Assembly: GCA_964519145.1 (NCBI GenBank) | Contig: CAZFHL010000003.1 | Span: forward strand, 1 to 42,143 | Length of the DNA stretch: 42,143 bases | Direction: 5' to 3' | Origin: an uncultured Candidatus Saccharibacteria bacterium | GTDB taxonomy: Bacteria > Patescibacteriota > Minisyncoccia > Phycocordibacterales > WO2-35-19 | Shown here: in pieces, positions 1 to 42,143 of the stretch | How the letters are laid out: every line of letters starts with the position of its first letter | Position numbering within the stretch: position 1 is the stretch's first letter | The notes under the pieces: generated by a model | What the model saw: the letters and a program-made list of their open reading frames with translations, nothing else | The model's database searches: none | Told to the model about the DNA's origin: nothing | Position numbers and translations under genes: made by a program

Positions 1-1
1 T

Positions 2-55
2 GAAAAACTAAAGAAACAAATAGAAGAAGCTGGAGGAAAAGTTACACTTAAATAA
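2..55 (+). CDS. rplL: 3' end of ribosomal protein L7/L12 gene (partial, begins left of the window)
   Basis: Reading from nt 2 gives EKLKKQIEEAGGKVTLK-stop (taa 53-55). The ..EEAGa.V.lK ending is the typical L7/L12 C-terminus. Only 17 codons are visible. Confidence 0.5.
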   Translation, partial: EKLKKQIEEAGGKVTLK

Positions 56-80
56 CATATTATTTAAAACATATAAATAG

Positions 81-110
81 AAAGCCTTGCCAAGTTTATG
101 GCAGGGCTTT
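81..110 (+). terminator. hairpin downstream of rplL (weak intrinsic terminator candidate)
   Basis: aaagccttgcc (81-91) pairs with ggcagggcttt (100-110) with one G-U. Only a short T run follows. Confidence 0.4.
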
Positions 111-188
111 CTATGTCTGATATGGGTCATTTTGAAATATTTGATTTGCTTGCTAGAATTCAAAATATAAATTTAATTTAGAAATAAT

Positions 189-809
189 ATGGACATTTTA
201 GAAAAGCTTTTTGGGAGTTCTGCCAAAGTAAAGATAATAAAATTATATTTGTTAAATCCTGAAATGGTTTTTGATATACCTACAGCTTCTGAGAGAGCCA
301 AGGTCTCAATTTCTGGTGCAAGGACAGAAATAAACAATTTAGAAAAGATTGGTTTTTTGAAACAGAAATCCTATTTTAAAGATGTAAAGATTCAAAGAAA
401 TAGAACAGTTGAGAGTTTTAAAAAAAGAGTAAATGGCTGGACACTTGATCAAAAGTTTCCTCATATAAAATCTCTAGAGTCTTTTCTTTCAAATATAAAT
501 CCGTTTGAACATAAAGAGATAATAAACAAGATATCTAAATCTGGAAAAATTCAACTTCTTGTTATTTCTGGCATCTTCATAAAAAATGAAGATTCAAGAG
601 CTGATCTGCTTATTGTAGGTGACAATATAAAGTTAAGTCATTTGGACAATACCATAAAGATAATTGAATCAGAGATTGGCAAAGAAATAAGATATGTTGT
701 TTTTGAGACAAACGAATTTAAGTATAGATTATCTGTATTTGATAAATTAGTTAGGGATATTTTAGATTATTCTCATGAAAAGATTATAAATAAATTAAAT
801 ATAGAATAG
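189..809 (+). CDS. hypothetical protein, possible N-terminal winged-helix DNA-binding domain
   Basis: 206-aa ORF in the host AT-rich codon style. The N-terminus (KVKIIKLYLLNPEMVFDIPTASERAKVSISGARTEINNLEKIGFL) looks wHTH-like. No catalytic motif recognised. Confidence 0.55.
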   Translation: MDILEKLFGSSAKVKIIKLYLLNPEMVFDIPTASERAKVSISGARTEINNLEKIGFLKQKSYFKDVKIQRNRTVESFKKRVNGWTLDQKFPHIKSLESFLSNINPFEHKEIINKISKSGKIQLLVISGIFIKNEDSRADLLIVGDNIKLSHLDNTIKIIESEIGKEIRYVVFETNEFKYRLSVFDKLVRDILDYSHEKIINKLNIE

Positions 810-870
810 TCGCCCATACTTTAAGTCATATTTTTAGTATAAGTTGGAGGCAGAATCCAGGATTCAAAAC

Positions 871-900
871 TTGACTTTTTAGGTTATTCTGTGATATAAT
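871..900 (+). promoter_or_regulatory. sigma70-like promoter for the G+C-rich gene at 1116
   Basis: TTGACT (871-876), 18-nt spacer, TATAAT (895-900). It would give a ~200-nt leader. Confidence 0.55.
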
Positions 901-927
901 AGGGTATAGAAATTGAAATAATCTTTC

Positions 928-1019
928 ATGTGGTCATAGCTAAAAGTTGCTTAAATATAGGTAATTCACAATAATTCAAAGAAATTAAGTATTTTTTAGC
1001 TATGACTACCAATGTGGTC
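928..1019 (+). repeat. AT-rich hairpin element in the leader, flanked by 8-bp direct repeat atgtggtc
   Basis: gtggtcatagctaaaa (930-945) pairs with ttttagctatgactac (994-1009), 1 mismatch, 48-nt loop. atgtggtc occurs at 928-935 and 1012-1019. The sequence turns G+C-rich right after the second copy. Confidence 0.5.
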
Positions 1020-1115
1020 GTCCTCTAGCATCGCACAACAACCTGCCGTAATCACAGCTCCCTGCTTAACAGGTGGGGAAACAATGCCGACTAACAGTCG
1101 GAGAAGGAAAATATT

Positions 1116-1700
1116 ATGTCGAAATATAATGTATATGTTGAAGATGTGAGCATTGAGGCTCTCTTCAATAAGCTTGGTGGTGTCCGTAGAGTCAAGCGGT
1201 TCCTCGCAGGCAAACTGCTGTTGGTGGAGGCAATGAAGCCAGAGCCACCGTCGGAACCGGCATCGGATTTCATCATCCGTGTGGACCGCTCATTGAGGCC
1301 GAGCTACCCAGACTGGATGAAGAAGTTGAAGCACCCGAATTTGGAGTGCTCGGGACCAGCTGAATACGACCTCTCAAGTGTTGAGCTGTGGTTCCACGAT
1401 GGTCAGCATAGCGGTTCGGTGGATGGCAACACCATCTACAAGCACTTGCAGAAGAACAACGATCTCACCTCGTGCTTGAACCTCCAAGACGGGCTCGCAA
1501 TTCAACAGAAGGGTATCGCCGTGTTCCGTAATTTGTTCGCGGACAAGAAGGTGTTCCTGTGGGGCTCGGTCGTGCAGAGCCGCTACAGTCAACTGATGGT
1601 CCCGTATCTCTACGACAACAGCTACGAGGTTGAATTGAATTGGTTCTGGCTGGACTATAACTGGTACTTGGAATATCCCGCTCTCCTATTCAGTAAGTAG
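1116..1700 (+). CDS. G+C-rich orphan protein (194 aa), function unknown
   Basis: ORF preceded by ggagaaggaaaatattATG (RBS). Composition contrasts strongly with the AT-rich flanks. No motif I can name. Trp/Tyr-rich C-terminus (VELNWFWLDYNWYLEYPALLF). Confidence 0.7.
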   Translation: MSKYNVYVEDVSIEALFNKLGGVRRVKRFLAGKLLLVEAMKPEPPSEPASDFIIRVDRSLRPSYPDWMKKLKHPNLECSGPAEYDLSSVELWFHDGQHSGSVDGNTIYKHLQKNNDLTSCLNLQDGLAIQQKGIAVFRNLFADKKVFLWGSVVQSRYSQLMVPYLYDNSYEVELNWFWLDYNWYLEYPALLFSK

Positions 1701-1769
1701 CACTCTGGACTTAGGTCTTAGATCTCTAATAGCTCAGATAATTTGACCTTAGTCCGCGACTTTGTTTTA

Positions 1770-1812
1770 CCCCCGCATTGGTTTTCGGACCGGTGTGGGG
1801 TTTTCTTTTTTT
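1770..1812 (+). terminator. intrinsic terminator of the G+C-rich gene
   Basis: cccccgcattgg..ccggtgtgggg stem (G-U pairs allowed) ending at 1800, followed by ttttcttttttt. Confidence 0.65.
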
Positions 1813-1926
1813 ATTTTATATTAAAAACTTTTAGCATATTGATTATCCACAAATTATTGTTGAAAATATATTTATTAAGAGTATATTTTATGGTGTAATT
1901 ATTAGTATTATTAAAAATTAACAAAT

Positions 1927-2613
1927 ATGACATTAGATACTTGGAGTGAAGTCCTCACTCTCTCATTTAGAAATCTTTGGGTTGGTGTAGTTGGTTTTGT
2001 ACCAAATTTGGTTATCGCTATTGTAATCGTTTTGCTTGGCTGGGGTATAGGAGCATTATTTGGAAGAGTTGTTTCTCAAATTATTAAAGCTATTAAAATA
2101 GATGAAGCTTTAAGAAAAGCTGGGGTAGAATCATTTTTAAATAGAGGTGGACTTGATTTGAATGCAGGCAATTTTTTGGGTGGCTTAGTTAAGTGGTTTA
2201 TCATGGTTGTCTTTTTGGTGGGAGCATTTGATGTATTAAAACTATCTCAAGTCACAATGTTTTTGAGAGATATATTAGTTTATCTTCCTCAAGTTATTGT
2301 AGCGGTACTTATACTTATAGTCGCAGGCATTGTAGCTGATGCTATGAAAAAAGTAGTACTATCTTCTGCTATGACAGCAAATATTACTTCTGCACCATTT
2401 TTAGCAACTGTTACTAAGTGGGTGATATGGGTATTTGCAATACTAGTAGCTCTTTCTCAATTAGGTATAGCTTCTGGTTTCGTACAAACAATATTTACAG
2501 GTTTGGTGGTGGCTCTATCTTTAGGTTTGGGTCTTTCTTTTGGTTTAGGTGGGCAAGAGGCTGCTTCTAGAGTTATAGAAAAAATAGGTAAAGAAATATC
2601 AGATAAAAAATAA
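1927..2613 (+). CDS. integral membrane protein with repeated TM-helix modules (MscS-N-terminal-like 'conserved TM helix' type)
   Basis: 228 aa with about 6 hydrophobic segments and repeated ..G.....V..L..W.I..... modules. Family-level guess only. Confidence 0.55.
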   Translation: MTLDTWSEVLTLSFRNLWVGVVGFVPNLVIAIVIVLLGWGIGALFGRVVSQIIKAIKIDEALRKAGVESFLNRGGLDLNAGNFLGGLVKWFIMVVFLVGAFDVLKLSQVTMFLRDILVYLPQVIVAVLILIVAGIVADAMKKVVLSSAMTANITSAPFLATVTKWVIWVFAILVALSQLGIASGFVQTIFTGLVVALSLGLGLSFGLGGQEAASRVIEKIGKEISDKK

Positions 2614-2635
2614 ATTAAGTTTTTAAATTTAAACT

Positions 2636-2668
2636 AAAAAATAGCCTTTTCAGGCTATTTTTTAGTTT
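2636..2668 (+). terminator. intrinsic terminator
   Basis: aaaaaatagcc / ggctatttttt hairpin (atagcc 2641-2646 with ggctat 2653-2658) plus a T run. Confidence 0.7.
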
Positions 2669-2713
2669 TCCACAGATAGTCCACATATATAATTTTTTCT
2701 ATATAATTTATGC

Positions 2714-2741
2714 TTGACATATTTTAAAATCCGATTATACT
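2714..2741 (+). promoter_or_regulatory. candidate promoter upstream of the 23S-5S unit
   Basis: TTGACA (2714-2719), 16-nt spacer, TATACT (2736-2741), about 410 nt upstream of the 23S 5' end. The leader in between is hairpin-rich. Confidence 0.4.
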
Positions 2742-3425
2742 TACGGGTACATATGTTGATTATGTTGATTAATTATAGAGCGTATAAAAGGTGAATATCC
2801 TTTTTGTTTTTGTAAACACGCTCTATAAGAAAGAGCGTTTTTTGTTTAAAAAATTCAATATCCTCATATTTTAAAAATCTAAACATTTTTAGAAGATGAG
2901 GGTAGAGAATACAGTTTTGTTTGAGAGAATGAATTTTGACAAATAACCCTAAAAGTCTGAAAAGATGATTAGGTATATGCCATTGCAACATCGCTTTTAG
3001 ATTAAAATCTAAGGGGTCTTTGTTTGTTGTAAATGGAAAAACTATATAGACTTTTTATTTGGTCTTATATAGCAGAGTAAAATAAAATAAAAATCAATTA
3101 TTTCTTCAAGATGATTGATTTAAAATATTTCTAAAACATTCAGAACAGAGTTGTTCTGGTGGATAGGAAGTTAAGAGCATATGGTGGATGCCTTGGCTAG
3201 AAAAAGCGATGAAGGACGTGAGCTGGCTACGATAAGCTTCGGGGAGGTGCCTAGCAACCTTTGATCCGGAGATGTCCGAATGGGGAAACCCAACTTGCTT
3301 GCAAGTTATCCTGAGCGTAAGCGAAGGATGCAAACCCTGGGAAGTAAAACATTTCAGTACCAGGAGGAAAAGAAACCAAAAAGTATTCCGTAAGTAGCGG
3401 CGAGCGAAAGCGGAGAAGCCCAGAG

Positions 3426-3560
3426 CGTGCGAAACACATAGTTTGTAAAGTTAAAAGTTCATAAAGTTCATAAAGTTTTTAAAGTAGAAAATAAAATTTT
3501 TACTTTATAACTTTTTACTTTATAACTTTATAGACTTTGTGATTTATGTGTTTCGCATGC
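3426..3560 (+). repeat. long AT-rich palindromic hairpin (ataaagt family) inserted in a domain I variable helix of 23S
   Basis: gcgtgcgaaacacata / tatgtgtttcgcatgc base stem encloses arms built of ..ataaagtt.. / ..aactttat.. repeats. The core aaagtttttaaagta-loop-tactttataac is shared with the hairpins at 8356-8452 and 8614-8709. Confidence 0.75.
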
Positions 3561-3767
3561 AGTTGTAAGACGACAACTTCGTATTTATACGAGGAAAGTT
3601 ACAAAATTATTTATTAGAAGAAACTTCTGGAAAGAAGTACCCTAGAGGGTAATAGTCCCGTAATTTAAAATAAATAATCTTTCTTGTTGTTGTTCTTGAG
3701 TACCTCGAGACACGAGTAGCTCGGGGGAATCTACCGGAACTAACCGGTAAGGCTAAATATTTTTCTA

Positions 3768-3809
<42 letters not shown>

Positions 3810-3870
3810 GCCCGGTGAGGGCGGTGAAATAGACCTGAAACTATATGCTTACAAGGAGTCAGAGCGGGTT

Positions 3871-4156
3871 GCATAATGTATAAAATTTTACTCTAAATAA
3901 TGGGGAGATGGAGTCACCCAATCATTCAGAATGGAAAACTAAAAGGAATCTTGGATTAAGACAAACAGCAGTCGCGCTCTGTTGGTTTTGACCAAGAAAG
4001 ACAGAAAGATTATTCTGGGTCATTTTTGGTTGGGTTAAGTTTCCAATACATGAGCTCATGTTTGGTAACAAAATCCTATCATTCCCAGGGGTAGGATTGT
4101 TCTGCAGAGCAATCCTACCCACCCATTATTTAGAGTAAAATTTTTATATATTATGC
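3871..4156 (+). other. intervening sequence (IVS) in 23S helix 25
   Basis: gcataatgtataaaattttactctaaataatgggg (3871-) and cccattatttagagtaaaatttttatatattatgc (-4156) form a ~35-bp stem. It replaces the tip of the helix between caaggagtcagagcgggtt and agtccgtcatggcgtgcc (E. coli ~540-550 region, a classic IVS site). The 210-nt core is itself hairpin-rich, e.g. gggtaggattg..caatcctaccc. Confidence 0.8.
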
Positions 4157-4817
4157 AGTCCGTCATGGCGTGCCTATTGAAGAATGAGCCAACGAGTTAA
4201 TTTATGCGGCTTGCCAAAGCAGTCGACCTGCAGAGGCTAAGTGAAAGCGAGCGTGAATAGCGCGCAATTTGTCGTATATATTAGACCCGAAGCCAGGTGA
4301 GCTTGCCATGGGCAGGGTGAAGTCATTCGAAAGAATGATGGAGGCCCGAACCGGTTGGTCGTGCGATTCCTTCGGATGACCTGTGGTAAGGAGTGAAAAG
4401 CTAATCGAACCTGGTAATAGCTGGTTCTCTCCGAAAGAGCTTTTGGGTTCGCGTCATGCGTTCCTTGCGGGGGTAGAGCACTGGAAGGTCTCGACAGGGA
4501 GAAATCTCGCGAGACCTATCAAACTCCGAATACTGCAAGTAAAAAGTATGACAGTTAGACGGCGGGGGCTAAGCTCCGTTCGTCAAAAGGGAAACAGCCC
4601 AGATCTCTATTTAAGGTCCCTAAATCATAGCTAAGTACACTTAAGGTGGTGACATTTCTCCGACAATGAGGAGGTTGGCTTAGAAGCAGCCATCCTTTAA
4701 AGAAAGCGTAACAGCTCACTCATTCAGAGATTTTGCGCCGAAGATAATCGGGGTTAAGCTATGTACCGAAACTGAGGGTTTGTAAACCTCATCAAAGATT
4801 TGTTCTTTTTGTTTTGT

Positions 4818-4905
4818 GGGGGGATGGCGGAATTGGTAGACGCAACGGACTTAAAATCCGTTGGATATTATATCCGTACGGGTTCGATTCCCGTTCCCCC
4901 TACCA
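4818..4905 (+). tRNA. tRNA-Leu (anticodon UAA), class II with long variable arm, CCA encoded
   Basis: Hand-folded cloverleaf:
- acceptor gggggga/tccccct (G1-U72 wobble)
- D arm gcg-gaattggtaga-cgc
- anticodon stem acgga/tccgt with loop cttaaaa
- variable arm ggata-tta-tatcc
- T arm acggg-ttcgatt-cccgt
- discriminator a, then cca. Confidence 0.85.
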
Positions 4906-4923
4906 CCACTTTTGGTAGAAAGT

Positions 4924-4999
4924 GGGCTTATAGCTCAATGGTTAGAGCAGTCGGCTCATAATCGATTGGTTCTCGGTTCAAGTCCGAGTAAGCCCACCA
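4924..4999 (+). tRNA. tRNA with CAU anticodon (elongator Met or lysidine-dependent Ile2, not initiator), CCA encoded
   Basis: Hand-folded cloverleaf:
- acceptor gggctta/taagccc with a paired 1-72
- D arm gctc-aatggtta-gagc
- anticodon stem gtcgg/tcgat with loop ctcataa
- T arm ctcgg-ttcaagt-ccgag
There is no GGG/CCC run in the anticodon stem, so it is not an initiator. Confidence 0.8.
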
Positions 5000-5040
5000 G
5001 TTTCTTCTAAAAGTTTGGTGAAGGTGTCGGTTTGGTATGT

Positions 5041-5116
5041 GGCCAGTTAGCTCAGATGGAAGAGCAGTGGCCCGATAAGCCACAGGTCGTAGGTTCGAGC
5101 CCTACACTGGCCACCA
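5041..5116 (+). tRNA. tRNA-Ile (anticodon GAU), CCA encoded, with C instead of U at position 33
   Basis: Hand-folded cloverleaf:
- acceptor ggccagt/actggcc
- D arm gctc-agatggaa-gagc
- anticodon stem gtggc/gccac with loop ccgataa
- T arm gtagg-ttcgagc-cctac. Confidence 0.8.
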
Positions 5117-5932
5117 AAATCCAAACAATTTTGACACAATTTTTTTCTGATTTTTTGAAAATCGGATCTTTGATGAGGTTTACAAGCGGTAGGAGAGTAT
5201 TCATAACCGCAGTGAAGCTGAAGGGGTGACCCACAGTGGAGCGTTATGAAGTAAGAATGTTGGCACAAGTAACCACAATGACGCTGAAAACGCGTCACGC
5301 CGAAAGACTAAGGTTTCCTTTCCGATGTCAATCAGGGAAGGGTTAGTCGGTCCTAAGGAGATGACGAAAGTCGCATCCGATGGATTCACGGTTAATATTC
5401 CGTGACCTATATATATTTCGATGGAGGGACGGAGTGTAGTATGCAAAGCACATTATTGGATTTGATGTCTGTGTTGTAAAAATGTTGTGTAGGAAAATCC
5501 GCATAACTTGTTTTAATACAAAATTTAAGCAATATAGCAATTTGGAACTTCGGTTCTGAAGAGTTTGCAAAGCGCGCTTCCAAGAAAAACTTCTAAGATT
5601 AAATATATGTAGACCGTACCGTAAACCGACACAGGTAGTCAGGTCGAGAAGACCAAGGCGAACGAGTGAGATGTCCCCAAGGAACTCGGCAAAAAAGCGG
5701 CCGTACCTTCGGTATAAGGCCTGCCCCACACAAGTGGGGCCGCAGCTAAAGAATCCCTGGCGACTGTTTATCAAAAACACAGCTCCCTGCGAACTCGTAA
5801 GAGGATGTATAGGGGGTGACACCTGACCAATGCCAGAAGGTCAAACAACGACGTTGTGAGAGTCGCAAGATTTTCATGGTGATTGTTGTAAGCCCTGGTG
5901 AATGTCGGCAATAACTATAATTGTCCTAAGGT

Positions 5933-6170
5933 TTTGAGAATTTCATTTAATGAAGTTTTCAAAAGGACTGGGACAGTTATAGAGATAAATAGTTAGACAA
6001 AATTTAAGAGTAAAGAGACAAAATAAAGTTAGTTACACAAAAAAGAAGCTACCTAAATTACAGTAATGTAGTTTTAGTCCAAACATGACAAACAAGCGCA
6101 CCAACGTCATGGTCCCGAATCCCGCTAAGCGGGAAGGGAAAAGATAGAGTCCAACTTGAAGGAATAGTTG
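5933..6170 (+). mobile_element. group I intron at 23S site equivalent to E. coli 1931 (ORF-less, 238 nt)
   Basis: The exon reads cctaaggT|...G|agcgaaattcc and rejoins to the universal CCUAAGGUAGCGAAAUUCC. The 5' exon ends in U and the intron ends in G. A J8/7-P7-like motif aagatagagtcc lies at 6141-6152. The P1 guide was not confidently located. Confidence 0.65.
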
Positions 6171-6292
6171 AGCGAAATTCCTTGTCTGGTAATTGAATTG
6201 CCAGTTTCGAGAGCGATCTCGATAAAAAATTCGGCTTATAACGGTGGAGCCCGACTCGAAAGAAGGGTAATACCGTGGGAAGTTGTTCAGTA

Positions 6293-6427
6293 CTAATTTT
6301 TGGAAAGAAGAAAACCCCTCAGGGTTCTCTGGGGGGGTTTAGGATCGCGATTTGCCCAATATGTAACAATCGCAGAGATTATTACAGCTAAAAAAGGTAG
6401 GATCAAAAAAAGCGATTCGTTGTTCAT
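6293..6427 (-). CDS. small hydrophobic peptide (44 aa) encoded antisense to the rRNA: MNNESLFLILPFLAVIISAIVTYWANRDPKPPQRTLRGFLLSKN
   Basis: ATG at 6427 is preceded by gagga plus 7 nt. The peptide has one predicted TM helix followed by a basic tail. It uses the same frame as track ORF 6293..6475, whose listed start is the TTG of the -35 box. An imperfect GC hairpin plus a T run overlaps the last codons. Confidence 0.5.
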   Translation of the reverse strand: MNNESLFLILPFLAVIISAIVTYWANRDPKPPQRTLRGFLLSKN

Positions 6428-6445
6428 GTAGGTATCCTCTGGAAG

Positions 6446-6475
6446 GATATAAACATAGCAGAGATTAATTGTCAA
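6446..6475 (-). promoter_or_regulatory. candidate promoter of peptide A
   Basis: Minus strand: TTGACA (6475-6470), 18-nt spacer, TATATC (6451-6446). The -10 element is only moderate. Confidence 0.4.
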
Positions 6476-6577
6476 TAATATTTTGACTCCAAAAATTAGT
6501 ACTGAATTAACCCCGTAACGACTTATGTACCACTAACTAGTGGCGCATAGATAGCTTAGGTAATACAATTATATTGT

Positions 6578-7063
6578 ATGAACAGCTATAACACGCCGAC
6601 TCTGCGAAGAGAGCTCGCAAACTACATCTCCGGATATGTTGATGGAGAAGGATGTTTCTCTGTTTCGGTATCGAAACGAGAGAAATTAAAAATCGGATGG
6701 GAAGTGAAGCCAAGTTTCTGTGTCGGTCAAAATTATGATCGGCGCGAAGTACTTGACCTCATGATTGTTTACTTCGGTTGCGGTCATATACGCCGCGATT
6801 GGGGAGACAGAACCCTGAAGTATGAAGTGAGAAAGATTAACGATCTCTTAGAGAAAGTCATTCCACACTTTGAAAAATTTCCTTTAAAGTCAGCAAAGCA
6901 AAAAGATTTCCTGCGGTTTGCAGAAATCTGCCGTCAGATGAAAGTTTTAGAGCACCACAAAGTGAGCGGTTTGAGAAAAATTCTCAAAAGCGCTTACAAG
7001 ATGAATGGATCAGGGAAGCGCAAGTTACCTTTATCCATGATTCTCAAAACAATTCGCAGATGA
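6578..7063 (+). CDS. LAGLIDADG homing endonuclease (single-motif, homodimer type)
   Basis: 161 aa with LANYISGYVDGEGCFSV (LAGLIDADG motif) near the N-terminus. It lies inside the group I intron, and its stop codon overlaps the intron core motif. Confidence 0.85.
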   Translation: MNSYNTPTLRRELANYISGYVDGEGCFSVSVSKREKLKIGWEVKPSFCVGQNYDRREVLDLMIVYFGCGHIRRDWGDRTLKYEVRKINDLLEKVIPHFEKFPLKSAKQKDFLRFAEICRQMKVLEHHKVSGLRKILKSAYKMNGSGKRKLPLSMILKTIRR

Positions 7064-7446
7064 AGATATAGTCTAATGCCTACAGTAATGTGGGGTAGGA
7101 GATTCTGCTCGCGCGGGCAGAATAGTCAAACTCAAATGAAGTTCAGACGCGCACGAATGGTGTAACGACTGGGGAACTGTCTCGGGGACTCGCTCGGTGA
7201 AAATACAGTACCGGTGAAGATGCCGGTTACCTGCAGTTAGACGAAAAGACCCCGGAAGCTTTACTGTAATTTGGCATTGAGGATATGTTTTTACTGCGTA
7301 GCATAGGTGGGAGGATTTGAAGTTTGCCTTTTGGGGCAGATGGATCCGTCAGTGAAATACCACTCTGTATTGACATATTTTCTAACCTGTTCGGCAAAAA
7401 CGGACAGAGACAGTGCCTGATGGGCAGTTTTAGTGGGGCGCTATCC

Positions 7447-7492
7447 TTCAGTATTTAAAATTTAAAAAGATTTAATTTTTTTGAATACTGAA
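7447..7492 (+). repeat. small cargo-less hairpin related to the cassette terminal repeats
   Basis: ttcagtatttaaaa.. pairs with ..ttttgaatactgaa. The arms resemble the outer repeats of cassette A (ttcagtact) and cassette B (attcaaa). It sits at the very 5' end of the L2262 intron. Confidence 0.5.
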
Positions 7493-7635
7493 TCCATGGC
7501 GCCTCCAGAGATTTGTCATCTCAAAACAAACAAATAAGGGGGACCATAGAGCGAAACCTCTATGAGAAAAGTTAGCTATATGCTGAGAAATCTCTTTGAG
7601 ATAATCAGCAGGGAAGTTAAATATTCAAATTTTTG

Positions 7636-7668
7636 GAAAAAGAAAATGCCAGCTCTTACGCGACTGGC
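7636..7668 (-). terminator. terminator-like hairpin after peptide B
   Basis: Minus strand: gccag-tcgcgtaagag-ctggc followed by attttcttttt. Confidence 0.45.
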
Positions 7669-7679
7669 TTACGGTCTTG

Positions 7680-7829
7680 TTAGATGAGTTGGAACTTTCG
7701 GAAAAAGCCAATGAGGCAAAGACCGAAAATCAAAGGAACGGTGATCACCACAAAAACCATCTGATCTTGGTGGTGTTGGGGATGGGTCAATGAATGCTGG
7801 TGACCCAACCCAACCAACGCTAACCACAT
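7680..7829 (-). CDS. small peptide (49 aa) encoded antisense to the rRNA: MWLALVGLGHQHSLTHPQHHQDQMVFVVITVPLIFGLCLIGFFRKFQLI
   Basis: AAGGAG, 6 nt, then ATG (7829); stop taa at 7682-7680. The peptide has a His/Gln-rich head, one hydrophobic helix and a basic tail. It is in a different frame from track ORF 7669..7878, which starts at the TTG of the -35 box. Confidence 0.55.
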   Translation of the reverse strand: MWLALVGLGHQHSLTHPQHHQDQMVFVVITVPLIFGLCLIGFFRKFQLI

Positions 7830-7849
7830 AAGGAACTCCTTTCGTGGTC

Positions 7850-7878
7850 ATTATGGCAAAACAATGACTTTTTGTCAA
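7850..7878 (-). promoter_or_regulatory. near-consensus promoter of peptide B
   Basis: Minus strand: TTGACA (7878-7873), exactly 17-nt spacer, CATAAT (7855-7850). Confidence 0.6.
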
Positions 7879-8355
7879 GCAAATCTTGACTCCAAAAATT
7901 TGAATATTTAATCCTTCAGAGACTAAACGCTAACCTTCTTGAAAAAGAAGATGATATAGTCCGAACTTTGTGGCGACACAAAGAGTAATAATTTATCCGT
8001 TAGTTATTGATTAACACAATGCCTAAAGAGTAACGGAGGAGCCTATTAAGGTCAGCTAGGCGTGAATGGAAACCATGCCGATAGTGTATAGGCACAAGCT
8101 GGCTTAACTGCAAGACGTAAGTGTCACGCAGATGCGAAAGCAGAGCTAAATGAACCGATCGTCCGCGTTAGACGCGGCGAAAGATTATCTGACAAAAGCT
8201 ACTCCGGGGATAACAGGCTGGTACTGCCTAAGCGTCCAGAGCGACGGCAGTGTTCGGCACCTCGATGTCGGCTCATCTTATCCCGGGGGTGGAGAAGCTC
8301 CCAAGGGTATGGCTGTTCGCCATTTAAAAAGATACGCGAGCTGGGTTCAGACCGT

Positions 8356-8452
8356 ACAGAAGTTATAAAGTTAAAAGTTTGTAAAGTTTTTAAAGTAAGG
8401 GAATTAATTTTTTACTTTATAAACTTTATAAACTTTATAAACTTTCAACTGT
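8356..8452 (+). repeat. AT-rich palindromic hairpin (ataaagt family) in the P1 loop of the L2593 intron
   Basis: acag (8356-8359) pairs with ctgt (8449-8452). The right arm contains tttataaac x3 in tandem. The core is taaagtttttaaagta-loop-tactttataaac. Confidence 0.7.
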
Positions 8453-8613
8453 TGTGCAATCTGAATCCCTTCGAGAAATTATAAATAATTTTGTTTTAGT
8501 TTTTTCGTTTTAAAATTATTAAAGATATCAAGACTTTAATAATAAATGTTAGTAGATACCCGCCTTAGCTAAAAAAGCTATGGCGGGCGATGCAATCAAA
8601 TCACGGCGGTCCG

Positions 8614-8709
8614 ATGATTTATAAAGTAGAAAGTCCGTAAAGTTTTTAAAGTAAGTGCAAAATGTATTTACTTTATAAACATTATAACTTTAAAAACTTT
8701 ATGAATCAT
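8614..8709 (+). repeat. AT-rich palindromic hairpin (ataaagt family), P2 position of the L2593 intron
   Basis: atgatttataaagt pairs with actttatgaatcat. The core is gtaaagtttttaaagta-loop-tactttataaac. Confidence 0.7.
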
Positions 8710-9081
8710 TGGAATAAGTTGACTTATATCGGTGAAGTCCAATTTGGATAACACCGAGGGAACCGCGTCTGACGCGGACCCGTAGAGACTAAACGTCAAC
8801 AATTTGTTTTCTTTTGTAAGAGGTGAGGGGAGAATAAGCAATCAGTCAACCCAAACGACGAAGTATGTCGGACTGTATTTGCAGTTTCCATTTTGCAAAA
8901 AATGGATTCCATGCGTGCCACGGTACCCTCCCTCCTCTCTTACAGAGGAAAACAGATTAAGCTATAGTCCATTGCCACAAGTAATTGTGGGGTTCCGCCT
9001 TCGCTAAAAGCTATGGCGGACAAATCAAGCGTGAGACAGGTTGGTCTCCTATCTACTGCAGGCGTTGATTCTTGAGGGGAT

Positions 9082-9112
<31 letters not shown>

Positions 9113-9476
9113 TGACCTCTGGTGTGCCTGCTGTTCTGCCAAGAGCATCGCAGGGTAGCTAAGTCGGGAAAGGATAACCTCTGAAAGCATCTAAGAGGGA
9201 AGCCCACCCCAAGATTAGGAATCGTTAAGGATCGTGAGAGATGATCACGTTGATAGGCGCTAGGTGTAAGTATTGTAAAATATTAAGCCGAGGCGTACTA
9301 ATTTTCCGATTTCTTTCCACCAGAAACATTTTGTTTCTGTTTTTAGAAAATTTTACTCTGCTATATGGGACTTTCAAGTCTTATAATTGTTTTTTTAAAT
9401 AAAATATATAAATAGATTTATTTCAAAAATTCTCGCAAGAAAGACTTTTGAAAGAGATTTAATATTTGAATATTGT

Positions 9477-9585
9477 GTGTTGGTGGCTTAACGCTAAGGT
9501 CACACCCGTTCTCATTCCGAACACGGAAGTTAAGCTTGGTAGTGCCGATGGTACTCGCAAGGGGAGAGTAGGTAGCCGCCAGCAC
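9477..9585 (+). rRNA. rrf: 5S rRNA
   Basis: gtgttggtggc...cccgttctcattccgaacacggaagttaagc...gccgatggtact...ggggagagtaggtagccgccagcac. The terminal helix is gtgttggtggc/gccgccagcac (G-U pairs). It lies about 150 nt after the 23S gene. Confidence 0.9.
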
Positions 9586-9723
9586 ATAGTTTTCAAATCT
9601 AAAATACAGTGTCACATGTTTCTTATATACACAATCTTTTAGTTAATTACGATAAATGATATAATAGTTTCATTAATAGTAGATTTTCATGTTGTTAATG
9701 CACATGAAATAAAATTTAAATTT

Positions 9724-9945
9724 ATGGAAATATTAGATAATGAAGTTAATAGAGATCACGAAAATGATGATCAAGGGACACCTGAACAAATAGCAGATAA
9801 TGAAAGAAGAATAAAGATTAATACTTTATTTGTAGAAAGAGGTCAATTGGCGAATAGACTTGCGGAAGGAGAGAGCAGTGAAGTCAGTGAACGCATTAAA
9901 GAAATAGATGAAGAAATCGCTGAATTAGAAAGTCAACAGAAATAA
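9724..9945 (+). CDS. small acidic coiled-coil protein, hypothetical
   Basis: 73-aa ORF, Glu/Asp-rich with a heptad-like C-terminus (SERIKEIDEEIAELESQQK). Confidence 0.4.
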   Translation: MEILDNEVNRDHENDDQGTPEQIADNERRIKINTLFVERGQLANRLAEGESSEVSERIKEIDEEIAELESQQK

Positions 9946-10115
9946 AATCTAAAATCCGGCATGGATTGTGTTAGGGTGAGCAAGTAGACCTTGCTTCTTC
10001 ATGAATTCCTCGACAGATCAGGGTTGAGTCTGGTAAGAATCTACTATATTATAATTTTGTCAAATTTATGGTTAAATAGATGATAGATATTTGTATATAG
10101 TATATAATATGATGT

Positions 10116-11519
10116 ATGAACGAATGGGCTAGCAGAAGAAAAAATATTTATTTATTTATTTTGGTAATATTCTTATCGGGTATTTCTTTTTACTTTTTTT
10201 ACAATTTTTGGTATCAAAAACCCAGCTGTTTTGATAATTTAAAAAATGGAGATGAGACGGGTATTGATTGTGGAGGGAAATGTCAATCTGTTTGTCAGGG
10301 AGAAACAATACAACCTATTATAAAATGGGATCCAAGGTTATTTAATGTAGATGCAAACATTTGGAGCCTTTTAGTTTATGTAGAAAATCCAAATATAAAT
10401 CATAAAATTTCTTATTTGCCATATAAAATCACAATTTATAATGATAAGAGTGATGTTATTTTTGAAAAAAGTGGCGCAACTATTTTGCCGAAAAATAAAA
10501 CGGTGGGTATTTTTGAAGGTAATATAGATTTAAAATTAAATAGACCACAAAGAGCTTTGTTTGAAATTGAGAAAGGTATTTTGTGGGAAGTCGATAAGAC
10601 TGATAATTATAATGATTTAAAAATAACACATACTCCTCTTATAAAATTAGATTCTTTTCCTAAAATAGAGGCCGAGGTAAAAAATGATGGACTAACTAAT
10701 TTAGAGAATATTGAATTAATCGTGGCTATTTTTGATGGTAAAGATAATGTAATAGCATCTTCTCGTACTTTTGTAGATAAATTAAATAAAAACACATCAA
10801 AGCAAATATTTTTTACTTGGAATAAGCCATTTGATTTAGGTATTAAAAGATGTGATAAAAATTCAGATATTGTTCTTCTTTTTGACAGGTCTGGTTCTAT
10901 GGCTTCGGTATCTATAAAACCTAAACAACCTTTGACTGATGCAAAAATTGCAACAATATCATTTTTAGAAAATTTATCAAAAGAAGATCAGGTTTCTGTT
11001 GTTTCTTTTGCAAATAATGCAACAGATCCTATTGATTTAACTCTGACAAGTGATTTTAAAGAAGTTGAAAATATTTTAACTCAAATAGATATATTTAATC
11101 AAGGTTTACAATATACAAATATATTTGAAGCTCTAAGATTTGGAAGACAGGAGCTTTTGTCTGCTAGAACAAAATCAGATTCAAATAAAATTATAATTTT
11201 ATTTACAGATGGGATAGCAAACGCTCCATTGGTTCAGAGCGGTAATACAGAAAAAGAAGACATAAATTATGCAGAAAATTTGGCATTAAATGAGTCTTTA
11301 AATATTAAAAAAGATAACATAGATATATATACTGTTGGTTTAGGTAAAAATATAAATGAATCCTTTCTTAAAAAAATAGCCTCTAGTGATAAAAAATATT
11401 TTTATGCACCTACTACTGATGATTTGTTTCAGATTTATAAAGATATCTCTTACCAAATTTGTAAAGAAGTACCGGCAAGAATAGAAATTACTCATAAAAT
11501 ATTTGGAAATTTAAATTAA
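10116..11519 (+). CDS. membrane-anchored von Willebrand factor A (vWA) domain protein
   Basis: N-terminal TM segment (IYLFILVIFLSGISFYFFY), a Cys-rich stretch, a MIDAS-type motif LLFDRSGSMAS, and a later ILFTDG. Confidence 0.7.
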   Translation: MNEWASRRKNIYLFILVIFLSGISFYFFYNFWYQKPSCFDNLKNGDETGIDCGGKCQSVCQGETIQPIIKWDPRLFNVDANIWSLLVYVENPNINHKISYLPYKITIYNDKSDVIFEKSGATILPKNKTVGIFEGNIDLKLNRPQRALFEIEKGILWEVDKTDNYNDLKITHTPLIKLDSFPKIEAEVKNDGLTNLENIELIVAIFDGKDNVIASSRTFVDKLNKNTSKQIFFTWNKPFDLGIKRCDKNSDIVLLFDRSGSMASVSIKPKQPLTDAKIATISFLENLSKEDQVSVVSFANNATDPIDLTLTSDFKEVENILTQIDIFNQGLQYTNIFEALRFGRQELLSARTKSDSNKIIILFTDGIANAPLVQSGNTEKEDINYAENLALNESLNIKKDNIDIYTVGLGKNINESFLKKIASSDKKYFYAPTTDDLFQIYKDISYQICKEVPARIEITHKIFGNLN

Positions 11520-11523
11520 AATT

Positions 11524-12678
11524 ATGCCAATTTTTTTGAAGAGAATCACAGAATCAATAGATTGGATTTTATTTTTAAGTGTAATTTTGGTATCTGTTGC
11601 TGGTCTTTTAACACTAAACTCTTTTGTTGATAATACTGATTATGATGTTAATTTTAGAAATTTATTTAATAAACAGCTGATTTGGTTGTCTTTTTCTGTT
11701 TTTATATTTTTTATTGCAAGTTTGATTGATTGGCGTTTTTTAAGAAAAAGCTCATCTGTTTTTATAATATTTATTTCTTCTTGTTTTGTTTTGTTGATGC
11801 TGTTTATTTCAGGTTCAATTTTTAAAGGTGCCCGGAGTTGGTTTGATCTTGGTTTTTTTGCTTTTCAACCCGTTGATTTAGTAAAAATAGTCTTGGTTTT
11901 AGTTTTAGCAAAATATTTTAGTAGAAGGCATATAGAAATAGCTAATATAAGGCATATATTTGTATCTGGATTTTATGCCTTTATTTTATTTTTATTAGTT
12001 TTATTACAACCAGATTTTGGTTCAGCAATAATTATATTTTTTATATGGCTTTCTGTTATTTTAATATCTGGTGTGTCTAAAAAACATTTATTAATGGTTT
12101 TTTTGATGGCTAGCATTAGTTTCTCTTGTCTTTGGTTTTTTGGTTTTAAAGATTATCAAAAAGCGAGAATACGAACTTTTATAGACCCATTAACTGATAT
12201 AAGAGGAGCTGGATATAATGTATATCAATCTGTTATAGCTGTAGGATCTGGAGGTTTTTTGGGCAAAGGTATTGGACTTGGAAGTCAATCTAAATTACAA
12301 TTTTTACCCGAATATGAGACGGATTTTATATTTGCAGCTTTTAGTGAAGAGTGGGGTTTTGTTGGTGTTGTTATAATGATATTTTTATATGGAGTAATTT
12401 TTTTCAAGATATTAAATATTTCTAAAAGGGGTGCGAGCAATTTTGAAACTTTTTATGGGCTGGGTTTATTGTCTATTTTTATTTCCCATTTTATTATTCA
12501 TGTTGGTATGAATATCGGTCTCATGCCTGTGACGGGTATAACAATGCCTTTTATGAGTTATGGAGGTTCTCATTTGGTGGCAGAATTTTTAGGCTTAGGT
12601 ATTTTGATGGGTATGAAAAATTATTCACTTAATTCTGATAGGGCATTATTTTTAGATGGTAGTCCAGATTCTGTATAG
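11524..12678 (+). CDS. SEDS-family peptidoglycan polymerase (FtsW/RodA/SpoVE)
   Basis: About 10 TM segments, plus LQPDFGSA, YQSVIAVGSGGFLGKGIGLGSQSKLQFLPEYETDFIFAAFSEEWGF and PFMSYGGS blocks typical of the family. Confidence 0.85.
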   Translation: MPIFLKRITESIDWILFLSVILVSVAGLLTLNSFVDNTDYDVNFRNLFNKQLIWLSFSVFIFFIASLIDWRFLRKSSSVFIIFISSCFVLLMLFISGSIFKGARSWFDLGFFAFQPVDLVKIVLVLVLAKYFSRRHIEIANIRHIFVSGFYAFILFLLVLLQPDFGSAIIIFFIWLSVILISGVSKKHLLMVFLMASISFSCLWFFGFKDYQKARIRTFIDPLTDIRGAGYNVYQSVIAVGSGGFLGKGIGLGSQSKLQFLPEYETDFIFAAFSEEWGFVGVVIMIFLYGVIFFKILNISKRGASNFETFYGLGLLSIFISHFIIHVGMNIGLMPVTGITMPFMSYGGSHLVAEFLGLGILMGMKNYSLNSDRALFLDGSPDSV

Positions 12679-13860
12679 TTATTTAAATAAATAATTATAC
12701 AAAGCTGTTGTTTTTGAAATCATTTGTTCTAGTGAAAACTTATTTATTATGATTTGTTTTAAATTTTCACTATAGTTATTTAGCTGTTCTTTATTGTTTA
12801 CTGCATATATTATTGCTTCTGTTATTTCTTTTGAATTGTTTGGATGTATCAATATACCATTTTCCATATCATTTATTATTTCCGGTATACCACCAACACT
12901 TGTGCTGATAATTGGTGTTTTAGAATATCCGGCTTCTAAAATTACATAAGGTAGATTTTCATTTATAGAAGTAAATAAAAATATGTCAGATTCATTGATT
13001 AATTGTCTAGCATCATCTATAAAACCTAATAAAAATATATTGGCATTTAGTTTTAACTCATTTATTAATTTTGTTAAATTTTCTCTCTCCTCTCCTTCGC
13101 CTGCTATATAATATTTAATTCTATTTTTTAATTCATTTGGTAAATCAGATATTCCTAAAATAGCTTTATTTAGAGCCTTATTTCTGTGTAATTCAGCTAT
13201 GGTAAATAAAATAATATCATTTTCTTCTTTTTTTATTAGTGTTTTTTGTTTATTTGGTTCAATAAAATTTTCTATTCCATTATGTATCACTTCTATTTTA
13301 TTTCTTATTAAAGAAAATCTGGATATATTTCTTTTGGTTTTTTCTGATACTGCTATCGTTTTGTCACAAATAATGATGATAAAATAATAAAATAATAAAA
13401 ATAATATTTTTGAAAAAATATTTCTACTCTCTTCTTTAAAAGCAAATCCGTGTATTGTAAAAATTGATCTAAATTTGATTTTATCTTTTTTAAATATATT
13501 TATTATTTTTAAAAACAAAATAGCAACTGATCCCAAAAAACCAATTTTAGAAGAATTAAAATGTATAAAATCTGGACGCTCTTTTTTAATTATTTTAATT
13601 ATTTCAACCAGACTTTTTATATCAGATGTTATTTTGATGTCTCTCATAGAATTTGTGAGCTCAATTGTTTTTATGTTTTCTTGTTCAAGTTTGTCTTTCA
13701 AAATTGAGCCATTTTTTGTCCCTAAACAAACTGAAATATCAAAATCTGCTTTTAGTTTCCTGCTCAAATCATAGACATATCTTTGTGCTCCACCAAAATT
13801 ACCTTTGGTTATCATAAACATCATTTTCATTTTTCCTTTATTTTTTAGTGTTTCTTGCAT
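12679..13860 (-). CDS. glycosyltransferase family 4 (GT-B fold)
   Basis: GNFGGAQRYVYDL near the N-terminus and a C-terminal E..PYVILEAGYSKTPIISTSVGGIPEII block (E-x7-E-like region). The true start may be the internal MKMMFM. Confidence 0.7.
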   Translation of the reverse strand: MQETLKNKGKMKMMFMITKGNFGGAQRYVYDLSRKLKADFDISVCLGTKNGSILKDKLEQENIKTIELTNSMRDIKITSDIKSLVEIIKIIKKERPDFIHFNSSKIGFLGSVAILFLKIINIFKKDKIKFRSIFTIHGFAFKEESRNIFSKILFLLFYYFIIIICDKTIAVSEKTKRNISRFSLIRNKIEVIHNGIENFIEPNKQKTLIKKEENDIILFTIAELHRNKALNKAILGISDLPNELKNRIKYYIAGEGEERENLTKLINELKLNANIFLLGFIDDARQLINESDIFLFTSINENLPYVILEAGYSKTPIISTSVGGIPEIINDMENGILIHPNNSKEITEAIIYAVNNKEQLNNYSENLKQIIINKFSLEQMISKTTALYNYLFK

Positions 13861-13924
13861 TTGGTTATTTTATATTAGTTTTTCTTTTAATTCAATTATG
13901 TCCATCTGTTTTGTTTTTTAAGAA

Positions 13925-13960
13925 AATGAAAGAAAAATACCTCACAGCAAAGCTGTGAGG
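13925..13960 (-). terminator. intrinsic terminator after folB
   Basis: cctcacagc / gctgtgagg hairpin (13940-13960) followed on the minus strand by tatttttctttc. Confidence 0.65.
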
Positions 13961-13980
13961 TAAAATACAAAAAGATATAT

Positions 13981-14361
13981 TTATCCAACATGTCTATGAT
14001 TTAATTTTCTGGCATTCAAATTAAAAGAAACATATGCTGTATTAGCTGTTGCACTTGGTTTTATGATTTTAATTTTTACTTTTTTTACTTTTGGATTTTT
14101 GAATAGAATCTTCCTTATCTCATTTGCTAAATGTTCAATCAAACAAAAAGATCTATCCACAATAAGTTTTTCAATTTCTGAAATTATATAAACATAATCA
14201 ATACTATCGGATATATTATCGCTTTCCATTGGAATCTTAAAATCTGCAAATATTTTGCAATTTATAAATATTTTTTGAGCGTAGGAAATTTCTTCTTCTG
14301 AAACTCCCAACCTACATCTTAGACATAAATTATTTATCTCTATATAGTTTTTTGCATTCAT
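13981..14361 (-). CDS. folB: dihydroneopterin aldolase
   Basis: Starting at MNAKNYIEINNL..., the pattern L.CRLGVSEEE....Q.I.I......D........D.I.DSIDY..I...I......SF.LIEHLA..I fits FolB. The ATG overlaps the folK stop (TAATG at 14359-14363). The longer track ORF (to 14427) is probably an overcall. Confidence 0.65.
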   Translation of the reverse strand: MNAKNYIEINNLCLRCRLGVSEEEISYAQKIFINCKIFADFKIPMESDNISDSIDYVYIISEIEKLIVDRSFCLIEHLANEIRKILFKNPKVKKVKIKIIKPSATANTAYVSFNLNARKLNHRHVG

Positions 14362-14864
14362 TACCAGATTTCCTCTTCTTCTGTGAATTCCATAACTTTT
14401 TGTCCAGGAGTATTTTGCATCAACCAAATCAATAATGCTGTATCGTCTGTGGCTTCAATTATTGGAACAAGGACAAACTTTCTCTCGCATATGCGAGAGT
14501 GTGGAATAGTTAATCTTTTATTTTTATATATAAGAATATCTTTGTAAATAAGATCATCCCAAACAAGTATATCAATATCTATTGGACGCGGGCCATTTCT
14601 GTATAAATTTGTGCGTCCCATTTCCTTTTCAATTTCTTTAAATTCCAAATAACAATGTTCAACAGATTTATCTGTATCTATAATCACTACTTGGTTTAAA
14701 AACCACTGTTGGTCTAAACAATCAACTGGCTCTGTCTCATATATTTTTGATTTTTTTAATACCTTAAATCCTCTATCTTCAAGTTTACCAATAGAAACTT
14801 CAAGATTGGATAGTTTGTTACCAAGATTACTTCCAAGACCTAAAATTTTATATTTTTTAGTCAT
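14361..14864 (-). CDS. folK: 2-amino-4-hydroxy-6-hydroxymethyldihydropterin pyrophosphokinase (HPPK)
   Basis: LGLGSNLG, YETEPV...Q.WFLNQVV, GPRPIDIDIL and LTIPHSRICERKFVLVPI blocks. Confidence 0.8.
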   Translation of the reverse strand: MTKKYKILGLGSNLGNKLSNLEVSIGKLEDRGFKVLKKSKIYETEPVDCLDQQWFLNQVVIIDTDKSVEHCYLEFKEIEKEMGRTNLYRNGPRPIDIDILVWDDLIYKDILIYKNKRLTIPHSRICERKFVLVPIIEATDDTALLIWLMQNTPGQKVMEFTEEEEIW

Positions 14865-14875
14865 TTTAACATCCT

Positions 14876-15547
14876 TTAGTTGTTGTATCTAAGATTTTTT
14901 TTGGTATTGAATAAAATTTTATGATTTATCTCTCGAAAAACAATAATGTGCCTATCTTCTTCAATATCACATACATAATGTATCGGTCTCAAATCCTCAC
15001 TATCTATTTTTCTAGGAGCTCTCAATATTACAAGATCCCCTTGATCTGTAGAAAATTTTATCTCATTAGTCTGATTCTTATCTTCTGCAGTACAAAAATT
15101 ACTTTTGCCTTTTATTACAAATATAAAAGTAAAATTTACAGAAAAGCTATTGTCTTTGTGTGGTCCAATCCCAATATCACATTTTTGATAAAAACTTGAA
15201 TTAACCCTCACTTCATCTACTTCAAATGCATTCTCTATTTTTTCATGCAAATTTTTAGATAAATTAAGGTAAGCATTTTCTACCTCTGATAAATATGGGT
15301 AGTTTCTCATTATTGCCATTTCAAAATCCCAACTAGCAAGTTCTTGTGAAGTGTTGCCGTATCTTTTTGGTCTTTGAATATAATTTCTTTCGTTTCCTTT
15401 TAGTTCGCCCAACACAAGATTACAAAGACTTGGATCTATAAATTGTCTTATTACAACAACACCTGTCTCATTTGGATCATATAGTTTTTTGCAAAGTTTT
15501 TCAAAATCAATCAAGGTGTACATACAATTTCCTCTTTCATTTTTCAA
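14876..15547 (-). CDS. hypothetical protein, possible 2OG-Fe(II) oxygenase/cupin fold
   Basis: 223-aa ORF with GIGPHKDNSF (HxD-like) and a later RPIHYV. The assignment is weak. Confidence 0.4.
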   Translation of the reverse strand: MKNERGNCMYTLIDFEKLCKKLYDPNETGVVVIRQFIDPSLCNLVLGELKGNERNYIQRPKRYGNTSQELASWDFEMAIMRNYPYLSEVENAYLNLSKNLHEKIENAFEVDEVRVNSSFYQKCDIGIGPHKDNSFSVNFTFIFVIKGKSNFCTAEDKNQTNEIKFSTDQGDLVILRAPRKIDSEDLRPIHYVCDIEEDRHIIVFREINHKILFNTKKNLRYNN

Positions 15548-15669
15548 AGACCATTTCCTTTATTATTTTATATAAACAAAATATAAAGTCATACATAATG
15601 ACTTTTAAAATTGTTTATATGTTGATATATAAAGCTATTATTGGTATATTTATTTAGTAGTCATAAAAA

Positions 15670-16440
15670 ATGACTAATATATTATTTATGGAAAAATTGA
15701 TTAAACAATTGATGGAATTTGGAATCAGTGAAAAAGCTGCTCGCGCCTATTTATCTTTGGTAGAGATAGGCAAAGGAACAGCATACACTATTGCAAAACA
15801 ATCCGGAATAAAAAGGCCGACTGTTTATTTGTTAATAGAAGAATTAAGAAAAAAAGGGTTGGTCATAAAAATACCTCATATAAAAAATCAGGTCTACATA
15901 GCAAAGGATCCTACAGAATTCTTTCTTGATTTAGAAATTAAAATAGACGAAATTAAATCTACAATACCAAGATTATTTAATAAATCTAAAAAAGAAAATT
16001 CTATAGCACACTTATTTGATGGCAAAAATGAAGTTAAAGATGCGATTAAATATAAGATAAATGAACTTGCTGGGCAAGAGATGTTAGCCTTTTATGGAGT
16101 TCCTAGAAAAGGAAAAAATATACCAGAAATATATTATGATTATGCTAAAATTTTAGAAAATCAAAAAACAAGTGTTCGTTTCTTTGCTCCCAACGATGAT
16201 TCATTGAAAACATTTAGAAAAAAATATAGAAGCTATAATCATAAAGGAATATATTTATCTCCAGATGAATACCTCCCTAATGTATCTATTGAAGTTGGAT
16301 CAGATTTTTCAAAAATATTTTTACATACATCTACAAAAGTTTTGATAATTGAAGACAGAGATTTTTCTCATTTTATGAAGCAAATATTTGAATTATTGTG
16401 GAAGTTAAAAAATAAAAAACAGAATCTAAAATCAGGGTAG
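15670..16440 (+). CDS. TrmB-family transcriptional regulator
   Basis: N-terminus LMEFGISEKAARAYLSLVEIGKGTAYTIAKQSGIKRPTVYLLIEELRKKGLV is a typical TrmB wHTH. Confidence 0.7.
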   Translation: MTNILFMEKLIKQLMEFGISEKAARAYLSLVEIGKGTAYTIAKQSGIKRPTVYLLIEELRKKGLVIKIPHIKNQVYIAKDPTEFFLDLEIKIDEIKSTIPRLFNKSKKENSIAHLFDGKNEVKDAIKYKINELAGQEMLAFYGVPRKGKNIPEIYYDYAKILENQKTSVRFFAPNDDSLKTFRKKYRSYNHKGIYLSPDEYLPNVSIEVGSDFSKIFLHTSTKVLIIEDRDFSHFMKQIFELLWKLKNKKQNLKSG

Positions 16441-16456
16441 TTTTTTTAGATTTATT

Positions 16457-17809
16457 ATGTATAATATTGTTATGATTTCACAAAAACACAGAGAGGCAGT
16501 TTATCTTTTTTTTGGTGATATTTTAATTTTATACTTCTCTTTGTTCGTCGCTCTTTCTTTCAGATACTTTTCTATACCATCATACGACTATTTTTATTTA
16601 CACTTATTGCCGTTTTCAATCATTATAATTGTTTGGCTCTTGGTTTTTTTTATTGGAGGTATTTATGAAAAACATACTTTGATTTTAAAAAGTAGATTAC
16701 CAAGCACTGTTTTAAATGCCCAATTGATCAATTCTTTTATAGCCGTTTTATTTTTTTACTTTATACCTTATTTTGGCATTGCTCCAAAAACAAATCTTTT
16801 TATATATTTGATAATATCTTTCATTTTTATATTAACATGGAGAATTTATGGAGATAGTTTGTTTAGACCATCTATAAAACAGAGAGGATTAATTATCGGA
16901 GGGGGGGATGATATGAAAGAACTTATCAATGAAGTAAATAATAATCCAAAATATGGACTAGAATTTATTTCATCAGTTGATATAAATAAAATCTCGGGAG
17001 TTGATTTTAATAGTGAAATATTAAATACAGTTTATTCAGAAGACATACAAATCATAGCTGTTGATTTAAAAAATGAAAAAGTGGATTCTATCTTGCCTCA
17101 TTTATATAATTTAATTTTTTCAAGAATTAAATTTATAGATATGTATAAAATATATGAAGATATTTTTGATAGAGTGCCCATTTCTCTTGTTAAATACAAT
17201 TGGTTTTTAGAAAATATTTCTACTGAATCTCGAGTTGCTTATGATTTTTTAAAAAGAATGATGGATATTCTGTTGTCTTTAATAATAGGACTAATCTCTC
17301 TTATATTTTATCCAATCGTTTATATTTTAATTAAAATCGAAGACAGAGGGCCAATATTTTTTGAACAAGAAAGAATTGGTAAGAATAATAAAGTTTTTAA
17401 ATTAAAAAAATTTAGAAGCATGAGTATTTTGAAAGAAAATGAGACTGAACAGAAAATCACTTCCGTCGGGAGATTTTTAAGAGCTTCAAGAATAGATGAA
17501 TTACCACAATTGTGGAGTGTTTTTACAGGAGATATGTCTTTAATTGGACCAAGGCCAGAAATACCAAATCTTGTAAAACACTATGAATCAGAAATATCTT
17601 ATTATGATGTCAGGCACCTTATTAAACCTGGGCTTTCTGGTTGGGCACAACTTTACCATACAGATCCGCCAAAAATAAGTGCTGATGCAGAAAAAACTCG
17701 TAGAAAACTTTCTTACGATTTATATTATATTAAAAATCGTTCCCTTATCCTTGATTTAAAAATTGCATTAAAAACATTAAAAACTTTACTATCAAGAAGT
17801 GGTATTTAA
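16457..17809 (+). CDS. polyprenyl-phosphate glycosyl-1-phosphate transferase (bacterial sugar transferase, WbaP/EpsB type)
   Basis: N-terminal TM block plus a C-terminal catalytic domain: GPIFFEQERIGKNNKVFKLKKFRSM, DELPQLWSVFTGDMSLIGPRPE. Confidence 0.85.
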   Translation: MYNIVMISQKHREAVYLFFGDILILYFSLFVALSFRYFSIPSYDYFYLHLLPFSIIIIVWLLVFFIGGIYEKHTLILKSRLPSTVLNAQLINSFIAVLFFYFIPYFGIAPKTNLFIYLIISFIFILTWRIYGDSLFRPSIKQRGLIIGGGDDMKELINEVNNNPKYGLEFISSVDINKISGVDFNSEILNTVYSEDIQIIAVDLKNEKVDSILPHLYNLIFSRIKFIDMYKIYEDIFDRVPISLVKYNWFLENISTESRVAYDFLKRMMDILLSLIIGLISLIFYPIVYILIKIEDRGPIFFEQERIGKNNKVFKLKKFRSMSILKENETEQKITSVGRFLRASRIDELPQLWSVFTGDMSLIGPRPEIPNLVKHYESEISYYDVRHLIKPGLSGWAQLYHTDPPKISADAEKTRRKLSYDLYYIKNRSLILDLKIALKTLKTLLSRSGI

Positions 17810-17852
17810 CTTAAATTTGCAAAAATTTCAAAAGTTATTATATTTATAGAAT

Positions 17853-19142
17853 ATGGCAAAATATAAATTTTGGACGGTTTTGTTTGTAGCCTTTTGTATA
17901 TGGGCTGGTTTTTTTATATGGAATGGTGAGAAACAAAACAGGTCTGATAAATTTAAATTAGGTCTAGATCTATCTGGGGGTACAAGACTTATTTATAAAG
18001 CAGATACTAGTATTATAAATGAGAGTGAGGCAGATGAAGCAATGGTTTCTCTGAGAGACACAATAGAAAGAAGAGTGAATCTTTTTGGTGTTTCAGAACC
18101 TCTTATTCAAGTTCAAAAAAGTGGAGTATTTGGTGGGGGTGAAGAGAGAAGACTTGTTGTGGAATTACCGGGTATTACAAATATAGATGAGGCTATAAAA
18201 AAGATAGGCCAAACTCCTAGTCTAGAGTTTAAACTTCTTCCAAAAGATGTAGAAGAAGATATAAAGACTAAAGAATTGACAGATAAAAATACTATAAGTA
18301 GAATGTTTGTTTCAACTGGACTTGATGGCAGAATGCTTGAAAAGGCAACTCTTCAGTTTGATCAAAATTTTGCAAATAAACCAATAGTCGGTATAAAATT
18401 TAATGAAGAAGGTTCAAAATTGTTTGCAAAAATAACAAGAGAAAATATCGGGAATATGGTGGGTATATTTTTGGACAGCAATTTAATTGAGGCTCCTTCA
18501 ATAAGAGAAGAAATAGAAGGTGGGGAAGCTGTTATAACAGGAAACTTTAGTGTGGCCCAAGCAAAACAAGTAATTAGAGATTTAAACTACGGCGCCCTAC
18601 CTTTACCGATTTCTCTTATTAGTACAGAAACAGTGGGGGCTTCTCTTGGTAATGAAGCTGTTAAATCTAGTGTAAATGCTGGTTTATATGCTTTTATAAT
18701 AATATCTTTATTTTTGATTGTATGGTACGGATTTAATGGTTTGGTGGCATCATTTGCTTTATTACTTTATTCAATTATTAATTTATTATTATTTAAATTT
18801 ATACCTGTAACACTTACTTCTGCTGGAATTGCTGGATTTATATTGTCTATTGGTATGGCTGTTGATGCCAATATTTTGATTTTTGAACGAACAAAAGAAG
18901 AATTAAAAAAAGGTAAAGATAAGTATGACGCTTTAAATGAAGGTTTTAATAGAGCTTGGAGCTCTATAAGAGATTCAAATTTATCAAGTATAATAACCGC
19001 TGTGATACTTTATTACTTTGCTTCTACTCCTGTTGTAAAAGGATTTGCCCTCGTATTTTTTATAGGAGTCTTGGTTTCAATGTTTTCAGCGATTACTGCT
19101 TCAAGGACTATATTATTTGCTTTTACTAAAAATAAAAATTAA
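17853..19142 (+). CDS. secD: protein translocase subunit SecD
   Basis: LGLDLSGGTRLIYKAD, a periplasmic domain, and a C-terminal 6-TM block with ILSIGMAVDANILIFER. Confidence 0.85.
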   Translation: MAKYKFWTVLFVAFCIWAGFFIWNGEKQNRSDKFKLGLDLSGGTRLIYKADTSIINESEADEAMVSLRDTIERRVNLFGVSEPLIQVQKSGVFGGGEERRLVVELPGITNIDEAIKKIGQTPSLEFKLLPKDVEEDIKTKELTDKNTISRMFVSTGLDGRMLEKATLQFDQNFANKPIVGIKFNEEGSKLFAKITRENIGNMVGIFLDSNLIEAPSIREEIEGGEAVITGNFSVAQAKQVIRDLNYGALPLPISLISTETVGASLGNEAVKSSVNAGLYAFIIISLFLIVWYGFNGLVASFALLLYSIINLLLFKFIPVTLTSAGIAGFILSIGMAVDANILIFERTKEELKKGKDKYDALNEGFNRAWSSIRDSNLSSIITAVILYYFASTPVVKGFALVFFIGVLVSMFSAITASRTILFAFTKNKN

Positions 19143-19145
19143 TTT

Positions 19146-20048
19146 ATGAATATTGTTAAATACAGAAAAATATTTTATATAATCTCTTTTGTTTTGATCG
19201 GTGTTTCTTTTTATTCTATTTTTACTTTTGGTTTAAAAACAGGTACTGATTTTTCTGGAGGAAGTTTGCTTGAAATTGGATTTAAAGAAGATGCTCCTTC
19301 AAAAGAGATCGTTAATCAAGTTATTATAAACTCTGGTATTTCGAATACTGTTATTCAGCAGATAAAAGAAGGTGGTTTTAGTATAAAATTGAGAGAAATC
19401 AGTCAAGAAGAAAAAAATAATATTTTAATTGGAATACAAAGTTTAGGATTTATTCCTATTGAAAAATCTTTTACGAATGTTGGACCAGTTTTAGGAAAAG
19501 AGGCTTTGAATAAATCTATAGTTTCGATTATTTTAGTTTTGACGGCTATTGTTTGTTTTGTGGCTTTTGCTTTTAGAAAAGTCTCAAAACCAATATCGTC
19601 TTGGGTTTATGGTTTTGTGGCTATAATAGCACTTCTACATGACGTCATTATACCAACGGGTATATTTGCTATATTTGGCAATCTTTATGGATTTGAAATA
19701 GACACACTTTTTATTACTGCTATTTTAGTTATTTTAGGTTTCTCTGTTCATGATACTATTGTTGTGTTTGATAGAGTCAGAGAAAACTTGAATAATTCTA
19801 CATCTCCAAAGACAGCAGAAGAGTTCGATAAAATTGTAGATGAAAGTGTGAGAGAAACATTTATAAGATCACTAAACACTTCTTTAACCACTTTGCTCGC
19901 AATAGCGGTACTCTATATATGGGGCCCAGATTCTATAAAACATTTTTCACTAACTTTGCTTATCGGCATTACAGTCGGTACATACTCCTCAATATTTATA
20001 GGTTCTCCGCTCCTTACAACCATAAATCGTTTTAAGTTTAAAAAATAA
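19146..20048 (+). CDS. secF: protein translocase subunit SecF
   Basis: GTDFSGGSLLEI, LHDVIIPTGIFAIFG and LGFSVHDTIVVFDRVREN. It lies immediately downstream of secD. Confidence 0.85.
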   Translation: MNIVKYRKIFYIISFVLIGVSFYSIFTFGLKTGTDFSGGSLLEIGFKEDAPSKEIVNQVIINSGISNTVIQQIKEGGFSIKLREISQEEKNNILIGIQSLGFIPIEKSFTNVGPVLGKEALNKSIVSIILVLTAIVCFVAFAFRKVSKPISSWVYGFVAIIALLHDVIIPTGIFAIFGNLYGFEIDTLFITAILVILGFSVHDTIVVFDRVRENLNNSTSPKTAEEFDKIVDESVRETFIRSLNTSLTTLLAIAVLYIWGPDSIKHFSLTLLIGITVGTYSSIFIGSPLLTTINRFKFKK

Positions 20049-20066
20049 AGCAAACGATAGACCTAA

Positions 20067-20193
20067 TTTCAAAAGTCGTCGCAAGTGTAGTTTTTGATAG
20101 ACTTGCGCAAGGTTGACTCTACCGACCATAGCAAAAAATCAGCAGATTTTTATGTGTGTCTATCAAAAACTATACTAAGAAAGATTTTTGAAA
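20067..20193 (+). repeat. 127-nt two-stem palindromic element, copy 1 (type E1)
   Basis: Outer stem tttcaaaagtc/gatttttgaaa, 10+10-nt internal loop, inner stem tagtttttgatagac/gtctatcaaaaacta, and a 55-nt apical region. The reverse complement recurs at 26810-26936 with about 6 differences. Confidence 0.85.
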
Positions 20194-20258
20194 TATCGTA
20201 CGGTTACAAGTTTGACTTTTTTGTGAAATTATATATAGTCTTTTAAGGGAGTTCATTT

Positions 20259-20981
20259 ATGCTAGAAAGAACAGGAAGAGCTTTTGAAAGACTTTTCATT
20301 GGGAGTAGCACTGATTTAGATTATCTTTTCGAGCAAAAGTATGATATTCCAGAATTAAAATCAGGAACAGATTTTGCACGCGATGTTCCTAAATTTATCA
20401 AAGCGTCTAAAAAACTGGGAATCAGATGTCCAAATACGCCTATTGCTAAAAGGATGTTTTATGGTCTAAAAAATAGACTAACTAAAATTTTAAAGAGAGA
20501 AGTTGATCTTTGGTTTTTACCGACCGGAAATGTAGAAGAGGGTACTTTTTTAGACGCTTTCCATTATACAGATGTTGTAATTCATATTTCTGGGATAAAT
20601 ACTATTTTAACTCTTGATTTGTATTATGTAGAAAATGAAATAATTGATTTTTTAAAGGAAAAGTGGATCAAGAGTTTTAATAGAAAAACTTGGTACACAG
20701 AAGCAAATTTTCAAGACGATTTGTTTAGATATAAAAAAGGATTGAAAGTTGTAAAAAAGCTAATAAAAGCAAAATTAGGTGGAAGAGAAGCTTCTTTGTT
20801 TCCAATTGAAAAATCTGATTTAGAAATCAGGGATCTCAGTGTTTTTAGACCGAGTAATCATTTTATTGTGACTCCAGATCATATTTCAGTCAGGCGCAAA
20901 AGATTAAATTTTCTCAATTTTCTGGCAAGGTATTATGTTGATTTGGTAAAGATAGAAGAAGGAGGTCTTCCTTATGGTTGA
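20259..20981 (+). CDS. hypothetical protein (240 aa)
   Basis: ORF with RBS aagggag and an upstream TTGACT..TATAGT. No recognisable motif. Confidence 0.6.
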   Translation: MLERTGRAFERLFIGSSTDLDYLFEQKYDIPELKSGTDFARDVPKFIKASKKLGIRCPNTPIAKRMFYGLKNRLTKILKREVDLWFLPTGNVEEGTFLDAFHYTDVVIHISGINTILTLDLYYVENEIIDFLKEKWIKSFNRKTWYTEANFQDDLFRYKKGLKVVKKLIKAKLGGREASLFPIEKSDLEIRDLSVFRPSNHFIVTPDHISVRRKRLNFLNFLARYYVDLVKIEEGGLPYG

Positions 20982-21017
20982 GCCCAGTTTTTGCTTCGCA
21001 AAAACTGGGCTCTTTTT
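20980..21017 (+). terminator. strong intrinsic terminator
   Basis: 15-bp stem gagcccagtttttgc / gcaaaaactgggctc with a 3-nt loop, then ttttt. Confidence 0.85.
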
Positions 21018-21122
21018 ATACATGAATTCCCAAATATCCAATTCAAATTTACCTTTAAATATATACATATTTTCTTAAATTATTTATAAAATTTAATATT
21101 TTATAAAATAGTACAATAATAC

Positions 21123-21150
21123 TTGACAAAAATATACAAATGTGTATAAT
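21123..21150 (+). promoter_or_regulatory. consensus sigma70-like promoter of the second G+C-rich gene
   Basis: TTGACA (21123-21128), 16-nt spacer, TATAAT (21145-21150). Confidence 0.6.
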
Positions 21151-21238
21151 ATATATCAGATTTGATTAGTTCTTGATGGGGTTGAAAAACCACATTAGGA
21201 ACAGATTGAAAAGATTAGAATAGAAAGAAGGATAAAAA

Positions 21239-22630
21239 ATGAACATCGACATGAGTGCGGCGTTGGCCAAGGCCAACACAATCGTTGCCCGGCCGAAGCC
21301 GGTGGAAGATCTCTCGGTCGTCTTGCTACGCAAGGCGAATGGGCTCTTGCATACATCAAACGTTAACGCAGAGTTCGGCCAAATCATGGCCGCTCTGCCG
21401 GCGTTGAATCAGGAGCAAGTGGCTCCGGTCATGTCTGCGCTCTTTACCGCCGTCAAGGAGAGGGACGGACTCAATAAGTTCTCGGTCGTCTCCCAGCTGA
21501 TGGAATATCAGTCTGGGGGGGCGGATGAATATGCGCTTAAGGCCTTCATGGATTGGGACGGCCAAACGGTCGGGGTCTTTGACCCCGAAACAGGGAACTA
21601 CGCCGAGGGGAAGAATGGCGTAGCGACGCCGTGTATGGCGGTTCGCTACTTGGCTGGACGGAACGAAGGTTTTCTTCCCGTTCTCGCCAAGTTGAAGGAA
21701 GACTTCGGCGCCGCGTTCGACAATGATGGTTATCAGGTGTGGCCGACCACACTCATCGCTGGCCTCTACGGCCCGAAGTATTGTGCGCCGGTTTTCAACC
21801 CGGCCCACAATGACCGGCATGATGGCGGGACGCTGATCCCGAAGACGAATTACCTCGCGGTCAGAATCCCCGAGGAGATTCGAAATAATGTCCGGATGCA
21901 GTCGGCCGGAGAGATTCTCCGGAACGGTGGAAAGCAAAATGATCCGGATCATCCACTTGCGCACACTGGCAGGATTCAGCCGGACCTGAATTACCTGGTC
22001 TGCGCCGGGATGACGAATGAGCAATTTATGAGGTTGCTCAATCTGATGCTCGGGTACGCACGATGCGGGGTATACGCCCTTGATATGAGGGGCATCATTG
22101 GTCGGCTGGTTCACCACAAGGCCTTTACGGCCGGAGTGGGGATCGCCGGGCAAATATTGAAGTTCCTCAATGGGACCGTAGGCGAGTATGGAAAGCCTGG
22201 CCCTGGAATCGAAATCCTCAAGCTCCTTTCGACTTGGGCGCTAGCGTCGAATAAGTCCATGGGTGATGAGAACAAGGAGCTCTTCGATGTCGCTTTCGCT
22301 CGGTTTAAGGACAACCTTGGGATTAAGAAGGTTGTCCAGGATCATGAGCCTCTTCTCCCAGAGGAGCCCCTGCCGGTGGCCAACAAGAAGGCCAACAAGA
22401 AGGCCGATGGGAAGAAGGGCGAGAGCAATGATCATCGTCAGAAGCCTCGGGCTCCGAAGCCCGAGGTGAATGACCGGCGTCTCCGTCGTCAGGAAGACGA
22501 CGAGGAAGACGAGGGCGGTGTCGGTGCTTCTTCGGGAGAGGGTGTTGCACCATCCCTGCCTCGGCAGGTGGTGGTGAATAACGCCATGGCCACGCAGTTG
22601 GCCGCTCTCGGGCTCGCTCCGAAAAAGTAA
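21239..22630 (+). CDS. G+C-rich orphan protein (463 aa) with a charged low-complexity C-terminal tail, function unknown
   Basis: RBS gaaggataaaaaATG. 35 of the first 60 nt are G/C, against 11 of 60 in the promoter region just upstream (my count). The tail is ..KKANKKADGKKGESNDHRQKPRAPKPEVNDRRLRRQEDDEEDEGG... No motif recognised. Confidence 0.7.
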   Translation: MNIDMSAALAKANTIVARPKPVEDLSVVLLRKANGLLHTSNVNAEFGQIMAALPALNQEQVAPVMSALFTAVKERDGLNKFSVVSQLMEYQSGGADEYALKAFMDWDGQTVGVFDPETGNYAEGKNGVATPCMAVRYLAGRNEGFLPVLAKLKEDFGAAFDNDGYQVWPTTLIAGLYGPKYCAPVFNPAHNDRHDGGTLIPKTNYLAVRIPEEIRNNVRMQSAGEILRNGGKQNDPDHPLAHTGRIQPDLNYLVCAGMTNEQFMRLLNLMLGYARCGVYALDMRGIIGRLVHHKAFTAGVGIAGQILKFLNGTVGEYGKPGPGIEILKLLSTWALASNKSMGDENKELFDVAFARFKDNLGIKKVVQDHEPLLPEEPLPVANKKANKKADGKKGESNDHRQKPRAPKPEVNDRRLRRQEDDEEDEGGVGASSGEGVAPSLPRQVVVNNAMATQLAALGLAPKK

Positions 22631-22747
22631 CTTCGGCGGTGCTGGTGTTTCTTGAGGACATCCCTCAACGATTCGCTGGGACCCGAAATTGTTGGTGTAT
22701 AGTCTTGATCAAATGGTTGATTAAGGCTAAGTAGTTTGTTTGGTAAC

Positions 22748-22785
22748 ACGCCGGCTCTGAAAAGAGCCGGCGTTTTCATTTTTTA
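22748..22785 (+). terminator. intrinsic terminator of the G+C-rich gene
   Basis: acgccggctct-gaaa-agagccggcgt followed by tttcatttttt. Confidence 0.85.
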
Positions 22786-22830
22786 TAAAAACATTAAAAT
22801 TTAATATTTGAATGTTATAAAAATAAAACA

Positions 22831-22962
22831 TTTTACATAAACTATTGAGTGGTACTAGTATTTCTGTGCCTTGCGAGTCTCGACGGAGCGAGCACGAGGA
22901 ATTTTTCACCAGAAAAATATCCGTGCACAGAAATACTAGTACCCGAGAGAGATTATGTAAAA
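22831..22962. repeat. 132-nt two-stem palindromic element (type E3), same architecture as E1
   Basis: Outer stem ttttacataa/ttatgtaaaa, 10+9-nt internal loop, inner stem ggtactagtatttctgtgc/gcacagaaatactagtacc (19 bp), and a 55-nt apical region. Confidence 0.8.
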
Positions 22963-23024
22963 AATTTAATAATATAAATGATATGCACAGTTTTTCTTTT
23001 TGTGTCTTGTGGTAAAATGTTTTT

Positions 23025-23291
23025 ATGCAATCTCATTTTTTAATTTCTTTTGGTTTATGGATCATAATAATTCCATTTTTAGGAATATCTAGTGTTTCCA
23101 AAAATTATTTAAATATCATTTCCGGATTATTTTTATTGTTTTTTGTTTTATCCCCAATTGTTTTTAATAAAATAGAAGTAAAACAAAAAGTGAAAAAGAG
23201 GAAAGGCAAAAATACTGAAAGTAATTTAGTTAATATAAAAAATTATTCTGAAGTAGAGGATTTGCCTTTAGAAAAGGATATAGAAATGTAA
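23025..23291 (+). CDS. small membrane protein (2 TM segments), hypothetical
   Basis: 88 aa with two hydrophobic segments then a Lys-rich tail. The stop lies 1 nt before the next ATG (coupled). Confidence 0.5.
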   Translation: MQSHFLISFGLWIIIIPFLGISSVSKNYLNIISGLFLLFFVLSPIVFNKIEVKQKVKKRKGKNTESNLVNIKNYSEVEDLPLEKDIEM

Positions 23292-23292
23292 T

Positions 23293-24513
23293 ATGATTTT
23301 TACTCAAAAAAATGTAATAAAATATTTTATTTTCTTTTTAATATTTATATTTTTAATTTCTTTTTTATTTTCTTCTAAGATAAGTTTAAAAAATAAAGAA
23401 AGTGTAGAAAATAAAATTATAAAAAAGGAAATCACTTATCTTAAAACTCCTGAAAATTTAAAAGCAGTTTATATGTCAGCTTGTTTTGCTAGCAATAAAA
23501 GTTTAAGAGAAAATCTTGTAAAATTGGTAGATGAAACTGAAATTAATTCTATTATGATTGATGTCAAAGATTACACAGGTACGGTATCATTTTTAACTGG
23601 GGATAAAGAGATAGATGGATTAAATGGCTCTGGTTGCAAAATAAATGATTTAGAAGATTTTATAAAATACCTTAAAGATAAAAATATATATACAATAGCA
23701 AGGATAACCGTTTTTCAAGACCCGACTTTCACAAAACATTACCCGAGTTTAGCAGTAAAGAGGAAAAGTGATGGAGGTGTTTGGGTAGATAGGAAAGGTA
23801 TATCTTTTGTTGATGTTGGAGCAAAACCTTTTTGGGATTATATAGTTTCTATATCTAAATATTCTCACGATATTGGTTTTGATGAAATAAATTTTGATTA
23901 TATTCGTTTTCCTTCGGATGGAAATATGAAAGATATTGATTTCCCTCATACAGGCACAACTACAAAAAAAGAAATGCTTAAAAAGTTTTTTGAGTATTTG
24001 GATAATGAAATGGCTAAAAAAGAAATAGTATCTTCAGCAGATGTTTTTGGTATGACTACTACAAATACAGATGATCTAAATATTGGTCAAGTTTTGGAAT
24101 ACGCTTTATTAAATTTTGATTTTGTTGCTCCCATGGTTTATCCGTCACATTATCCAAATGGTTTTAATGGTTGGCAAAATCCAAATGAAGTGCCCTATAA
24201 AATAATCAAATTTAGTATGGATAGCGCTGTTGCAAGAAATCTTGCTTTAAAAAAAGAAGTTTTATCAAAAATGTATATTGAAAATGCTTCTTCTTCAACA
24301 AAAGAGAAAACAAATTTTTATAATGAAAGGGTTGAAAAAAGATTATCAAAAAAACAAATTCGTCCTTGGCTTCAAGATTTTGATTATCCTGTGCCATACA
24401 CTAGAAGTATGGTAAAGGAGCAAATAAAAGCAGTTTATGATGCTGGTCTTTCAAGTTGGATGCTTTGGGATCCTAGTAATAAATACACAAAAGAGGCTTT
24501 GGTTTTAGAATAA
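23293..24513 (+). CDS. putative glycoside hydrolase-like TIM-barrel protein (DUF4015-like), N-terminally anchored
   Basis: Signal-anchor sequence. IMIDVKDYTG, FDEINFDYIRFPSDG and FVAPMVYPSHY blocks resemble the 'putative glycosyl hydrolase domain' family. Family recalled from memory only. Confidence 0.45.
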   Translation: MIFTQKNVIKYFIFFLIFIFLISFLFSSKISLKNKESVENKIIKKEITYLKTPENLKAVYMSACFASNKSLRENLVKLVDETEINSIMIDVKDYTGTVSFLTGDKEIDGLNGSGCKINDLEDFIKYLKDKNIYTIARITVFQDPTFTKHYPSLAVKRKSDGGVWVDRKGISFVDVGAKPFWDYIVSISKYSHDIGFDEINFDYIRFPSDGNMKDIDFPHTGTTTKKEMLKKFFEYLDNEMAKKEIVSSADVFGMTTTNTDDLNIGQVLEYALLNFDFVAPMVYPSHYPNGFNGWQNPNEVPYKIIKFSMDSAVARNLALKKEVLSKMYIENASSSTKEKTNFYNERVEKRLSKKQIRPWLQDFDYPVPYTRSMVKEQIKAVYDAGLSSWMLWDPSNKYTKEALVLE

Positions 24514-24543
24514 ATTTCAATTTATTTGATATAATTTATACAA

Positions 24544-26724
24544 ATGGATGATAAAAATAAAAATGATATAACATATTTTGCAGAAACAGATGCAAGAAAC
24601 AAAAAAATTAAATTTGGTATAAGGGCTGAAGATCGTCTTCGTCATTTTTATTCTATTGGAAAAACAGGTATGGGTAAATCTACTTTGCTTGAAAATATGG
24701 CTATTCAAGATATTCAAAATGGTGAAGGGATGGCTTTTCTTGACCCCCATGGCAAGACAGCTGATTTACTTCTTGATTATATCCCAGAACACAGAATAAA
24801 AGATTTAATATATTTTGCTCCTTTTGATATAGAAAATCCAATCTCTTTTAATGTGATGGAAGATGTGGGGGCAGATAGGAGGCATTTGGTTGTTTCTGGT
24901 CTTATGAGTGCTTTTGAAAAAATATGGGTAGACGCTTGGAGCGCTAGAATGGCATACATTTTGCAAAACACTTTAGCGGCTTTGCTTGAATACCCTGGAG
25001 CTACGATGCTTGGAATAAATAGAATGTTGTCTGACAAAATTTATCGTCAAAAAGTGGTAGATAATGTAAAAGATTCAACCACAAGATCCTTTTGGGTAGA
25101 TGAATTTGCAAAATATACAGAAAGATTTGCAGCTGAAGCAACTCCCGCTATTCAAAATAAAGTAGGGCAGTTTACCTCAAATCCACTTATTAGAAATATC
25201 ATAGGTCAAGCTAGATCTTCTTTTGATATAAGAAAAATAATGGATGAAAAAAAGATTTTAATAGTAAACCTTTCTAAAGGTTTGGTGGGGGAGAATAATG
25301 CAAATCTTTTGGGTTCAATGATTGTAACTAAAATATATTTGGCCGCCATGAGTAGAGCAGACGCTTCTCCCGCTGAATTAAAAAGATTACCAAATTTTTA
25401 TTTATATGTAGACGAGTTTCAATCTTTTGCTAACAAAAGTTTTGCCGATATTTTATCAGAAGCTCGTAAATATAAACTGTCTCTAAATATTACTCACCAA
25501 TATATTGAACAAATGGCAGAAGAGGTGAGAGCGGCCGTTTTTGGAAACGTTGGTACTATGGTTACTTTTAGGGTAGGTTCTTATGATGCTGAACTTTTAG
25601 AAAAAGAATTTGCGCCAGTTTTTACAATGGAAGATATTGTGAACCTTGGTTTTGCTCAGATATATTTACGATTAATGATAAATGGTGTTGCTTCACAACC
25701 TTTTTCAGCAACCACACTTGCTCCTATTTCAAAACCAGAAAAAGTTTTTAGAGAGGAGGCTCTTAAATATTCAAGACAAACATATTCTCATAATAAAACA
25801 GAAGTAGAGCAATCTATAAAAGATTGGTATTTGCCTGATACAAAAAATATAGATACCACAAAAGGTGATGCAAACAATAAATCTGCAAAAGAGGTTCCAA
25901 AAAGGGATTTTAAAGATGCTCCAAGGGGTTTAAACCCTGATGCCTATAAACATGTAGTGGATTCGTTTAAAGGTAAAGATATAGTTAAAAATGATGCAAA
26001 AGTAGAAGATAAACCAATTTCTGAAAGTATTGATAAAATTGAAAATCCTGTGGTTAAAAAAGAGCCAACTATTAGAGATCAAATAAATATAAATATTGAT
26101 AAACAAAAAGTTTTTACTAATCCTCAAAATGTTCCAAATAAACCACCAATATCTCTATCTGTTTTAAATGAAGATAAAAATAAAAACAAAAATGCTAAGC
26201 CAGAAAGTGTAAATGCGCTAAGAGATGCTCTTTTAAAAATACAGAGTAAAGATGGGGCTGTTAGTCCTGAAAATAAAAAAGAGACTACTTCAAATAATGT
26301 GGCCATACAAGACTTAAAAGATAAAATAAGTCAAAGCAAGATAGAGACGCCAAAAATAGAATATAAACCAGTTGAGCCTGTACAAATTAAAGAAATAGAT
26401 ATTCAAAATAAAAATTCTTTTGAAGATAAAAAAAGCCCTGAGAAATCAGAAAGTCCTAAAATAGATTTACCAAAAATAGAGGTTCTAAAAAAACCAGATA
26501 TAGTTAGTACTCCTCTTGATAAGGAGAAAAATAAAGTTGTACAACAAGAGCCTGTTCAAATTATTAGACCAAGTATTCCTGTAGAAAAAATATCTATAGA
26601 TACTCAAACTAAAGTTCCAGAAAATCCACCAAAGAAAGATGAAAGTTTTAATTCAAACACTTTTATTAAAACAAAGGAGATACCAGAAGATTTGTTGAGA
26701 AAAGTTTTAAACGGAGAAAATTAA
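24544..26724 (+). CDS. TraD/VirD4-like (type IV coupling protein-like) P-loop ATPase with a long Lys/Pro/Glu-rich C-terminal tail
   Basis: Walker A IGKTGMGKSTLL, Walker B-like FYLYVDEFQSFA, and LNITHQYIEQM. No N-terminal TM segment. The last ~300 aa are low complexity. Confidence 0.65.
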   Translation: MDDKNKNDITYFAETDARNKKIKFGIRAEDRLRHFYSIGKTGMGKSTLLENMAIQDIQNGEGMAFLDPHGKTADLLLDYIPEHRIKDLIYFAPFDIENPISFNVMEDVGADRRHLVVSGLMSAFEKIWVDAWSARMAYILQNTLAALLEYPGATMLGINRMLSDKIYRQKVVDNVKDSTTRSFWVDEFAKYTERFAAEATPAIQNKVGQFTSNPLIRNIIGQARSSFDIRKIMDEKKILIVNLSKGLVGENNANLLGSMIVTKIYLAAMSRADASPAELKRLPNFYLYVDEFQSFANKSFADILSEARKYKLSLNITHQYIEQMAEEVRAAVFGNVGTMVTFRVGSYDAELLEKEFAPVFTMEDIVNLGFAQIYLRLMINGVASQPFSATTLAPISKPEKVFREEALKYSRQTYSHNKTEVEQSIKDWYLPDTKNIDTTKGDANNKSAKEVPKRDFKDAPRGLNPDAYKHVVDSFKGKDIVKNDAKVEDKPISESIDKIENPVVKKEPTIRDQININIDKQKVFTNPQNVPNKPPISLSVLNEDKNKNKNAKPESVNALRDALLKIQSKDGAVSPENKKETTSNNVAIQDLKDKISQSKIETPKIEYKPVEPVQIKEIDIQNKNSFEDKKSPEKSESPKIDLPKIEVLKKPDIVSTPLDKEKNKVVQQEPVQIIRPSIPVEKISIDTQTKVPENPPKKDESFNSNTFIKTKEIPEDLLRKVLNGEN

Positions 26725-26770
26725 TACGTTGGATTTTTTTTAAATGAATAATTTACTTGCATAGCCTGCT

Positions 26771-26995
26771 GAGAGGTACTAGTATTCCTGTGCACTGATA
26801 TTAAATCTCTTTCAAAAGTCTTTCTTAGTATAGTTTTTGATAGACACACATAAAAATCTGCTGATTTTTTGCTATGCTCGGTTCAGTCAACCTTGCGCAA
26901 GTCTATCAAAAACTACACTTGCGACGACTTTTGAAAGAGGCCATCTTTTTGCTAAAAAATTCCTGCGAAGCTGTTTCAGTCAAACTCGCTAGGCT
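26771..26995. repeat. degenerate E3-type element split by insertion of E1 copy 2
   Basis: ggtactagtattcctgtgcac (26775-26795) matches the E3 arm ggtactagtatttctgtgcac. After the E1 insert, taaaaaattcctgcgaagc...caaactcgctagg (26951-26992) aligns with the reverse complement of the E3 apical region (gaaaaattcctcgtgctcgc...gagactcgcaagg). Confidence 0.55.
26810..26936 (-). repeat. 127-nt two-stem palindromic element, copy 2 (type E1, inverted relative to copy 1)
   Basis: Reverse complement of 20067-20193 apart from about 6 substitutions, clustered in gctcggttcag versus ggtcggtagag. Its own outer stem tttcaaaagtc/gacttttgaaa is perfect. Confidence 0.85.
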
Positions 26996-27071
26996 TCAAA
27001 AAGGTATGATTTCAACGAGTTTTGTAATTCACATACTTCTCTTATTTGTCTTTTTTTGATAATATCTTTTT

Positions 27072-28226
27072 ATGAATAACAAAAAGAAAGTTCTTATCTT
27101 TGCAACATCTTACTATCCTTTTATGGCAGGGGCGGAAGTAGCAATAAAAGAAATCACAGACAGAATTAATGACATAGATTTTTATATGATAACAGGGAGA
27201 TTTGATAAAAATTTATCTTCTGTAGAAAATTTTGGAAATATAAAAATATATAGAGTTGGTTTTGGTATAAAAATGTTAGACAAATTACTTTTGCCTTTTT
27301 TGGGAGCTTTGTATGCTATTTATTTAAATTATAAATATCACTTTTCTTGTTATTTATGTGTCATGGTGTCTTTTGCAAGTGGGGCTGCATATATTGCTAA
27401 TATCTTAAATTTTTGGTCAAAAGTCCCTATAATTTTAAACATACAAGAAGGGGATAGTGAAGAATATCTGAAAAGCAAATGGTGTGGACTCCTTAATTTT
27501 TCTTGGAACCTCTCAATAAAAAGATCTAAAAAAATAATAGTTTTAAGTGAATACTTAAAGAATAAAGTTTTGTCCTTTAAACACAATATACCAATTCTGA
27601 TAATTCCAAACGGAGTGGATATTTTAAATTTTGATATAGAGATAAATCAATCTGAAAGAAATAAAATCAGAGAAGAATTTGGAGTTAATGAAAATGATCT
27701 ATTAATGATAACAGTTTCAAGATTGAACATAAAAAATGGTTTAGAGTATGTTATAAAAGCTTTAAGTAAATTAGATAAAAGGATTAAATTTTTGATTTGT
27801 GGTTCTGGAGAATTAGAAAATGGTTTAAAAAATTTAGCAAAAGAACTTGGGGTTTTAGACAGAGTGATTTTTAAAGGTTTTGTGTCACATAAAGAAATTC
27901 CAAAATATTTAAAATCCTCAGATATTTTTATAAGACCATCTCTCTCTGAAGGTTTTGGCAATTCTTTTATTGAAGCTTTTGTGGCTAAAATTCCAGTGAT
28001 AGCAACTCCTGTTGGAGGTATAGTAGATTTTTTATTTGATGGTTCTGATATTTCAAAAAACACTGGTTATTTTTGTAAACCAAAAGATTATCAAAGTATA
28101 GTTTACACAGTAAATAGAGTCATTGAAGATAAATATGTAAATAAAAGAATAAATAATGCTTATGATTTGGCTAAAAATAAATATAATTTTGATTCAATAG
28201 CAAAAGAGTTTAGGGATAGTTTATAA
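27072..28226 (+). CDS. glycosyltransferase family 4
   Basis: YYPFMAGAEVAIKEI near the N-terminus and the C-terminal block RPSLSEGFGNSFIEAFVAKIPVIATPVGGIVDF. Confidence 0.75.
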   Translation: MNNKKKVLIFATSYYPFMAGAEVAIKEITDRINDIDFYMITGRFDKNLSSVENFGNIKIYRVGFGIKMLDKLLLPFLGALYAIYLNYKYHFSCYLCVMVSFASGAAYIANILNFWSKVPIILNIQEGDSEEYLKSKWCGLLNFSWNLSIKRSKKIIVLSEYLKNKVLSFKHNIPILIIPNGVDILNFDIEINQSERNKIREEFGVNENDLLMITVSRLNIKNGLEYVIKALSKLDKRIKFLICGSGELENGLKNLAKELGVLDRVIFKGFVSHKEIPKYLKSSDIFIRPSLSEGFGNSFIEAFVAKIPVIATPVGGIVDFLFDGSDISKNTGYFCKPKDYQSIVYTVNRVIEDKYVNKRINNAYDLAKNKYNFDSIAKEFRDSL

Positions 28227-28336
28227 ACTTTAGAACAAAAATATCTTAAGTTTTTTCAATAATTGTTTGACTTATTCTTTTTTTAATTTATCATCTGTAT
28301 CAGACACTGAGTCTGAATAAAAACAATGGAGAGTTC

Positions 28337-29368
28337 ATGGAAACGGTACTTGTGACTGGAGCGGCTGGATTTATAGGAAGGTCGCTTGTTAAGCAACTAT
28401 TAGATGATCAGTATAAAGTTATAGGTTTAGATAATCTTTCTTTTTCAAATAAAGATCAATTATTTGAACATAAAAATATGGAGTGGGTGTATGGTGATAC
28501 TAGGGATTTCCACTTAGTTTCAAGATTAGTTTCTAGATCGGATAGAATAATTCATCTTGCCGCACCATCATCTTTTATAATGCATGTTGAAAATGATTTG
28601 GATGCTTGCAATTTTACTATGATGGGTTTTAAAACCATCATGGAAGCATTGAAATTGCATAAGAAAAAGAAGATTGTTTGGGCATCAACATCCGCTGTTT
28701 ATGAAGAATGGGCCCGTAAACCAAGAGTTCCTTTTAGAGAAGATTTACCTATTAATCCACCAGATTCCAAAGCTGGATGTAAACATTGGTGTGAACTCGA
28801 AGCAGAGAGGTATTCTAACAGAGAAGGTATAGTCTCTGTGGCGTTTAGACCATTTTCAGTTTATGGGGTTGGAGAACATACAAAAGGGGGCTATGCAAAC
28901 GTTACATCTTTGTTTACTTGGACAATGATGGAAGGTTTAAATCCTGTAGTATGGTCTCCTGGTACACAGACAAGAGATTTGATTTTTGTAGATGATGCAG
29001 CCAGAGCATTTAAGATGGCAATGGAAGATGATAGTTTAAAAACAGGAGTTTTTAATTTGGGTTTTGGCGTCGAACATGCATTTATTGAAATTATTGAACT
29101 AATTGCCCAAAAACTTTTGGTAGATCCTCATGATTTTAACATTGAACTTGTTGAGGTTCCTATAGATATATATGCTCAAAGATTGTGGTCCGATAACACT
29201 AAATTGAGACAAGTGTTAAAATTTGAACCAAAAATTGACTTAGGAAAAGGTATTGAGATGATCATAGAGGCAACAAAGAGGTTGCCGGCTGATTTGAGGG
29301 CAAAACTTGCCAAAGATCAGTATTATTTCAGAAAGTTAGAACCTAGAAAAATGGTCCCTTTGCTCTAG
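28337..29368 (+). CDS. NAD-dependent epimerase/dehydratase-family (extended SDR) protein, atypical active-site region
   Basis: Rossmann motif VTGAAGFIGRSL. The segment expected to hold P-Y-x-x-S-K reads INPPDSKAGCKHWCE, with no Tyr. Confidence 0.7.
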   Translation: METVLVTGAAGFIGRSLVKQLLDDQYKVIGLDNLSFSNKDQLFEHKNMEWVYGDTRDFHLVSRLVSRSDRIIHLAAPSSFIMHVENDLDACNFTMMGFKTIMEALKLHKKKKIVWASTSAVYEEWARKPRVPFREDLPINPPDSKAGCKHWCELEAERYSNREGIVSVAFRPFSVYGVGEHTKGGYANVTSLFTWTMMEGLNPVVWSPGTQTRDLIFVDDAARAFKMAMEDDSLKTGVFNLGFGVEHAFIEIIELIAQKLLVDPHDFNIELVEVPIDIYAQRLWSDNTKLRQVLKFEPKIDLGKGIEMIIEATKRLPADLRAKLAKDQYYFRKLEPRKMVPLL

Positions 29369-29395
29369 TTCTTTTATAAGATTTGTATGATATTT

Positions 29396-29431
29396 AGCCC
29401 TAAAATATACTTTTAGGGCTTTATTTTTTTT
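29396..29431 (+). terminator. intrinsic terminator
   Basis: agccctaaaa-tatac-ttttagggct followed by ttatttttttt. Confidence 0.8.
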
Positions 29432-29454
29432 GTTAAAAATGGCAATATGTATTT

Positions 29455-30615
29455 ATGCGTATTTTGATGTATAGTCCAATATTTCCTCCAATAATAGGTG
29501 GCCCAGCTACGCAATGTTTTAATCTTTGCAAAGCACTTGTGTCTAAAGGGGAGATTCCTATCGTTGTTACCTATGGCCCTAATTTTGCTTTAACAAAAAA
29601 AGATGGATTCAGTCTATACCATTTTAGGACAAGATATACTCATACATTTTTAGATAAGTTTTTGAGGTGGGTTATTTTTCCTTTTTATATTCTTTATATT
29701 TTAAAAAAAGAAAGAATAGATATATTGCATTGTCATAGTGTGAGTGCTGGCTCATTTATTTCTGCGGTTATTGCTAGAATTTTAAATATTCCAAGTATAA
29801 TAAAATTTGCAGGCGATTGGGTTTGGGAAACATTGTCTACATATAAATTAAAAGCCAAAAATTTTGATGAAATGTATAATACATCTGTGATTGCTAGATT
29901 TATGGTAATGGTTGAAAAGATTGGTTTAAATCAGTTTAATAAAATTTGGGTTGTCTCTGATTTTAGAAGGAAAAATATTGTAGATTTAGTGGGTAGTGAT
30001 AAAAAAATAATTCAAATAAATAATTGTCTTCTGTTGGAAGATGTCGGATATAGAAAATTAAATGAATCTGATCAGATAACTGTAATATCAGCAAATAGGT
30101 ATATACCCCATAAAAGGATTCCTTTTATGGTGGAGGTTTTTGCTGAAGCTAATATACCAAATAGTAAATTAGTTTTAATAGGAGGAGGTTCTAAACAAGA
30201 AGAGGATTCTGTCAAAAATACAATTCTAAAATTTAATATGAAAGATAGAGTGATTATGAAAGGAGTTTTGTCTTTAGAAGAAGTTTATAATGAGTTTAAA
30301 AAAGCTTCTTTCTACATATCTACTTCTATAGAAGAAGGTATGCCAAATGTTTTTATAGAAGCAATGAACTATGGTTTGCCAATTATAACTTCAGATGCAG
30401 GTGGCTCAAAAGAAATAGTCTTGCATAATAAAACAGGTTTTGTGGTAGATGTTTATGATAAAGAAGATTTCATTTCTAAAATAAAAAAATTAAGTTTAGA
30501 TATTGGCCTTAGGAAAGAAATGTCAGATTCTTCTTATGAAAGGTCTAAAAAATTTAATTTAAATATAAGAATAAATGATTTTATAAATATTTATCGAGAT
30601 TTATTAAAGAAATGA
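29455..30615 (+). CDS. glycosyltransferase family 4
   Basis: PPIIGGPATQCFNL near the N-terminus and the C-terminal block STSIEEGMPNVFIEAMNYGLPIITSDAGGSKEIV. Confidence 0.75.
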   Translation: MRILMYSPIFPPIIGGPATQCFNLCKALVSKGEIPIVVTYGPNFALTKKDGFSLYHFRTRYTHTFLDKFLRWVIFPFYILYILKKERIDILHCHSVSAGSFISAVIARILNIPSIIKFAGDWVWETLSTYKLKAKNFDEMYNTSVIARFMVMVEKIGLNQFNKIWVVSDFRRKNIVDLVGSDKKIIQINNCLLLEDVGYRKLNESDQITVISANRYIPHKRIPFMVEVFAEANIPNSKLVLIGGGSKQEEDSVKNTILKFNMKDRVIMKGVLSLEEVYNEFKKASFYISTSIEEGMPNVFIEAMNYGLPIITSDAGGSKEIVLHNKTGFVVDVYDKEDFISKIKKLSLDIGLRKEMSDSSYERSKKFNLNIRINDFINIYRDLLKK

Positions 30616-32171
30616 ATATAATTGATTTTGGTAGCGATAAAAAAATATTTGAAAATAATTCAAAAGTTAGATTGAGAAAGATTGAATATGGAAAATTATT
30701 TGATTTTTTAGATATATTAATTTTTTCTAGAAGATCTAATGGAACACAAAAGACAGATAATATAAGCTTAAATGTGAATGCATATTCAATTAGTTATAAA
30801 AATATATTTAAGATTTTTTATAATAGTCTTAAAAAGATTAGTGAAATAATTAAGAAAAATAATGGAAAAACTATAATCTCAACTCAAGATCCATTTGAGT
30901 CTGGGTTTGTGGGATTGTGCACCAAAATATTTTATGGCATTCCTCTTCATATTCAACTCCATACAGATTTTATAAACAAAAATTTTATATTTTCTTCCAT
31001 TTTAAACTTTATCAGATTTATTTTAGGTCACATAACAATACCTTTTGCTGATTCAGTCAGAGTGGTTTCTTTAAGATCTAAAAATAATATTTCTGATCTG
31101 AATGATGAAATAGATATTTTACCAATATATACAGAGATAGAAGACAAAATAAATTTTGTTAGAAATTTTGAACAAAAAGATAAATTAGTTTTTATAACCG
31201 TTGCTAGATTGGAACAAGAAAAAGATATAGAAACTTCTATTTATGCTTTTAAAAAGTTTATAGATAATGGAAGAAAAGGGTTTTTTAACATAGTAGGAGA
31301 TGGAAGCTTAAAAGATAAACTCGTGTATTTGGTCAAAAAATTGAATTTAGAAGGCAAGGTAAATTTTTTAGGTTGGCAAAATGATACATCGAAATTTTTT
31401 GAAGAGGCAGATATTTATATTTGCAATTCAATTTTTGAAGGTTATGGTATGTCTTTGATAGAGGCAGGTGCTTATGGACTCCCTATTATTTCTACAAATG
31501 TTGGTATTGTTGGAGATATTTTTATTCAGCATTCTGATATTTATAAATCTAGTTGTTTGGTTATAAATAAAAATAATATTGAAGATTGCTCAAATAAAAT
31601 GATTTTACTTTCAGATGATTTATTTTTAAGAAAAAGTTTGGGATTAAATAGTAGGGAATCAGTGAAGAACTCTTTTCATTCAAAAGAGGATTATTTAATA
31701 AATTATAAAAAAAATATAGAAAAGTCGTTGGATACAAAAATTTCTAAGTATTTCTTAAAAAGACTGTTAGATTTTCTTTTTGCTGTTTTAAATCATAATA
31801 AAATTTTGAGGTTTATTTTGGTCGGAGGTTTTGTGGCTTTGACTCAAATTTATTTGCTTTATTTTCTGACAGAAGCCATTGGTTTTTGGTATCTAATGTC
31901 ATCTATTTTATCTTTTATATATGCATGTATTGCAAGTTTTGTTTTACAAAAATACTGGGCGTTTAGAGATAAAAATAAAAAAAATATAATTAGCCAATTT
32001 ATTAAATTTATAATAGTGGCATTGATTGGTATCAGTATAAATACAGGGTCTATGTATTTATGGGTTGAAATAATTGGTATTTGGTATGTTTTAGCCCAAT
32101 TTATAACAGGCTTTATTGTAGCAATTATAAATTTTATGATTTATAAGTTTTTTATATTTAAAAAAATATGA
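30612..32171 (+). CDS. glycosyltransferase family 4 fused to a C-terminal GtrA-like 4-TM domain
   Basis: GT4 block NSIFEGYGMSLIEAGAYGLPIISTNVGIVGDI, then LRFILVGGFVALTQIYLLYFL...QKYWAFRD...YKFFIF, typical of GtrA-family membrane domains. Confidence 0.7.
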   Translation: MNIIDFGSDKKIFENNSKVRLRKIEYGKLFDFLDILIFSRRSNGTQKTDNISLNVNAYSISYKNIFKIFYNSLKKISEIIKKNNGKTIISTQDPFESGFVGLCTKIFYGIPLHIQLHTDFINKNFIFSSILNFIRFILGHITIPFADSVRVVSLRSKNNISDLNDEIDILPIYTEIEDKINFVRNFEQKDKLVFITVARLEQEKDIETSIYAFKKFIDNGRKGFFNIVGDGSLKDKLVYLVKKLNLEGKVNFLGWQNDTSKFFEEADIYICNSIFEGYGMSLIEAGAYGLPIISTNVGIVGDIFIQHSDIYKSSCLVINKNNIEDCSNKMILLSDDLFLRKSLGLNSRESVKNSFHSKEDYLINYKKNIEKSLDTKISKYFLKRLLDFLFAVLNHNKILRFILVGGFVALTQIYLLYFLTEAIGFWYLMSSILSFIYACIASFVLQKYWAFRDKNKKNIISQFIKFIIVALIGISINTGSMYLWVEIIGIWYVLAQFITGFIVAIINFMIYKFFIFKKI

Positions 32172-33217
32172 ATCTATTAATTATAACTCAAAAGGTAGAT
32201 AAAGATGATGGTATATTGGGTTTTTTTCATAAATGGATTTTAGAATTATCTATAAATTTTGATAAAGTGTCTGTTGTGTGTTTGGAAAAAGGAAATTTTG
32301 ATTTAATAAAAAATACCAAATTATTTTCTTTGGGCAAAGAAGAGGATTTAGGATTTTTTAGAAAAATAATTTATATATTGAGATTTTATAAATACATATT
32401 TAGTGAGATAAATAATTATGACAAAGTCTTTGTCCATATGAATGAGGAATACATCATTTTAGGTGGTATTTTTTGGAAGATTTTTGGTAAAAAAATATAC
32501 TTTTGGAGAAATCATCCAAATGGAAGTATTTTTACTTATATAGCCATTTGGTTTTCAAATAGAGTTTTTGCTACTTCTTCTTTCTGTTTCTCTGCAAAAT
32601 TTAGAAAAACAAAAATAATGCCTGCAGGTATTGATACAAACAGGTTTAATTTAGAGAATAAAGAAAATAAAAAAATATCAAAGAAAATTCTTTTTTTGAG
32701 CAGAATGTCTGAAATTAAAAGACCAGATTTATTGATAGATGTTTTAGATTATTTAAATAAAAAAAATATAAATTTTGAGGCCAATTTTTATGGAGATCCG
32801 TTAATAAAAGATATTTCATATTATGAAAATTTAAAAGAGAAAGTTCGAGATTATAAATTAGAATCAAAGATTTTATTTCATAAAGGCGTCTCAAATGATC
32901 AAACACCAGAAATATATAAAGAACATAAAATATTTATAAATTTAACTCCTGACGGTAGTTTTGATAAAACTATTTTAGAATCTCTTTTTTGTGGGTGTGT
33001 ACCTTTGGTAATTAATAAAACATTGGTAAATGTATTGGACAATGATATGATTTTTCAATCTAGTGATTTATTTGAAATTGCCGATAAAATAACATTTTGG
33101 CTAAATATAGATGAAAATCAATTTAATTTAAGGTGGCGAAAGGTTTTTGAATTTGCACTTGAAAAACACAGCTTAAATGCTTTAATGAAAGAGTTATGTA
33201 TAGAAATAAAAAGATAA
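32168..33217 (+). CDS. glycosyltransferase (GT-B type, divergent)
   Basis: 349-aa ORF coupled to its neighbours by ATGA overlap. The C-terminal half (ILFLSRMSEIKRPDLL..., ESLFCGCVPLV) resembles a GT1/GT4 nucleotide-sugar domain. Confidence 0.5.
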   Translation: MNLLIITQKVDKDDGILGFFHKWILELSINFDKVSVVCLEKGNFDLIKNTKLFSLGKEEDLGFFRKIIYILRFYKYIFSEINNYDKVFVHMNEEYIILGGIFWKIFGKKIYFWRNHPNGSIFTYIAIWFSNRVFATSSFCFSAKFRKTKIMPAGIDTNRFNLENKENKKISKKILFLSRMSEIKRPDLLIDVLDYLNKKNINFEANFYGDPLIKDISYYENLKEKVRDYKLESKILFHKGVSNDQTPEIYKEHKIFINLTPDGSFDKTILESLFCGCVPLVINKTLVNVLDNDMIFQSSDLFEIADKITFWLNIDENQFNLRWRKVFEFALEKHSLNALMKELCIEIKR

Positions 33218-33927
33218 GCGTTGTAATACCTACGTATAACGAATCAATGAGTATAAAGTCTGTAATAGATGATTTTTTTAGTACAGGTGTTGTTGATGAA
33301 GTGATTGCGGTAGATAATAATGCTTTGGGAAATACCGAAGAAGAAATAAAAAAGACTAAAGCTGTATATATAAAAGAGAGTAAAAATCAGGGTTATGGTT
33401 TTGCGATAATGAGAGGTTTGCTTGAATCAACAGGTGATTTGATTGTCATGTGTGAAGCCGATGGCACATTTAAACCAGATGATATTCATAAATTTTTAGC
33501 ATATAGTGATGATTTTGATGCTGTTTTGGGTACTAGGACTTCTAGGGCAGCTATTTGGTCTGGAGCTTTTATGCCATTTCCAGTTAGATTTGGTAATTGG
33601 GCATGGGCAAAATTGATCGAAGTGTTTTTTAACGGGCCAGTTTTGTCAGATGTTGGTTGTACTTATAAACTTATTTCTAAAGAAATTTTAGATAAAATAA
33701 AAAAATTTTTCCCTTTCTCAGATGGTGATGGTAAATTTTCTCCAGAGCTTATGATTTGGCTTATAAAAATAAATTCAAATTTGATTGAAATTCCTATTAT
33801 TTATAAACAAAGGATCGGTAAATCAATGTATACAGGTAGTATAAAGAAAGCTTTTATTTTAGGTATGAGAATGCTTGTAATGATATTTCTTTATAAATTG
33901 AAAATTAAAATACTAAAAGATAATTAA
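33196..33927 (+). CDS. glycosyltransferase family 2 (polyprenyl-phosphate glycosyltransferase type)
   Basis: ISVVIPTYNES, AVDNNALGNT, QGYGFAIMRG and CEADGTF (DxD-type) motifs. Confidence 0.8.
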   Translation: MYRNKKISVVIPTYNESMSIKSVIDDFFSTGVVDEVIAVDNNALGNTEEEIKKTKAVYIKESKNQGYGFAIMRGLLESTGDLIVMCEADGTFKPDDIHKFLAYSDDFDAVLGTRTSRAAIWSGAFMPFPVRFGNWAWAKLIEVFFNGPVLSDVGCTYKLISKEILDKIKKFFPFSDGDGKFSPELMIWLIKINSNLIEIPIIYKQRIGKSMYTGSIKKAFILGMRMLVMIFLYKLKIKILKDN

Positions 33928-33928
33928 A

Positions 33929-35410
33929 ATGATAGAAAATATAAAAGTAAAATTAAAATCAAATATAATAGAATTTTTTTTGTTTTTTTCTACCTTGTTT
34001 TTATATTTTTTGGAATTGTTCGTTAGTAATTTAAGATATTCAAACGATGATCAGTTTATATTATATAGATATATAGAAAACATAGCTGTCGGAAATGGTT
34101 TTGTTTATAACATAGGAGAAAGAATTTTAGGTTCAACAACACCACTTTTTACTTTGGTGATGGCATTATTTAAATATATTTTTATTGGTATCAAAACTCC
34201 TGATATAACAGCTTTTGTTAATATAATATTTATATCTATAGCTATTGTATTTTTTTATAAAACAGCAAATCTTTTCTTGAGAAGAAATGTGTCAATTTTG
34301 GCCAGTATATTGTTTATATTGAATATGTCTAAAATTGTTGCTGAGGGAATGGAAAGCTCATTATTTATTTTGCTTAGTTTTTCTTTAATATATTATCTTT
34401 TAAATTATAAATATAAAATATCTGCTGTATTGTTGGGGCTACTTTTACTTACCAGACCAGATGCTTTGATAATAGCTTTATTGACCTGTATTTTTTGGTT
34501 TAAAAAAGAGGGTTTAAAAAACAGTATTAAATTATTTTGTATTACCTCTATAACGATTTTACCTTGGCTCATTTTTGCTACTATTTATTTCGGTTCTTTC
34601 ATACCACAATCAATGATTGCAAAGATGCATACTGGAGATATAGTCAATCAATCATCCATACAGGCATTAAAAGTCCAACTTGCACATATAAGTAGATTAT
34701 ATTGGGGTAAAATTTTTGATCCAAACAATCTAATTTTACAAATTATTTTTAATCTCTTCCCGGTATTAATTTTTATATATTTATCAATAGCTAAAAAAGT
34801 TAGAGATTTTTGGTTTATAGTTTTAATTCCAATTTTATATTTTATTGCATTTAGTTTTTCTAATCCTGTAATGTTTCCTTGGTATTTAAGTCAAATTGAA
34901 CCTTTCTATATACTTGCATCCTTTATTGGTATTCAAATTTTTTTGGATAAATTAAAAAATAATTATTTAAAGATATTTTTTATAATATTACTTATTGCCG
35001 GCCCCGTATATTTTTATACAAATTCTTTGTATTCAGAAAATAGGGGGTCAAAATTGGCTTTATTTGAAATGGGTGAATATATAAGATTAAATAAAAAACA
35101 AAGTGATACGGTTGGAGTAAATAATATAGGAATAATTGGTTTTGTTAGTGGAGCTCATATCATAGATTTTTTTGGTTTGGTAAATAATGATTCTGCTAAT
35201 TTCTATCCTGTTTTGAGTGATTGTAGAGACAAAGATTCTCAATTTGTAATACCTGAAAGTCTGATCATTTATTCTAAACCAGATTGGCTCATTATAAGTG
35301 GAGACAATGAGCTTGTCCCTTGTTTTAGGAACTCTCGCTGGTTTGAAGTCAATTATCTTGAATCTAAAAAAATATCTTCGGGAACTATTTTTAAATTAAT
35401 AAATAAATGA
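33929..35410 (+). CDS. polytopic membrane protein, GT-C-like glycosyltransferase candidate
   Basis: 493 aa with more than 10 TM segments. An acidic first-loop motif RYSNDDQFILYRYIENIAVGNGFVYN follows TM1, as expected for lipid-linked-sugar-dependent GT-C enzymes. Confidence 0.5.
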   Translation: MIENIKVKLKSNIIEFFLFFSTLFLYFLELFVSNLRYSNDDQFILYRYIENIAVGNGFVYNIGERILGSTTPLFTLVMALFKYIFIGIKTPDITAFVNIIFISIAIVFFYKTANLFLRRNVSILASILFILNMSKIVAEGMESSLFILLSFSLIYYLLNYKYKISAVLLGLLLLTRPDALIIALLTCIFWFKKEGLKNSIKLFCITSITILPWLIFATIYFGSFIPQSMIAKMHTGDIVNQSSIQALKVQLAHISRLYWGKIFDPNNLILQIIFNLFPVLIFIYLSIAKKVRDFWFIVLIPILYFIAFSFSNPVMFPWYLSQIEPFYILASFIGIQIFLDKLKNNYLKIFFIILLIAGPVYFYTNSLYSENRGSKLALFEMGEYIRLNKKQSDTVGVNNIGIIGFVSGAHIIDFFGLVNNDSANFYPVLSDCRDKDSQFVIPESLIIYSKPDWLIISGDNELVPCFRNSRWFEVNYLESKKISSGTIFKLINK

Positions 35411-36669
35411 AAAGAGAATATAAAAACTTTTTAGATTTGGATCTTGTCCTTGAAGGTAAGACTATATTTTTAGATGTGGATGGTACTATTGTTTCTGACA
35501 AAAATATTCTTATAGATGAGGTTATTTCAAACAAAATTAAGACTTTAATAAGCAAGAATGATGTTTACATATGTTCAAACGGATCACCCAGAAACGCTTT
35601 TAATATGGCAGAAATCTTTGGTTGTAAAAATATTAAAGTGTTAAAACCATTTACTTTTGGTATTGATAAAGATAAATTTAAAAATGTTGTAGTTATAGGA
35701 GACAAGTTTTTGACAGATGGTTTATTTGCTTATTTTTTAGGAGGGGATTTTATTAAAGTCAATCATATAAAATCTACAAGCGATAAATTTTTAATTAAAT
35801 TTTCATATAAATTTGATGATTTTATTTGGAAATCTATCCCTTTTATAAAATTGGCCAGAATACATCAATGGATTAAAAATTTATTAGTTTTTGCTCCTAT
35901 ATTTTTTGCTGGTTCAATATTAAATGGAGATATATTTATTGATTCTGTTTTTGCTTTTTTTGCTTTTTCTTTTTCTGCAAGTGCTATTTATGTTTTGAAT
36001 GATATAACTGATATGGATCAAGATATTTTGCATATAAATAAAAAACATAGACCTATTGCTTCCGGTTTAGTTCATAAAAAAAGTGCATATAAATATTCAA
36101 TATTTTTATTTTTAATTTCCCTTATTTTTGTTATTTTAGTACCTCAGGTATTTTTTGTTATTATAGCTTATATTTTGTTAAATTTATTATATAGTCATAC
36201 ACTAAAACATACTGCTATTTTTGATATAATACTTATTGCAATATTCTATTTATTGCGCATTGTGGTGGGAGGTTTAGCAACAGGGCTCCATCTTTCAGAA
36301 TGGATCATAATGTGTACCTTTTTTGGCTCTCTTTTTATAATAATAGCTAAAAGAAGGACAGAGTTTAATTTAGAAAATAAAAGGAAGGTTTTAGAAAGTT
36401 ACTCAAAAGAATCTCTCGATGTGATGCTTTCTATGTCAGCTGTGCTCTCAATAATGTCTTATGCTATTTATAGTATTTTAGGACATAATGATAGATACCT
36501 AGTTTATTCAACTTTTTTTGTAACTTTTGTCATATTTAAAATATTTAATCATATATATCAGAATAATAAGGAGTTAGAAACACCAGAGACATTTGTTTTT
36601 AAAGATAAAACTATTTTTTCCATTTTTATTTGCTGGGTTTTGTATATATTTTTAGTATTTTATTTTTAA
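35407..36669 (+). CDS. fusion of a HAD (YqeG-like) phosphatase domain and a UbiA-family polyprenyl-phosphate phosphoribosyltransferase-like domain
   Basis: N-terminal HAD motifs FLDVDGTIV and VIGDKFLTDG. The UbiA part has ARIHQWIKNLLVFAPIFFAG and NDITDMDQDILHINKKHRPIASG (NDxxDxxxD ... RPIASG), resembling decaprenyl-phosphate phosphoribosyltransferase-type enzymes. Confidence 0.7.
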   Translation: MKREYKNFLDLDLVLEGKTIFLDVDGTIVSDKNILIDEVISNKIKTLISKNDVYICSNGSPRNAFNMAEIFGCKNIKVLKPFTFGIDKDKFKNVVVIGDKFLTDGLFAYFLGGDFIKVNHIKSTSDKFLIKFSYKFDDFIWKSIPFIKLARIHQWIKNLLVFAPIFFAGSILNGDIFIDSVFAFFAFSFSASAIYVLNDITDMDQDILHINKKHRPIASGLVHKKSAYKYSIFLFLISLIFVILVPQVFFVIIAYILLNLLYSHTLKHTAIFDIILIAIFYLLRIVVGGLATGLHLSEWIIMCTFFGSLFIIIAKRRTEFNLENKRKVLESYSKESLDVMLSMSAVLSIMSYAIYSILGHNDRYLVYSTFFVTFVIFKIFNHIYQNNKELETPETFVFKDKTIFSIFICWVLYIFLVFYF

Positions 36670-36700
36670 AAACTCTCTATTTTGTATAGAGAGTTTTTTA
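36668..36700. terminator. bidirectional terminator between convergent genes
   Basis: aaactctcta-tttg-tatagagagttt hairpin flanked by A and T runs. Confidence 0.75.
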
Positions 36701-36703
36701 TAA

Positions 36704-37720
36704 TTAAAAATTTATTCTGTTGTATAATTTATTTACCATAATAGAAATTTCTAAAAATAATTTGTTTTTTATCCCAACCCATTTTGGAGGTATATAATCA
36801 AGATTTATGTTTGCTCCTATCATGTTTCCGATAATAGACGCATTTGTATCTGTGTCGCCCCCACTATTAACTGTTTCTAAGATACCGGCTCTAATATCTG
36901 TTGGGTTCCTTATAAACATTCCTATAACAAAAGGTGTTGTTTGTAGGGCACTAAAACCACATCCAAATTTTTGGCTTAGTTCAAAGGGACTCATATTTAA
37001 TCTGATCTCTTGCAATTTTTTAGATAGAAGTACTTTGTGCCTGTCTTTTTCGTGTTCTTTTTCTGTTTCTATAACTTTTTCAATTATATATTGCAGGAAA
37101 TCATAGACATCATTTCCGTTTCTAAAACCATAAGAAAGACTTTGTTTTATAAACATCGCAATAGCTAAAGCCGAAATACTAGCCATTATGTCTAAATGAG
37201 TGATTAAACCGAGCAATATAACATCTCTTTTTAATTGGTCAAAATAATCAGAGTTATCATTTGAAAAATAACTACTTATTGCAAGTGGTGCCACTTTCAT
37301 TGCTACATCGTTACTACAAGTGTTTCTTGGTTTAGGAGAATTATTTGCTCTTTTTTCAATTAAATTTTCAATTGCATTTCTTGTATTCTTGCCCCAACCA
37401 AATGTACTTAATCTGTATTCTTTAATGTGTTCCTTCATACAATCTGCAGGAGAAAAAACACCTCTTGTGTTGATAAGAGACCTCAGTACACAAAGGGTTA
37501 ATTGAGTTTCATCACTTGTTTGTGCATATGAAAGTTTCCTTGGATTATTTATGTTTAAAGATCGCAATATTCTTACATCTGTAAAATCAGAAACACCTAT
37601 TCCATCTGTAATATCAAATATTTCTCGTGTAGACATTTTCTCGAAAGGCAAGCCTATACCGTCCCCTAATACTCCACAAAAAACAGAACTTAAAGCTCTT
37701 GCTACATTGTGTTCGTTCAT
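36704..37720 (-). CDS. ADP-ribosylglycohydrolase family protein
   Basis: GDGIGLPFE near the N-terminus and VNSGGDTDTNASIIGNMIGA near the C-terminus, the family's metal-binding motifs. Confidence 0.8.
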   Translation of the reverse strand: MNEHNVARALSSVFCGVLGDGIGLPFEKMSTREIFDITDGIGVSDFTDVRILRSLNINNPRKLSYAQTSDETQLTLCVLRSLINTRGVFSPADCMKEHIKEYRLSTFGWGKNTRNAIENLIEKRANNSPKPRNTCSNDVAMKVAPLAISSYFSNDNSDYFDQLKRDVILLGLITHLDIMASISALAIAMFIKQSLSYGFRNGNDVYDFLQYIIEKVIETEKEHEKDRHKVLLSKKLQEIRLNMSPFELSQKFGCGFSALQTTPFVIGMFIRNPTDIRAGILETVNSGGDTDTNASIIGNMIGANINLDYIPPKWVGIKNKLFLEISIMVNKLYNRINF

Positions 37721-37813
37721 ATTAACCTCCTTTTAAATATAACCATATCTATTATGTATTAGCAATTATTTAAATTCTTGATATCTTTGGTATTTAGTTT
37801 AATATATTAGTAT

Positions 37814-38848
37814 ATGAAATATTTTATTACAGGAGGATCTGGTTTTTTAGGTATAAATTTGGTTAGATTTTTACTTGATAAAGGTGAGGATGTTGTGGTT
37901 TATGATTTATTACCATTTGATTATAAAGAGAAAGACAAAATATTATCTATTGTTGGAGATATAAGAGATTTTGAGTTTTTAAAAAAGAGTATGGAAGGAG
38001 TGGATTTTGTTGTTCATACTGCAGCGGCCTTACCTTTGTATAAGAAAGAAGATATAATATCAACTGATATAGACGGGACTTTGAATGTTTGCAGAGCTTC
38101 TTATGAAAATAAAGTAAAGAGGTTTATTCATATTTCTTCTACTGCAGTATATGGTATACCAGATCACCATCCATTGGTAGAATCAGATAAATTAGATGGG
38201 GTAGGTGAATATGGTAAAGCAAAAATAAGAGCTGAGGAAATTTGTTCTGATTTTAGAAAAAAAGGAATGATTGTTTCTATTTTAAGACCAAAATCTTTTA
38301 TAGGTCCAGAAAGACTTGGAGTTTTTGCTCTTTTTTATGATTGGGCATCATCTGGAAAAAGTTTTCCAATGATAGGTGATGGAAATAATAGGTATCAACT
38401 TTTAGATGTTTTTGATTTATGTGAAATAATTTATCAAACCACCATTTTAGATAAAGAAAAAGTGAATGATGTTTTTAATATTGGCGCAAGAGAATTTAAA
38501 ACAATGAGAGAAGATTATCAAATTGTTTTAGATAAAGCTGGTTTCGGTAAAAAGATAGTAGGATTGCCTGCAACACCTATTATTTGGATACTTAGATTTT
38601 TAGAATTTTTAAAATTATCGCCTTTATATAAATGGGTTTACGAGACTGCTTCAAAGGACAGTTTTGTTTCAATTGAAAAAGCTGAAAATATTTTAGGTTT
38701 TAAGCCTAGATTTTCAAATCAAGATGCTTTGGTTAGAAATTATAATTGGTATTTAGAAAATAAATATAAATTTGCAGGAGAGAGCGGTATAAACCATAGA
38801 GTTCCTTGGAAACAAGGTGTTTTATCGATTGCCAAATTATTTTTTTAG
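37814..38848 (+). CDS. NAD-dependent epimerase/dehydratase (extended SDR)
   Basis: ITGGSGFLGINL Rossmann motif, SSTAVYG, and the catalytic YGKAK (YxxxK). Confidence 0.8.
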   Translation: MKYFITGGSGFLGINLVRFLLDKGEDVVVYDLLPFDYKEKDKILSIVGDIRDFEFLKKSMEGVDFVVHTAAALPLYKKEDIISTDIDGTLNVCRASYENKVKRFIHISSTAVYGIPDHHPLVESDKLDGVGEYGKAKIRAEEICSDFRKKGMIVSILRPKSFIGPERLGVFALFYDWASSGKSFPMIGDGNNRYQLLDVFDLCEIIYQTTILDKEKVNDVFNIGAREFKTMREDYQIVLDKAGFGKKIVGLPATPIIWILRFLEFLKLSPLYKWVYETASKDSFVSIEKAENILGFKPRFSNQDALVRNYNWYLENKYKFAGESGINHRVPWKQGVLSIAKLFF

Positions 38849-38851
38849 TAT

Positions 38852-40510
38852 ATGAATATATTTTACAAATATAAAGATTATCTACTTTTTTTATTTATTG
38901 TATTGGTATTTCTAACCATAAGATTTATAAATATAGATACACCGTATCATCAAGATGAGTATAAATGGCCTTTATATGCTGAAAAAATAGTCTATAAGCC
39001 TGGTTCAGTTCCACATCCACCTCTTACAGAATTTATTTATCAAAAAACAGGTGATATATTTGGTCTAGACAGTTTTCGTATAACACCTTTAATTTTTAGT
39101 CTTTGTAATTTATTTTTGTTGTTTATTGTATCTAAAAGACGATATGGTAAAAAAAATGCTTTTATAATATCTTCAATATTTGCAATATCTTTTTTTAGCG
39201 TACTTTCATCTTTAATGATAGATACAGATGGTGCGATTTTGCCTTTTTTCTTTTTACTTTCTTTATGGTTTTATGATTCTTTTAAATTAGAAAAAAATAA
39301 GTCTATAAATTTATTTTTAATGATTGTCTCTATAGTTTTGGGTATTTTAGTTAAAATGAGTTTTGTTCTGGTAATAATTGCTATTTTTATAGATTTTATT
39401 TTAGATAAAAAAGAAAATATTGATAAAAAAAGTTTATTAAAATATTTAAGTCTAATATTAGGATTTTCATTTTTCGTTTTGATTCTTTTGTTCGTAGCCC
39501 AATATGTTTTTGATGGGTTTAGTTTAATAAAAGGCTTTAAATATTGGGAGACATTCATGAAAGGTTTTAGTGATAGAAATTTTTTACAAACATCAATTCA
39601 ATTTATAAAAGCAGTCTTTTACTTATCACCATTTCTGTTTTTTGGTTTTCTTATTTCTATTTTTATAAAAGCAAAAGAAGTAAGGATTTTTTATATATTT
39701 ATAATTTCTGGTTTGATATTTTATTTAATACTTTTTGATTTTTCAATAGGGGCATTAGATAGATATTTATCTTTTTTAGTAATACCTTTGTCTGTTATAA
39801 CAGGTCTTTTATTTTCAAAAATAATGTCTGATTATAATAACAAAATAAATAAAAAATATTTGCTTTCTTTTTTCATTGTTATAATTTTTATATTTCTATT
39901 TCAATTTATATATCACTATACACCACCTCTTCATCCCAAAATAGAATGGATAAGCAGGGCATTATCTTTTAAATGGAATTTTCTATATACATTTAGTGGA
40001 GGTTCTGGACCGCTGCCTTTTTATATATCTTTTGGATTTATAGCTTTTTCCTATATATTTGGTACATTGCTTTCCATATCATTCATTTTCTTAAAAGATA
40101 AAAGAAGAGAAATTTTAATTGGACTGATTTTCTTAGGTCTGGTCTATAATTTAACTTTTATAGAAGAATTTACATTTGGTTTTATAAATGGATCATCTAA
40201 AAAAATGGCGAAAGAAGGTATAAATTTTATAAGAGACAATAAGGATATAAAAAATGTTTTGGTCTATAATGATAACGGTGGTTGGGAAATAAGAAGAATG
40301 GGTAAATATACAAGAAGAATATATGCTGTACCAGAATTTGAAAAATCATATAAACAAATTTTTTCTGAATTTCATGGGCATATATTATCCCTAGATATTC
40401 CAAAAGTTTCAGAAAATAATTTTTATAATTTATATTTGAAAAAATGTAAAAATATTTATTCTAATAAAGATAAATATATCTCACTTAATATCTATGAATG
40501 TCTAAAGTGA
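38852..40510 (+). CDS. polytopic membrane glycosyltransferase candidate (GT-C, ArnT/PMT-like)
   Basis: 552 aa, about 12 TM segments, with a first-loop acidic motif IDTPYHQDEYKWP. Confidence 0.5.
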   Translation: MNIFYKYKDYLLFLFIVLVFLTIRFINIDTPYHQDEYKWPLYAEKIVYKPGSVPHPPLTEFIYQKTGDIFGLDSFRITPLIFSLCNLFLLFIVSKRRYGKKNAFIISSIFAISFFSVLSSLMIDTDGAILPFFFLLSLWFYDSFKLEKNKSINLFLMIVSIVLGILVKMSFVLVIIAIFIDFILDKKENIDKKSLLKYLSLILGFSFFVLILLFVAQYVFDGFSLIKGFKYWETFMKGFSDRNFLQTSIQFIKAVFYLSPFLFFGFLISIFIKAKEVRIFYIFIISGLIFYLILFDFSIGALDRYLSFLVIPLSVITGLLFSKIMSDYNNKINKKYLLSFFIVIIFIFLFQFIYHYTPPLHPKIEWISRALSFKWNFLYTFSGGSGPLPFYISFGFIAFSYIFGTLLSISFIFLKDKRREILIGLIFLGLVYNLTFIEEFTFGFINGSSKKMAKEGINFIRDNKDIKNVLVYNDNGGWEIRRMGKYTRRIYAVPEFEKSYKQIFSEFHGHILSLDIPKVSENNFYNLYLKKCKNIYSNKDKYISLNIYECLK

Positions 40511-40518
40511 TTTAAAAT

Positions 40519-41607
40519 ATGGATAATCATATTAAAAAAATAATAGTGATAATAAACAATATGGGTATTGGTGGAGCAGAACATCATGTATTAGATTGGA
40601 TAAATGAGGTTTATAAAAGAGGTATAGATGTTTATTTGATTACTTTAGCGCCTGAACCAAATAATTCATTTTTAGATAGAATAAATCTTTCAAAAGAAAA
40701 ACATTTTATGGTTAGAGTGGCAAAACCGCATCACTTTAAGGATATTTGGAAACTTAGAAATATTATCAAAAATATAAATCCAGATATTTTGATTACTCAT
40801 TCTTGGTATGCAAATACTATAGGAAGAGTTGCTGGATTTTTAGCTAGGGTTTCAAATATTATATCTGTTGAACATAATATAAATATAGAGAAAAGTTGGA
40901 AACAAAAAATGGCTGATTTCATACTTCAATTTGTTTCGAATAAAATTGTAGCAGTTTCTTATACAGTAAAAAAATCACTTGTAAGATATTTTATATTAAA
41001 AAATAAAATTGTTGTTATCTATGTTTCTATTGATCTCAATAAACTTAAAATAACAGCTGACTACGATGTTAGAGAAAAATATGGTTTACCAAAAAACGAG
41101 TTTATATTTTTATTTGCAGGAAGCTTAACTTTTCAAAAAAACGTTTTCAATATTATAAAAGCTTTTCATAAGACAAATAGGGGAATTTTGGTTATTGTTG
41201 GGCTAGGTAGGGATTTAAAAGCTTTAAAAATTTTAGTTGAAGAACTTAATATTCAGAATAAAGTTTTTTTTATTGGAGTTATACATGATTTGCATTTATT
41301 GATGAAGTGTTCAAATGCTTTCATTTTTACTACAAGATGGGAGGGTTTAGGTCTTGTTGTCGCTGAAGCTATACTCTCATCTTTGGCACCTATTATTTCG
41401 AAAAATACAGCTTGTGAAGAAATGGTCTCTCATATGCACAATGGTTTGGTTGTAGAAAATTGTTTAGATATAGATCAAATTGCAAATGCGATGATTAAGA
41501 TTCATGATGATGTTGATTTGAGGAATAAATTGGTATCAAATTGTGGTAAAATTTGTTTTGATATTAGTATAGAAAATAATGTTAATCAATTTTTAAAATT
41601 AAAATGA
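40519..41607 (+). CDS. glycosyltransferase family 4
   Basis: MGIGGAEHHVLDW near the N-terminus and the C-terminal block TTRWEGLGLVVAEAILSSLAPIISKNTACEEMV. Confidence 0.7.
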   Translation: MDNHIKKIIVIINNMGIGGAEHHVLDWINEVYKRGIDVYLITLAPEPNNSFLDRINLSKEKHFMVRVAKPHHFKDIWKLRNIIKNINPDILITHSWYANTIGRVAGFLARVSNIISVEHNINIEKSWKQKMADFILQFVSNKIVAVSYTVKKSLVRYFILKNKIVVIYVSIDLNKLKITADYDVREKYGLPKNEFIFLFAGSLTFQKNVFNIIKAFHKTNRGILVIVGLGRDLKALKILVEELNIQNKVFFIGVIHDLHLLMKCSNAFIFTTRWEGLGLVVAEAILSSLAPIISKNTACEEMVSHMHNGLVVENCLDIDQIANAMIKIHDDVDLRNKLVSNCGKICFDISIENNVNQFLKLK

Positions 41608-42143
41608 AACCAGTTTGTTATATTTGTAAATCATCCTCTTATTTTTTAATGAACAAAGATGATTTTGATTTGTATGAATGTAGTGAGTGTAAATTAGTTT
41701 TTGTTTATCCGCAACCAGAATATAATACATTATCAAATTCGCTCTATTCCTATGAATCAGGATACCAATCTAATAGAGCAAATGAAGATTTAAGTAAAAA
41801 TAAAGAACTAGAGAGGATGAATTTTGTTTTAGACTTTTTTCAAAGTATAAAAAAAGATGGAAAAATGCTTGATGTTGGGTGTGGTAATGGTCAGACTTTA
41901 TTTTGGGCAAAAAAAAGAGGTTTGATGCCTTTTGGGGTAGAGGTGAATAAAAGAACTGCTGATAGTGCTATTTCAAATGGTCTTAATGTTTTTAATGGGT
42001 TTTTGAAAGATGCTCCATATCAAGATAATACTTTTGATTTTATATTTTTAGGTGAGATAATTGAACATCTAGATGAGCCTAGAAAATTTCTTGAAAAATC
42101 TAGGTATTTACTAAAAGAAAATGGTCTTGTTCCAATAACTACC
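41604..42143 (+). CDS. class I SAM-dependent methyltransferase with an N-terminal Cys4 zinc-ribbon-like motif (partial, runs off the right edge)
   Basis: The ATG overlaps the preceding stop (ATGA at 41604-41607). CYIC...CSEC, then SAM motif I MLDVGCGNG and FDFIFLGEIIEHL. The frame is open to the window end. Confidence 0.7.
   Translation, partial: MKPVCYICKSSSYFLMNKDDFDLYECSECKLVFVYPQPEYNTLSNSLYSYESGYQSNRANEDLSKNKELERMNFVLDFFQSIKKDGKMLDVGCGNGQTLFWAKKRGLMPFGVEVNKRTADSAISNGLNVFNGFLKDAPYQDNTFDFIFLGEIIEHLDEPRKFLEKSRYLLKENGLVPITT

Follow-up and report, generated by a model that had tools for sequence, protein, structure and literature searches.

The helix 45 insert and its three tRNA genes

Our analysis places three tRNA genes inside the 23S rRNA gene of the window, which is the whole 42,143-nt stretch of DNA that was analysed (Table 1). 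The gene belongs to a member of the Patescibacteria (candidate phyla radiation, CPR) that probably resembles Parcubacteria/Zambryskibacteria. These are the only tRNA genes that ARAGORN identified in the 42 kb, exactly three in total, and all of them are on the + strand within one insert. In an Rfam LSU alignment the whole insert falls into a hairpin loop, at model position 1218, with both flanks aligned. A blastn comparison with E. coli 23S pairs window positions 4282-4777 with E. coli 667-1163 and window positions 5248-5434 with E. coli 1245-1432. Since both flanks align to one LSU model, and likewise to the 23S of E. coli, they belong to one contiguous gene and not to two partial copies. The insert occupies the tip of helix 45 (H45; E. 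coli ~1164-1185), the site of the known helix-45 intervening sequences (IVSs). The original prediction had placed an insert at helix 45 of a contiguous 23S gene, with three clean cloverleaf tRNAs with encoded CCA on the rRNA strand; the LSU alignment and blastn agree with the first point, and ARAGORN and Rfam with the second. A composite pattern of a 23S motif, a gap and a tRNA T-arm is expected to match 0 times, as judged from 100 shuffles of the window.

Table 1. Positions in the window of the 23S rRNA gene, its candidate promoter and the parts of the helix 45 insert.
Feature	Position	Strand	Basis
Candidate promoter of the 23S-5S transcript, TTGACA-16-TATACT	2714..2741	+	Promoter scan, 11/12 matches; consensus match only
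23S rRNA gene, host of the insert	3161..9340 (3′ end approximate)	+	Rfam LSU_rRNA_bacteria (1684.6 bits, match starting at 3161) and blastn against E. coli 23S
5′ arm of the extended helix-45 stem	4778..4799 (pairs with 5166-5187)	+	Inverted repeat, Rfam structure line, MFE fold
GTTCTTT motif of the spacer that separates the first tRNA from the 5′ arm	4802..4808	+	Read from the sequence
tRNA-Leu(UAA), class II, long variable arm, A73, encoded CCA	4818..4905	+	ARAGORN; Rfam 62.5 bits
CAU-anticodon tRNA, most likely tRNA-Ile2, G1-C72, A73, encoded CCA	4924..4999	+	ARAGORN; Rfam 71.2 bits
tRNA-Ile(GAU), A73, encoded CCA	5041..5116	+	ARAGORN; Rfam 67.0 bits
Terminal hairpin, 8 bp, 3-nt loop, directly abutting the 3′ arm	5147..5165	+	Predicted folds
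3′ arm of the extended helix-45 stem	5166..5187	+	Inverted repeat, fold, covariation

Colinear blocks with E. coli 23S reach window position 9218 (E. coli 2782) in the blastn comparison, so we place the end of the gene at about 9340. The end at 8417 given by Rfam was rejected as an artefact caused by an intron at E. coli position 2593. An Rfam scan found no 16S gene within 3.1 kb upstream of the 23S gene. The promoter scan that yielded the candidate in Table 1 also returned a further promoter-like site at 2680-2707. The only ORFs in the insert were short ones with TTG or GTG starts that overlap the tRNAs; four were scanned and three of the four had no Pfam match. An S23p-type (23S_rRNA_IVP) or other ORF was therefore rejected as a component of the insert, the best Pfam match being DUF5348 at a sub-threshold E of 0.17.

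The three tRNAs are canonical. Against the Rfam tRNA model RF00005 (gathering score 29) they gave E-values of 1e-11 to 1e-14, ARAGORN drew each as a cloverleaf with a 7-nt anticodon loop, and the MFE fold of tRNA-Ile(GAU) in isolation was the cloverleaf. The codons ATA, ATT and TTA rank third, fifth and seventh in codon use in the window (31% GC), and the three cargo tRNAs would decode 17.8% of the codons in its genes. The CAU-anticodon tRNA is most likely a tRNA-Ile2 of the ileX, lysidine type, which would read AUA. It is elongator-type and not initiator-like, with G1-C72 and an anticodon stem without the three consecutive G-C pairs of initiators. Among the E. coli matches listed, its top eight were all annotated as tRNA-Ile (82-84% identity over 91-100% of the query). 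The first of these features and the best matches also make an identity as initiator or elongator tRNA-Met less likely. Further, Ile is encoded most often by ATA in the window, and the genome would thus need a tRNA of the tRNA-Ile2 type.

Closing stem, GTTCTTT motif and terminal hairpin

The insert is closed by a long stem whose 5′ arm consists of the native H45 stem, in which the Rfam structure line places GUUUGUAA, and a 14-bp extension. An 18-bp perfect inverted repeat had been reported here earlier (4782-4799/5166-5183). The repeat is indeed perfect, but its length was underestimated: it extends over 20 nt (4780-4799/5166-5185) and, with the pairs U4779-G5186 and G4778-C5187, passes into the native stem of helix 45. 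The resulting 22 continuous pairs (4778-4799/5166-5187) form a long double-stranded stem, some two helical turns in length, of the kind found in RNase III-type IVSs. When region 4760-5205 was folded, a z-score of -9 relative to shuffles was obtained and the long stem was retained in the MFE fold. Homologous stems were compared using 81 distinct arm pairs, in which 96.2% of cells were paired and compensatory changes were present at 20 of the 22 pairs. The covariation score was 0.597, against 0.248 after shuffling and ~0.1 when the partners were slid. The arm sequence CTTCAT/ATGAAG is common across CPR lineages.

A second recurrent element is the heptamer GTTCTTT, which is present in 51 of 86 distinct H45 inserts where ~4 would be expected. 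It occurs about once per insert, is never on the antisense strand, and usually lies 2-17 nt upstream of the 5′ end of a tRNA or tRNA-like unit. The motif is also found beside free-standing tRNA genes: in locus L005 it lies inside the 23-nt spacer that separates the Val and Pro tRNAs, and in L072 it precedes an odd tRNA. Several inserts have it immediately after a CCA end. Based on these positions, GTTCTTT could be a processing site or else a promoter element. If it were part of a promoter of the cassette's own, the tRNAs would have a transcript of their own, which might also take in the 3′ two-thirds of the 23S, and tRNA output would be uncoupled from the rRNA promoter. The sense-only occurrence of the motif, its spacing from tRNA 5′ ends and its presence near free-standing tRNA genes would all suit such an arrangement. 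However, GTTCTTT is unlike any known -10 or -35 element, and a motif lying between two tRNAs, or right after CCA ends, fits a processing site better. In addition, no sigma-70-like promoter was predicted inside 4780-5185, although such a result is not conclusive for CPR. An internal promoter is, in our judgement, very unlikely.

The terminal hairpin is a third shared element. Hairpins ending no more than 2 nt from the 3′ arm were found in 69 of the 86 distinct inserts, as opposed to ~10 in shuffles. Taken together, these comparisons reveal a conserved H45 module composed of a covarying 21-22-bp stem, GTTCTTT, cargo and a terminal hairpin.

Recurrence and turnover of the cargo

A survey of CPR relatives, which had been proposed along with the original prediction, recovered the architecture in dozens of independent assemblies. 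Among species-representative Patescibacteria genomes, 29 23S genes have an H45 insert with contiguous flanks. In 23 of the 29 the insert holds one to three tRNA or tRNA-like units on the sense strand, and the anticodon loops of some units are aberrant. This proportion overstates the frequency of tRNA cargo because the search of the genome collection demanded a tRNA T-arm motif. Ten of the 43 matches in that collection were without 23S flanks and were left out as chance hits or hits of another kind (L003, L004, L006, L009, L015, L021, L026, L030, L035 and L040). In an Rfam scan of eight of the loci, tRNAs of 39-70 bits lay within the LSU matches at all 8. H45 cargo is present in complete or near-complete genomes too, among them OZ253947.1, JACKGF010000001.1, CAWJHU010000001.1 and JALOQM010000001.1. 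In a metagenome sample drawn blind to cargo, 62 of 79 distinct H45 sequences had an insert and 19 had tRNA or tRNA-like units; 17 of the 79 were without an insert, and many inserts were without a recognisable unit. All 61 tRNA or tRNA-like calls, from 43 inserts, were on the rRNA sense strand. The window is therefore one member of a widespread CPR class and not a singleton, and the tRNA or tRNA-like cargo of the module is exchangeable. Since the same arrangement occurs with other tRNAs in dozens of related genomes, some tRNAs are probably cut from the LSU rRNA precursor.

This recurrence also bears on whether the locus could be a chimera or pseudogene, in which flanks from different or dead 23S copies were joined through a tRNA cluster. 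Such an origin is effectively refuted. The flanks are contiguous on one LSU model and on E. coli 23S, the stem arms are perfectly complementary across the insert, and synteny around the 23S gene is conserved among relatives. The same architecture in dozens of independent assemblies, which come from different projects, rules out an assembly chimera.

With the window insert as blastn query, and with a synteny search anchored on the MscS-like protein upstream of the 23S gene, L146 was the only locus found to share array ancestry with the window. It has a homologous three-unit array, of which units 1 and 3 are without D and anticodon arms. The CAU tRNA differs from its L146 homologue at 12 positions (~16% divergence), with pairs assigned by standard tRNA numbering and checked against ARAGORN drawings. 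Ten of the differences are in stems, where eight make up four fully compensated pairs, two change a G-U to a Watson-Crick pair, and no pair is broken; the other two are in loops, at positions 16 and 59. This pattern of substitution indicates that the CAU tRNA evolves under constraint for tRNA structure. For Leu and Ile(GAU), the window has canonical genes where L146 has decayed homologous units, and these decayed units were the only orthologues of the two genes that we found.

Beyond L146, the insert is absent from the syntenic relatives L168 and L172, and L170, L171 and L174 have just tRNA-like units with aberrant anticodon arms. Cargo is wholly different between 23S genes that are ~94% identical, as it is between syntenic relatives. 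Many inserts hold decayed minihelices, and some units have anticodon loops of 6 or 8 nt; L101 is an example with minihelices alone. Groundwater and sediment metagenomes are the source of L101, L170 and L171. In the decayed units a 7-bp acceptor-like stem, often the T-arm, and the discriminator and CCA are retained and the anticodon arm is gone. These comparisons indicate that cargo turns over fast and that decay to tRNA-like minihelices is frequent. Because cargo is so often absent, aberrant or decayed in relatives, H45 cargo would often be dispensable for decoding.

With this in mind, we considered whether the tRNA genes are redundant passengers, that is, recent and decaying duplicates with little or no decoding role, in an IVS that is excised and degraded. 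The cargo differences among near-identical 23S genes and syntenic relatives, the truncated units of L146, and the many inserts reduced to minihelix remnants alone, or with units that have altered anticodon loops, all favour this explanation. However, every tRNA of the window is canonical (62-71 bits, with 7-nt anticodon loops, A73 and CCA), and over the ~16% divergence from L146 the window's Leu and Ile genes stayed canonical, with changes in the CAU tRNA either compensated or in loops. CPR genomes are small, and redundant tRNA genes are unusual in them. On balance, we regard passengers of this kind as unlikely in the window.

The units might instead be kept mainly because their minihelices recruit RNase P and 3′-end enzymes to cut the pre-23S, with decoding optional, an arrangement that resembles the tRNA punctuation of mitochondria. 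Retention of acceptor-like stem, T-arm, discriminator and CCA with loss of the anticodon arm is what this would predict, and the strict sense orientation of the units and the conservation of module architecture around a variable cargo are in keeping with it. Nevertheless, inserts or units are missing from many H45 sequences, so cutting at H45 is not required, and the covarying stem of 21-22 bp already suffices as a substrate for RNase III. If cutting alone were selected for, the anticodon arms and identity elements seen in the window would also not be kept. We consider it quite unlikely that this role accounts for the window's tRNAs.

Proposed release of the tRNAs and relation to known systems

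Based on these observations, we think it fairly probable that the insert is a helix-45 IVS with a three-tRNA cassette that is released from the pre-23S RNA, leaving a split 23S rRNA. The cassette would be transcribed within the pre-23S RNA, where the extended H45 stem of 22 bp would form and the three tRNAs would fold into cloverleaves. RNase P would cleave the 5′ end of each tRNA, the 3′ trailers would be trimmed to the encoded CCA, and RNase III would trim the stem, perhaps aided by a further endonuclease that acts close to GUUCUUU. CPR have kept both RNase III (PMC12641178) and RNase P RNA (PMC8172020). The predicted output is three mature tRNAs, which would be aminoacylated and used in decoding, and a 23S rRNA divided in two, with one piece covering roughly domains 0-II and the other roughly III-VI. 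What is left of the H45 pairing, along with the tertiary structure of the ribosome, may keep these pieces together, as in the Salmonella-type fragmented 23S. As in the original prediction, the three tRNAs would be obtainable only by cutting the pre-23S, and their release from it would lock their dosage to rRNA synthesis and tie their supply to ribosome synthesis.

A broader reading can be put forward tentatively, and we hold it to be possible but on the doubtful side when all of its parts are taken jointly. The H45 cassette would be ancient and vertically inherited in Patescibacteria and would act as a platform for the expression of exchangeable tRNAs. Its loop would capture tRNA genes with GUUCUUU-marked leaders, and the tRNAs would be expressed with the pre-23S and released by tRNA-processing enzymes and RNase III, so that the 23S would be obligatorily split in many CPR lineages. 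Redundant tRNAs would decay to acceptor/T-arm minihelices that could still serve as entry sites for RNase P and 3′-end enzymes, while the window's high-demand Leu(UAA), Ile2 and Ile(GAU) genes would be expressed only via the pre-23S.

The closest known counterparts are the helix-45 IVSs of Salmonella, Yersinia, Campylobacter, Leptospira and Coxiella, which occupy the same site, the tip of helix 45. In these, as in the window, a long and mostly double-stranded stem-loop of 100-450 nt takes the place of the native loop; the Coxiella IVS is reported to be 428 nt in length and located in H45 (PMC4990558). [quoted passage not shown] A survey of CPR guessed that its inserts at site 23IS4 that are not introns belong to this type of IVS (PMC11270868). 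In contrast to known IVSs, which are empty or hold an S23p ORF, the window insert carries three tRNA genes and no Pfam-matching ORF, and tRNA-processing enzymes alone could do the cutting. The conserved features of the CPR module (CTTCAT/ATGAAG arms, GTTCTTT and terminal hairpin) are also shared across CPR lineages and are not sporadic.

tRNAs are likewise co-transcribed with rRNA from the spacers of rRNA operons (16S-tRNAIle-tRNAAla-23S, and distal tRNAs after 5S), and the sequence of an E. coli rRNA operon shows both spacer and distal tRNAs. Spacer tRNAs are freed by RNase P and 3′ processing, and the rRNAs are parted from one another in the same way. The classic example of a spacer tRNA is tRNA-Ile(GAU), but here it lies inside the 23S gene and not between genes. 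Release of tRNAs from this position would necessarily break the mature rRNA.

Split organellar LSU rRNAs offer another likeness. Tetrahymena mitochondrial LSU is arranged as alpha-tRNALeu-LSU beta and the mitochondrial rRNA of Chlamydomonas is in pieces, in both cases split with tRNA genes between the pieces. The mitochondrial LSU of the oyster is reported to be split as well (PMC2996981). Such organelles resemble the window in that rRNA is made in pieces with tRNA genes between them and with tRNA processing as punctuation. However, their break points are different, the pieces are often scrambled or on separate transcripts, and there is no conserved closing stem, whereas the window comes from a free-living-type bacterial chromosome, its pieces follow in order, and its RNase III-like stem covaries.

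In the openly accessible full-text literature we found no 23S intervening sequence described as carrying tRNA genes, in accord with the earlier remark that no IVS with tRNA cargo was known. The word tRNA is absent from the 2024 survey of CPR rRNA insertions by Tsurumaki et al., and "tRNA gene" and H45 are absent from Tsurumaki et al. 2022. If expressed as we infer, the cassette would be a bacterial gene-within-gene arrangement for which we found no description, in which a mature rRNA is broken to make tRNAs. It would directly and stoichiometrically link ribosome synthesis to the supply of high-demand tRNAs in the one AT-rich, streamlined genome examined. It would also account for some of the uncharacterised insertions, not of intron type, which surveys have reported at the H45 site in CPR, and would predict fragmented 23S rRNA in many CPR lineages. 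Such fragmentation would matter for measures of RNA integrity, for rRNA depletion and for the profiling of rRNA by long reads. tRNA genes hidden in rRNA annotations may drop out of assessments of CPR completeness or decoding capacity, and minihelices and GUUCUUU could provide a natural series for studying tRNA-processing enzymes in rRNA maturation.

The introns of CPR rRNA genes (group I/II, with homing endonucleases; Brown et al. 2015; Tsurumaki et al. 2022, 2024) occur in the same organisms and the same gene as the H45 insert. Unlike them, the H45 insert lacks both a group I fold and an endonuclease, and religation is not expected. Four intron-type inserts are also present in the window's 23S gene, one of them with a LAGLIDADG ORF.

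The tRNA cassette in helix 45

Our analysis has confirmed that a tRNA-bearing H45 insert, a long stem-loop that replaces the tip of 23S rRNA helix 45, is a real feature of the window, and the genomic architecture is essentially certain. This was demonstrated by a residue-level alignment to the Rfam bacterial large subunit (LSU) model, which placed the whole insert in the hairpin loop of helix 45 (model position 1218) with both flanks aligning normally. In agreement, blastn against E. coli 23S rRNA matched 4282-4777 and 5248-5434 of the window to E. coli positions 667-1163 and 1245-1432. The insert thus lies at helix 45 of one 23S gene between contiguous helix-45 surroundings, as originally predicted, and all three tRNAs fall within a single Rfam LSU hit; that assembly joined unrelated pieces is vanishingly unlikely. 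The inverted repeat, described earlier as a perfect 18-bp one, is present with slightly longer arms, being perfect over 20 nt (4780-4799/5166-5185), and U-G and G-C pairs extend it into the native H45 stem to give 22 continuous pairs. Folding of 4760-5205 kept this long stem (z = -9 versus shuffles). Open reading frames in the insert had no significant Pfam match.

Over the 42-kb window ARAGORN detected three tRNA genes and no others, each on the rRNA strand. They were also called by the Rfam tRNA model (gathering score, 29 bits), and each has A73 and an encoded CCA end, which upholds the original reading of them as CCA-encoding Leu-UAA, CAU and Ile-GAU tRNAs. An initiator identity for the CAU tRNA was ruled out by its G1-C72 pair and by an anticodon stem without three consecutive G-C pairs. 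All eight of the top E. coli matches listed are annotated as tRNA-Ile (82-84% identity), with the ileX type among those aligned. In the window's genes ATA is the commonest Ile codon (577 of 1167) and the third commonest codon overall, and such heavy usage means that the organism needs an AUA decoder. The CAU gene probably encodes a tRNA-Ile2 of the lysidine type. Between them, the tRNAs of the cassette would decode TTA/TTG, ATA and ATT/ATC, codons that make up 17.8% of those in 30 ORFs of the window (31% GC).

Features of the 23S rRNA region of the window
Feature	Position	Strand	Location or evidence
23S rRNA gene	3161 to about 9340		Rfam LSU start; blastn against E. coli 23S
Third stem-closed insert	3425-3560		near Rfam model position 283; ~119 nt beyond model
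Second IVS-like insert (~290 nt)	3865-4162		helix 25 (Rfam model position 583); stem-closed
GTTCTTT	4802-4808	+	H45 insert
tRNA-Leu(taa)	4818-4905	+	ARAGORN; Rfam tRNA, 62.5 bits
CAU tRNA	4924-4999	+	ARAGORN; Rfam tRNA, 71.2 bits
tRNA-Ile(gat)	5041-5116	+	ARAGORN; Rfam tRNA, 67.0 bits
Terminal hairpin	5147-5165		adjoins 3′ arm of H45 insert
Intron-type insertion	5933-6170		E. coli 1931; not recognised by Rfam as group I
Intron-type insertion	6193-7138		E. coli ~1951; not recognised by Rfam as group I; LAGLIDADG ORF 6578-7063
Intron-type insertion	7448-8021		E. coli 2262; Rfam group I intron
Intron-type insertion	8356-9029		E. coli 2593; Rfam group I intron
5S gene	9479-9584		downstream of 23S

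Recurrence and turnover of the cargo

One genome per species (GTDB representatives) was scanned with a pattern of conserved 23S motif, gap and tRNA T-arm. Forty-three loci were obtained, 29 of them with window-like 23S flanks on both sides of an H45 insert, and nearly all of these 29 are titled as Patescibacteria (CPR) lineages (Nomura-, Kaiser-, Wolfe- and Taylorbacteria, Paceibacterota/Parcubacteria, 'Saccharibacteria'). By ARAGORN, 23 of the 29 inserts carry 1-3 tRNA or tRNA-like units, the scan pattern itself having required a T-arm, and Rfam placed tRNAs of 39-70 bits within LSU hits at all eight loci tested. The cargo sets are highly varied and include Tyr; Gly+Val; Lys; Lys+Phe; Gly+Trp; Thr+Gln+Asn; Trp+Ala+Ile(GAU); and Asn+Phe+Lys. 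Because the genome scan demanded a T-arm, a cargo-blind scan of metagenome contigs was added, the probe being a 19-mer on the 5′ side of H45. Of the 79 distinct H45 sequences, 17 had no insert and 62 had one, which added roughly 30 to about 710 nt to the uninserted length; tRNA(-like) units were called by ARAGORN in 19 of the 79, and 14 of these units looked canonical. The tRNA(-like) calls number 61 over 43 inserts, and every one has the sense orientation of the rRNA. This survey of related CPR 23S genes shows that tRNA cargo recurs at H45, and the window case is a member of a widespread CPR class, not a single one.

The taxon labels deserve comment. Several TPA_asm loci (L008, L013, L017, L039 and others) bear the GenBank title 'uncultured Candidatus Saccharibacteria', and L008 has the same insert as L174, whose contig shows synteny with the window. 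The protein homologues of the window are named Zambryskibacteria/Parcubacteria, and labels below 'Patescibacteria' look unreliable. Locus L038, titled 'uncultured proteobacterium', also has tRNA-Lys as H45 cargo, and the stem of its insert is of another type, seen in L012 as well.

Around the cargo lies a conserved module. The 22-pair H45 helix is 96.2% paired over 81 distinct arm pairs, with both-side changes at 20 pairs and a covariation score of 0.597, versus 0.248 when shuffled and about 0.1 with partners slid; its centre is also conserved in sequence (CTTCAT/ATGAAG). A small hairpin adjoins the 3′ arm in 69 of 86 inserts, versus about 10 in shuffles. The heptamer GTTCTTT occurs in 51 of 86 distinct inserts, versus about 4 expected (shuffle maximum, 10), at about one per insert in L005-L165 and never on the antisense strand. 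It follows the 5′ arm directly or separates two units; in 22 of 27 cases, 2-17 nt lie between its end and the 5′ end of the next tRNA(-like) unit. It is also found between two free-standing tRNA genes, Val and Pro, at L005. Possible roles for GTTCTTT are those of a processing site, promoter element or recombination core. The motif lends some support to a cassette driven by its own GTTCTTT-associated promoter, but this would account less well for the three canonical, high-demand tRNAs of the window, and we consider it highly improbable. The promoter scan predicted no sigma-70 promoter within the insert.

In contrast to this module, the cargo itself changes. The 23S genes nearest to the window's (about 94% identity in the flanking core) hold wholly different cargo. 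Of the syntenic relatives, L168 and L172 show a plain short H45, and L170, L171 and L174 contain tRNA-like units whose anticodon arms are aberrant. L146 alone has an array of common ancestry with that of the window. Its first unit, the counterpart of tRNA-Leu, is reduced to an acceptor/T-arm-like minihelix with a CCA end, its third has an aberrant anticodon arm, and its second is an intact CAU tRNA. This CAU tRNA differs from the window's at 12 of 76 positions with no pair disrupted: in standard tRNA numbering, eight differences form four fully compensated pairs (5-68, 6-67, 28-42, 29-41), two turn G-U into Watson-Crick pairs (positions 43 and 31), and two are in loops (16 and 59).

Many 'tRNA-less' inserts hold minihelices of the form GGAGGGG...CCCCTCC(G/A)CCA. 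They resemble tRNA cargo that has decayed while retaining the elements that tRNA end-processing enzymes recognise. Different, absent or decayed cargo in relatives indicates that H45 cargo is often dispensable for decoding. Such relatives give some support to the view that the window's tRNAs are passengers in decay, which we regard as unlikely, and to the view that the units serve mainly as processing punctuation, which seems slightly less likely again; both are weaker accounts of three canonical tRNAs in high demand. A canonical state kept over such divergence makes selection as tRNA probable, and all three window units are probably under such selection.

Several structural details were also noted. 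Minihelices were seen in L101, L153, L053, L079, L102 and L156, and as the first unit of L146, with a 7-bp acceptor-like stem (often GGAGGGG/CCCCTCC), a discriminator and CCA, and neither a D arm nor an anticodon arm. The anticodon UUA (ARAGORN 'Stop') is seen in tRNA-like genes at L018 (3193-3267), L114 and L145. L170 (12667-12760) and L171 have a CAU-loop unit whose anticodon stem is longer by several pairs, and several other units have anticodon loops of 6 or 8 nt.

Predicted processing and known systems

It is known that tRNAs embedded in rRNA transcripts are freed by RNase P and 3′ processing. We predict that the cassette is transcribed as part of pre-23S, with candidate promoters at 2680-2741, and that the H45 stem and cloverleaves fold in the precursor. 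The three tRNAs would be freed by RNase P and RNase III, together with trimming of the 3′ ends back to the encoded CCA, and the 23S would be left in two pieces. This full chain is reasonably likely. Both RNase III (PMC12641178) and RNase P RNA (PMC8172020) are kept in CPR.

In both position and structure the insert qualifies as an H45 intervening sequence (IVS), but it lacks an S23p ORF, and its excision is only predicted. Functionally, the cassette resembles the spacer tRNAs of rRNA operons and the tRNA-punctuated split LSU rRNAs of some mitochondria, including those of Tetrahymena and Chlamydomonas. The oyster is a further mitochondrial split-LSU example (PMC2996981). A comprehensive survey of CPR rRNA insertions (PMC11270868) describes inserts at the H45 site as short, non-intron and 'probably' RNase III-type IVSs; the word tRNA is absent from it, and its 2022 companion paper mentions neither H45 nor tRNA genes. 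The literature searched yielded no bacterial tRNA genes nested in an rRNA gene and, as the original prediction had it, no described IVS with tRNA cargo. The H45 tRNA cassette is apparently a hitherto undescribed CPR class, one that experts on rRNA processing or on CPR biology would find unexpected.

Host gene and neighbourhood

The Rfam LSU end at 8417 is an artefact caused by the last intron-type insertion (E. coli position 2593), the true 23S end being near 9340. All four intron-type insertions are confined to the 3′ half of the gene. The helix-25 insert, in which ARAGORN found no tRNA, is closed by a ~40-nt imperfect inverted repeat with 23 perfect pairs (3882-3904/4122-4144) and has a strong internal hairpin (4089-4120); the arms of the third insert (3425-3451/3534-3560) are 78% complementary. 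Rfam detected no 16S gene within 3.1 kb upstream of the 23S in the window. The two strong sigma-70-like promoter matches there (10/12 and 11/12) are followed by a terminator-like hairpin and T-run (2818-2838), which still leaves ~320 nt to the 5′ end of the 23S. The arrangement may be one of leader/antitermination, or the hairpin may be the upstream gene's terminator.

Homologues of the upstream MscS-like protein (80-86% identical) are named, for example, Candidatus Zambryskibacteria or Parcubacteria group, and their contigs keep the order L10, L7/L12, 205-aa hypothetical protein, MscS-like, 23S-5S, VWA and FtsW. The window organism is a CPR/Patescibacteria bacterium, probably of the Parcubacteria. 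Synteny was compared over window 1-2613 and 10116-12678; in the Zambryskibacteria-like relatives (L166-L175) the 16S is unlinked to the 23S, and many contigs end right at the 23S. Further downstream, a 726-aa ORF (24544-26724) with weak matches to TrwB_AAD_bind and TraG-D_C, domains of type IV secretion coupling proteins, is surrounded by a long run of glycosyltransferase genes.

Follow-up and report, generated by a model that had tools for sequence, protein, structure and literature searches.

What is a small gene, bounded by a perfect inverted repeat and pointing against rRNA transcription, doing inside an intron of a 23S rRNA gene? The question arises from a 42,143-nucleotide stretch of DNA from an uncultured Candidatus Saccharibacteria bacterium (the window), in which two such units, here called cassettes A and B, occupy two 23S rRNA introns. 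The coordinates of both units and of their surroundings are listed in Table 1.

Table 1. Positions of cassettes A and B, their component signals and the host intron of cassette A within the window.
Feature	Position	Strand	Remarks
Host insertion at 23S L1951, probable group I intron	6193–7138	+	Mapping to E. coli 23S: insertion after 1951–1953
Cassette A, whole unit, 221 bp	6286–6506	−	Arm, promoter, SD, 44-codon ORF, terminator, arm; architecture as in 51 other unique cassettes
A: arm, 5′ strand of predicted helix in rRNA-sense RNA	6286–6304		Perfect 19-bp complement of 6488–6506
A: ORF, 44 codons + stop	6293–6427	−	One hydrophobic helix + basic tail
A: terminator-like bulged GC hairpin + T-run	6305–6337	−	Hairpin 6337–6315; T-run TTTTCTTCTT 6314–6305; overlaps last ORF codons
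A: Shine-Dalgarno GAGGA	6435–6439	−	7 nt upstream of ATG (6427)
A: candidate −10 TATATC	6446–6451	−	18-nt spacer; substandard against family consensus TAnnnT at 17 nt
A: −35 hexamer TTGACA	6470–6475	−	Read from sequence; also in search pattern
A: small palindrome GTCAA-N7-TTGAC	6471–6487	−	Second half lies within the −35 hexamer
A: arm, 3′ strand of predicted helix in rRNA-sense RNA	6488–6506		A/T tract AATTTTT inside; upstream of promoter on cassette strand
LAGLIDADG homing-endonuclease ORF, 161 aa	6578–7063	+	PF00961 LAGLIDADG_1; same intron as A; sense orientation
Cassette B, 295 bp, P6 loop of L2262 group I intron	7617–7911	−	Arms 7617–7637 / 7891–7911 (21 bp)
B: hairpin + T-run	7668–7648 (hairpin)	−	
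B: 49-codon ORF	7829–7680	−	
B: Shine-Dalgarno AAGGAG	7841–7836	−	
B: −10 CATAAT	7855–7850	−	
B: −35	7878–7873	−	

The arms of cassette A (TTCAGTACTAATTTTTGGA and TCCAAAAATTAGTACTGAA) form the perfect 19-bp inverted repeat that had been described around about 180 nt, with 183 nt between them, and within positions 5000–9000 only the repeat of cassette B is longer. The −35 hexamer, the Shine-Dalgarno (SD) sequence with its ATG, the ORF and the hairpin with its T-run all lie where the original prediction had placed them; on the cassette strand the arm at 6286–6304 follows the terminator on its 3′ side and contains the TAG stop codon (6295–6293). The peptide, MNNESLFLILPFLAVIISAIVTYWANRDPKPPQRTLRGFLLSKN, has the expected single TM-like stretch (best 19-residue Kyte-Doolittle mean 2.40) and then a Pro/Arg/Lys-rich tail. 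The −10 had been rated moderate, and TATATC is indeed present at the predicted spacing, but it does not satisfy the usual A2+T6 criterion, and the A promoter goes undetected in a simple sigma-70 scan. A word-index search and an exhaustive HMMER search against 1.8 billion representatives gave no credible homologue of the peptide, two matches being proteins of more than 1600 aa with no aligned stretch, and an exact-protein look-up of the intron's LAGLIDADG gene, aimed at strain variants of A, turned up a single contig (686 bp), identical in sequence to the window. With its substandard −10 and an orphan peptide whose ORF extends into terminator and arm, cassette A may be a weakly expressed or decaying copy. 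Sequestration of the SD in a predicted fold of its 5′ region was set aside, because the 5′ half of the stem lies upstream of the likely transcription start.

Mapping to E. coli 23S rRNA and the PF00961 match bear out the identification of the host as an L1951 LAGLIDADG-containing intron, in which the endonuclease gene is an ORF separate from the cassette; the Rfam group I match is partial (6911–7095, 36.8 bits) and under the family threshold. Cassette A is bordered by the P6 base GGGAAGTTG (6277–6285) and TTAACCCC (6507–6514) and has a P4′-GGGAAG context like that of cassette B, whose arms are placed by Rfam alignment as intron helix P6/P6a. Empty P6 hairpins also exist, with the same GGGAAGTC / TGACCC base as the cassette-bearing ones. 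The likeness between the termini of A and B is as first noticed: the window contains just two copies of the 15-mer TTGACTCCAAAAATT, one per cassette, the 44-nt stretch around it is 75% identical, and AATTTTTGGAAA is common to both at the other side. The promoter of cassette B scores 11/12 in the simple sigma-70 scan, and its peptide reaches a best 19-residue Kyte-Doolittle mean of 2.75.

A search pattern derived from the end common to A and B, which fixes TTTTTGGAGTCAA..TTGACA, was applied to CPR genomes and metagenomes and yielded at least 52 unique cassettes of one architecture (178–527 bp, A and B included). These unique sequences derive from 25 cassettes in 24 CPR species-representative genomes and at least 34 in metagenome contigs, and additional divergent or indel-bearing copies were found by profile search and by eye. 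An unrelated repeat in the metagenomes carries the search motif too. A scan of viral contigs gave three matches, all unrelated to the cassettes. Because the pattern includes both the −35 and the palindrome, the conservation of these two is circular by construction, and because it fixes TTGACA, relatives devoid of a promoter would be missed; a single empty chassis was seen (L132, at 9679). At least ten host sites are occupied, including P6 loops of group I introns (five positions in 23S, one in 16S), helix 9 of 23S, and both the leader and the trailer of 16S; further copies lie in the 16S 68–243 region and in spacers. Most cassettes, A among them, lie within introns and not directly in mature rRNA helices; the L010 cassette, which replaces E. 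coli 131–177 in the helix 9 region of 23S, has no intron. Some operons contain two or three copies, and in L002 and L128, for example, the same ends are found at more than one site within an rRNA gene. Among the matches listed, copies are seen only in rRNA operons, and all 46 unique cassettes that could be oriented are antisense to the rRNA. The idea of one family of mobile cassettes thus holds as regards the family, whereas mobility is suggested indirectly, by distribution and by presence or absence.

The −10, SD, start position, ORF and terminator are all outside the search pattern. A −10 at 17-nt spacing is found in 38 of the 52 cassettes, with T1 in 48, A2 in 50 and T6 in 48 of the 52; a GGAGG-like SD motif lies 5′ of the start in 46, and the start ATG is 73–104 nt from the cassette end. 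All 52 keep an ORF at the equivalent position; a family-wide lack of intact ORFs or of a conserved −10 and SD, which would have counted against the original prediction, is not what these cassettes show. The median length of the longest ATG-initiated ORF is 54.5 codons for the cassette strand, 30 for the opposite one and 23 for shuffled sequences, with 31 of the 52 cassettes individually having an ORF longer than in 95% of shuffles. Composition also differs by codon position: the G content at codon positions 1, 2 and 3 is 0.295, 0.165 and 0.194. A hairpin with a T-run is present in every cassette (median hairpin dG −14.4 kcal/mol), as are six to nine T residues in the last 10 nt before the arm. 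When terminator hairpins were scored on both strands with G·U pairs and dG, the strand bias was not significant (28 versus 23, p = 0.16).

An alternative explanation is that the inverted repeat is a mere peripheral extension of P6 in the intron RNA and the minus-strand gene a chance reading. The arms do belong to P6, and the sense strand of the A interior folds better than shuffled sequences (z = −3.3). However, the family data already contradict this explanation: the signals outside the pattern recur in 52 cassettes with unrelated interiors, cassettes also occur outside introns (23S helix 9, 16S leader and trailer), and on average it is the cassette strand of the interior that folds better (36 of 52). 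We regard it as scarcely tenable.

The arms themselves are perfect, 16–22 bp, in all cassettes. Changes on both sides are seen in 12 of 22 pairs, 93% of cells are paired, and none of 500 shuffles attains the observed value; the covariation score is 0.445, whereas shuffles give 0.153 and pairings shifted out of register do not exceed 0.106. The outer positions of the arms vary, with compensatory changes, and the inner 10–14 nt are constant; positions that are not Watson-Crick are mostly G·U on the sense strand, and the flanks continue the helix with internal loops. The sixth pair of the palindrome also covaries (G-C in 34, T-A in 8 and A-T in 2 of 52), and five of the six single-transition mismatches are G·U on the rRNA-sense strand. 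Since the arms covary through compensatory changes, the inverted repeat is most plausibly an RNA helix that would lengthen intron P6 in the rRNA-sense transcript, and not as a transposase-binding end.

These observations bear on a second possibility, that the cassettes belong to the non-autonomous DNA transposons, as miniature inverted-repeat transposable elements (MITEs) or as mobile insertion cassettes carrying passenger genes, with arms that bind a transposase supplied in trans. The terminal inverted repeats, the small size, the two or three copies per operon and the recurrence of the same ends, as in L002 and L128, are all consistent with this, and variable cargo is expected of mobile insertion cassettes such as MIC231, in which passenger content varies between constant ends. 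Correia elements of Neisseria, which are MITEs, likewise have promoter activity and inverted repeats that form RNase III-cleaved hairpins in transcripts, and they resemble the cassettes in being short, bounded by inverted repeats and equipped with an internal promoter, predicted in our case. But about 50 flanks show no target-site duplication or direct repeat beside the arms, and the pattern of a variable outermost arm with compensatory substitutions and a constant inner part is the opposite of that for transposase-bound ends. In addition, MITE copies share internal sequence and cassette interiors are unrelated but for two small groups; location and orientation are strictly constrained, to rRNA operons and to one orientation among the matches listed; and no long transposase-bearing version was found among the 170 loci, within the matches listed. 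The one candidate above 600 bp, a "964-bp" case at L050, proved to be two adjacent cassettes. We know of no cognate transposase, and we consider a transposon very unlikely.

The uniform orientation had been taken to argue that the antisense arrangement is functional. The uniformity stands, all 46 orientable cassettes among the matches listed being antisense, but terminator polarity offers a trivial explanation: in the sense orientation an intrinsic terminator would lie within the rRNA operon, and such copies would be eliminated. Antisense orientation is therefore not in itself proof of regulation or of coupling to rRNA transcription. A third possibility is that the antisense RNA is itself functional, forming duplexes, directing RNase III cleavage or causing polymerases to collide, and so regulating in cis the splicing of the intron or the processing or transcription of rRNA, with the ORF only keeping the RNA translated and stable. 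Conservation is highest in promoter and terminator, with ORF sequence free to vary, and rRNA operons are the exclusive location among the matches listed, both of which would fit such a role. Against it, SD, start position and ORF length are maintained, related cargos are conserved at the amino-acid level, and the terminator would confine the transcript to the looped-out sequence, which holds neither the functional intron core nor rRNA. A regulatory RNA is therefore unlikely as the main function.

We then considered the cargo, whose interiors are mutually unrelated except for two small groups. The expectation of membrane peptides is borne out in part: 29 of 50 cargos (58%) are membrane-like, although such peptides easily arise by chance from a T-rich second codon position, and the other 21 are not hydrophobic but soluble, Cys-rich or lipoprotein-like. 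Scans of A, B and 16 other cargos against Pfam, NCBIfam and PADLOC gave nothing above noise, and searches with the soluble cargos of L124 (57 aa) and L140 (104 aa) returned only themselves. Purifying selection is seen in the two small groups only. The L075, L127 and L143 peptides keep their reading frame across an indel; for L075 and L143 dN/dS is 0.23, with out-of-frame controls lacking such a synonymous excess, and for L075 and L127 it is about 0.9. The L025 and L124 cargos have 52% amino-acid identity over 40 residues.

That cargo is interchangeable, as originally proposed, is clearest for L014 and L021. Their 500-nt flanks are 91% and 96% identical, the 5′ flank being entirely intron, and the chassis is 90% identical, whereas the interiors are 26% identical as compared with 28% for shuffled sequences; the breakpoints are sharp, directly after TTGACA and at the T-run. 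Similarly, L133 and window cassette A have 85% identity in the 5′ flank and 27% in the interior. Unrelated cargos at orthologous sites with flanks 91–96% identical indicate that cargo has been exchanged between genomes.

The nature of the peptides raises a further possibility, that of a type I toxin-antitoxin-like module, in which the hydrophobic peptide is a membrane toxin, the complementary pre-rRNA or intron RNA together with head-on transcription acts as antitoxin, and peptide production awaits a collapse of rRNA synthesis, for example in starvation, dormancy or phage-induced shut-off of the host. As in Fst, Hok/Sok and TisB/IstR, many of the cassettes have small hydrophobic, ORFan-like peptides encoded opposite a complementary transcript: A, B and the 29 of 50 have a TM-helix-like stretch, often followed by a charged tail, many cargos are 30–76 aa, in the range of Fst, TisB, Hok and BsrG, and their hypervariability is typical of type I toxins. 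All 46 orientable copies among the matches listed are also convergent with the cell's strongest transcription unit. However, about 40% of cargos (21 of 50) are not hydrophobic, no cargo of A, B and the 16 others matches a PADLOC or NCBIfam toxin family, and, unlike type I modules, the cassettes are confined to rRNA operons among the matches listed and have no dedicated antitoxin sRNA gene, only pre-rRNA being complementary. Nor is there a conserved sense-strand promoter for such an sRNA, since TTGTCA-16-AAAAAT, formed by palindrome and arm, leans on two bases completing TTGTCA that are only about 50% conserved. The same candidate was set aside as a possible driver of the LAGLIDADG gene, both for this reason and because the intron of B has no downstream ORF. 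A toxin-antitoxin role is thus possible but doubtful; it refines the function of the small-gene units described below and does not exclude them.

We conclude that cassette A is probably a member of a family of self-contained small-gene units located at helix tips in non-mature parts of CPR rRNA operons, namely P6 loops of group I introns, IVS-like insertions and the 16S leader and trailer. At one end the conserved chassis has a helix-forming arm and an A/T tract, the GTCAAG..CTTGACA palindrome with the −35 in it, a −10 and an SD; at the other it has a hairpin, a T-run and the second arm. Between them lies the exchangeable cargo, one small ORF or rarely two. Covariation and comparison with the empty P6 hairpins indicate that the arms pair in the rRNA-sense transcript and lengthen the host helix, which should keep the insert looped out and leave intron folding or rRNA processing undisturbed. 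The opposite strand, with its sigma-70-type promoter, SD and intrinsic terminator, is predicted to give a short mRNA for a protein of 30–110 aa, as suggested by the conserved signals, the ORF statistics and codon-level conservation in a few related cargos. Sense copies would be lost and antisense copies alone persist. Because the mRNA would run head-on to rRNA transcription and be fully complementary to pre-rRNA or intron RNA, cargo expression should run inversely to rRNA synthesis. Cargo is replaced, as L014 and L021 illustrate, presumably via recombination within the conserved ends.

Several known systems share features with these units. The cargo behaves, by analogy, like a passenger ("moron-like") gene of rRNA insertions. 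Phage morons are autonomous promoter-gene-terminator passengers in prophages; they and the cassettes are alike as self-contained transcription units in a selfish or mobile host element, independently transcribed (for the cassettes, as predicted from signals) and with diverse cargo that often consists of small membrane proteins. They differ in that the cassette host is an rRNA intron, IVS or spacer and not a phage, and in that cassettes have uniform conserved flanks, helix-forming arms and a strictly antisense orientation. Homing-endonuclease genes of introns, such as that in P6a of phage T4 td/I-TevI, are also optional genes in a terminal loop of a group I intron (here P6 in rRNA), with a loop-closing helix that leaves the ribozyme fold intact. 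But the cassette cargo is a hypervariable 30–110 aa ORFan and no endonuclease, there being no Pfam or NCBIfam match to LAGLIDADG, GIY-YIG, HNH, His-Cys or PD-(D/E)xK families in A, B and the 16 other cargos; and cassettes have their own conserved promoter, terminator and arm chassis, are found outside introns too (leader, trailer, helix 9), and swap cargo at orthologous sites. For the antisense orientation, eukaryotic rDNA introns offer a precedent: His-Cys box endonuclease genes of nuclear rDNA introns are reported in both sense and antisense orientation (PMC9548176).

Cassettes can likewise be set beside other rRNA insertions and gene cassettes. IVSs are insertions in 23S or 16S rRNA, at helices 9, 25 and 45, that are excised by RNase III from extended stem-loops, some with ORFs such as S23p. 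The long perfect stem at an rRNA helix tip is common to both, and L010 lies exactly in the helix 9 region, but most cassettes are inside introns, and classical IVSs are not known to have an antisense promoter-SD-ORF-terminator unit. An integron cassette is a promoterless ORF with an attC recombination site beside an integrase/attI platform, unlike the present units, each of which has its own promoter and terminator, and which form no arrays and have no integrase in the loci examined.

CPR bacteria have unusually many rRNA insertions, hitherto explained by homing endonucleases. The largest survey of these insertions left many uncharacterised, named IVSs as one possible class, and is silent on antisense genes, promoters and inverted repeats (PMC11270868); the literature that we searched, including for the literal motif, gave no description of the cassettes. 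A family of tiny self-contained antisense genes at helix tips of rRNA operons is widespread in CPR and apparently previously undescribed, and part of the rRNA insertion load of CPR bacteria consists of, or acts as host to, a modular system of small genes whose cargo can be exchanged. In practical terms, cassettes account for spurious "hypothetical proteins" called within CPR rRNA genes and can be annotated by the signature …GCACTAATTTTTGGAGTCAAG-N6-CTTGACA…. The sharp swap boundaries and ORFan cargos make them a tractable system for the turnover or birth of small genes. If expressed, they would constitute a hidden set of small proteins in genomes with very few genes, the first bacterial case of protein genes placed systematically antisense inside rRNA operons, and a natural example of expression wired inversely to rRNA transcription. 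More speculatively, the cassettes might be a horizontally exchangeable platform for small-protein expression that senses growth state through the rRNA operon, kept silent by oncoming rRNA transcription and by duplexes with pre-rRNA or intron RNA and firing when rRNA synthesis stops; it could then deliver fast-evolving membrane-active or effector peptides with roles in toxicity, dormancy, phage defence or host interaction, and serve as a cradle for the birth of small genes and their swapping between CPR lineages via universally conserved rRNA flanks.

All of the elements ascribed to cassette A, a mini-gene lying antisense to rRNA inside the L1951 insertion of the 23S rRNA gene, are present where the original prediction placed them, including the perfect inverted repeat, the promoter hexamers, the GAGGA and ATG, the 44-codon ORF, and the hairpin with its T-run (see table). 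Chance does not account for a perfect 19-bp repeat within 250 nt in a 42-kb sequence, and the sole comparable inverted repeat in the region is formed by the arms of cassette B, a second mini-gene in the P6 loop of the L2262 group I intron. The termini are indeed common to both cassettes: the 15-mer TTGACTCCAAAAATT is found once in each cassette and nowhere else in the 42-kb window, and the promoter-side 44 nt align with 75% identity. Mapping to E. coli 23S rRNA and the PF00961 match of the neighboring ORF likewise bear out the proposed host, an L1951 intron with a LAGLIDADG gene.

No choice of spacer gives cassette A a –10 with both A2 and T6, and its promoter is absent from the output of a simple sigma-70 scan, in which that of cassette B (TTGACA-17-CATAAT with an upstream TG, 11/12) is the top match. 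Cassette A is also the second-shortest in the family described below, and its ORF reads through the terminator into the arm; these features suggest that it may be weakly active or in decay. Cassette B looks fully functional.

Features of the interrupted 23S rRNA gene and of the two cassettes (window coordinates)
Feature	Coordinates	Strand	Remarks
23S domains I-II	3172-4777		upstream of tRNA insertion; remainder of 23S downstream
23S insertion	3866-4281		in place of E. coli 541-666, helix 25 region; about 416 nt
23S insertion with three tRNA genes	4778-5247		in place of E. coli 1164-1244, helix 45 region
tRNA-Leu (TAA)	4818-4905	sense	within 23S gene
tRNA-Met (CAT)	4924-4999	sense	within 23S gene
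tRNA-Ile (GAT)	5041-5116	sense	within 23S gene
23S insertion	5933-6170		after E. coli 1931; 238 nt
Micro-exon	6171-6192		22 nt; E. coli 1932-1953, 95% identical
23S insertion with cassette A and LAGLIDADG ORF	6193-7138		after E. coli 1951-1953
Cassette A arms	6286-6304 / 6488-6506		perfect 19-bp inverted repeat, 183 nt between
Cassette A TTGACA (–35)	6475-6470	minus
Cassette A candidate –10, TATATC	6451-6446	minus	18 nt after TTGACA
Cassette A SD, GAGGA	6439-6435	minus	7 nt, then ATG at 6427
Cassette A ORF	6427-6293	minus	44 codons; stop 6295-6293 within arm
Cassette A terminator	6337-6315	minus	bulged GC hairpin, then TTTTCTTCTT; overlaps final ORF codons
Promoter-like site, cassette A	6469-6496	plus	TTGTCA-16-AAAAAT, 9/12
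LAGLIDADG ORF	6578-7063		PF00961
23S insertion with cassette B	7448-8021		E. coli 2262/2263
Cassette B arms	7617-7637 / 7891-7911		21 bp
Cassette B ORF	7680-7829
Promoter-like site, cassette B	7872-7899	plus	TTGTCA-16-AAAAAT, 9/12
23S insertion	8356-9029		E. coli 2593/2594
Direct repeat	8363-8440 and 8619-8696		78 nt, 79% identical
Rfam group I match	8647-8991		preceded by about 290 nt of the insertion

Rfam identifies a heavily interrupted 23S rRNA gene and a 5S gene in the window, and the insertions were positioned by mapping the 23S gene onto that of E. coli. The host genome has a GC content of 29%, and two MAGs labelled Saccharibacteria match its 23S exons with 92% identity, which supports its assignment to the CPR. 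In Rfam's alignment the P6/P6a stem of the L2262 group I intron consists of the cassette B arms, and the context of cassette A matches, with P4' ACCGT followed by GGGAAGTTG, the arms, and then TTAACCCC and GTAACGACT. Group I introns that lack a cassette, both at L2593 in the window and elsewhere, share this GGGAA(G/C).. / ..(G)ACCC base and cap it with a simple hairpin of 4–10 bp, so that a cassette takes the place of the terminal P6 hairpin and its arms lengthen P6.

The micro-exon between the L1931 and L1951 insertions is wrongly positioned in Rfam's own alignment. The tRNA genes imply that the 23S rRNA is fragmented via tRNA processing, and tRNA-like genes lie at the same 23S position in a relative (L010, 1733-2123). 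The L2593 insertion carries a different, cassette-free kind of addition, with a direct repeat composed of short TTATAAAG/ACTTTATAA-type units, together with several 15–17-bp inverted repeats.

To collect relatives we scanned one genome per prokaryotic species for the motif common to A and B, TTTTTGGAGTCAA-N6-9-TTGACA, which gave 47 loci. Twenty-four of these, all in CPR/Patescibacteria MAGs, hold 25 cassettes with perfect arms of 16–22 bp and total lengths of 178–406 bp; two further cassettes are interrupted by the end of the locus, and the other matches are scattered chance matches without arms. A metagenome scan added at least 34 more, and removal of duplicates left at least 52 unique cassettes, A and B included, which are not phylogenetically independent but are spread over at least ten sites in several CPR classes. 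The A and B termini recur with the same architecture in other CPR rRNA operons.

Searching the loci with a profile and examining them by eye brought out further variants, including copies with a 10-nt palindrome spacer, one TTGACG, and one arm with an indel. One locus (L132, 9679-9745) has an empty chassis, some 65 nt in length, made up of arms, GTCAAG, and hairpin plus T-run and containing neither promoter nor ORF, and the second cassette of L050 (at about +722 of a 964-bp stretch) lacks the GTCAAG half of the palindrome and retains a promoter, SD and a 27-aa membrane peptide. The extremes include a 527-bp cassette in which two small membrane-protein ORFs overlap (L100) and a 178-bp cassette (L030) whose 33-codon ORF begins 5 nt past the –10 and is therefore leaderless or possibly non-coding. 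The motif also occurs in an unrelated, highly repeated element, ..GGGGGAGAGCCCCCCGAATTTTTGGAGTCAATTTATAAAATTGACAC(A/C)GGTTCCGATCATGTGGC.., which dominates the metagenome matches listed, with about 75 short contigs among them (L049–L167; samples Ga0209781 and Ga0209364), and which in L101 (1-1099) is flanked by the two copies of a 27-nt inverted repeat, some 1.1 kb from each other; its AATTTTTGGAGTCAA..TTGAC end, shared with the cassettes, may or may not be a coincidence.

On its own strand each cassette reads from a first arm (consensus ..(T)TCAGCACTAATTTTTGGA) through a palindrome (GTCAAG, 4–7 variable nt, CTTGACA, with 6–9 nt from GTCAA to TTGACA), a –10, a leader of about 25–40 nt with a GGAGG-type SD, an ATG 73–104 nt from the end, the ORF, a GC-rich hairpin and a T-run to a second arm, TCCAAAAATTAGTGCTGA(A)... 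Conservation of the –35 and palindrome is built in, being fixed by the scan pattern, yet the –10, SD, hairpin with T-run and ORF length lie outside it and are conserved too. The –10 is at 17-nt spacing in 38 of the 52 cassettes, with T1 in 48, A2 in 50 and T6 in 48, and an SD-like motif is present in 46, the others having a weak SD, none, or a leaderless start; both the –10 and the ribosome-binding signal are therefore conserved. The terminator hairpin has a median dG of –14.4 kcal/mol, and 6–9 of the final 10 nt before the arm are T in 52/52. On the cassette strand the median length of the longest ATG-ORF is 54.5 codons, compared with 30 on the opposite strand and 23 in shuffles; 31/52 cassettes each beat 95% of their own shuffles, and the pooled ORFs have codon-position-specific composition (e.g. 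G at 0.295, 0.165 and 0.194 in positions 1, 2 and 3).

The inner 9–10 bp of the arms (AATTTTTGGA / TCCAAAAATT) are almost invariant; the outer 6–12 bp vary by site and lineage and keep their complementarity. Among 30 distinct arm pairs there are two-sided changes at 12 of 22 positions (105 cells), 93% of cells are paired, and the covariation score is 0.445, compared with 0.153 in shuffles (0/500 reach 0.445) and no more than 0.106 with the partner slid. The helix mostly runs on into the flanks past an internal loop. All three non-Watson-Crick arm pairs in a gapless search are G.U on the rRNA-sense strand; the sixth GTCAAG/CTTGAC pair also covaries (G-C 34, T-A 8, A-T 2), and 5/6 of its transition mismatches are G.U on that strand. 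Because the left arm precedes the point at which the cassette's own transcript would begin, pairing is possible only in the sense RNA. The arms therefore behave as a structural RNA helix, and not as transposase-binding ends. In A and B, palindrome and arm together also create an outward-facing promoter-like site on the sense strand, directed in A towards the LAGLIDADG ORF 80 nt downstream; as the bases completing TTGTCA are only about 50% conserved, it is probably fortuitous.

Placement by Rfam and by mapping to E. coli 16S and 23S puts every cassette with rRNA in its locus within or adjoining an rRNA gene. The antisense orientation proposed from A and B extends to 46/46 orientable unique cassettes among the matches listed, the other six loci being short or ending before any rRNA, so the cassettes did not show the mixed orientation with no intact ORF that would have spoken against the proposal. 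Host sites are 23S L1951/52 (A and five others), L2262/63 (B and others), L2500/01, L2593/94, L2657 and, with no intron, the helix 9 region (L010), as well as 16S 789-794, 857 and the 68-243 region, the 16S leader and the 16S 3' trailer; several operons hold two or three cassettes. A group II intron domain match (RF01998, at threshold; L043, 2999-3085) lies about 280 nt from a cassette at the 16S 3' end, and several insertion types may come together in CPR 16S trailers.

The cargo was predicted to be interchangeable, and orthologous sites do hold unrelated interiors. Three species representatives (L013, L014 and L021) have cassettes with identical 22-bp arms at the same 16S intron site. In their 500-nt flanks L014 and L021 are 91% and 96% identical; one of the two flanks is wholly intron, so neutral divergence is low. 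Their chassis is 90% identical, but their interiors are 26% identical, compared with 28% for shuffled sequences. Identity across all three extends up to TTGACA and returns at the T-run, and these sharp borders indicate that the unit of exchange runs from just past the –35 through the terminator hairpin. L133 and cassette A, both in L1951 introns, are 85% identical in the 5' flank and 27% in the interior, and four further pairs have similarly alike flanks and unlike interiors. Recombination would most obviously use the conserved ends, roughly 40 and 30 nt long, as its substrates.

Fifty confidently delimited cargo peptides are 30–111 aa long (median 60) and nearly all mutually unrelated. The proposal that they are membrane peptides holds for A and B (Kyte-Doolittle means of 2.40 and 2.75) and for 29/50 in all, which have a 19-residue window with a mean of at least 1.6, and fails for the remainder, which are soluble, Cys-rich or lipoprotein-like. 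Protein searches found no homologue of peptide A, two soluble cargos gave only self-matches among 5.8 billion proteins, and comparison of A, B and 16 other cargos with Pfam, NCBIfam and PADLOC gave no matches. Selection tests cover two small groups of related cargos, which behave as coding sequences: L075, L127 and L143 keep frame across an indel near the start, with a dN/dS of 0.23 for L075–L143 and no synonymous excess in shifted frames, and L025 and L124 are 52% identical over 40 residues. GC3 is 0.40–0.58 in the A, B and LAGLIDADG ORFs and about 0.17 in ordinary host genes (eight long genes beyond 10 kb in the window); the intron-borne ORFs are compositionally foreign to the host, which fits either horizontally moving intron cargo or RNA-structure constraints.

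We conclude from these sequence comparisons that the family exists, that its arms form a sense-RNA helix at helix tips of non-mature rRNA-operon sequence, and that promoter, SD, ORF and terminator signals are conserved on the opposite strand in uniform orientation, with cargo that is replaced. In how they work, the cassettes parallel phage morons and ORFs that are looped out of intron helices; a likeness to type I toxins is seen in many cargos, and one to rRNA intervening sequences in some copies. Unlike MITEs and mobile insertion cassettes they have no target duplication in about 50 flanks and no autonomous partner among 170 loci, their tips covary rather than stay conserved, and their interiors are unrelated; they also lack the antitoxin gene of type I systems, the endonuclease domain of homing-endonuclease genes, and the attC and integrase of integron cassettes, and have their own promoter. 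Antisense genes, promoters and inverted repeats go unmentioned in the fullest survey of CPR rRNA insertions (PMC11270868), and we found no description of the motif or family in searchable open-access literature. We therefore rate the architecture as a putative new kind of element whose parts are conventional.

The cassettes would be transcribed and translated from their own signals, and would spread along with introns and via universally conserved rRNA flanks. Antisense orientation may be enforced because a sense copy would be an intrinsic terminator inside the rRNA operon; in an antisense copy the U-run precedes, rather than follows, the hairpin on the sense strand, which would make it harmless. 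For the hydrophobic majority of cargos, though not for the rest, a role in dormancy or one like that of a type I toxin fits. Head-on rRNA transcription, together with duplexes formed with pre-rRNA or intron RNA, would dampen expression and thereby couple it inversely to rRNA synthesis.

Follow-up and report, generated by a model that had tools for sequence, protein, structure and literature searches.

A predicted antisense expression cassette in a 23S rRNA group I intron appears to belong to an undescribed family of exchangeable cassettes in CPR bacteria

In the td, nrdB and sunY introns of phage T4, homing endonuclease genes are equipped with expression signals of their own, and in group I introns of nuclear rDNA endonuclease genes are sometimes located on the antisense strand. 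Type I toxin-antitoxin systems are exemplified by hok/sok, tisB/istR, fst and txpA/ratA. Integron cassettes are usually promoterless and require attC and an integrase. Mobile promoters and the reuse of promoters have been described for prokaryotes (Nijveen et al. 2012, PMC3575422), and phage "morons" are autonomous units of promoter, ORF and terminator that prophage genomes have acquired (Cumby et al. 2012, PMC3594210). The intervening sequence (IVS) in the 23S rRNA of Coxiella and Leptospira encodes S23p, and Warrier et al. (2016, PMC4990558) treat the rRNA transcript itself as the template for translation of this ORF. In CPR bacteria, LAGLIDADG genes are frequent in the group I introns of rRNA genes, and the survey of CPR rRNA insertions reporting this mentions no antisense genes, promoters or inverted repeats (PMC11270868). 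A full-text search of the literature found no prior description of cassettes of the kind presented below, in line with the original prediction, which knew of no such system; the cassette family appears to be undescribed.

The window, i.e., the whole stretch of 42,143 nt that was analyzed, contains a group I intron in the 23S rRNA gene at positions 7512 to 7983 of the plus strand (Rfam RF00028, 52.9 bits; gathering score, 50). The RF00028 alignment places a 266-nt insertion at the tip of its helix P6. We delimit this element, cassette B, as a 295-bp insert (7617-7911) whose gene lies on the minus strand, i.e., backwards in the self-splicing intron. Its ends form the perfect 21-bp inverted repeat that had been predicted, with 253 nt between the arms. 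The left arm (7617-7637, strandless) is composed of a variable stem (7617-7627), which lies outside the invariant 10 bp, and the invariant cassette end AATTTTTGGA (7628-7637); the right arm (7891-7911, strandless) is composed of the invariant cassette end TCCAAAAATT (7891-7900) and a variable stem outside it (7901-7911). On the intron RNA the two arms pair with each other and lengthen P6. The elevated G+C content noted originally was also found: it is 44% in the interior and 46% in the ORF compared to 39% in the remaining intron, and the protein-coding part of the window has only 29%, compared to the 46% of the ORF. Cassette B resembles intron-borne homing endonuclease genes in placing a predicted protein gene within a peripheral loop of its group I intron. 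Like the IVS, which is regarded as selfish, it is an insert in an rRNA gene with long complementary termini that form a stem and with a small ORF. An IVS is situated in a helix of the mature rRNA and is excised by RNase III; cassette B is located in an intron helix rather than in an rRNA helix, and some other cassettes reside in 16S or 23S insertions.

The signals of a gene follow each other on the minus strand, all at the positions given in the original prediction. A predicted sigma-70-type promoter (7850-7878) consists of TTGACA (7878-7873), a 17-nt spacer and CATAAT (7855-7850), the latter preceded by TG (TG-n-CATAAT, 7858-7850). With a score of 11/12 it was the best promoter-like site within positions 3000 to 10000, and the plus-strand sites near the cassette reached 9/12, the minimum of the scan. 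Transcription is predicted to start near 7843. The Shine-Dalgarno sequence AAGGAG (7836-7841) is situated 6 nt 5′ of an ATG (7829), which opens the 49-codon ORF MWLALVGLGHQHSLTHPQHHQDQMVFVVITVPLIFGLCLIGFFRKFQLI (7680-7829) with the translation given before, i.e., a His/Gln-rich head, a single hydrophobic helix and a basic tail. A rival ORF of 69 aa (7669-7878) indeed begins at the TTG of the −35 box, which puts its start upstream of any transcript from this promoter. The hairpin GCCAG...CTGGC (7648-7668) was confirmed as well, and ATTTTCTTTTT comes next on the minus strand. Based on sequence and folding, we annotate this hairpin (7668-7648) and the subsequent ATTTTCTTTTTCC as the predicted intrinsic terminator of cassette B (7636-7668, minus strand). 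The hairpin is weak, having 5 to 7 bp and a long loop, and a strict terminator scan missed it because of the long loop and the imperfect stem. The promoter, translation start and terminator of cassette B are predictions from sequence.

The 49-aa peptide has a maximum 17-residue hydropathy of 2.88, and an AF2 model shows a helix at residues 18 to 48 with pLDDT values of 83 to 96 over the final three 10-residue blocks. A word-indexed search of 5.8 billion proteins returned neither a homologue nor the peptide itself. Three matches obtained with an exhaustive HMMER search were rejected as homologues, as all of them were long repetitive junk translations. Because the peptide has no relatives, its coding status is supported by analogy with the family described below and not by conservation of its own. 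In Pfam, no domain was found in either the 49-aa or the 69-aa ORF, including LAGLIDADG, GIY-YIG, HNH and His-Cys box.

A second member of the family, cassette A, is present in the window on the minus strand (6286-6506; core, 6295-6497). It is located at the P6 tip of a LAGLIDADG-bearing insertion at about 6150 to 7100, whose P6 and P7 motifs led us to take it for a group I intron but which was not called by Rfam. Cassette A shows TTGACA, AGGA and an ATG at 6427, the start of a hydrophobic ORF of 44 aa (6293-6427), the frame of which continues across a CCCC..GGGG terminator. The ORF at 6578 to 7063 in the same insertion matched LAGLIDADG_1 at 5e-26 and served as positive control for the Pfam search. 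Such a neighbor might suggest that cassette B is what decay has left of a homing endonuclease gene once encoded by the intron. This idea is effectively refuted: neither frame has similarity to an endonuclease in Pfam, the ORF of cassette B comprises 49 aa on the opposite strand with its own promoter and terminator, and the neighboring insertion has both a LAGLIDADG gene (in P8, as placed by eye) and a cassette (in P6). An antisense ORF of 159 aa at 5343 to 5822 was taken as spurious, having no family match and overlapping apparent 23S exon sequence.

Two pattern scans were performed. That of genomes gave 3 loci, among them loci of Ca. Yanofskybacteria and Ca. Giovannonibacteria, and that of metagenomes gave 50. 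Together they yielded 54 complete cassettes, which were distributed over 50 public contigs and represented 42 different sequences, and in addition one variant. Two pattern matches (L004 and L015) are not cassettes. The family has at least 43 cassettes with common ends and unrelated cargo in groundwater CPR bacteria, the source aquifers being Rifle and Hainich (ERZ1292xxx). By these comparisons cassette B is a member of a mobile, cargo-swapping family and not a one-off, which the original prediction had missed. That prediction had proposed a search for similarly bounded inserts and a test of whether their ORF is conserved; the inserts exist, whereas the ORF is replaced between relatives rather than conserved. 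For the same reason, namely that the ORF is swapped wholesale among relatives, frameshifted homologues, which had been named as evidence against the gene, are inapplicable as a test in the form proposed.

The layout common to the family starts at the promoter end with AATTTTTGGAGTCAA-N6-10-TTGACA, followed by 17 nt, an extended −10 box, a Shine-Dalgarno sequence and an ATG, and closes at the 3′ end with a hairpin, a T-run and TCCAAAAATT; the 3′ consensus is TTTT.TTTTTCCAAAAATT. All members share a shell, which consists of AATTTTTGGAGTCAA-N-TTGACA on the promoter side (~28 nt) and of the T-run with TCCAAAAATT on the terminator side (~20 nt) and is closed by an extra perfect stem, whose sequence varies among groups of cassettes. 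The terminal inverted repeats consist of the invariant AATTTTTGGA and TCCAAAAATT and 3 to 13 further complementary bases. Comparison of the cassettes shows that the predicted −10 box, short leader, Shine-Dalgarno sequence, ORF and terminator hairpin form a replaceable module inside this shell. Since the −35 box and the arms of the palindrome were prescribed by the search pattern, these bases provide no independent conservation, and the terminal 10-mers belonged to the collection criteria.

The −10 box, the Shine-Dalgarno sequence, the ORF length and the terminator are outside the search pattern, and their conservation on one strand only is therefore evidence for a gene. At a spacing of 17 nt, the extended −10 motif TGnTAnnnT had its first T in 33, its A in 31 and its last T in 36 of the 42 cassettes, and the TG was present in 24 to 26 of 42. 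A Shine-Dalgarno match of at least 4 nt was found in 32/42 on the cassette strand versus 4/42 on the opposite strand, and one of at least 5 nt in 24 versus 1. Perfect-stem hairpins with a T-run occurred in 33/42 on the cassette strand versus 3/42 opposite, and a position matrix showed the T-run ahead of the 3′ end to be conserved across the family. The longest ATG-initiated ORF measured 50.2 aa on the cassette strand, compared to 29.3 aa on the opposite strand (Wilcoxon, p = 4e-6) and 24.3 aa in shuffled sequences (p = 8e-10), and the ORF occupied a median of 71% of the cassette interior. For the pair of related cargo ORFs L013 and L049, pN was 0.23 and pS was 0.71 (dN/dS ~0.13), with 17, 17 and 34 differences at the first, second and third codon positions. 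Purifying selection on cargo is shown for this one pair only. Another pair, L009 and L022, gave a dN/dS of ~0.9; this value carries no information, as the DNA sequences of the conserved block hardly differ. The recurrence of the same predicted architecture in 42 distinct cassettes from independent metagenomes is far beyond chance.

These data also bear on the view that the insert is a non-coding extension of P6, the ends and hairpins of which serve folding or processing of the ribozyme, the minus-strand gene signals being coincidental. The insert is indeed located at the tip of P6 and has a perfect closing stem, and both strands of cassette B fold far better than shuffled sequences (z-scores of −7.1 and −8.2). 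Furthermore, the palindrome GTCAAG-N5-CTTGAC (7874-7890, strandless), whose promoter-proximal half (CTTGAC on the minus strand, 7879-7874) overlaps the −35 box, covaries: its sixth pair was Watson-Crick in 36 of 42 members (G-C in 24, T-A in 9, A-T in 3), whereas shuffles averaged 18.9 and reached at most 28. The palindrome may form a hairpin in the sense intron RNA, or it may be a symmetric site to which a protein binds. Since transcription of the minus strand is predicted to start downstream of it, the GTCAA..TTGAC palindrome would be a hairpin in the sense RNA only. However, a structural role of the insert does not predict the one-strand −10 box at 17-nt spacing, the Shine-Dalgarno sequence plus ATG, the long ORFs, the hairpin with T-run or the bias to third codon positions. 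Neither does it account for unrelated interiors in orthologous introns, for related introns that lack the insert or for the same cassettes outside introns. We consider a purely non-coding insert very improbable.

The cargo ORFs encode 25 to 126 aa. A hydrophobic helix was present in 22 of the 42, and the other 20, which are not hydrophobic, represent soluble orphan proteins or, in at least one case, a structured RNA. Only 4 related pairs were detected among the 42 cargos. Searches of 37 cargos against Pfam and PADLOC gave nothing significant, and the non-coding cargos matched no known family in Rfam. In the index of 5.8 billion proteins, no homologue was detectable for any of the three cargo ORFs that were queried and lacked an entry of their own, the 66-aa cargo of L013 giving no match; the fourth, the 83-aa cargo of L031, retrieved only itself, listed as "hypothetical protein". 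A fold search for the L031 cargo was dropped, as the confidence of its AF2 model was too low (pLDDT 58). The cargos thereby differ from the IVS ORF, which represents one conserved family, as they are unrelated to each other, antisense and self-expressed by prediction. They also differ from intron homing endonuclease genes, as they encode no endonuclease and have no known function in intron mobility, and it is the shell that is conserved whereas the cargo is swapped. One conserved regulatory or recombination sequence beside many non-homologous genes is likewise found with mobile promoters and integron cassettes. In the cassettes, however, conservation extends to the promoter end as well as to the terminator end, which are inverted repeats of each other, and in contrast to integron cassettes neither attC nor an integrase was seen.

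Orthologous introns with flanks that were 88 to 98% identical lost their homology ~28 nt inside the cassette at one end and ~20 to 25 nt inside it at the other, and among 50 pairs with similar flanks only 17 had a similar interior. Conversely, L009 and L022 as well as L029 and L041 have a cassette in common in different flanks. Unrelated cargo in orthologous introns and related cassettes in unrelated flanks are evidence of movement between introns and lineages, one and the same cassette being found in hosts that are not related. Related introns with a short P6 and no cassette exist as well. The sites are mostly P6 of group I introns, and nearly all are hairpin tips of the rRNA operon; other sites are 16S and 23S insertions (L029, L038 and L039 are located directly in rRNA insertions, not in intron P6), the spacer after 16S and the 16S leader. 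One cassette is located outside the rRNA operon between protein genes, on the same strand as its neighbors and without an rRNA antisense partner, and this copy retains a piece of an old flank.

Such behavior might be explained by a MITE-like non-autonomous transposon, in which function would reside in the terminal inverted repeats, the internal promoter and ORF being chance passengers or relics of decay. The invariant 10-bp ends with their 3- to 13-bp extensions, the occurrence of one cassette in unrelated sites, the presence/absence polymorphism among related introns and the old flank at the copy outside rRNA agree with this explanation, which we nevertheless regard as improbable. Copies of a MITE normally share their interior, whereas the cassettes have unrelated interiors and keep their expression signals. 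Moreover, the flanks are inverted rather than direct repeats, no target-site duplication was seen, a cognate transposase is not known, and the insertion sites are nearly always rRNA-operon hairpin tips. No recombinase or transposase was associated with the cassettes, and the idea of an AATT target-site duplication was abandoned, as no supporting empty sites were found. A scan of viral contigs and BLAST searches against phage and plasmid records gave no cassette match.

All 49 cassettes whose orientation could be determined were antisense to the rRNA. The original prediction had likened the antisense mini-gene of cassette B to a type I toxin-antitoxin pair. In this reading, the 49-aa membrane peptide would be toxic and kept in check by neutralization of its mRNA by the pre-23S or excised intron RNA; it would be made when rRNA synthesis drops or the intron is lost, thereby stabilizing the intron. 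The mini-gene as such is supported by the comparative signals, and much more strongly than by the single sequence; its interpretation as a toxin-antitoxin pair is neither shown nor required by them, and we consider it unlikely. In its favor, the peptide has the size and shape of a type I toxin (under about 60 aa and membrane-targeted by prediction), about half of the cargos share a hydrophobic helix, and the complementarity of the mRNA to a second, highly transcribed RNA is perfect by construction. The uniform antisense orientation and a cargo that is compositionally foreign, as expected for selfish modules, fit as well, and an addiction function would be plausible for a selfish element here as in the known systems. 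On the other hand, the peptide matched no described toxin family in the protein index, HMMER, Pfam or PADLOC. There is no dedicated antitoxin gene or promoter, the only complementary transcript being the pre-23S or intron RNA. Half of the family's cargos are not toxin-like, and one cassette resides outside any rRNA operon. Finally, the antisense-only placement is explained equally well, and more simply, if a terminator in sense orientation truncated the rRNA and was lethal.

In our assessment, cassette B is probably a genuine self-contained transcription unit of an apparently undescribed family of exchangeable cassettes at rRNA-operon hairpin tips in CPR bacteria (Parcubacteria-type), and it is best read as a moron-like expression cassette lodged in an rRNA-operon hairpin. 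On the rRNA-sense transcript, the long perfect stem would set the insert apart in a closed side-domain of P6, and folding and splicing of the ribozyme would thereby be preserved. On the minus strand, RNA polymerase would start ~7 nt past CATAAT and produce an mRNA of ~200 nt, whose translation from AAGGAG-ATG would yield a single-pass membrane peptide of 49 aa. Termination at the hairpin and T-run would keep the antisense transcript out of the rRNA exons. Only antisense insertions would survive, since a sense-oriented terminator would abort 23S synthesis. Head-on transcription of the rRNA and pairing with the abundant intron RNA should damp expression of the cassette, which should therefore rise as rRNA synthesis falls. 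The cassette would ride on the intron as a moron rides on a phage: both are independent transcription units with their own promoter and terminator on a selfish mobile element, are present or absent among relatives, differ in composition from the host and often carry a small protein of unknown function. In contrast to morons, the cassettes are hosted by rRNA introns, insertions and spacers instead of phages or prophages, have a common promoter/terminator shell and terminal inverted repeats, and are obligatorily antisense to the host transcript.

A more far-reaching possibility, which we propose only tentatively, is a dedicated gene-cassette system whose landing sites are the hairpin tips of the rRNA operon and whose universal repressor, acting through antisense pairing and collision, is the rRNA precursor. 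If this were true, any cargo inserted between the conserved promoter and terminator would be silent during growth and would be expressed once rRNA synthesis ceases or the intron is lost. The cassettes would then be a device for addiction or for gating by growth rate, with orphan payloads that are freely exchangeable, and new small proteins might arise in them. The family represents a new kind of modular element, with a conserved shell and a hypervariable orphan cargo placed strictly antisense in an operon more heavily transcribed than any other in the cell. It makes the persistence of group I introns without endonuclease, the gating of antisense genes by rRNA and the birth and exchange of small genes testable. 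For organisms without genetic tools, the shell could provide a compact expression unit of natural origin, and it is a searchable signature for similar genes. Annotation routinely masks rRNA genes along with their introns; our results point to an overlooked reservoir of small proteins predicted to be expressed in CPR bacteria, many of them membrane peptides.

The original prediction had placed on the minus strand of positions 7617-7911, termed cassette B, a complete mini-gene antisense to the 23S rRNA, and on re-examination all of its coordinates were borne out. Cassette B is enclosed by a perfect 21-bp inverted repeat (7617-7637 / 7891-7911), and its minus strand contains a TTGACA (7878-7873) separated by 17 nt from a TG-n-CATAAT ending at 7850, an AAGGAG (7841-7836) located 6 nt before the ATG at 7829, an ORF for 49 amino acids (7680-7829), and a GCCAG..CTGGC hairpin (7648-7668) followed on this strand by ATTTTCTTTTT. 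In a promoter scan the promoter scored 11 of 12 with an extended -10 and was the top promoter-like site of the region 3000-10000. The stop codon lies 11 nt ahead of the terminator hairpin. A rival ORF of 69 amino acids in another frame starts with the TTG of the -35 box and therefore could not be translated from the cassette B promoter. The G+C content is 44% in the interior of the cassette and 46% in its ORF, compared to 39% in the remaining intron and 29% in the protein-coding part of the window; the ORF thus lies 17 points above the coding sequence of the genome. In the structural model of the peptide, residues 18-48 form a helix (pLDDT 83-96 across the last three 10-residue blocks), in keeping with a single transmembrane span. 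With a full set of bacterial expression signals present in the sequence of the minus strand, the mini-gene is, with high probability, real.

Rfam matches were obtained for the bacterial 23S rRNA (from 3161), for the 5S rRNA (9479-9584), and for two group I introns, at 7512-7983, the host of cassette B, and at 8647-8991. In the alignment to the Rfam model, the tip of helix P6 in the first of these two introns carries cassette B as an insertion of 266 nt, with the inverted repeat as a mere lengthening of P6. A long A+T-rich hairpin (TTCAGTATT..AATACTGAA, 7449-7494) is present between the 23S exon and the Rfam intron start, and because it precedes the intron match, the 583-nt insertion in the 23S exceeds the 472-nt intron call. 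A second cassette, A (6286-6506, minus strand), has a 19-bp perfect repeat and occupies a P6 position like that of B in an insertion at ~6150-7100, which also carries a LAGLIDADG gene (6578-7063) and which, by its P6 and P7 sequence motifs, we read as a third group I intron; Rfam made no call there. The two cassettes share the ends AATTTTTGGAAA... and ...TGTCAA-N7-TTGACTCCAAAAATT. The minus strand of A contains TTGACA, AGGA, ATG, and a 44-aa hydrophobic ORF (6293-6427), which runs through the cassette's own CCCC..GGGG hairpin and T-run terminator and stops inside the closing stem, 2 nt past the invariant cassette end. Derivation of cassette B from a decayed endonuclease gene was rejected, as it shows no similarity to one and lies on the wrong strand, and as cassette A occurs together with the LAGLIDADG gene in one insertion.

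Further repeats were observed in this region. Inside the Rfam 23S span, three tRNA genes in sense orientation (Leu-TAA, 4818-4905; Met-CAT, 4924-4999; Ile-GAT, 5041-5116) are enclosed by a perfect 20-bp inverted repeat (4780-4799 / 5166-5185), so that 4780-5185 resembles an insertion in the 23S that carries tRNA genes and is bounded by a stem. A perfect 23-bp inverted repeat in the same span (3882-3904 / 4122-4144) encloses 217 nt and holds a 16-bp palindrome (4089-4120); it was found without AATTTTTGGA ends and without obvious antisense gene signals. A 9-nt periodic motif (TTATAAAGT / ACTTTATAA) recurs in blocks at 3436-3547, 8354-8450, and 8612-8709, close to either end of the 23S region. 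Over a length of 47 nt (3449-3495 / 8404-8450) these blocks are 87% complementary to each other; they could pair across ~4.9 kb and might serve as stems for processing or be remnants on the flanks of the third intron.

When one genome per species was scanned with the pattern TGTCAA-N7-TTGACTCCAAAAATT, three contigs were obtained, including Ca. Yanofskybacteria and Ca. Giovannonibacteria; a metagenome scan with the same pattern and a slightly looser spacer yielded 50 contigs, drawn from several projects on groundwater and sediment. When each pattern match was paired with the nearest TCCAAAAATT, 54 complete cassettes of 147-394 nt were obtained from 50 contigs. By sequence, 42 of these cassettes are distinct; one further cassette had a one-base variant end. 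The pattern matches L004 and L015 proved not to be cassettes. L015 contains, at 1-1120, an unrelated repeat (…CCGA(T/C)CATGTGGCAAAGTTTC…GGGATCTCGGAGA…) that is present in two inverted copies beside G/C homopolymers and possibly belongs to a separate repeat family.

The search pattern prescribed no more than the -35 box, the arms of the palindrome, and the 10-mers at the ends, and the gene signals described here for the 42 distinct cassettes, aligned on the -35 box, lie outside this selection. Precisely 17 nt separate the -35 box from an extended -10 element, whose TG is present in 24-26, T in 33, A in 31, and last T in 36 of the 42 cassettes. A G-rich Shine-Dalgarno zone follows 7-10 nt beyond, and a T-run with the consensus TTTT.TTTTTCCAAAAATT precedes the 3' end. 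By the same procedure, a Shine-Dalgarno sequence of 4 nt or more, located 4-11 nt ahead of the selected start, was present in 32/42 cases on the cassette strand but in only 4/42 on the opposite strand (24 vs 1 for at least 5 nt); a perfect hairpin with a T-run behind it occurred in 33/42 versus 3/42. The longest ATG-ORF covers a median of 71% of the cassette interior and averages 50.2 aa, compared to 29.3 aa on the other strand and 24.3 aa in shuffled sequences (Wilcoxon, p = 4e-6 and 8e-10, respectively). Cassette B matches the family layout exactly, with its ATG at cassette position 72 and AGGAG 6 nt upstream. In the sole well-diverged related pair of cargo ORFs (L013/L049, 58% amino acid identity), third-position changes are twice as many, with pN of 0.23, pS of 0.71, and dN/dS of ~0.13. 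A purely structural extension of P6 does not predict such strand-specific gene signals and was rejected. A palindrome, GTCAA(N)...(N)TTGAC, overlaps the -35 box, and its sixth pair is complementary in 36/42 via G-C, T-A, and A-T variants. As it is positioned ahead of the predicted mRNA start, it may either form a hairpin in the sense intron RNA, as a mirror image of the terminator hairpin at the junction, or provide a symmetric binding site for a protein. All functional statements on the cassettes are based on sequence.

About 35 of the 42 distinct cassettes are located in the P6 context GGGAAGU-stem-cassette-stem-CCCCGUAnnGACU. Other sites are insertions in the 16S or the 23S 5'-region and two non-intron sites, the spacer after the 16S 3' end (L005, 770-1079) and a position 43 nt upstream of the 16S start (L052, 4005-4338), where the cassettes are likewise antisense to the operon. 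Although the scans were strand-blind, antisense placement relative to the rRNA was seen in all 49 cassettes with determinable host orientation and sense placement in none; four of the five left unoriented have P6 flanks and are therefore also antisense. This strict orientation would most simply reflect a tolerance filter, because in sense orientation the hairpin and T-run would terminate 23S synthesis, whereas read backwards, as an A-run followed by a hairpin, the terminator would be harmless. The sole cassette outside an rRNA operon (L044, 5337-5653) is flanked by a protein-coding gene on either side and shares their strand, keeps ~60 nt of 16S-insertion-type flank on one side, and has a closing stem reduced to 4 bp, suggesting that it was transferred together with part of its old flank.

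In orthologous introns with 88-98% identical flanks, homology enters the cassette for only ~28 nt at the promoter end (to TTGACA) and ~20-25 nt at the terminator end, and between these two shell ends the -10 box, leader, ORF, and terminator hairpin are all unrelated (for example, L003/L046, L008/L024/cassette A, L023/L022, L036/L007/L001). Only 17 of 50 cassette pairs with similar flanks have similar interiors. Judging from these alignments, the shell is conserved and the payload is replaced. Conversely, L009 and L022 have a common cassette, and so have L029 and L041 (83-85% identity), whereas the surroundings are not shared. The intron type of cassette B is common to L001 and L030, and the same intron subfamilies also occur with a short P6 and no cassette. 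The swapped interiors, the common cassettes in unlike flanks, the cassette-less introns, and the high G+C content of B argue that the cassette is an exchangeable mobile module and not merely co-evolving with the intron. A MITE was rejected, as the interiors are unrelated and no target duplication was seen.

The predicted products comprise 25-126 aa, and 22 of 42 cargos have at least one 17-residue window with a hydropathy of at least 1.6. The cargos are nearly all mutually unrelated, with four related pairs, one of them identical. No cargo ORF matched Pfam or PADLOC, and a search of large protein databases with four cargos gave no relative, three being without a real homologue and one matching itself alone. 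The related cassettes L029 (13292-13528) and L041 (926-1160) have neither an ORF nor a Shine-Dalgarno sequence; the 147-nt cassette L028 likewise lacks an ORF. The fold of the L029/L041 cassette strand has 55 pairs, of which none is broken, with 4 compensatory and 5 one-sided changes; some of the pairs are G-U and would correspond to A-C on the opposite strand. This cargo, a structured RNA of ~150 nt on the cassette strand matching no Rfam family, looks like a small RNA.

For cassette B, closed by a perfect stem, we propose that in the rRNA-sense transcript the stem would extrude the insert as a P6 side-domain and leave splicing undisturbed. RNA polymerase would start near 7843 and produce an mRNA of ~200 nt for the 49-aa putative membrane peptide, and the terminator would keep antisense transcription within the cassette. 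Head-on rRNA transcription and pairing with the abundant intron RNA should repress the cassette in growing cells, so that expression inversely coupled to rRNA synthesis is expected whether or not it is a selected function. The original prediction had likened the arrangement to a type I toxin-antitoxin pair. The B peptide would fit in size and shape, and its mRNA is bound to be complementary to an abundant RNA, but a dedicated antitoxin gene is absent, the peptide resembles no toxin family, almost half of the cargos either are hydrophilic or do not code for protein, and one cassette has no rRNA partner. We therefore regard such a pair as a live, if rather improbable, possibility for the hydrophobic subset of cargos and not as an explanation of the element; the observed layout of the mini-gene is confirmed, whereas the toxin-antitoxin pairing is unproven.

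Our literature search found nothing closer than the following. In function, the cassettes come nearest to phage morons, which are carried by a mobile element as autonomous promoter-ORF-terminator units (PMC3594210); unlike the cassettes, morons are phage-borne and lack a common shell. The rRNA intervening sequences with an S23p ORF are also stem-bounded inserts in the 23S. Promoter reuse ahead of unrelated genes is known (PMC3575422), but is not known in combination with a matching terminator end and inverted repeats. A comprehensive survey of rRNA insertions in CPR bacteria used six-frame translation, kept only domain-bearing ORFs, and did not mention antisense genes, promoters, or inverted repeats (PMC11270868). 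We rate the cassettes as a probable new kind of element made of ordinary parts, and the wider result, beyond cassette B, is a family of exchangeable, putative antisense expression cassettes in CPR rRNA operons.

Follow-up and report, generated by a model that had tools for sequence, protein, structure and literature searches.

Several described systems resemble the element family analyzed here in part. REP/REPIN sequences (RAYT) are, like this family, abundant, enzyme-less intergenic palindromes that are orientation-free and clustered, form long hairpins and rely on a factor encoded elsewhere; however, their arms are conserved and their loop is variable, while in the family it is the apex that is kept across phyla, and each copy has arms of its own. 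Inspection of copies by eye showed neither a GTAG nor a CGTC tag, and stretches of up to 8 kb around the matches held no recurrent cluster with a RAYT (TnpA-like) gene. Bacterial MITEs (Correia, ERIC, RUP and BOX) share with the family a length of 100-150 nt, hairpin formation, nesting or clustering and an association with contig breaks, but the family has neither family-wide terminal inverted repeats nor a short target-site duplication, and its core shows strand-specific, RNA-like covariation and is conserved over phylum-level distances. Integron attC sites and the folded attP of CTX phage resemble the family in that structure rather than arm sequence is kept, that one strand is the functional one, that the sites lie at gene ends or at the borders of foreign DNA, and that the hairpin can mimic a target duplex. 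On the other hand, the R''/R' core sites are missing from the family (1/37), its apex is conserved and not variable, and neither an IntI gene, a Xer-type (dif-like) site nor a cassette array was seen near the copies. Islands that integrate into tRNA genes are matched by one part of the family, class 2, in the direct repeat running from the T-loop to the 3' end and in the co-orientation with the tRNA; in class 2, however, only ~110-150 nt lie between the repeats, with no integrase or cargo, and a conserved folded junction adjoins the downstream repeat. Orphan structured RNAs, including the twister and hammerhead ribozymes, likewise combine a multi-helix junction, invariant junction and loop nucleotides and covarying stems with optional stem insertions and many dispersed and clustered copies; the family differs in having no convincing Rfam model, in a closing stem that is an unusually long perfect palindrome, and in being known here from sequence alone. 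For IS200/IS605 ends, omega RNA and IS110 bridge RNA, no tnpA, tnpB or IS110 recombinase cluster was found next to the copies. TIGR arrays of the Tas systems of CPR consist of tandem 36-nt units with 9-nt spacer pairs and box C/D flanks (PMC12045711), and we rejected this assignment since the copies are dispersed, 80-150 nt long and not tandem.

The window, i.e. the whole 42,143-nt stretch of DNA that was analyzed, holds four copies of the family, E1, E1', E3 and Z, which are listed below together with a core-less relative.

20067-20193, plus strand: E1, a class-1, two-tier copy of 127 nt, read from the sequence
20067-20077 / 20183-20193: outer stem of E1, 11 bp including one G-T
20088-20102 / 20158-20172: inner stem (P1) of E1, with internal loops of 10+10 nt
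20103-20157: core/apex of E1, 55 nt
20134-20151, plus strand: P3 mini-hairpin of E1, AAAAAUC-AGCA-GAUUUUU, from the sequence and the 25-nt pattern match, with family-wide covariation
22831-22962, plus strand: E3, a class-1, two-tier copy, read from the sequence
22831-22840 / 22953-22962: outer stem of E3, with internal loops of 10+9 nt
22851-22869 / 22925-22943: P1 of E3, 19 bp, perfect
22870-22924: core/apex of E3, 55 nt; the 3' internal loop of E3 is CGAGAGAGA
26810-26936, minus strand: E1', reverse complement of E1, 127 nt, 97% identity; its sense strand is the minus strand
26946-27032, minus strand: 5' half of Z, read from the sequence (25.5 bits with covariance model R1 at 26928-27003), with outer arm GTGAATTACAAAACTC and loop GUUGA, then the inner arm and a core that breaks off after the first five A in the 3' strand of P3 (...AGCA-AAAAA)
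26775-26802, minus strand: 3' half of Z, with what remains of the 3' strand of P3, then AUCAGUG and an arm that shares 93% identity with the E3 3' arm
9421-9453, plus strand: core-less relative of the E1 outer hairpin, UUUCAAAAAU-UCUCGCAAGAAAGA-CUUUUGAAA

Direct reading of the coordinates confirmed the two-stem layout that an earlier sequence-only reading had described for E1, E3 and the stretch at 26810-26936. The latter had been listed as a second site of E1; it is the reverse complement of E1, so that E1 and E1' form inverted repeats around 6.6 kb. The outer stem of E1' reaches out to 26807-26939 (CTC/GAG), and P2 of E1 is slightly decayed relative to that of E1' (GGU..ACC followed by GAC, not GAG). 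When G-U pairs are counted, the inner stem of E1 comes to ~22 bp and the internal loop is then only 5'-GUCGCA / 3'-AAGAAA. The mini-hairpin occupies nt 32-49 of the apex in both E1 and E3; the A-T flips reported between the two (AAAAATC versus ATTTTTC) do preserve pairing, although there are four of them and not five. Both apices had also been said to start with cttgcg, but in E1 this motif straddles the last stem base. The RNA folds of E1, E3 and E1' ranged from -50 to -58 kcal/mol (E3, -56 kcal/mol) with z-scores of -7.7 (-7.65 to two decimals), -10.2 and -9.4, respectively; 0 of 200 shuffles folded as well, and DNA folding parameters gave the same outcome. The two strands of E1 folded at -50.4 and -40.8 kcal/mol, and E1' folded at -58.2 kcal/mol on the minus strand versus -51.6 on the plus strand. 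A 25-nt pattern drawn from the E1 and E3 apices matched the window at these three places only (0 expected). Covariance models recovered further copies beside the seed copies and, in the window, Z; with model R1, E3 had the top score in the window (83.9 bits), and E1' and E1 scored 67.4 and 63.1 bits. Z is interrupted within P3 by E1' plus its 16 flanking nt. Its outer arm matches an arm, GTGAATTACGAAA / TTTYGTAATTCAC, of four other loci (L016, L051, L065 and L113), while its 3' arm has no complementarity to its own 5' arm. The core-less hairpin lies 26 nt upstream of the 5S rRNA, folds weakly, and has the 3' flank GAGATTTAATAT in common with E1'.

When the genome collection was searched with the 25-nt degenerate apex pattern, at least 114 stretches were found, against ~2 expected by our own rough estimate for uniform base composition. 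Among the matches listed, nearly all were Patescibacteria MAGs, including Saccharibacteria and Paceibacteria, and viral contigs gave 0 matches to the family pattern; the elements are a very large family of intergenic palindromes that, among these matches, is almost confined to Patescibacteria (CPR). The earlier impression that no known family fits was upheld. Rfam 15 at the gathering threshold reported nothing on the elements in the window or in 18 class-2 loci, and in E-value mode there were far-sub-threshold chance matches only, the best overlap being with mir-3167 (25 bits; threshold, 86). When phages and plasmids were searched by BLAST, only short chance matches came up, and we found no description of the element in the literature. 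An E1-specific 26-mer had 0 matches in metagenome contigs, and neither E1 paralogues nor empty sites were gathered there.

The apex of ~55 nt shared by the copies is a conserved, strand-specific three-way junction. P2 leads from a 3-bp helix through a G(N)A/GA internal loop to a 4-bp helix capped by a GACG loop, while P3 combines 3 bp with a 7-bp A/U hairpin, the loop of which is ANCA, and is followed by GUG; P1, P2 and P3 all covary. The pairs adjoining the mini-hairpin (P3a) were outside the search pattern, and they covary. Among 99 related copies the first of these pairs was G-C in 54 and C-G in 44, and the next was G-C in 64, G-U in 21 and A-U in 12. The four W positions of the P3 stem, whose complementarity the search pattern did not demand, were complementary in all copies except one probable chance match. 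In the class-1 alignment of 38 sequences, P1 was 94% and P3 100% paired, and the covariation score was reached by 0 of 500 shuffles. P2 was misaligned by MAFFT and by first-pass covariance models (~50% paired) and was parsed by script instead; P2b was 4 bp long in 67 of 73 copies with 22 distinct stem sequences, and P2a occurred as UGC/GCA, UAC/GUA, AGC/GCU, AGU/ACU, UGU/ACA, UGG/CCA and others. Strand asymmetry is restricted to the core, where one P3a pair is G-U in 12-21% and essentially never A-C. Four loci (L055, L057, L067 and L093) carry large optional insertions in P2, the two-tier subclass keeps a fixed 18±1 bp from the junction to the conserved internal loop, and the paralogues L068a and L068b differ by compensatory changes. 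Selection on structure, proposed from three copies, is thus borne out far beyond them by the 99 copies and the 38-sequence alignment. We rejected a K-turn, as the bulged strand of the internal loops has 2-4 nt where 5 are needed, and a likeness to hairpin-ribozyme loop A (GUC / AGAA), for which there was no loop B equivalent and no Rfam match.

The junction is the constant part of the family, and the variable part is the hairpin that bears it. In class 1 (E1 and E3) the core is at the tip of a long, near-perfect, copy-specific hairpin, and in class 2 it lies beside a tRNA gene, on the same strand, with a partial repeat of the tRNA after it. Watson-Crick pairs make up 97% of P1, and G-U is no more frequent than other mismatches; an apparent G-U excess that might have served as proof of RNA fell from 20:3 to 8:3 (p = 0.23) after removal of junction-proximal pairs. 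All ten P1 pairs vary, and arms differ among copies of one genome (L004, L033 and L049; L018 and L023). The unrelated stems of E1 and E3 are copy-specific, near-perfect palindromes of DNA type and not compensatory substitutions at homologous positions. The 5' side of P1 is U-rich and the 3' side A-rich, opposite to what a terminator has. These genomes contain many long hairpins, but insertion of the core into pre-existing terminator hairpins was rejected given this opposite polarity and the missing T-tails. No direct repeats above background (longest 6-12 nt) flank the class-1 copies, and their termini are not conserved.

Copies are intergenic, often near stop codons, and are found nested and clustered. 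E1' lies within P3 of Z, nesting or duplication was also seen in L007 and L063, and copies found by the covariance model alone cluster 40-120 nt from seed copies. The placement of copies 3' of plus-strand genes, as seen in the window, did not extend beyond it, since orientation relative to flanking genes was random across 118 copies and 19 copies lie between divergent genes. Synteny with L122 stops at secF, directly upstream of E1, and in secF relatives at ~50% identity no element follows the gene. The 6.6-kb segment between E1 and E1' is non-syntenic, carries an ORFan of 55% G+C and holds no recombinase. At L047, a 3-kb island encoding TIR and SLATT proteins is flanked by a 155-180-nt repeat that starts inside the core and runs ~100 nt past the element. 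Up to 4 kb on from any of 118 copies, the ORFs included no recurrent recombinase, and neither a transposase, an integrase nor any other gene that recurs was found in this range, and only housekeeping families recurred among neighbor proteins, at ≤7 loci each.

A tRNA gene lay within 300 nt of 21 of the 34 class-2 copies, on the same strand in 20 of the 21, as compared to only 2 of 86 class-1 copies. The ~110-150-nt insert of class 2, and of class 2 only, is flanked by 19-29-nt direct repeats that span the tRNA from its T-loop to its 3' end, as in attachment sites; the repeats are exact in L013, L037, L025, L032 and L061 and shorter or diverged in others. These inserts contain no integrase, and no more distant repeat of the tRNA 3' segment was found within the loci, except for a tandem pair in L047. 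X', which lies 5' of the core, is complementary to the tRNA-derived repeat, 5' tRNA fragments ending in the D-loop precede the copies in L122 and L102, and a terminator-like hairpin after the tRNA often precedes class-2 copies. An identity of class 2 with tRNA, tmRNA, SRP or RNase P was rejected, as the P3 loop has 4 nt, no tRNA model matches the elements, and tmRNA genes lie elsewhere in the same loci.

The explanation that we favor, at a probability of roughly 45%, is that the family consists of non-autonomous repeats that work in the form of a folded single strand and are recognized by a factor encoded elsewhere. The structure and its covariation, the taxonomic spread, the clustering and nesting of copies and the tRNA linkage are observed; mobility, a single-stranded active form and a factor in trans are inferred from them. 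The element would be kept in the genome as DNA, its arms maintained as near-perfect palindromes, and would act as RNA or single-stranded DNA, the conserved junction of which may be recognized by a factor encoded elsewhere in the small genome; this factor is hypothetical because no candidate gene recurs within 4 kb of the 118 copies. New copies would come to lie between genes, within other copies, or in or next to tRNA genes, part of the tRNA becoming duplicated in the last case, and the dispersed copies could become recombination substrates at the borders of variable DNA. Several observations speak against the repeat-element explanation: copies within a genome are old and diverged, not burst-like (L004, L033 and L049); MITE-like DNA does not usually keep a 25-nt core over phylum-level distances; empty sites of class 1 were not found; and any source of the long copy-specific arms is hypothetical. 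Moreover, an orthologous copy in two species was 98% identical while the adjoining spacer was ~55-60% identical, indicating purifying selection on individual copies, which suits a functional RNA at least equally.

Such an RNA, a multi-copy structured family whose junction binds a conserved protein or is catalytic (e.g. a new self-cleaving ribozyme class), with the long hairpin as a stabilizing or processing stem and the DNA-level features secondary, is the main rival, possible though somewhat doubtful. The RNA-type paths at P3a (G-C, G-U, A-U), the strand-specific fold, helix lengths that vary around fixed junction and loop nucleotides (GACG, G(N)A/GA, ANCA and GUG), the P2 insertions, the fixed junction-to-loop spacing, the L068a/L068b changes and the better-kept orthologous copy all favor it, as does a spread like that of twister and hammerhead motifs, which are multi-copy, clustered and orientation-free in distribution. 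However, no conserved promoter was seen, an internal promoter in perfect-palindrome arms would fire into both strands, and with random orientation read-through would be antisense in half of the copies. P1, with its Watson-Crick content and no G-U excess, is unlike RNA helices; perfect double-stranded RNA of 20-45 bp would be an RNase III substrate; and class-2 copies often sit behind the terminator-like hairpin. Rather unlikely, in our estimate, is a new kind of mobile element with the junction as its active module, this module being either a catalytic RNA or a single-strand structure recruiting an unrecognized enzyme; such an element would target loops in folded nucleic acids (the T- and D-loops of tRNA, hairpin tips, P3 of other copies), use the sequence 5' of the core as a guide pairing with the target, and make its long perfect arms by copying the flank; a new CPR-specific self-cleaving ribozyme class is allowed equally by the evidence.

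Repeats from the tRNA T-loop to the 3' end are the layout expected of tRNA-integrating elements. Together with the strict co-orientation with the tRNA, the complementarity of X' to the tRNA repeat, by which the fold mimics a target duplex, the L047 repeat beginning inside the core, and the bracketing of non-syntenic DNA by E1 and E1', they suggest a hairpin recombination site, functionally analogous to attC or the CTX-phage attP, whose folded strand would present a duplex for a recombinase to join to tRNA genes or to other targets; the elements would then mark the entry of cassettes or islands. We consider this quite unlikely: no integrase or IntI gene is near any copy, the attC core sites RYYYAAC / GTTRRRY occur in 1 of 37 class-1 copies, the apex is conserved where that of attC is variable, most inserts between tRNA repeats are of only ~110-150 nt without cargo, and homologous (Campbell-type) recombination better accounts for the L047 repeat, which extends ~100 nt past the element. 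An elaborate bidirectional terminator, insulator or mRNA-stabilizing hairpin at gene ends, an option raised in the sequence-only reading, would suit the intergenic position near stop codons and the abundance of long hairpins, but is very improbable, as the U-tract that an intrinsic terminator has directly after its G+C-rich stem-loop finds a counterpart, a T-run behind the hairpin, in only 4 of 37 copies (also 4 of 37 on the other strand), the U/A polarity of P1 is the wrong way round, and 19 copies lie between divergent genes; the terminator scan called neighboring true terminators and not E1 or E3, and a conserved asymmetric 55-nt junction would be superfluous for termination. Most improbable of all is an ssoA-type single-strand origin, a hairpin of roughly 150 nt on a rolling-circle replicon at which RNA polymerase primes synthesis on single-stranded DNA. 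Its motifs are RSB, TTATGCCGAGAAAATTT, and CS-6, TAGCGT/A (PMC4598088), and these are resembled by the 3' internal loop (AUGCCGAGAAAGA-AUUUU) and the start of the core (CUAGCGAG or CUUGCGAG), respectively, size and hairpin form also being similar to the pE194 and pT181 sequences. In ssoA, however, RSB is 5' of CS-6, while here the order is reversed; model R1 found nothing in pE194 or pT181, there were no plasmid BLAST matches, and the elements are chromosomal, occur in many copies regardless of orientation and have no Rep gene with them.

Few known genomes are as small and as streamlined as those of CPR (Patescibacteria), which nevertheless keep many copies of this element of 80-150 nt, with a core that is conserved from Saccharibacteria to Paceibacteria and is not in Rfam. 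Since Saccharibacteria are cultivable and genetically manipulable, the family is directly testable. Given that two short contigs end inside E1, the elements might help explain the fragmentation of MAGs at such repeats. As a functional RNA, the family would be a major class of RNA that has gone unrecognized in a very large lineage of bacteria; as a mobile or recombination element, it could account for the entry of foreign genes, such as the 55% G+C ORFan in the window and the TIR/SLATT island of L047, into reduced genomes.

The conserved apex of the element, or core, folds as a three-way junction of the inner stem (P1) and two arms, P2 and P3, the latter carrying a mini-hairpin and the pairs adjoining it (P3a). 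A covariance model of the element, R1, was built after copies had been collected by pattern, and a scan of the window with R1 returned four copies, E1, E3, E1' and Z.

Element copies and associated features in the window
20067-20193, sense strand plus: E1; outer stem, ~10+10-nt loop, inner stem of 15 bp, 55-nt apex; R1 63.1 bits
22831-22962, sense strand plus: E3; outer stem, ~10+10-nt loop, inner stem of 19 bp, 55-nt apex; R1 83.9 bits
26810-26936, sense strand minus: E1'; reverse complement of E1, 127 nt, 97%; R1 67.4 bits
26928-27003, minus: R1 match to Z, the fourth copy; 25.5 bits
26946-27032, minus: 5' half of Z; outer arm GTGAATTACAAAACTC, loop GUUGA, inner arm, core into the P3 3' strand
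26802-26775, minus: 3' half of Z; last three nt of the P3 3' strand, AUCAGUG, then arm
9421-9453 (9421-9465 with flank): core-less E1 outer hairpin, 26 nt upstream of 5S rRNA
21239-22630: ORFan of 463 aa inside the E1-E1' segment, 55% G+C in a 28% G+C genome

When the window sequence was read directly, E1 and E3 showed the two-stem layout with a 55-nt apex that the sequence-only reading had described, and both carried the 7-bp/4-nt mini-hairpin at apex positions 32-49, but only four A-T pairs, not five as had been claimed, were flipped between the two mini-hairpins. The same reading had listed 26810-26936 as a further copy of E1; this copy is the reverse complement, and so E1 and E1' form an inverted pair with 6.6 kb between them. 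RNA folding of the window elements gave z-scores of -7.7 to -10.2, with none of 200 shuffles folding as well, and DNA folding parameters likewise placed them far beyond chance. The fold of E1 was more stable on the plus strand (-50.4 kcal/mol) than on the minus strand (-40.8), while that of E1' was more stable on the minus strand (-58.2 kcal/mol versus -51.6). The G-U pairs of the core were confined to one strand, which defines the sense strand as plus for E1 and E3 and minus for E1' and Z. Z, whose 5' half is normal, is broken within the P3 3' strand by E1' plus 16 flanking nt. Its 3' arm shares 93% identity with that of E3 and is not complementary to the 5' arm of Z itself. The hairpin at 9421-9465 equals the outer stem of E1, with the two strands of the internal loop joined into one (UCUCGCAAGAAAGA); inner stem and core are missing. 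It has a 12-nt 3' flank, GAGATTTAATAT, in common with E1' and may represent the two-tier element in an empty or deleted state. At 31189-31255, R1 gave a weak match (15.9 bits, E 0.06) that has a UUGC start and arms resembling P1 but lacks a P3 hairpin; this may be a decayed copy or chance.

We searched for relatives with a degenerate 25-mer spanning the mini-hairpin and the next six bases of E1 and E3 (AWWWWTCASCAGAWWWWTATSYGTG). It matched the window three times against zero expected, and at least 114 stretches of a collection holding one genome per GTDB species against ~2 expected, a rough estimate for uniform base composition. Nearly all pattern matches listed came from Patescibacteria MAGs, including Saccharibacteria and many Paceibacteria groups (Nomura-, Kaiser-, Taylor-, Zambryski-, Yonath- and Wildermuthbacteria). 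One match, in Planktophila (L015), looks like chance. The pattern had zero matches in 2.9 million viral contigs, and neither an Rfam search nor phage and plasmid BLAST with the elements gave anything convincing. The suggestion that no known family fits agrees with this, as no earlier description was found in Rfam 15 or in the literature searched; the TIGR arrays of CPR bacteria (PMC12045711) are something different. In two loci, variant cores keep the anti-T-loop 5' sequence but have their modules rearranged: upstream of 1562 in L037 an AGCA-loop hairpin takes the P2 position, and ~350 nt upstream of the match in L107 an AGUA-loop P3-like hairpin precedes a P2-like hairpin. These suggest that the family is wider than the pattern and the model capture.

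The layout common to the extracted copies was P1 - (A)C(A/U)U - UGC - G(N)A - [4 bp, GACG loop, 4 bp] - GA - GCA - (C)NA - GGA - A - [AWWWWUC-ANCA-GAWWWWU] - UA - UCC - GUG - P1'. The four W positions of the P3 stem, whose complementarity the pattern does not demand, were complementary in every copy except the probable chance match, and the two P3a pairs just outside the pattern covaried (G-C 54 and C-G 44 at one; G-C 64, G-U 21 and A-U 12 at the other). In an alignment of 38 class-1 sequences (class 1 being copies with the core at the tip of a long copy-specific hairpin), pairing reached 94% in P1, where all ten pairs covaried, and 100% in P3; the covariation score was reached by none of 500 shuffles, and slid controls were only 31-56% paired. 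An alignment of 73 sequences made by the model agreed with this picture. P2 was misaligned by MAFFT and was therefore parsed by script in the 73 copies. A 4-bp P2b was present in 67 of them, with 22 different stem sequences; 32 copies had GACG as the loop and 12 had GACUG, the 3' flank was nearly always GA-G, and an internal loop placed G(N)A opposite GA. This loop was preceded in 44 of the 73 by a 3-bp P2a, which took the forms UGC/GCA, UAC/GUA, AGC/GCU, AGU/ACU, UGU/ACA, UGG/CCA, CUC/GAG and AAC/GUU. Copies found by the model alone are free of pattern bias, and pairing was kept in all of their variants of P3 (e.g. AAAAGCC-AGCA-GGCUUUU and AUUUGUU-AUCA-AACAAAU) and P3a (GCG/CGC, CAGG/CCUG, CAAG/CUUG). 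The paralogues L068a and L068b showed compensatory differences in both P1 and the outer stem. The covariation in P1, P3 and P3a bears out the earlier claim of selection on structure; the structure of the element and selection on that structure are established.

The family has two architectures. Class 1 accounted for 86 of the 120 pattern matches listed, E1 and E3 among them. Its arms were copy-specific, with up to ~45 bp counted, and beyond the four junction-proximal pairs were 97% Watson-Crick (8 G-U, 3 A-C and 10 other mismatches); they form a DNA-type perfect palindrome, unlike the usual RNA helix. The two-tier form of E1 and E3 was shared by about 17-20 class-1 copies of many lineages; in it, a P1 of 18+/-1 bp leads into a conserved internal loop (5'-GUYGA, 3'-GAGAAA), beyond which lies an outer stem semi-conserved between genomes (GTGAATTACGAAA... 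/ ...TTTYGTAATTCAC). The 34 class-2 matches listed had an extended P3, GGUCGCGGA...UCCGUGACC, and often lay beside tRNA genes: 21 of the 34 had one within 300 nt (20 on the same strand) versus 2 of the 86 class-1 matches, against a background of 5.5% of sequence. The usual class-2 order was tRNA, hairpin, X', core, X, where X directly repeats the stretch of tRNA that runs from T-loop to 3' end (19-29 nt in L013, L037, L025, L032 and L061, extending 10 nt past the tRNA in L013) and X' is complementary to X. In L122 and L102 a 5' tRNA fragment ending in the D-loop precedes the copy and an intact tRNA lies downstream. Both classes occurred together in three genomes (L007, L032, L034). Many CPR tRNA genes (in L007, L064, L092, L095, L108 and others) have directly behind them a very long, near-perfect hairpin of 20-33 bp with a loop of 3-6 nt, whose 5' arm takes in the final 8-10 nt of the tRNA; hairpins of >=16 bp numbered 80 in 911 kb.

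Element orientation relative to flanking ORFs was random (24 convergent, 23 + 23 tandem, 19 divergent), and no recurrent protein family was found near copies, the best clusters being ABC transporter, DnaK, IleRS and FtsZ. Extra copies clustered beside seed copies, head-to-head in 4 of 6 pairs. Element position was not conserved at depth: L122 is syntenic with the window from the rRNA genes through secF and then runs into a 16S gene, while E1 and the genes after secF in the window have no counterpart there, and no element was found after secF in SecF loci of ~50% identity. In the orthologous loci L029 and L030 of two species, the element was 98% identical and the adjacent spacer ~55-60%. Two short public contigs coding for the same SecF terminate within E1, which we liken to assembly breaks at repeats. 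In the relative L065, secF and the 16S rRNA gene are further apart than in L122 by ~3.6 kb of additional DNA (1078-4740), within which an element copy lies at 4209-4284, ~450 nt before the 16S gene. The 23S rRNA gene of the window also has insertions relative to L122: 405 nt at 4780-5185 with three tRNA genes (Leu-UAA, Met, Ile-GAU; 4818-5116) and 5932-7139 with a 161-aa ORF (6578-7063). The two group I introns lie in further insertions at 7447-8022 and 8362-9026.

Copies were found at the borders of variable DNA in the window E1-E1' segment and in L047. The ORFan in the former has its own promoter, a perfect TTGACA-16-TATAAT at 21123-21150, and its own terminator, which is G+C-rich, at 22748-22773; it had no match in Pfam, PHROG or PADLOC and no homologue in 5.8 billion proteins. 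L047 (1429-4610) has two class-2 copies downstream of tRNA-Tyr, spaced 3,024 bp apart, with a flanking direct repeat of 155-180 nt that starts inside the core, exactly after P2; the enclosed genes (a PGDYG protein, a DUF4231/SLATT 2TM protein and a ThsB-like TIR protein) look like a defence island. The window also codes for a TraD-like protein of 726 aa (24544-26724; phrog_5156, E 7e-59; PADLOC model mad8, E 4e-13); L010 and L046 have close relatives of it (~52% identity) near elements. Another G+C-rich gene of the window (1116-1700, 194 aa) matched no family; a palindrome with 25-bp arms (930-1009) precedes it, and a G+C-rich hairpin resembling a terminator comes after it near 1770-1810.

The terminator offered by the sequence-only reading fails: only 4 of 37 copies have T-tails, and the U/A polarity is reversed. 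The main rival is a multi-copy functional RNA, possibly a ribozyme, as the cross-phylum conservation of the core, RNA-like substitution paths, optional P2 insertions, fixed 18-bp spacing and the conserved orthologous copy would suggest; however, no strand-determining promoter was seen, orientation is random and P1 is not RNA-like, and we consider this explanation rather unlikely. A hairpin recombination site is more doubtful still, the copies having neither a recombinase nor attC motifs. The element motifs resemble RSB and CS-6 of ssoA origins (PMC4598088) but in the opposite order, and R1 found no match in pE194 and pT181.

We favor, at a probability of roughly 45%, a non-autonomous repeat that acts as a folded single strand and relies on an inferred factor encoded elsewhere. 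Such a repeat best joins the nested copy and the near-identical inverted pair with the clustering of copies, the contig breaks and the absent positional conservation, as well as with the attachment-like tRNA duplications and the DNA-type perfect arms. A strand-specific core would also be expected if one strand of this non-autonomous repeat were the active intermediate.

Follow-up and report, generated by a model that had tools for sequence, protein, structure and literature searches.

The window analysed in this study is a stretch of 42,143 nt from an uncultured Candidatus Saccharibacteria bacterium. Its forward strand carries a transcription unit, designated island 2, in which a consensus promoter, a 5' hairpin, an unpaired RBS, an ORF of 463 codons, a 3' UTR with predicted structure and, lastly, a strong terminator follow one another. 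The sigma-70-type promoter TTGACA-16-TATAAT (21123-21150) agrees with the consensus at 12/12 positions and is the only perfect match within 19900-27100. It is followed by an AT-rich leader of 88 nt (21151-21238), which contains the RBS GAAGGA (21227-21232) 6 nt upstream of the ATG at 21239. The ORF (21239-22630) is succeeded by a 3' UTR of 117 nt (22631-22747) and an intrinsic terminator (22748-22785), whose hairpin at 22748-22773 has 11 pairs, 8 of them G-C, and a 4-nt loop and precedes a T run. The promoter, leader, RBS and strong terminator had been described in an earlier note on this DNA and were confirmed here, as was its view of an autonomous expression unit with very strong sequence-level expression signals. 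The note had also stated that the high G+C content continues through the 3' UTR. This held for the first half (~0.5), but the value drops to ~0.35 ahead of the terminator.

A stem-loop is predicted near the 5' end of the leader (21161-21210). The predicted MFE of the leader (21151-21238) was -19.2 kcal/mol (z = -5.4), and a second folding tool gave -19.8 kcal/mol (z = -3.35) for 21151-21260. The A-rich stretch at 21211-21238, which includes the RBS, was unpaired in the MFE and centroid structures alike. The 3' UTR was also predicted to be structured (z = -4.6). The leader hairpin, the unpaired RBS and the structured CDS and 3' UTR had been missed by the earlier note. No Rfam family matched the 3' UTR or the island in the gathering scan, and the E-value/permissive scan gave chance-level matches only.

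The G+C content in 50-nt windows rises from 0.26 (21200) to 0.64 (21250), as expected from the reported jump at the ATG. In contrast to the CDS, the promoter and leader have an AT-rich composition like that of native sequence. The ORF has a G+C content of 0.57 compared to 0.31 in the genome, and its GC1/2/3 values are 0.63/0.40/0.68, a coding-type pattern (GC1>GC2<GC3), with a GC3 of 0.15-0.20 in native genes. An open frame of at least 463 codons was found in 0/5000 first-order Markov simulations of the island (mean 164, maximum 436). A chance ORF carrying frameshifts had been considered previously; however, the alleles described below show in-frame indels, third-position bias and a kept stop. 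Because the ORF is longer than in all simulations and shows coding periodicity together with these three features of the alleles, island 2 is a genuine protein-coding gene.

The encoded 463-aa protein is rich in Ala, Gly and Pro, as in G+C-rich organisms. By allele comparison it is divided into a variable body (codons 1-399, 21239-22436), which cannot be aligned at 85% with the body of allele X4 and gave only self-matches in searches, and a conserved C-terminal tail (codons 400-463 and the stop, 22437-22630). The body is predicted to be mostly helical, and no signal peptide or TM segment was seen in it by eye. Single-sequence AlphaFold2 of the protein gave a pLDDT of 40.6. The tail comprises a basic block (RQKPRAPKPEVNDRRLRR) and an acidic one, a Gly/Ser linker, and AMATQLAALGL as its terminal helix, in line with the orphan protein with a charged tail and a short hydrophobic end described before: the charged tail is disordered and the hydrophobic end forms a short C-terminal helix. 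The earlier statement that the protein has no nameable motif also stood, with zero matches in Pfam, NCBIfam, PHROGs, PADLOC and PDB sequences. Homologs were absent among ~15 billion proteins. A word-indexed search of 5.8e9 proteins and an exhaustive phmmer search of 1.84e9 proteins each returned the query itself only, and nothing was found in GTDB genomes, IMG/VR, JGI metagenome contigs (with the tail as query) or by tblastn against phages and plasmids. A reading as an encapsulin or microcompartment cargo peptide was dropped, as shell genes are absent. The nucleic-acid- or surface-associated role proposed in the earlier note is speculative.

The gene lies in a chromosomal slot with the conserved gene order secDF, o240, slot gene, small TM gene, DUF4015 and TraD-like gene. 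This order is common to locus L001 and 11 distinct metagenomic loci, and the slot gene is G+C-rich in all 12. The slot of these 12 distinct loci is occupied by family A, a different, fast-evolving protein family within the same promoter/terminator frame (matches in L001, L011-L013, L016, L017 and L019-L026, of which L023 duplicates L016 and L026 duplicates L025). In all slot genes of relatives examined, an equivalent TTGACT/TTGACA-17-TATACT/TATAAT promoter precedes the gene, and a strong terminator follows each of them. The G+C content of family A is 0.50-0.59 against a background of 0.33-0.40, and all slot occupants are 15-25 points richer in G+C than their own genome. Third-position base use in family A is almost equal to that of the window gene, and the codon usage of island 2 correlates positively with that of family A (r = 0.82) and negatively with that of native genes (r = -0.50). 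Family A proteins carry invariant residues and motifs. However, comparison of the 463-aa protein with family A gave a BLASTP E-value of 1.2 and an hhalign probability of 0.1%, i.e., no homology, and the whole transcription unit of the window could not be aligned with family A units. The slot is empty in L014, and L027 contains a third occupant type. Homology among the tails of the three occupant types was not demonstrable, and their C-terminal resemblance is impressionistic; a linear motif KP...R.L[RK] shared by the window tail and family A was too weak to claim.

The upstream neighbour of the slot is usually an o240-family gene, which in the window encodes 240 aa (20259-20981). Homologs of it, at 24-31% identity, immediately precede the slot gene in L001, L011, L012, L013, L016, L017, L020, L021, L025 and L027. 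It is missing jointly with the slot gene in L014 and alone in L022, and relative to the empty L014 site o240 and the slot gene form a two-gene indel. No match to o240 was found in Pfam, NCBIfam, PADLOC or PDB, the word-indexed search returned only itself, and the o240 and family A profiles gave chance-level matches against PDB and Pfam. The 5' edge of the slot is the intrinsic terminator of o240 (20980-21012), a 15-pair hairpin with a T run. In relatives, the 3' arm of this terminator runs directly into the -35 element of the slot promoter: a hairpin of the GAGCCCA...TGGGCTC type is followed by TTGACT in L001, L012, L017, L020 and L021, and equivalent hairpins are present in L016 and L026. The window has between them an AT-rich spacer (21013-21122), which is sublineage-specific and variable in length and which the relatives lack. 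A decayed ancestral promoter at ~21085-21120 was considered and dropped, as alignment of AT-rich sequence is untrustworthy.

On the downstream side, the slot is bounded by a gene for a small two-TM protein of 88 aa (23025-23291). In 21 loci, among them L014 with its empty site, a homolog of this gene is found ahead of DUF4015, and homology with relatives resumes at its promoter/RBS (~22985). The gene for the TraD-like P-loop ATPase (24544-26724) is syntenic in all relatives, and the neighbouring genes belong to housekeeping, envelope polysaccharide and cell-wall biogenesis, and secretion. The repeats described earlier were also recovered. The E1 copies, at 20067-20193 and 26810-26936, are 127 nt long and 97% complementary, and the E3 hairpin lies at ~22845-22945. 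E1 is an inverted, multi-copy, MITE-like repeat. The E1 repeats are not the ends of a mobile element, as both E1 and E3 are missing from relatives that keep this gene order. No integrase was found in the segment, and no flanking direct repeats delimit an insert.

Diverged alleles of the gene were found in four other metagenomes, with third-position-biased changes, in-frame indels and a kept stop. In X4, an independent relative at 16x depth, a single contig runs from o240 through the leader and a gene-sized insert to the tail, the terminator and the start of E3. Its flanks are ~97-98% identical to the window, but its body of 1190 nt, in place of the window's 1204 nt, is unalignable at 85% or better. 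X4 differs from the window by ~1.2% in o240 and by 8% in the tail. The 16 substitutions in the tail (11/16 at third positions) change 6 amino acids among 64 residues, with 0 indels compared to 6 in the 3' UTR, and they are predicted to destabilise the fold less than do 96% of comparable random substitution sets. The loose ends of X5 and X6 are diverged yet homologous to the window body. The X6 tail has a net in-frame deletion of 3 nt, and the X8 tail gains GGT in frame and keeps its stop despite a TAA>TAG change. The 3' UTR is ~90% identical in X4 and X8 but, unlike the CDS, contains indels. The TTGACA-16-TATAAT promoter is retained in both alleles, the leader hairpin is kept in the reconstructed X4 leader with a remodelled apex, and in X8 a stretch of 81 nt (21012-21092) is swapped for 12 nt. 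These comparisons demonstrate at the sequence level that the gene body in this sublineage diverges more than 10 times faster than its flanks and that the last 64 codons are under purifying selection. The tail is functionally important, as it is the part of the protein that is conserved in relatives.

The slot-gene transcripts were then folded against dinucleotide shuffles and against synonymous-codon permutations, in which the protein and the codon usage are fixed; all MFE z-scores are predictions. Against dinucleotide shuffles, z was -3.4 to -5.3 for island 2 and -1.7 to -6.3 for 18 segments of family A. The controls, about a dozen genes, gave -1.2 to +3.0 for 11 segments from G+C-rich CPR genomes and about 0 for AT-rich native genes. 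Under synonymous permutation, z was -2.9 to -4.3 for island 2 and -2.0 to -6.2 for family A, and the controls scattered about 0. In 12/13 segments, 0/30 permutations were as stable as the native sequence. A second tool gave z = -4.58 for island 2, with 0/200 shuffles equally stable, and one 300-nt CDS segment reached only z = -1.99. Segments of the 23S rRNA from the same genome scored -0.43 and -3.31, and island 2 was at least as negative. The predicted fold is mostly local, with a median pair span of 28 nt. These results show that slot-gene transcripts are predicted to fold much more stably than their shuffles or synonymous permutations, unlike ordinary genes of matched composition.

The explanation that we favour, with some reservation, is that island 2 is a real coding gene in a conserved, self-contained CPR slot, and that its high G+C content is the footprint of an mRNA that encodes a hypervariable protein and is selected to be heavily folded, and not a sign of recent foreign origin. 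Such selection for extensive base pairing would leave this compositional footprint, as in the rRNA and tRNA genes of an AT-rich genome. The strong promoter, the 5' hairpin, the open RBS, the folded body and the terminator would together give a long-lived and highly productive mRNA, and the sequence suggests that the gene is highly expressed and its mRNA stable. The product would be an abundant, mostly helical protein that is not secreted via Sec. Its variable body may be engaged in evolutionary conflict or in a partner-specific interaction with a phage, the host cell or the envelope, and the conserved charged tail and C-terminal helix may attach it to a partner that is itself conserved. Homologous recombination probably exchanges the alleles, with the conserved leader and the tail/UTR serving as handles. 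Behind a near-perfect promoter, the slot contains three or more types of protein that cannot be recognised as related to one another and that evolve far more quickly than the sequence around them. These proteins are good candidates for abundant, strain-specific mediators of CPR-host or CPR-phage interactions.

A broader idea, which we put forward only tentatively, is that such "armoured" coding transcripts form an undescribed class in CPR/Patescibacteria, in which non-homologous, rapidly diversifying slot genes are all kept G+C-rich because their entire mRNA, down to the synonymous sites, is under selection to be base-paired like rRNA. Possible reasons for an armoured mRNA include extreme longevity where ribosomes are very few, a shield from AU-targeting nucleases, and an exported or dual-function RNA. 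No account of G+C-rich single-gene islands or of structured coding transcripts in CPR was found in the literature. The RNA-structure explanation could extend to other G+C-rich outliers of AT-rich reduced genomes. If it is true, G+C-rich single-gene islands, and DGR targets to a lesser extent, would mark conflict or interface genes with a special RNA biology and not foreign DNA. Slot genes may also offer a tractable system for asking whether pervasive CDS structure governs mRNA lifetime and protein output in bacteria.

Compositional islands are routinely taken as horizontally acquired, and the earlier note had interpreted island 2 as such cargo. On this account, the resident was recently displaced by a gene whose donor had ~55-60% G+C. 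The newcomer may or may not have brought along a promoter and terminator, and its composition has yet to drift to that of the host. The G+C and GC3 contrasts given above, the non-native codon usage and the Ala/Gly/Pro-rich protein would all fit, and the data set also contains G+C-rich CPR relatives (L044-L071, G+C 0.50-0.58). The lack of any relationship between the protein and family A fits too, and import from outside would explain equally well why the whole unit cannot be aligned with family A units. Since neither the CDS nor the unit can be aligned with family A, a replacement of the occupant took place at some time. However, the cargo reading was not borne out, as 12 related loci hold an equally G+C-rich slot gene in the same frame. 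The synteny comparison suggested in the earlier note thus spoke against recent cargo, and its proposal to find the donor lineage from BLAST hits led nowhere, as the donor is in no database searched, whether of ~15 billion proteins or of GTDB, JGI contig, IMG/VR, phage or plasmid records. Because the slot gene is always G+C-rich in these 12 loci, high G+C is a long-standing property of slot occupants, accompanying excess RNA structure; with an ancestral occupant just as G+C-rich, composition cannot tell a newcomer from a resident. Among relatives the slot is empty only in L014, the promoter and leader are native-like, and residence in the sublineage has been long enough for the body to diverge beyond 15-20%. 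Recent acquisition also leaves the excess structure at synonymous sites unexplained. We therefore regard it as unlikely, and the 25-point G+C excess is instead a stable, lineage-wide property of the slot, associated with synonymous-site structure.

It is comparably improbable, in our view, that the gene encodes a secreted effector, in which the tail would be the signal for a TraD/VirD4-like coupling ATPase or another non-Sec exporter and the body would act on a host or competitor. Xanthomonas X-Tfe effectors combine variable N-terminal domains with a conserved C-terminal VirD4-binding domain (XVIPCD), and VirB/D4 and Dot/Icm substrates carry charged C-terminal signals. Island 2 resembles these T4SS effectors in the body that varies within the sublineage, in its conserved, charged, disordered C-terminus ending in a short helix, and in the coupling-ATPase-like gene nearby, two genes downstream and syntenic in all relatives. 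The absence of an N-terminal signal peptide and the fast evolution also suit an exported conflict protein. However, searches gave no known signal domain for the tail, homology among the three types of occupant could not be demonstrated for their tails, and T4SS channel genes are absent from the 42 kb. The TraD-like gene adjoins DUF4015 even at the empty L014 site, so its linkage to the slot gene is non-specific; against TraD/TrwB/CedD models it scored far under the family cut-offs, and inspection by eye showed no TM segment at its N-terminus. The neighbourhood is one of envelope polysaccharide and cell-wall biogenesis, and an effector role accounts for neither the G+C richness nor the RNA structure.

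Pairing could also originate at the level of DNA or mutation, which we consider still less probable. In one version, intra-strand DNA hairpins would be selected in a very highly transcribed gene because they reduce transcription-associated mutagenesis, as described by Hoede et al. 2006 (PMC1630709). In another, the hairpins would arise through template-switch (quasi-palindrome) mutation or through G+C-biased gene conversion at a hot spot of recombination, by which divergence and G+C would rise as well. The antisense strand was indeed strongly structured as well (z = -4.32; mean antisense z = -3.28), the sharp-edged local hyper-divergence suggests frequent recombination, and G+C enrichment and structure both cover the whole unit. 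However, the excess pairing was larger in the sense strand in 15/18 segments (p = 0.012), and G-U pairs, which DNA lacks, were more frequent in the sense strand. The 5' hairpin, open RBS and terminator likewise follow the logic of RNA. To our knowledge, a G+C-biased conversion as large as a GC3 shift from 0.17 to 0.68 has no precedent in bacteria.

A structured non-coding or dual-function RNA gene, with the long ORF incidental to G+C-rich sequence, is very improbable. Its z-scores equal or exceed those of rRNA over the whole transcript, it has its own promoter and terminator, and G+C-rich islands of AT-rich genomes are usually RNA genes; however, the simulated ORF lengths, the coding periodicity, the third-position bias with in-frame indels and a kept stop in four alleles, the invariant residues and motifs of family A, the good RBS at correct spacing and the lack of an Rfam match all stand against it. 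An assembly error had been raised in the earlier note, but independent assemblies bridge both junctions: Logan contigs of the source sample match at 100% identity over 21011-22075 (X3), 22441-22901 (X1) and 22553-22897 (X2). An assembly chimera joining foreign G+C-rich DNA onto an AT-rich contig, which the abrupt composition change at both ends and the low source-sample coverage (3-5x) might suggest, is refuted by these contigs of three source-sample runs and is hardly conceivable given the even depth over the island, the G+C-rich tail or UTR close to the window's in X4, X6 and X8 from other studies, the way in which the X4 and X8 contigs continue from the shared leader into sequence unlike the window's, and the same architecture in 12 independent contigs.

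Island 2 was compared with known systems. Like a phage moron, it consists of one ORF served by a sigma-70 promoter and an intrinsic terminator of its own, located between genes that are adjacent in L014; its composition is sharply off that of its neighbours, and the occupant varies among related genomes. Unlike a moron, it lies outside a prophage, has no PHROG match, and no relatives on viral contigs or in phages were found for the 463-aa protein, o240 or an L001 family A protein. Its slot and regulatory frame are vertically conserved across the lineage, and the slot occupants all share the deviant composition and the excess RNA structure, a combination that we do not know from morons.

Hypervariable, highly expressed envelope loci such as S-layer genes combine a strong promoter and a stabilised mRNA with a long hairpin in the 5' UTR, and their proteins pair a variable exposed domain with a conserved anchoring one. 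In silico, island 2 shares with them the very strong promoter, the leader 5' hairpin and the strong terminator, as well as the extreme divergence among close relatives, one conserved terminal region and the envelope/secretion neighbourhood. It differs in that the slot proteins, of 32-50 kDa and with several cysteines, have no signal peptide, SLH or other anchor domain, and in that the structure of slot genes extends along the entire CDS and goes together with a G+C shift of ~25 points. Coding RNAs under genome-wide structural selection are known from ssRNA phage genomes and Obelisk-like RNAs. As in those, the RNA of island 2 codes for an orphan protein and has strongly negative z-scores along its full length, but island 2 is chromosomal, has a bacterial promoter and terminator and a local, non-rod fold, and lacks a replicase. 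An endogenous ssRNA-phage maturation gene was considered and dropped, as there was no Pfam match and the lineage-wide slot speaks against it.

DGR variable proteins are likewise G+C-rich outliers in the same CPR genomes, with rapid diversification and moderate excess RNA structure. However, the divergence of island 2 extends over a body of ~1.2 kb and not over an adenine-templated 3' block of ~130 nt. Self-BLAST of the island against the window gave no second copy as a TR/VR pair, a six-frame scan of the window for Y[AVILMC]DD detected no RT, nor did any of the ORFs scanned match an RT family. Island 1 is a separate case, a member of a family of DGR target proteins, in which TR/VR mismatches fell at TR adenines in 16/17 positions (L008) and 22/23 positions (L004).

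Island 2 opens with a promoter, TTGACA-16-TATAAT (21123-21150), which is the sole 12/12 sigma-70 match within 7 kb. It is followed on the same (+) strand by an AT-rich leader of 88 nt between the promoter and the ATG at 21239, an RBS (GAAGGA, 21227-21232), an ORF of 463 codons (21239-22630), a 3' UTR of 117 nt from stop to terminator, and a strong terminator (22748-22773, then a T run). The earlier note had described this anatomy correctly. At the start codon, the G+C content jumps from 0.26 to 0.64 in 50-nt windows. It is 0.57 over the ORF (0.63, 0.40, and 0.68 at the three codon positions), and GC3 is 0.68 compared to 0.15-0.20 in native genes. Among 5000 first-order Markov simulations of the island, none reached an open frame of 463 codons (the mean was 164 and the longest 436). 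An AT-rich spacer of 110 nt (21013-21122) separates the upstream terminator from the promoter; in loci of family A, the protein family occupying the same site in relatives, the -35 element directly adjoins that terminator. In X8, a relative from a groundwater metagenome, 12 nt stand in place of 81 nt of the spacer. A decayed ancestral promoter copy may lie at ~21085-21120, where the alignment of AT-rich DNA is unreliable.

The 463-aa protein gave no match in Pfam, NCBIfam, PHROGs, PADLOC, or PDB sequences, and nothing was found for it in GTDB genomes, JGI contigs, IMG/VR, or phage and plasmid collections. Only the protein itself was recovered when 5.8 billion clusters were searched with a word index and 1.84 billion representatives exhaustively with phmmer. 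The AlphaFold model built from the single sequence could not be used (pLDDT 40.6); prediction suggests a mostly helical body with a disordered tail.

Island 2 occupies a slot between secDF with o240 (a 240-aa neighbour gene, 20259..20981) and a small TM gene, DUF4015, and a TraD-like gene. Related loci were fetched with secF and DUF4015 as anchors (three genomic, 64 metagenomic), and each contig was scored over as much of the gene order as it holds. The order secD, secF, o240-family gene, slot gene, small two-TM gene, DUF4015, TraD-like ATPase, and GT4 genes was found in L001 and 10 metagenomic loci. Using hmmsearch, we found that the slot gene is a family A member in L001 and 11 distinct metagenomic loci (matches in L001, L011-L013, L016, L017, and L019-L026, with L023 a duplicate of L016 and L026 of L025). 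In L022 (1418-3576), family A fills the slot and the order is kept with o240 missing. Family A is fast-evolving (19-46% pairwise identity) and carries the motif KPVPATAPAR.L, and no domain was recognised in it. A third, unrelated occupant is present in L027 (3878-4648), a G+C-rich ORF of 256 aa behind TTGACA-17-TATAAT. The site is empty in L014 (4827-5996), where o240 and the slot gene are both absent and secF is followed by the small TM gene and DUF4015. The window's protein did not resemble family A in sequence (by BLASTP, E = 1.2; by hhalign, probability 0.1%), and no trace of it was found in any fetched locus. The regulatory frame of the slot is kept: the upstream terminator leads to TTGACT/TTGACA-17-TATACT/TATAAT, a leader of ~100 nt in most relatives, and an RBS, and the stop is followed by a small hairpin and then a strong terminator. 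A small 3' UTR hairpin motif, TTGGGCCA(C/T)GCGCCC, is shared by L027 and some family A loci (L016, L021, L026).

All slot occupants are G+C-rich, with 0.50-0.59 for family A compared to 0.33-0.40 for its own loci. The codon usage of island 2 is positively correlated with that of family A (r = 0.82) and negatively with that of native genes (r = -0.50), and base usage at third codon positions is almost the same in island 2 as in family A. Since every occupant is G+C-rich, high G+C is an old, maintained property of the slot and not a mark of recent arrival. Recent transfer from a G+C-rich donor is unlikely, because no donor was found and because it leaves unexplained both the identical composition of the resident family and the structure at synonymous sites. 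The proposal that island 2 is horizontally acquired cargo was therefore retained only in part. Recent arrival is unlikely, but the coding sequence and the whole promoter-to-terminator unit, which do not align with family A units, are a replacement.

The repeats around island 2 were also examined. E1 is present as two inverted copies of 127 nt (20067-20193 and 26810-26936), each a hairpin, which lie 6.6 kb apart and are 97% complementary; a weaker related copy is found at 9418-9465. E1 is a high-copy, MITE-like repeat, since its word depth in X4, an aquaculture metagenome, is 1137 compared to ~16 for the flanks. The palindromic E3 (22845-22945, with a partial copy at 26757-26802) lies between the island 2 terminator and the promoter of the small TM gene. 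Several metagenomes have it in multiple copies (depth 337 in X4, where the flanks are at 16, and 34 in X5 from drinking water), and assemblies break within it. E1 was absent from all 74 fetched loci, same-gene-order relatives included, and E3 was not found in family A loci. Both are multi-copy, MITE-like, and confined to the sublineage of the window, and they are not the borders of a mobile element because relatives that share the gene order lack them. Inversion of the 6.6-kb segment through the inverted E1 pair is possible in principle; in the window, this segment is in its ancestral orientation.

Alleles of island 2 were found in related populations from aquaculture (X4, X6), drinking-water (X5), and groundwater (X8) metagenomes. 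X4, a single contig of 2704 nt at 16x depth, has ~98% identity over o240 and the leader to 21232. Its body of 1190 nt, compared to 1204 nt in the window, gave no alignment at >=85%, and the match resumes at 22437 with ~92% identity through the stop, UTR, and terminator. Divergence is ~1.2% in o240 and ~8% in the tail, and it peaks sharply on the CDS body. This sharp peak points to diversifying selection, to alleles being exchanged through recombination in the conserved leader and tail, or to both. In the conserved tail, 11 of 16 substitutions fall on third codon positions and there are no indels, compared to six indels in the 150-nt UTR. The X6 allele has a net 3-nt deletion that keeps the frame, and the X8 allele has GGT inserted in frame and a retained stop (TAA>TAG). 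At the loose ends of the X5 and X6 contigs, beyond the alignable part, divergence is much higher and homology is still recognisable (DNLGIKKVVQ vs ANLGIKENAV), so relatives hold the body as a fast-diverging homolog. A secreted effector, of a T4SS or another system, would match this pattern of variable body and constant tail. However, the linkage to the ATPase is non-specific and the annotation of this TraD-like protein is weak, and we consider an effector improbable.

The transcript of island 2 is predicted to be strongly structured. Against dinucleotide-preserving shuffles, the leader had a folding energy z-score of -5.4, the three CDS thirds had -4.7, -3.4, and -5.3, and the 3' UTR had -4.6, compared to +0.1 and +2.4 for native genes. 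Eight family A genes (18 segments) gave z of -1.7 to -6.3. Composition-matched controls, 11 segments of ordinary DUF4015 genes from G+C-rich CPR genomes, gave -1.2 to +3.0, and AT-rich native genes gave ~0. When synonymous codons were permuted with protein, codon usage, and GC3 held fixed (30 permutations per segment), island 2 had z of -2.9 to -4.3 and family A had -2.0 to -6.2; the native sequence was more stable than all 30 permutations in 12 of 13 segments, and the controls scattered around 0. A second folding tool gave z = -4.58 for 21239-21538, with 0 of 200 shuffles equally stable, and only -1.99 for 22000-22299. Two segments of the 23S rRNA of the same genome had z of -0.43 and -3.31. 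The excess was weaker in the island 1 family and in the ORFs of L027 and L002, a more distant relative. The island 2 fold is mainly local (median pair span 28 nt), and a leader hairpin at 21161-21210, close to the predicted 5' end, leaves the RBS unpaired and is kept in the reconstructed X4 leader. The X4 tail substitutions are less destabilising than 96% of random sets matched for spectrum and codon positions. The antisense strand of slot genes is also strongly structured; the sense strand has the larger excess in 15 of 18 segments (Wilcoxon p = 0.012) and more G-U pairs. That the pairing arises at the DNA level or by mutation, and not by selection on the mRNA, is unlikely.

A purely non-coding RNA and an assembly chimera are both effectively refuted. 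Logan contigs assembled from the source freshwater sample (three runs) match 21011-22075, 22441-22901, and 22553-22897 at 100% with even depth, which speaks against the assembly error considered earlier; the lack of conservation and the frameshifts also considered there were not seen, as the X4, X5, X6, and X8 alleles exist and the coding-sequence indels of X6 and X8 are in frame.

Taken together, we lean toward island 2 being a self-contained unit for a heavily base-paired mRNA that encodes a rapidly diversifying protein. The consensus promoter, 5' hairpin, open RBS, folded body, and terminator would form a design for mRNA delivery, and the mRNA is probably long-lived and productive. Its G+C richness would result from a structural requirement in an AT-rich genome, as for rRNA. 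The protein would diversify fast while its C-terminal 64 residues are held constant, and we infer that it may be abundant, may take part in an arms race, and may dock through its tail. The unit resembles a phage moron in layout, but it does not lie within a phage and the slot is vertically conserved. S-layer-type loci combine a strong promoter, a stabilising 5' hairpin, and a variable protein with one conserved end. Island 2 has the same features, but its protein is without an export signal or anchor domain. Island 2 is also not a DGR target. Literature searches gave no account of a chromosomal slot in which non-homologous genes have in common a large G+C excess linked to pervasive CDS structure, and we are aware of none. 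It is possible, although doubtful, that this gene and transcript system is categorically new in RNA biology.

Island 1 (1116-1700, 194 aa), another G+C-rich gene of the window, is a member of a family that comprises 166 unnamed proteins. Several of these come from Patescibacteria MAGs, and the family is G+C-rich in every genome checked (0.57-0.61 vs 0.39-0.40). In two loci, L008 and L004, the 3' end of the gene is a VR, and the TR copy adjoins bAvd and RT. Mismatches fall at TR adenines in 16 of 17 cases in L008 (repeats at 10449-10578 and 11048-11177) and in 22 of 23 in L004 (10455-10581 and 10991-11117). By the pattern of these repeats, the family are DGR variable (target) proteins. Neither TR nor RT was found for island 1 within the 42 kb of the window, and the window copy is therefore an orphan or remote DGR target. 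The alignment-based AlphaFold model was confident (pLDDT 87.8), and its weak Foldseek matches are C-type-lectin-like.

Another G+C-rich orphan ORF was observed in L002 (15717-16424, 235 aa, 0.52 vs 0.39). It lies just 3' of a tRNA-like sequence, seen by eye only, behind TTGACA-17-TATATT and with a terminator after it, and its RNA structure is in moderate excess (z = -2.4 and -1.8). This suggests that G+C-rich units of this kind recur elsewhere in these genomes. In L016 (3830-4339), the o240 homolog seems shortened to a 72-aa ORF counted from the first Met, and the family A open frame runs upstream as far as 4315 and into this ORF; either decay of o240 or a sequencing error may be the cause.

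The window is a chromosome fragment of CPR/Patescibacteria with an intron-bearing 23S rRNA, 5S rRNA, secDF, FtsW/RodA, and a large glycosyltransferase/epimerase cluster, and its closest genomes are MAGs labelled Saccharibacteria and Vogelbacteria. The TraD-like P-loop protein (24544-26724, 726 aa) keeps its synteny with DUF4015 in almost every one of the 64 loci. Its TraD/TrwB/CedD model scores are far under the family cut-offs, no N-terminal TM segment was seen by eye, and its C-terminal ~350 residues are low-complexity. The 23S rRNA match (3161-8417) covers 5.26 kb compared to the 2.9-kb model, and contains three tRNA genes (Leu-TAA, Met-CAT, Ile-GAT) and ORFs at 5343-5822(-) and 6578-7063(+). 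Two group I introns are present in the rRNA region, the second past the end of the LSU match, and the features of the region include the segments 4818-5116, 7512-7983, and 8647-8991. From its sequence, the rRNA operon looks fragmented or heavily interrupted.
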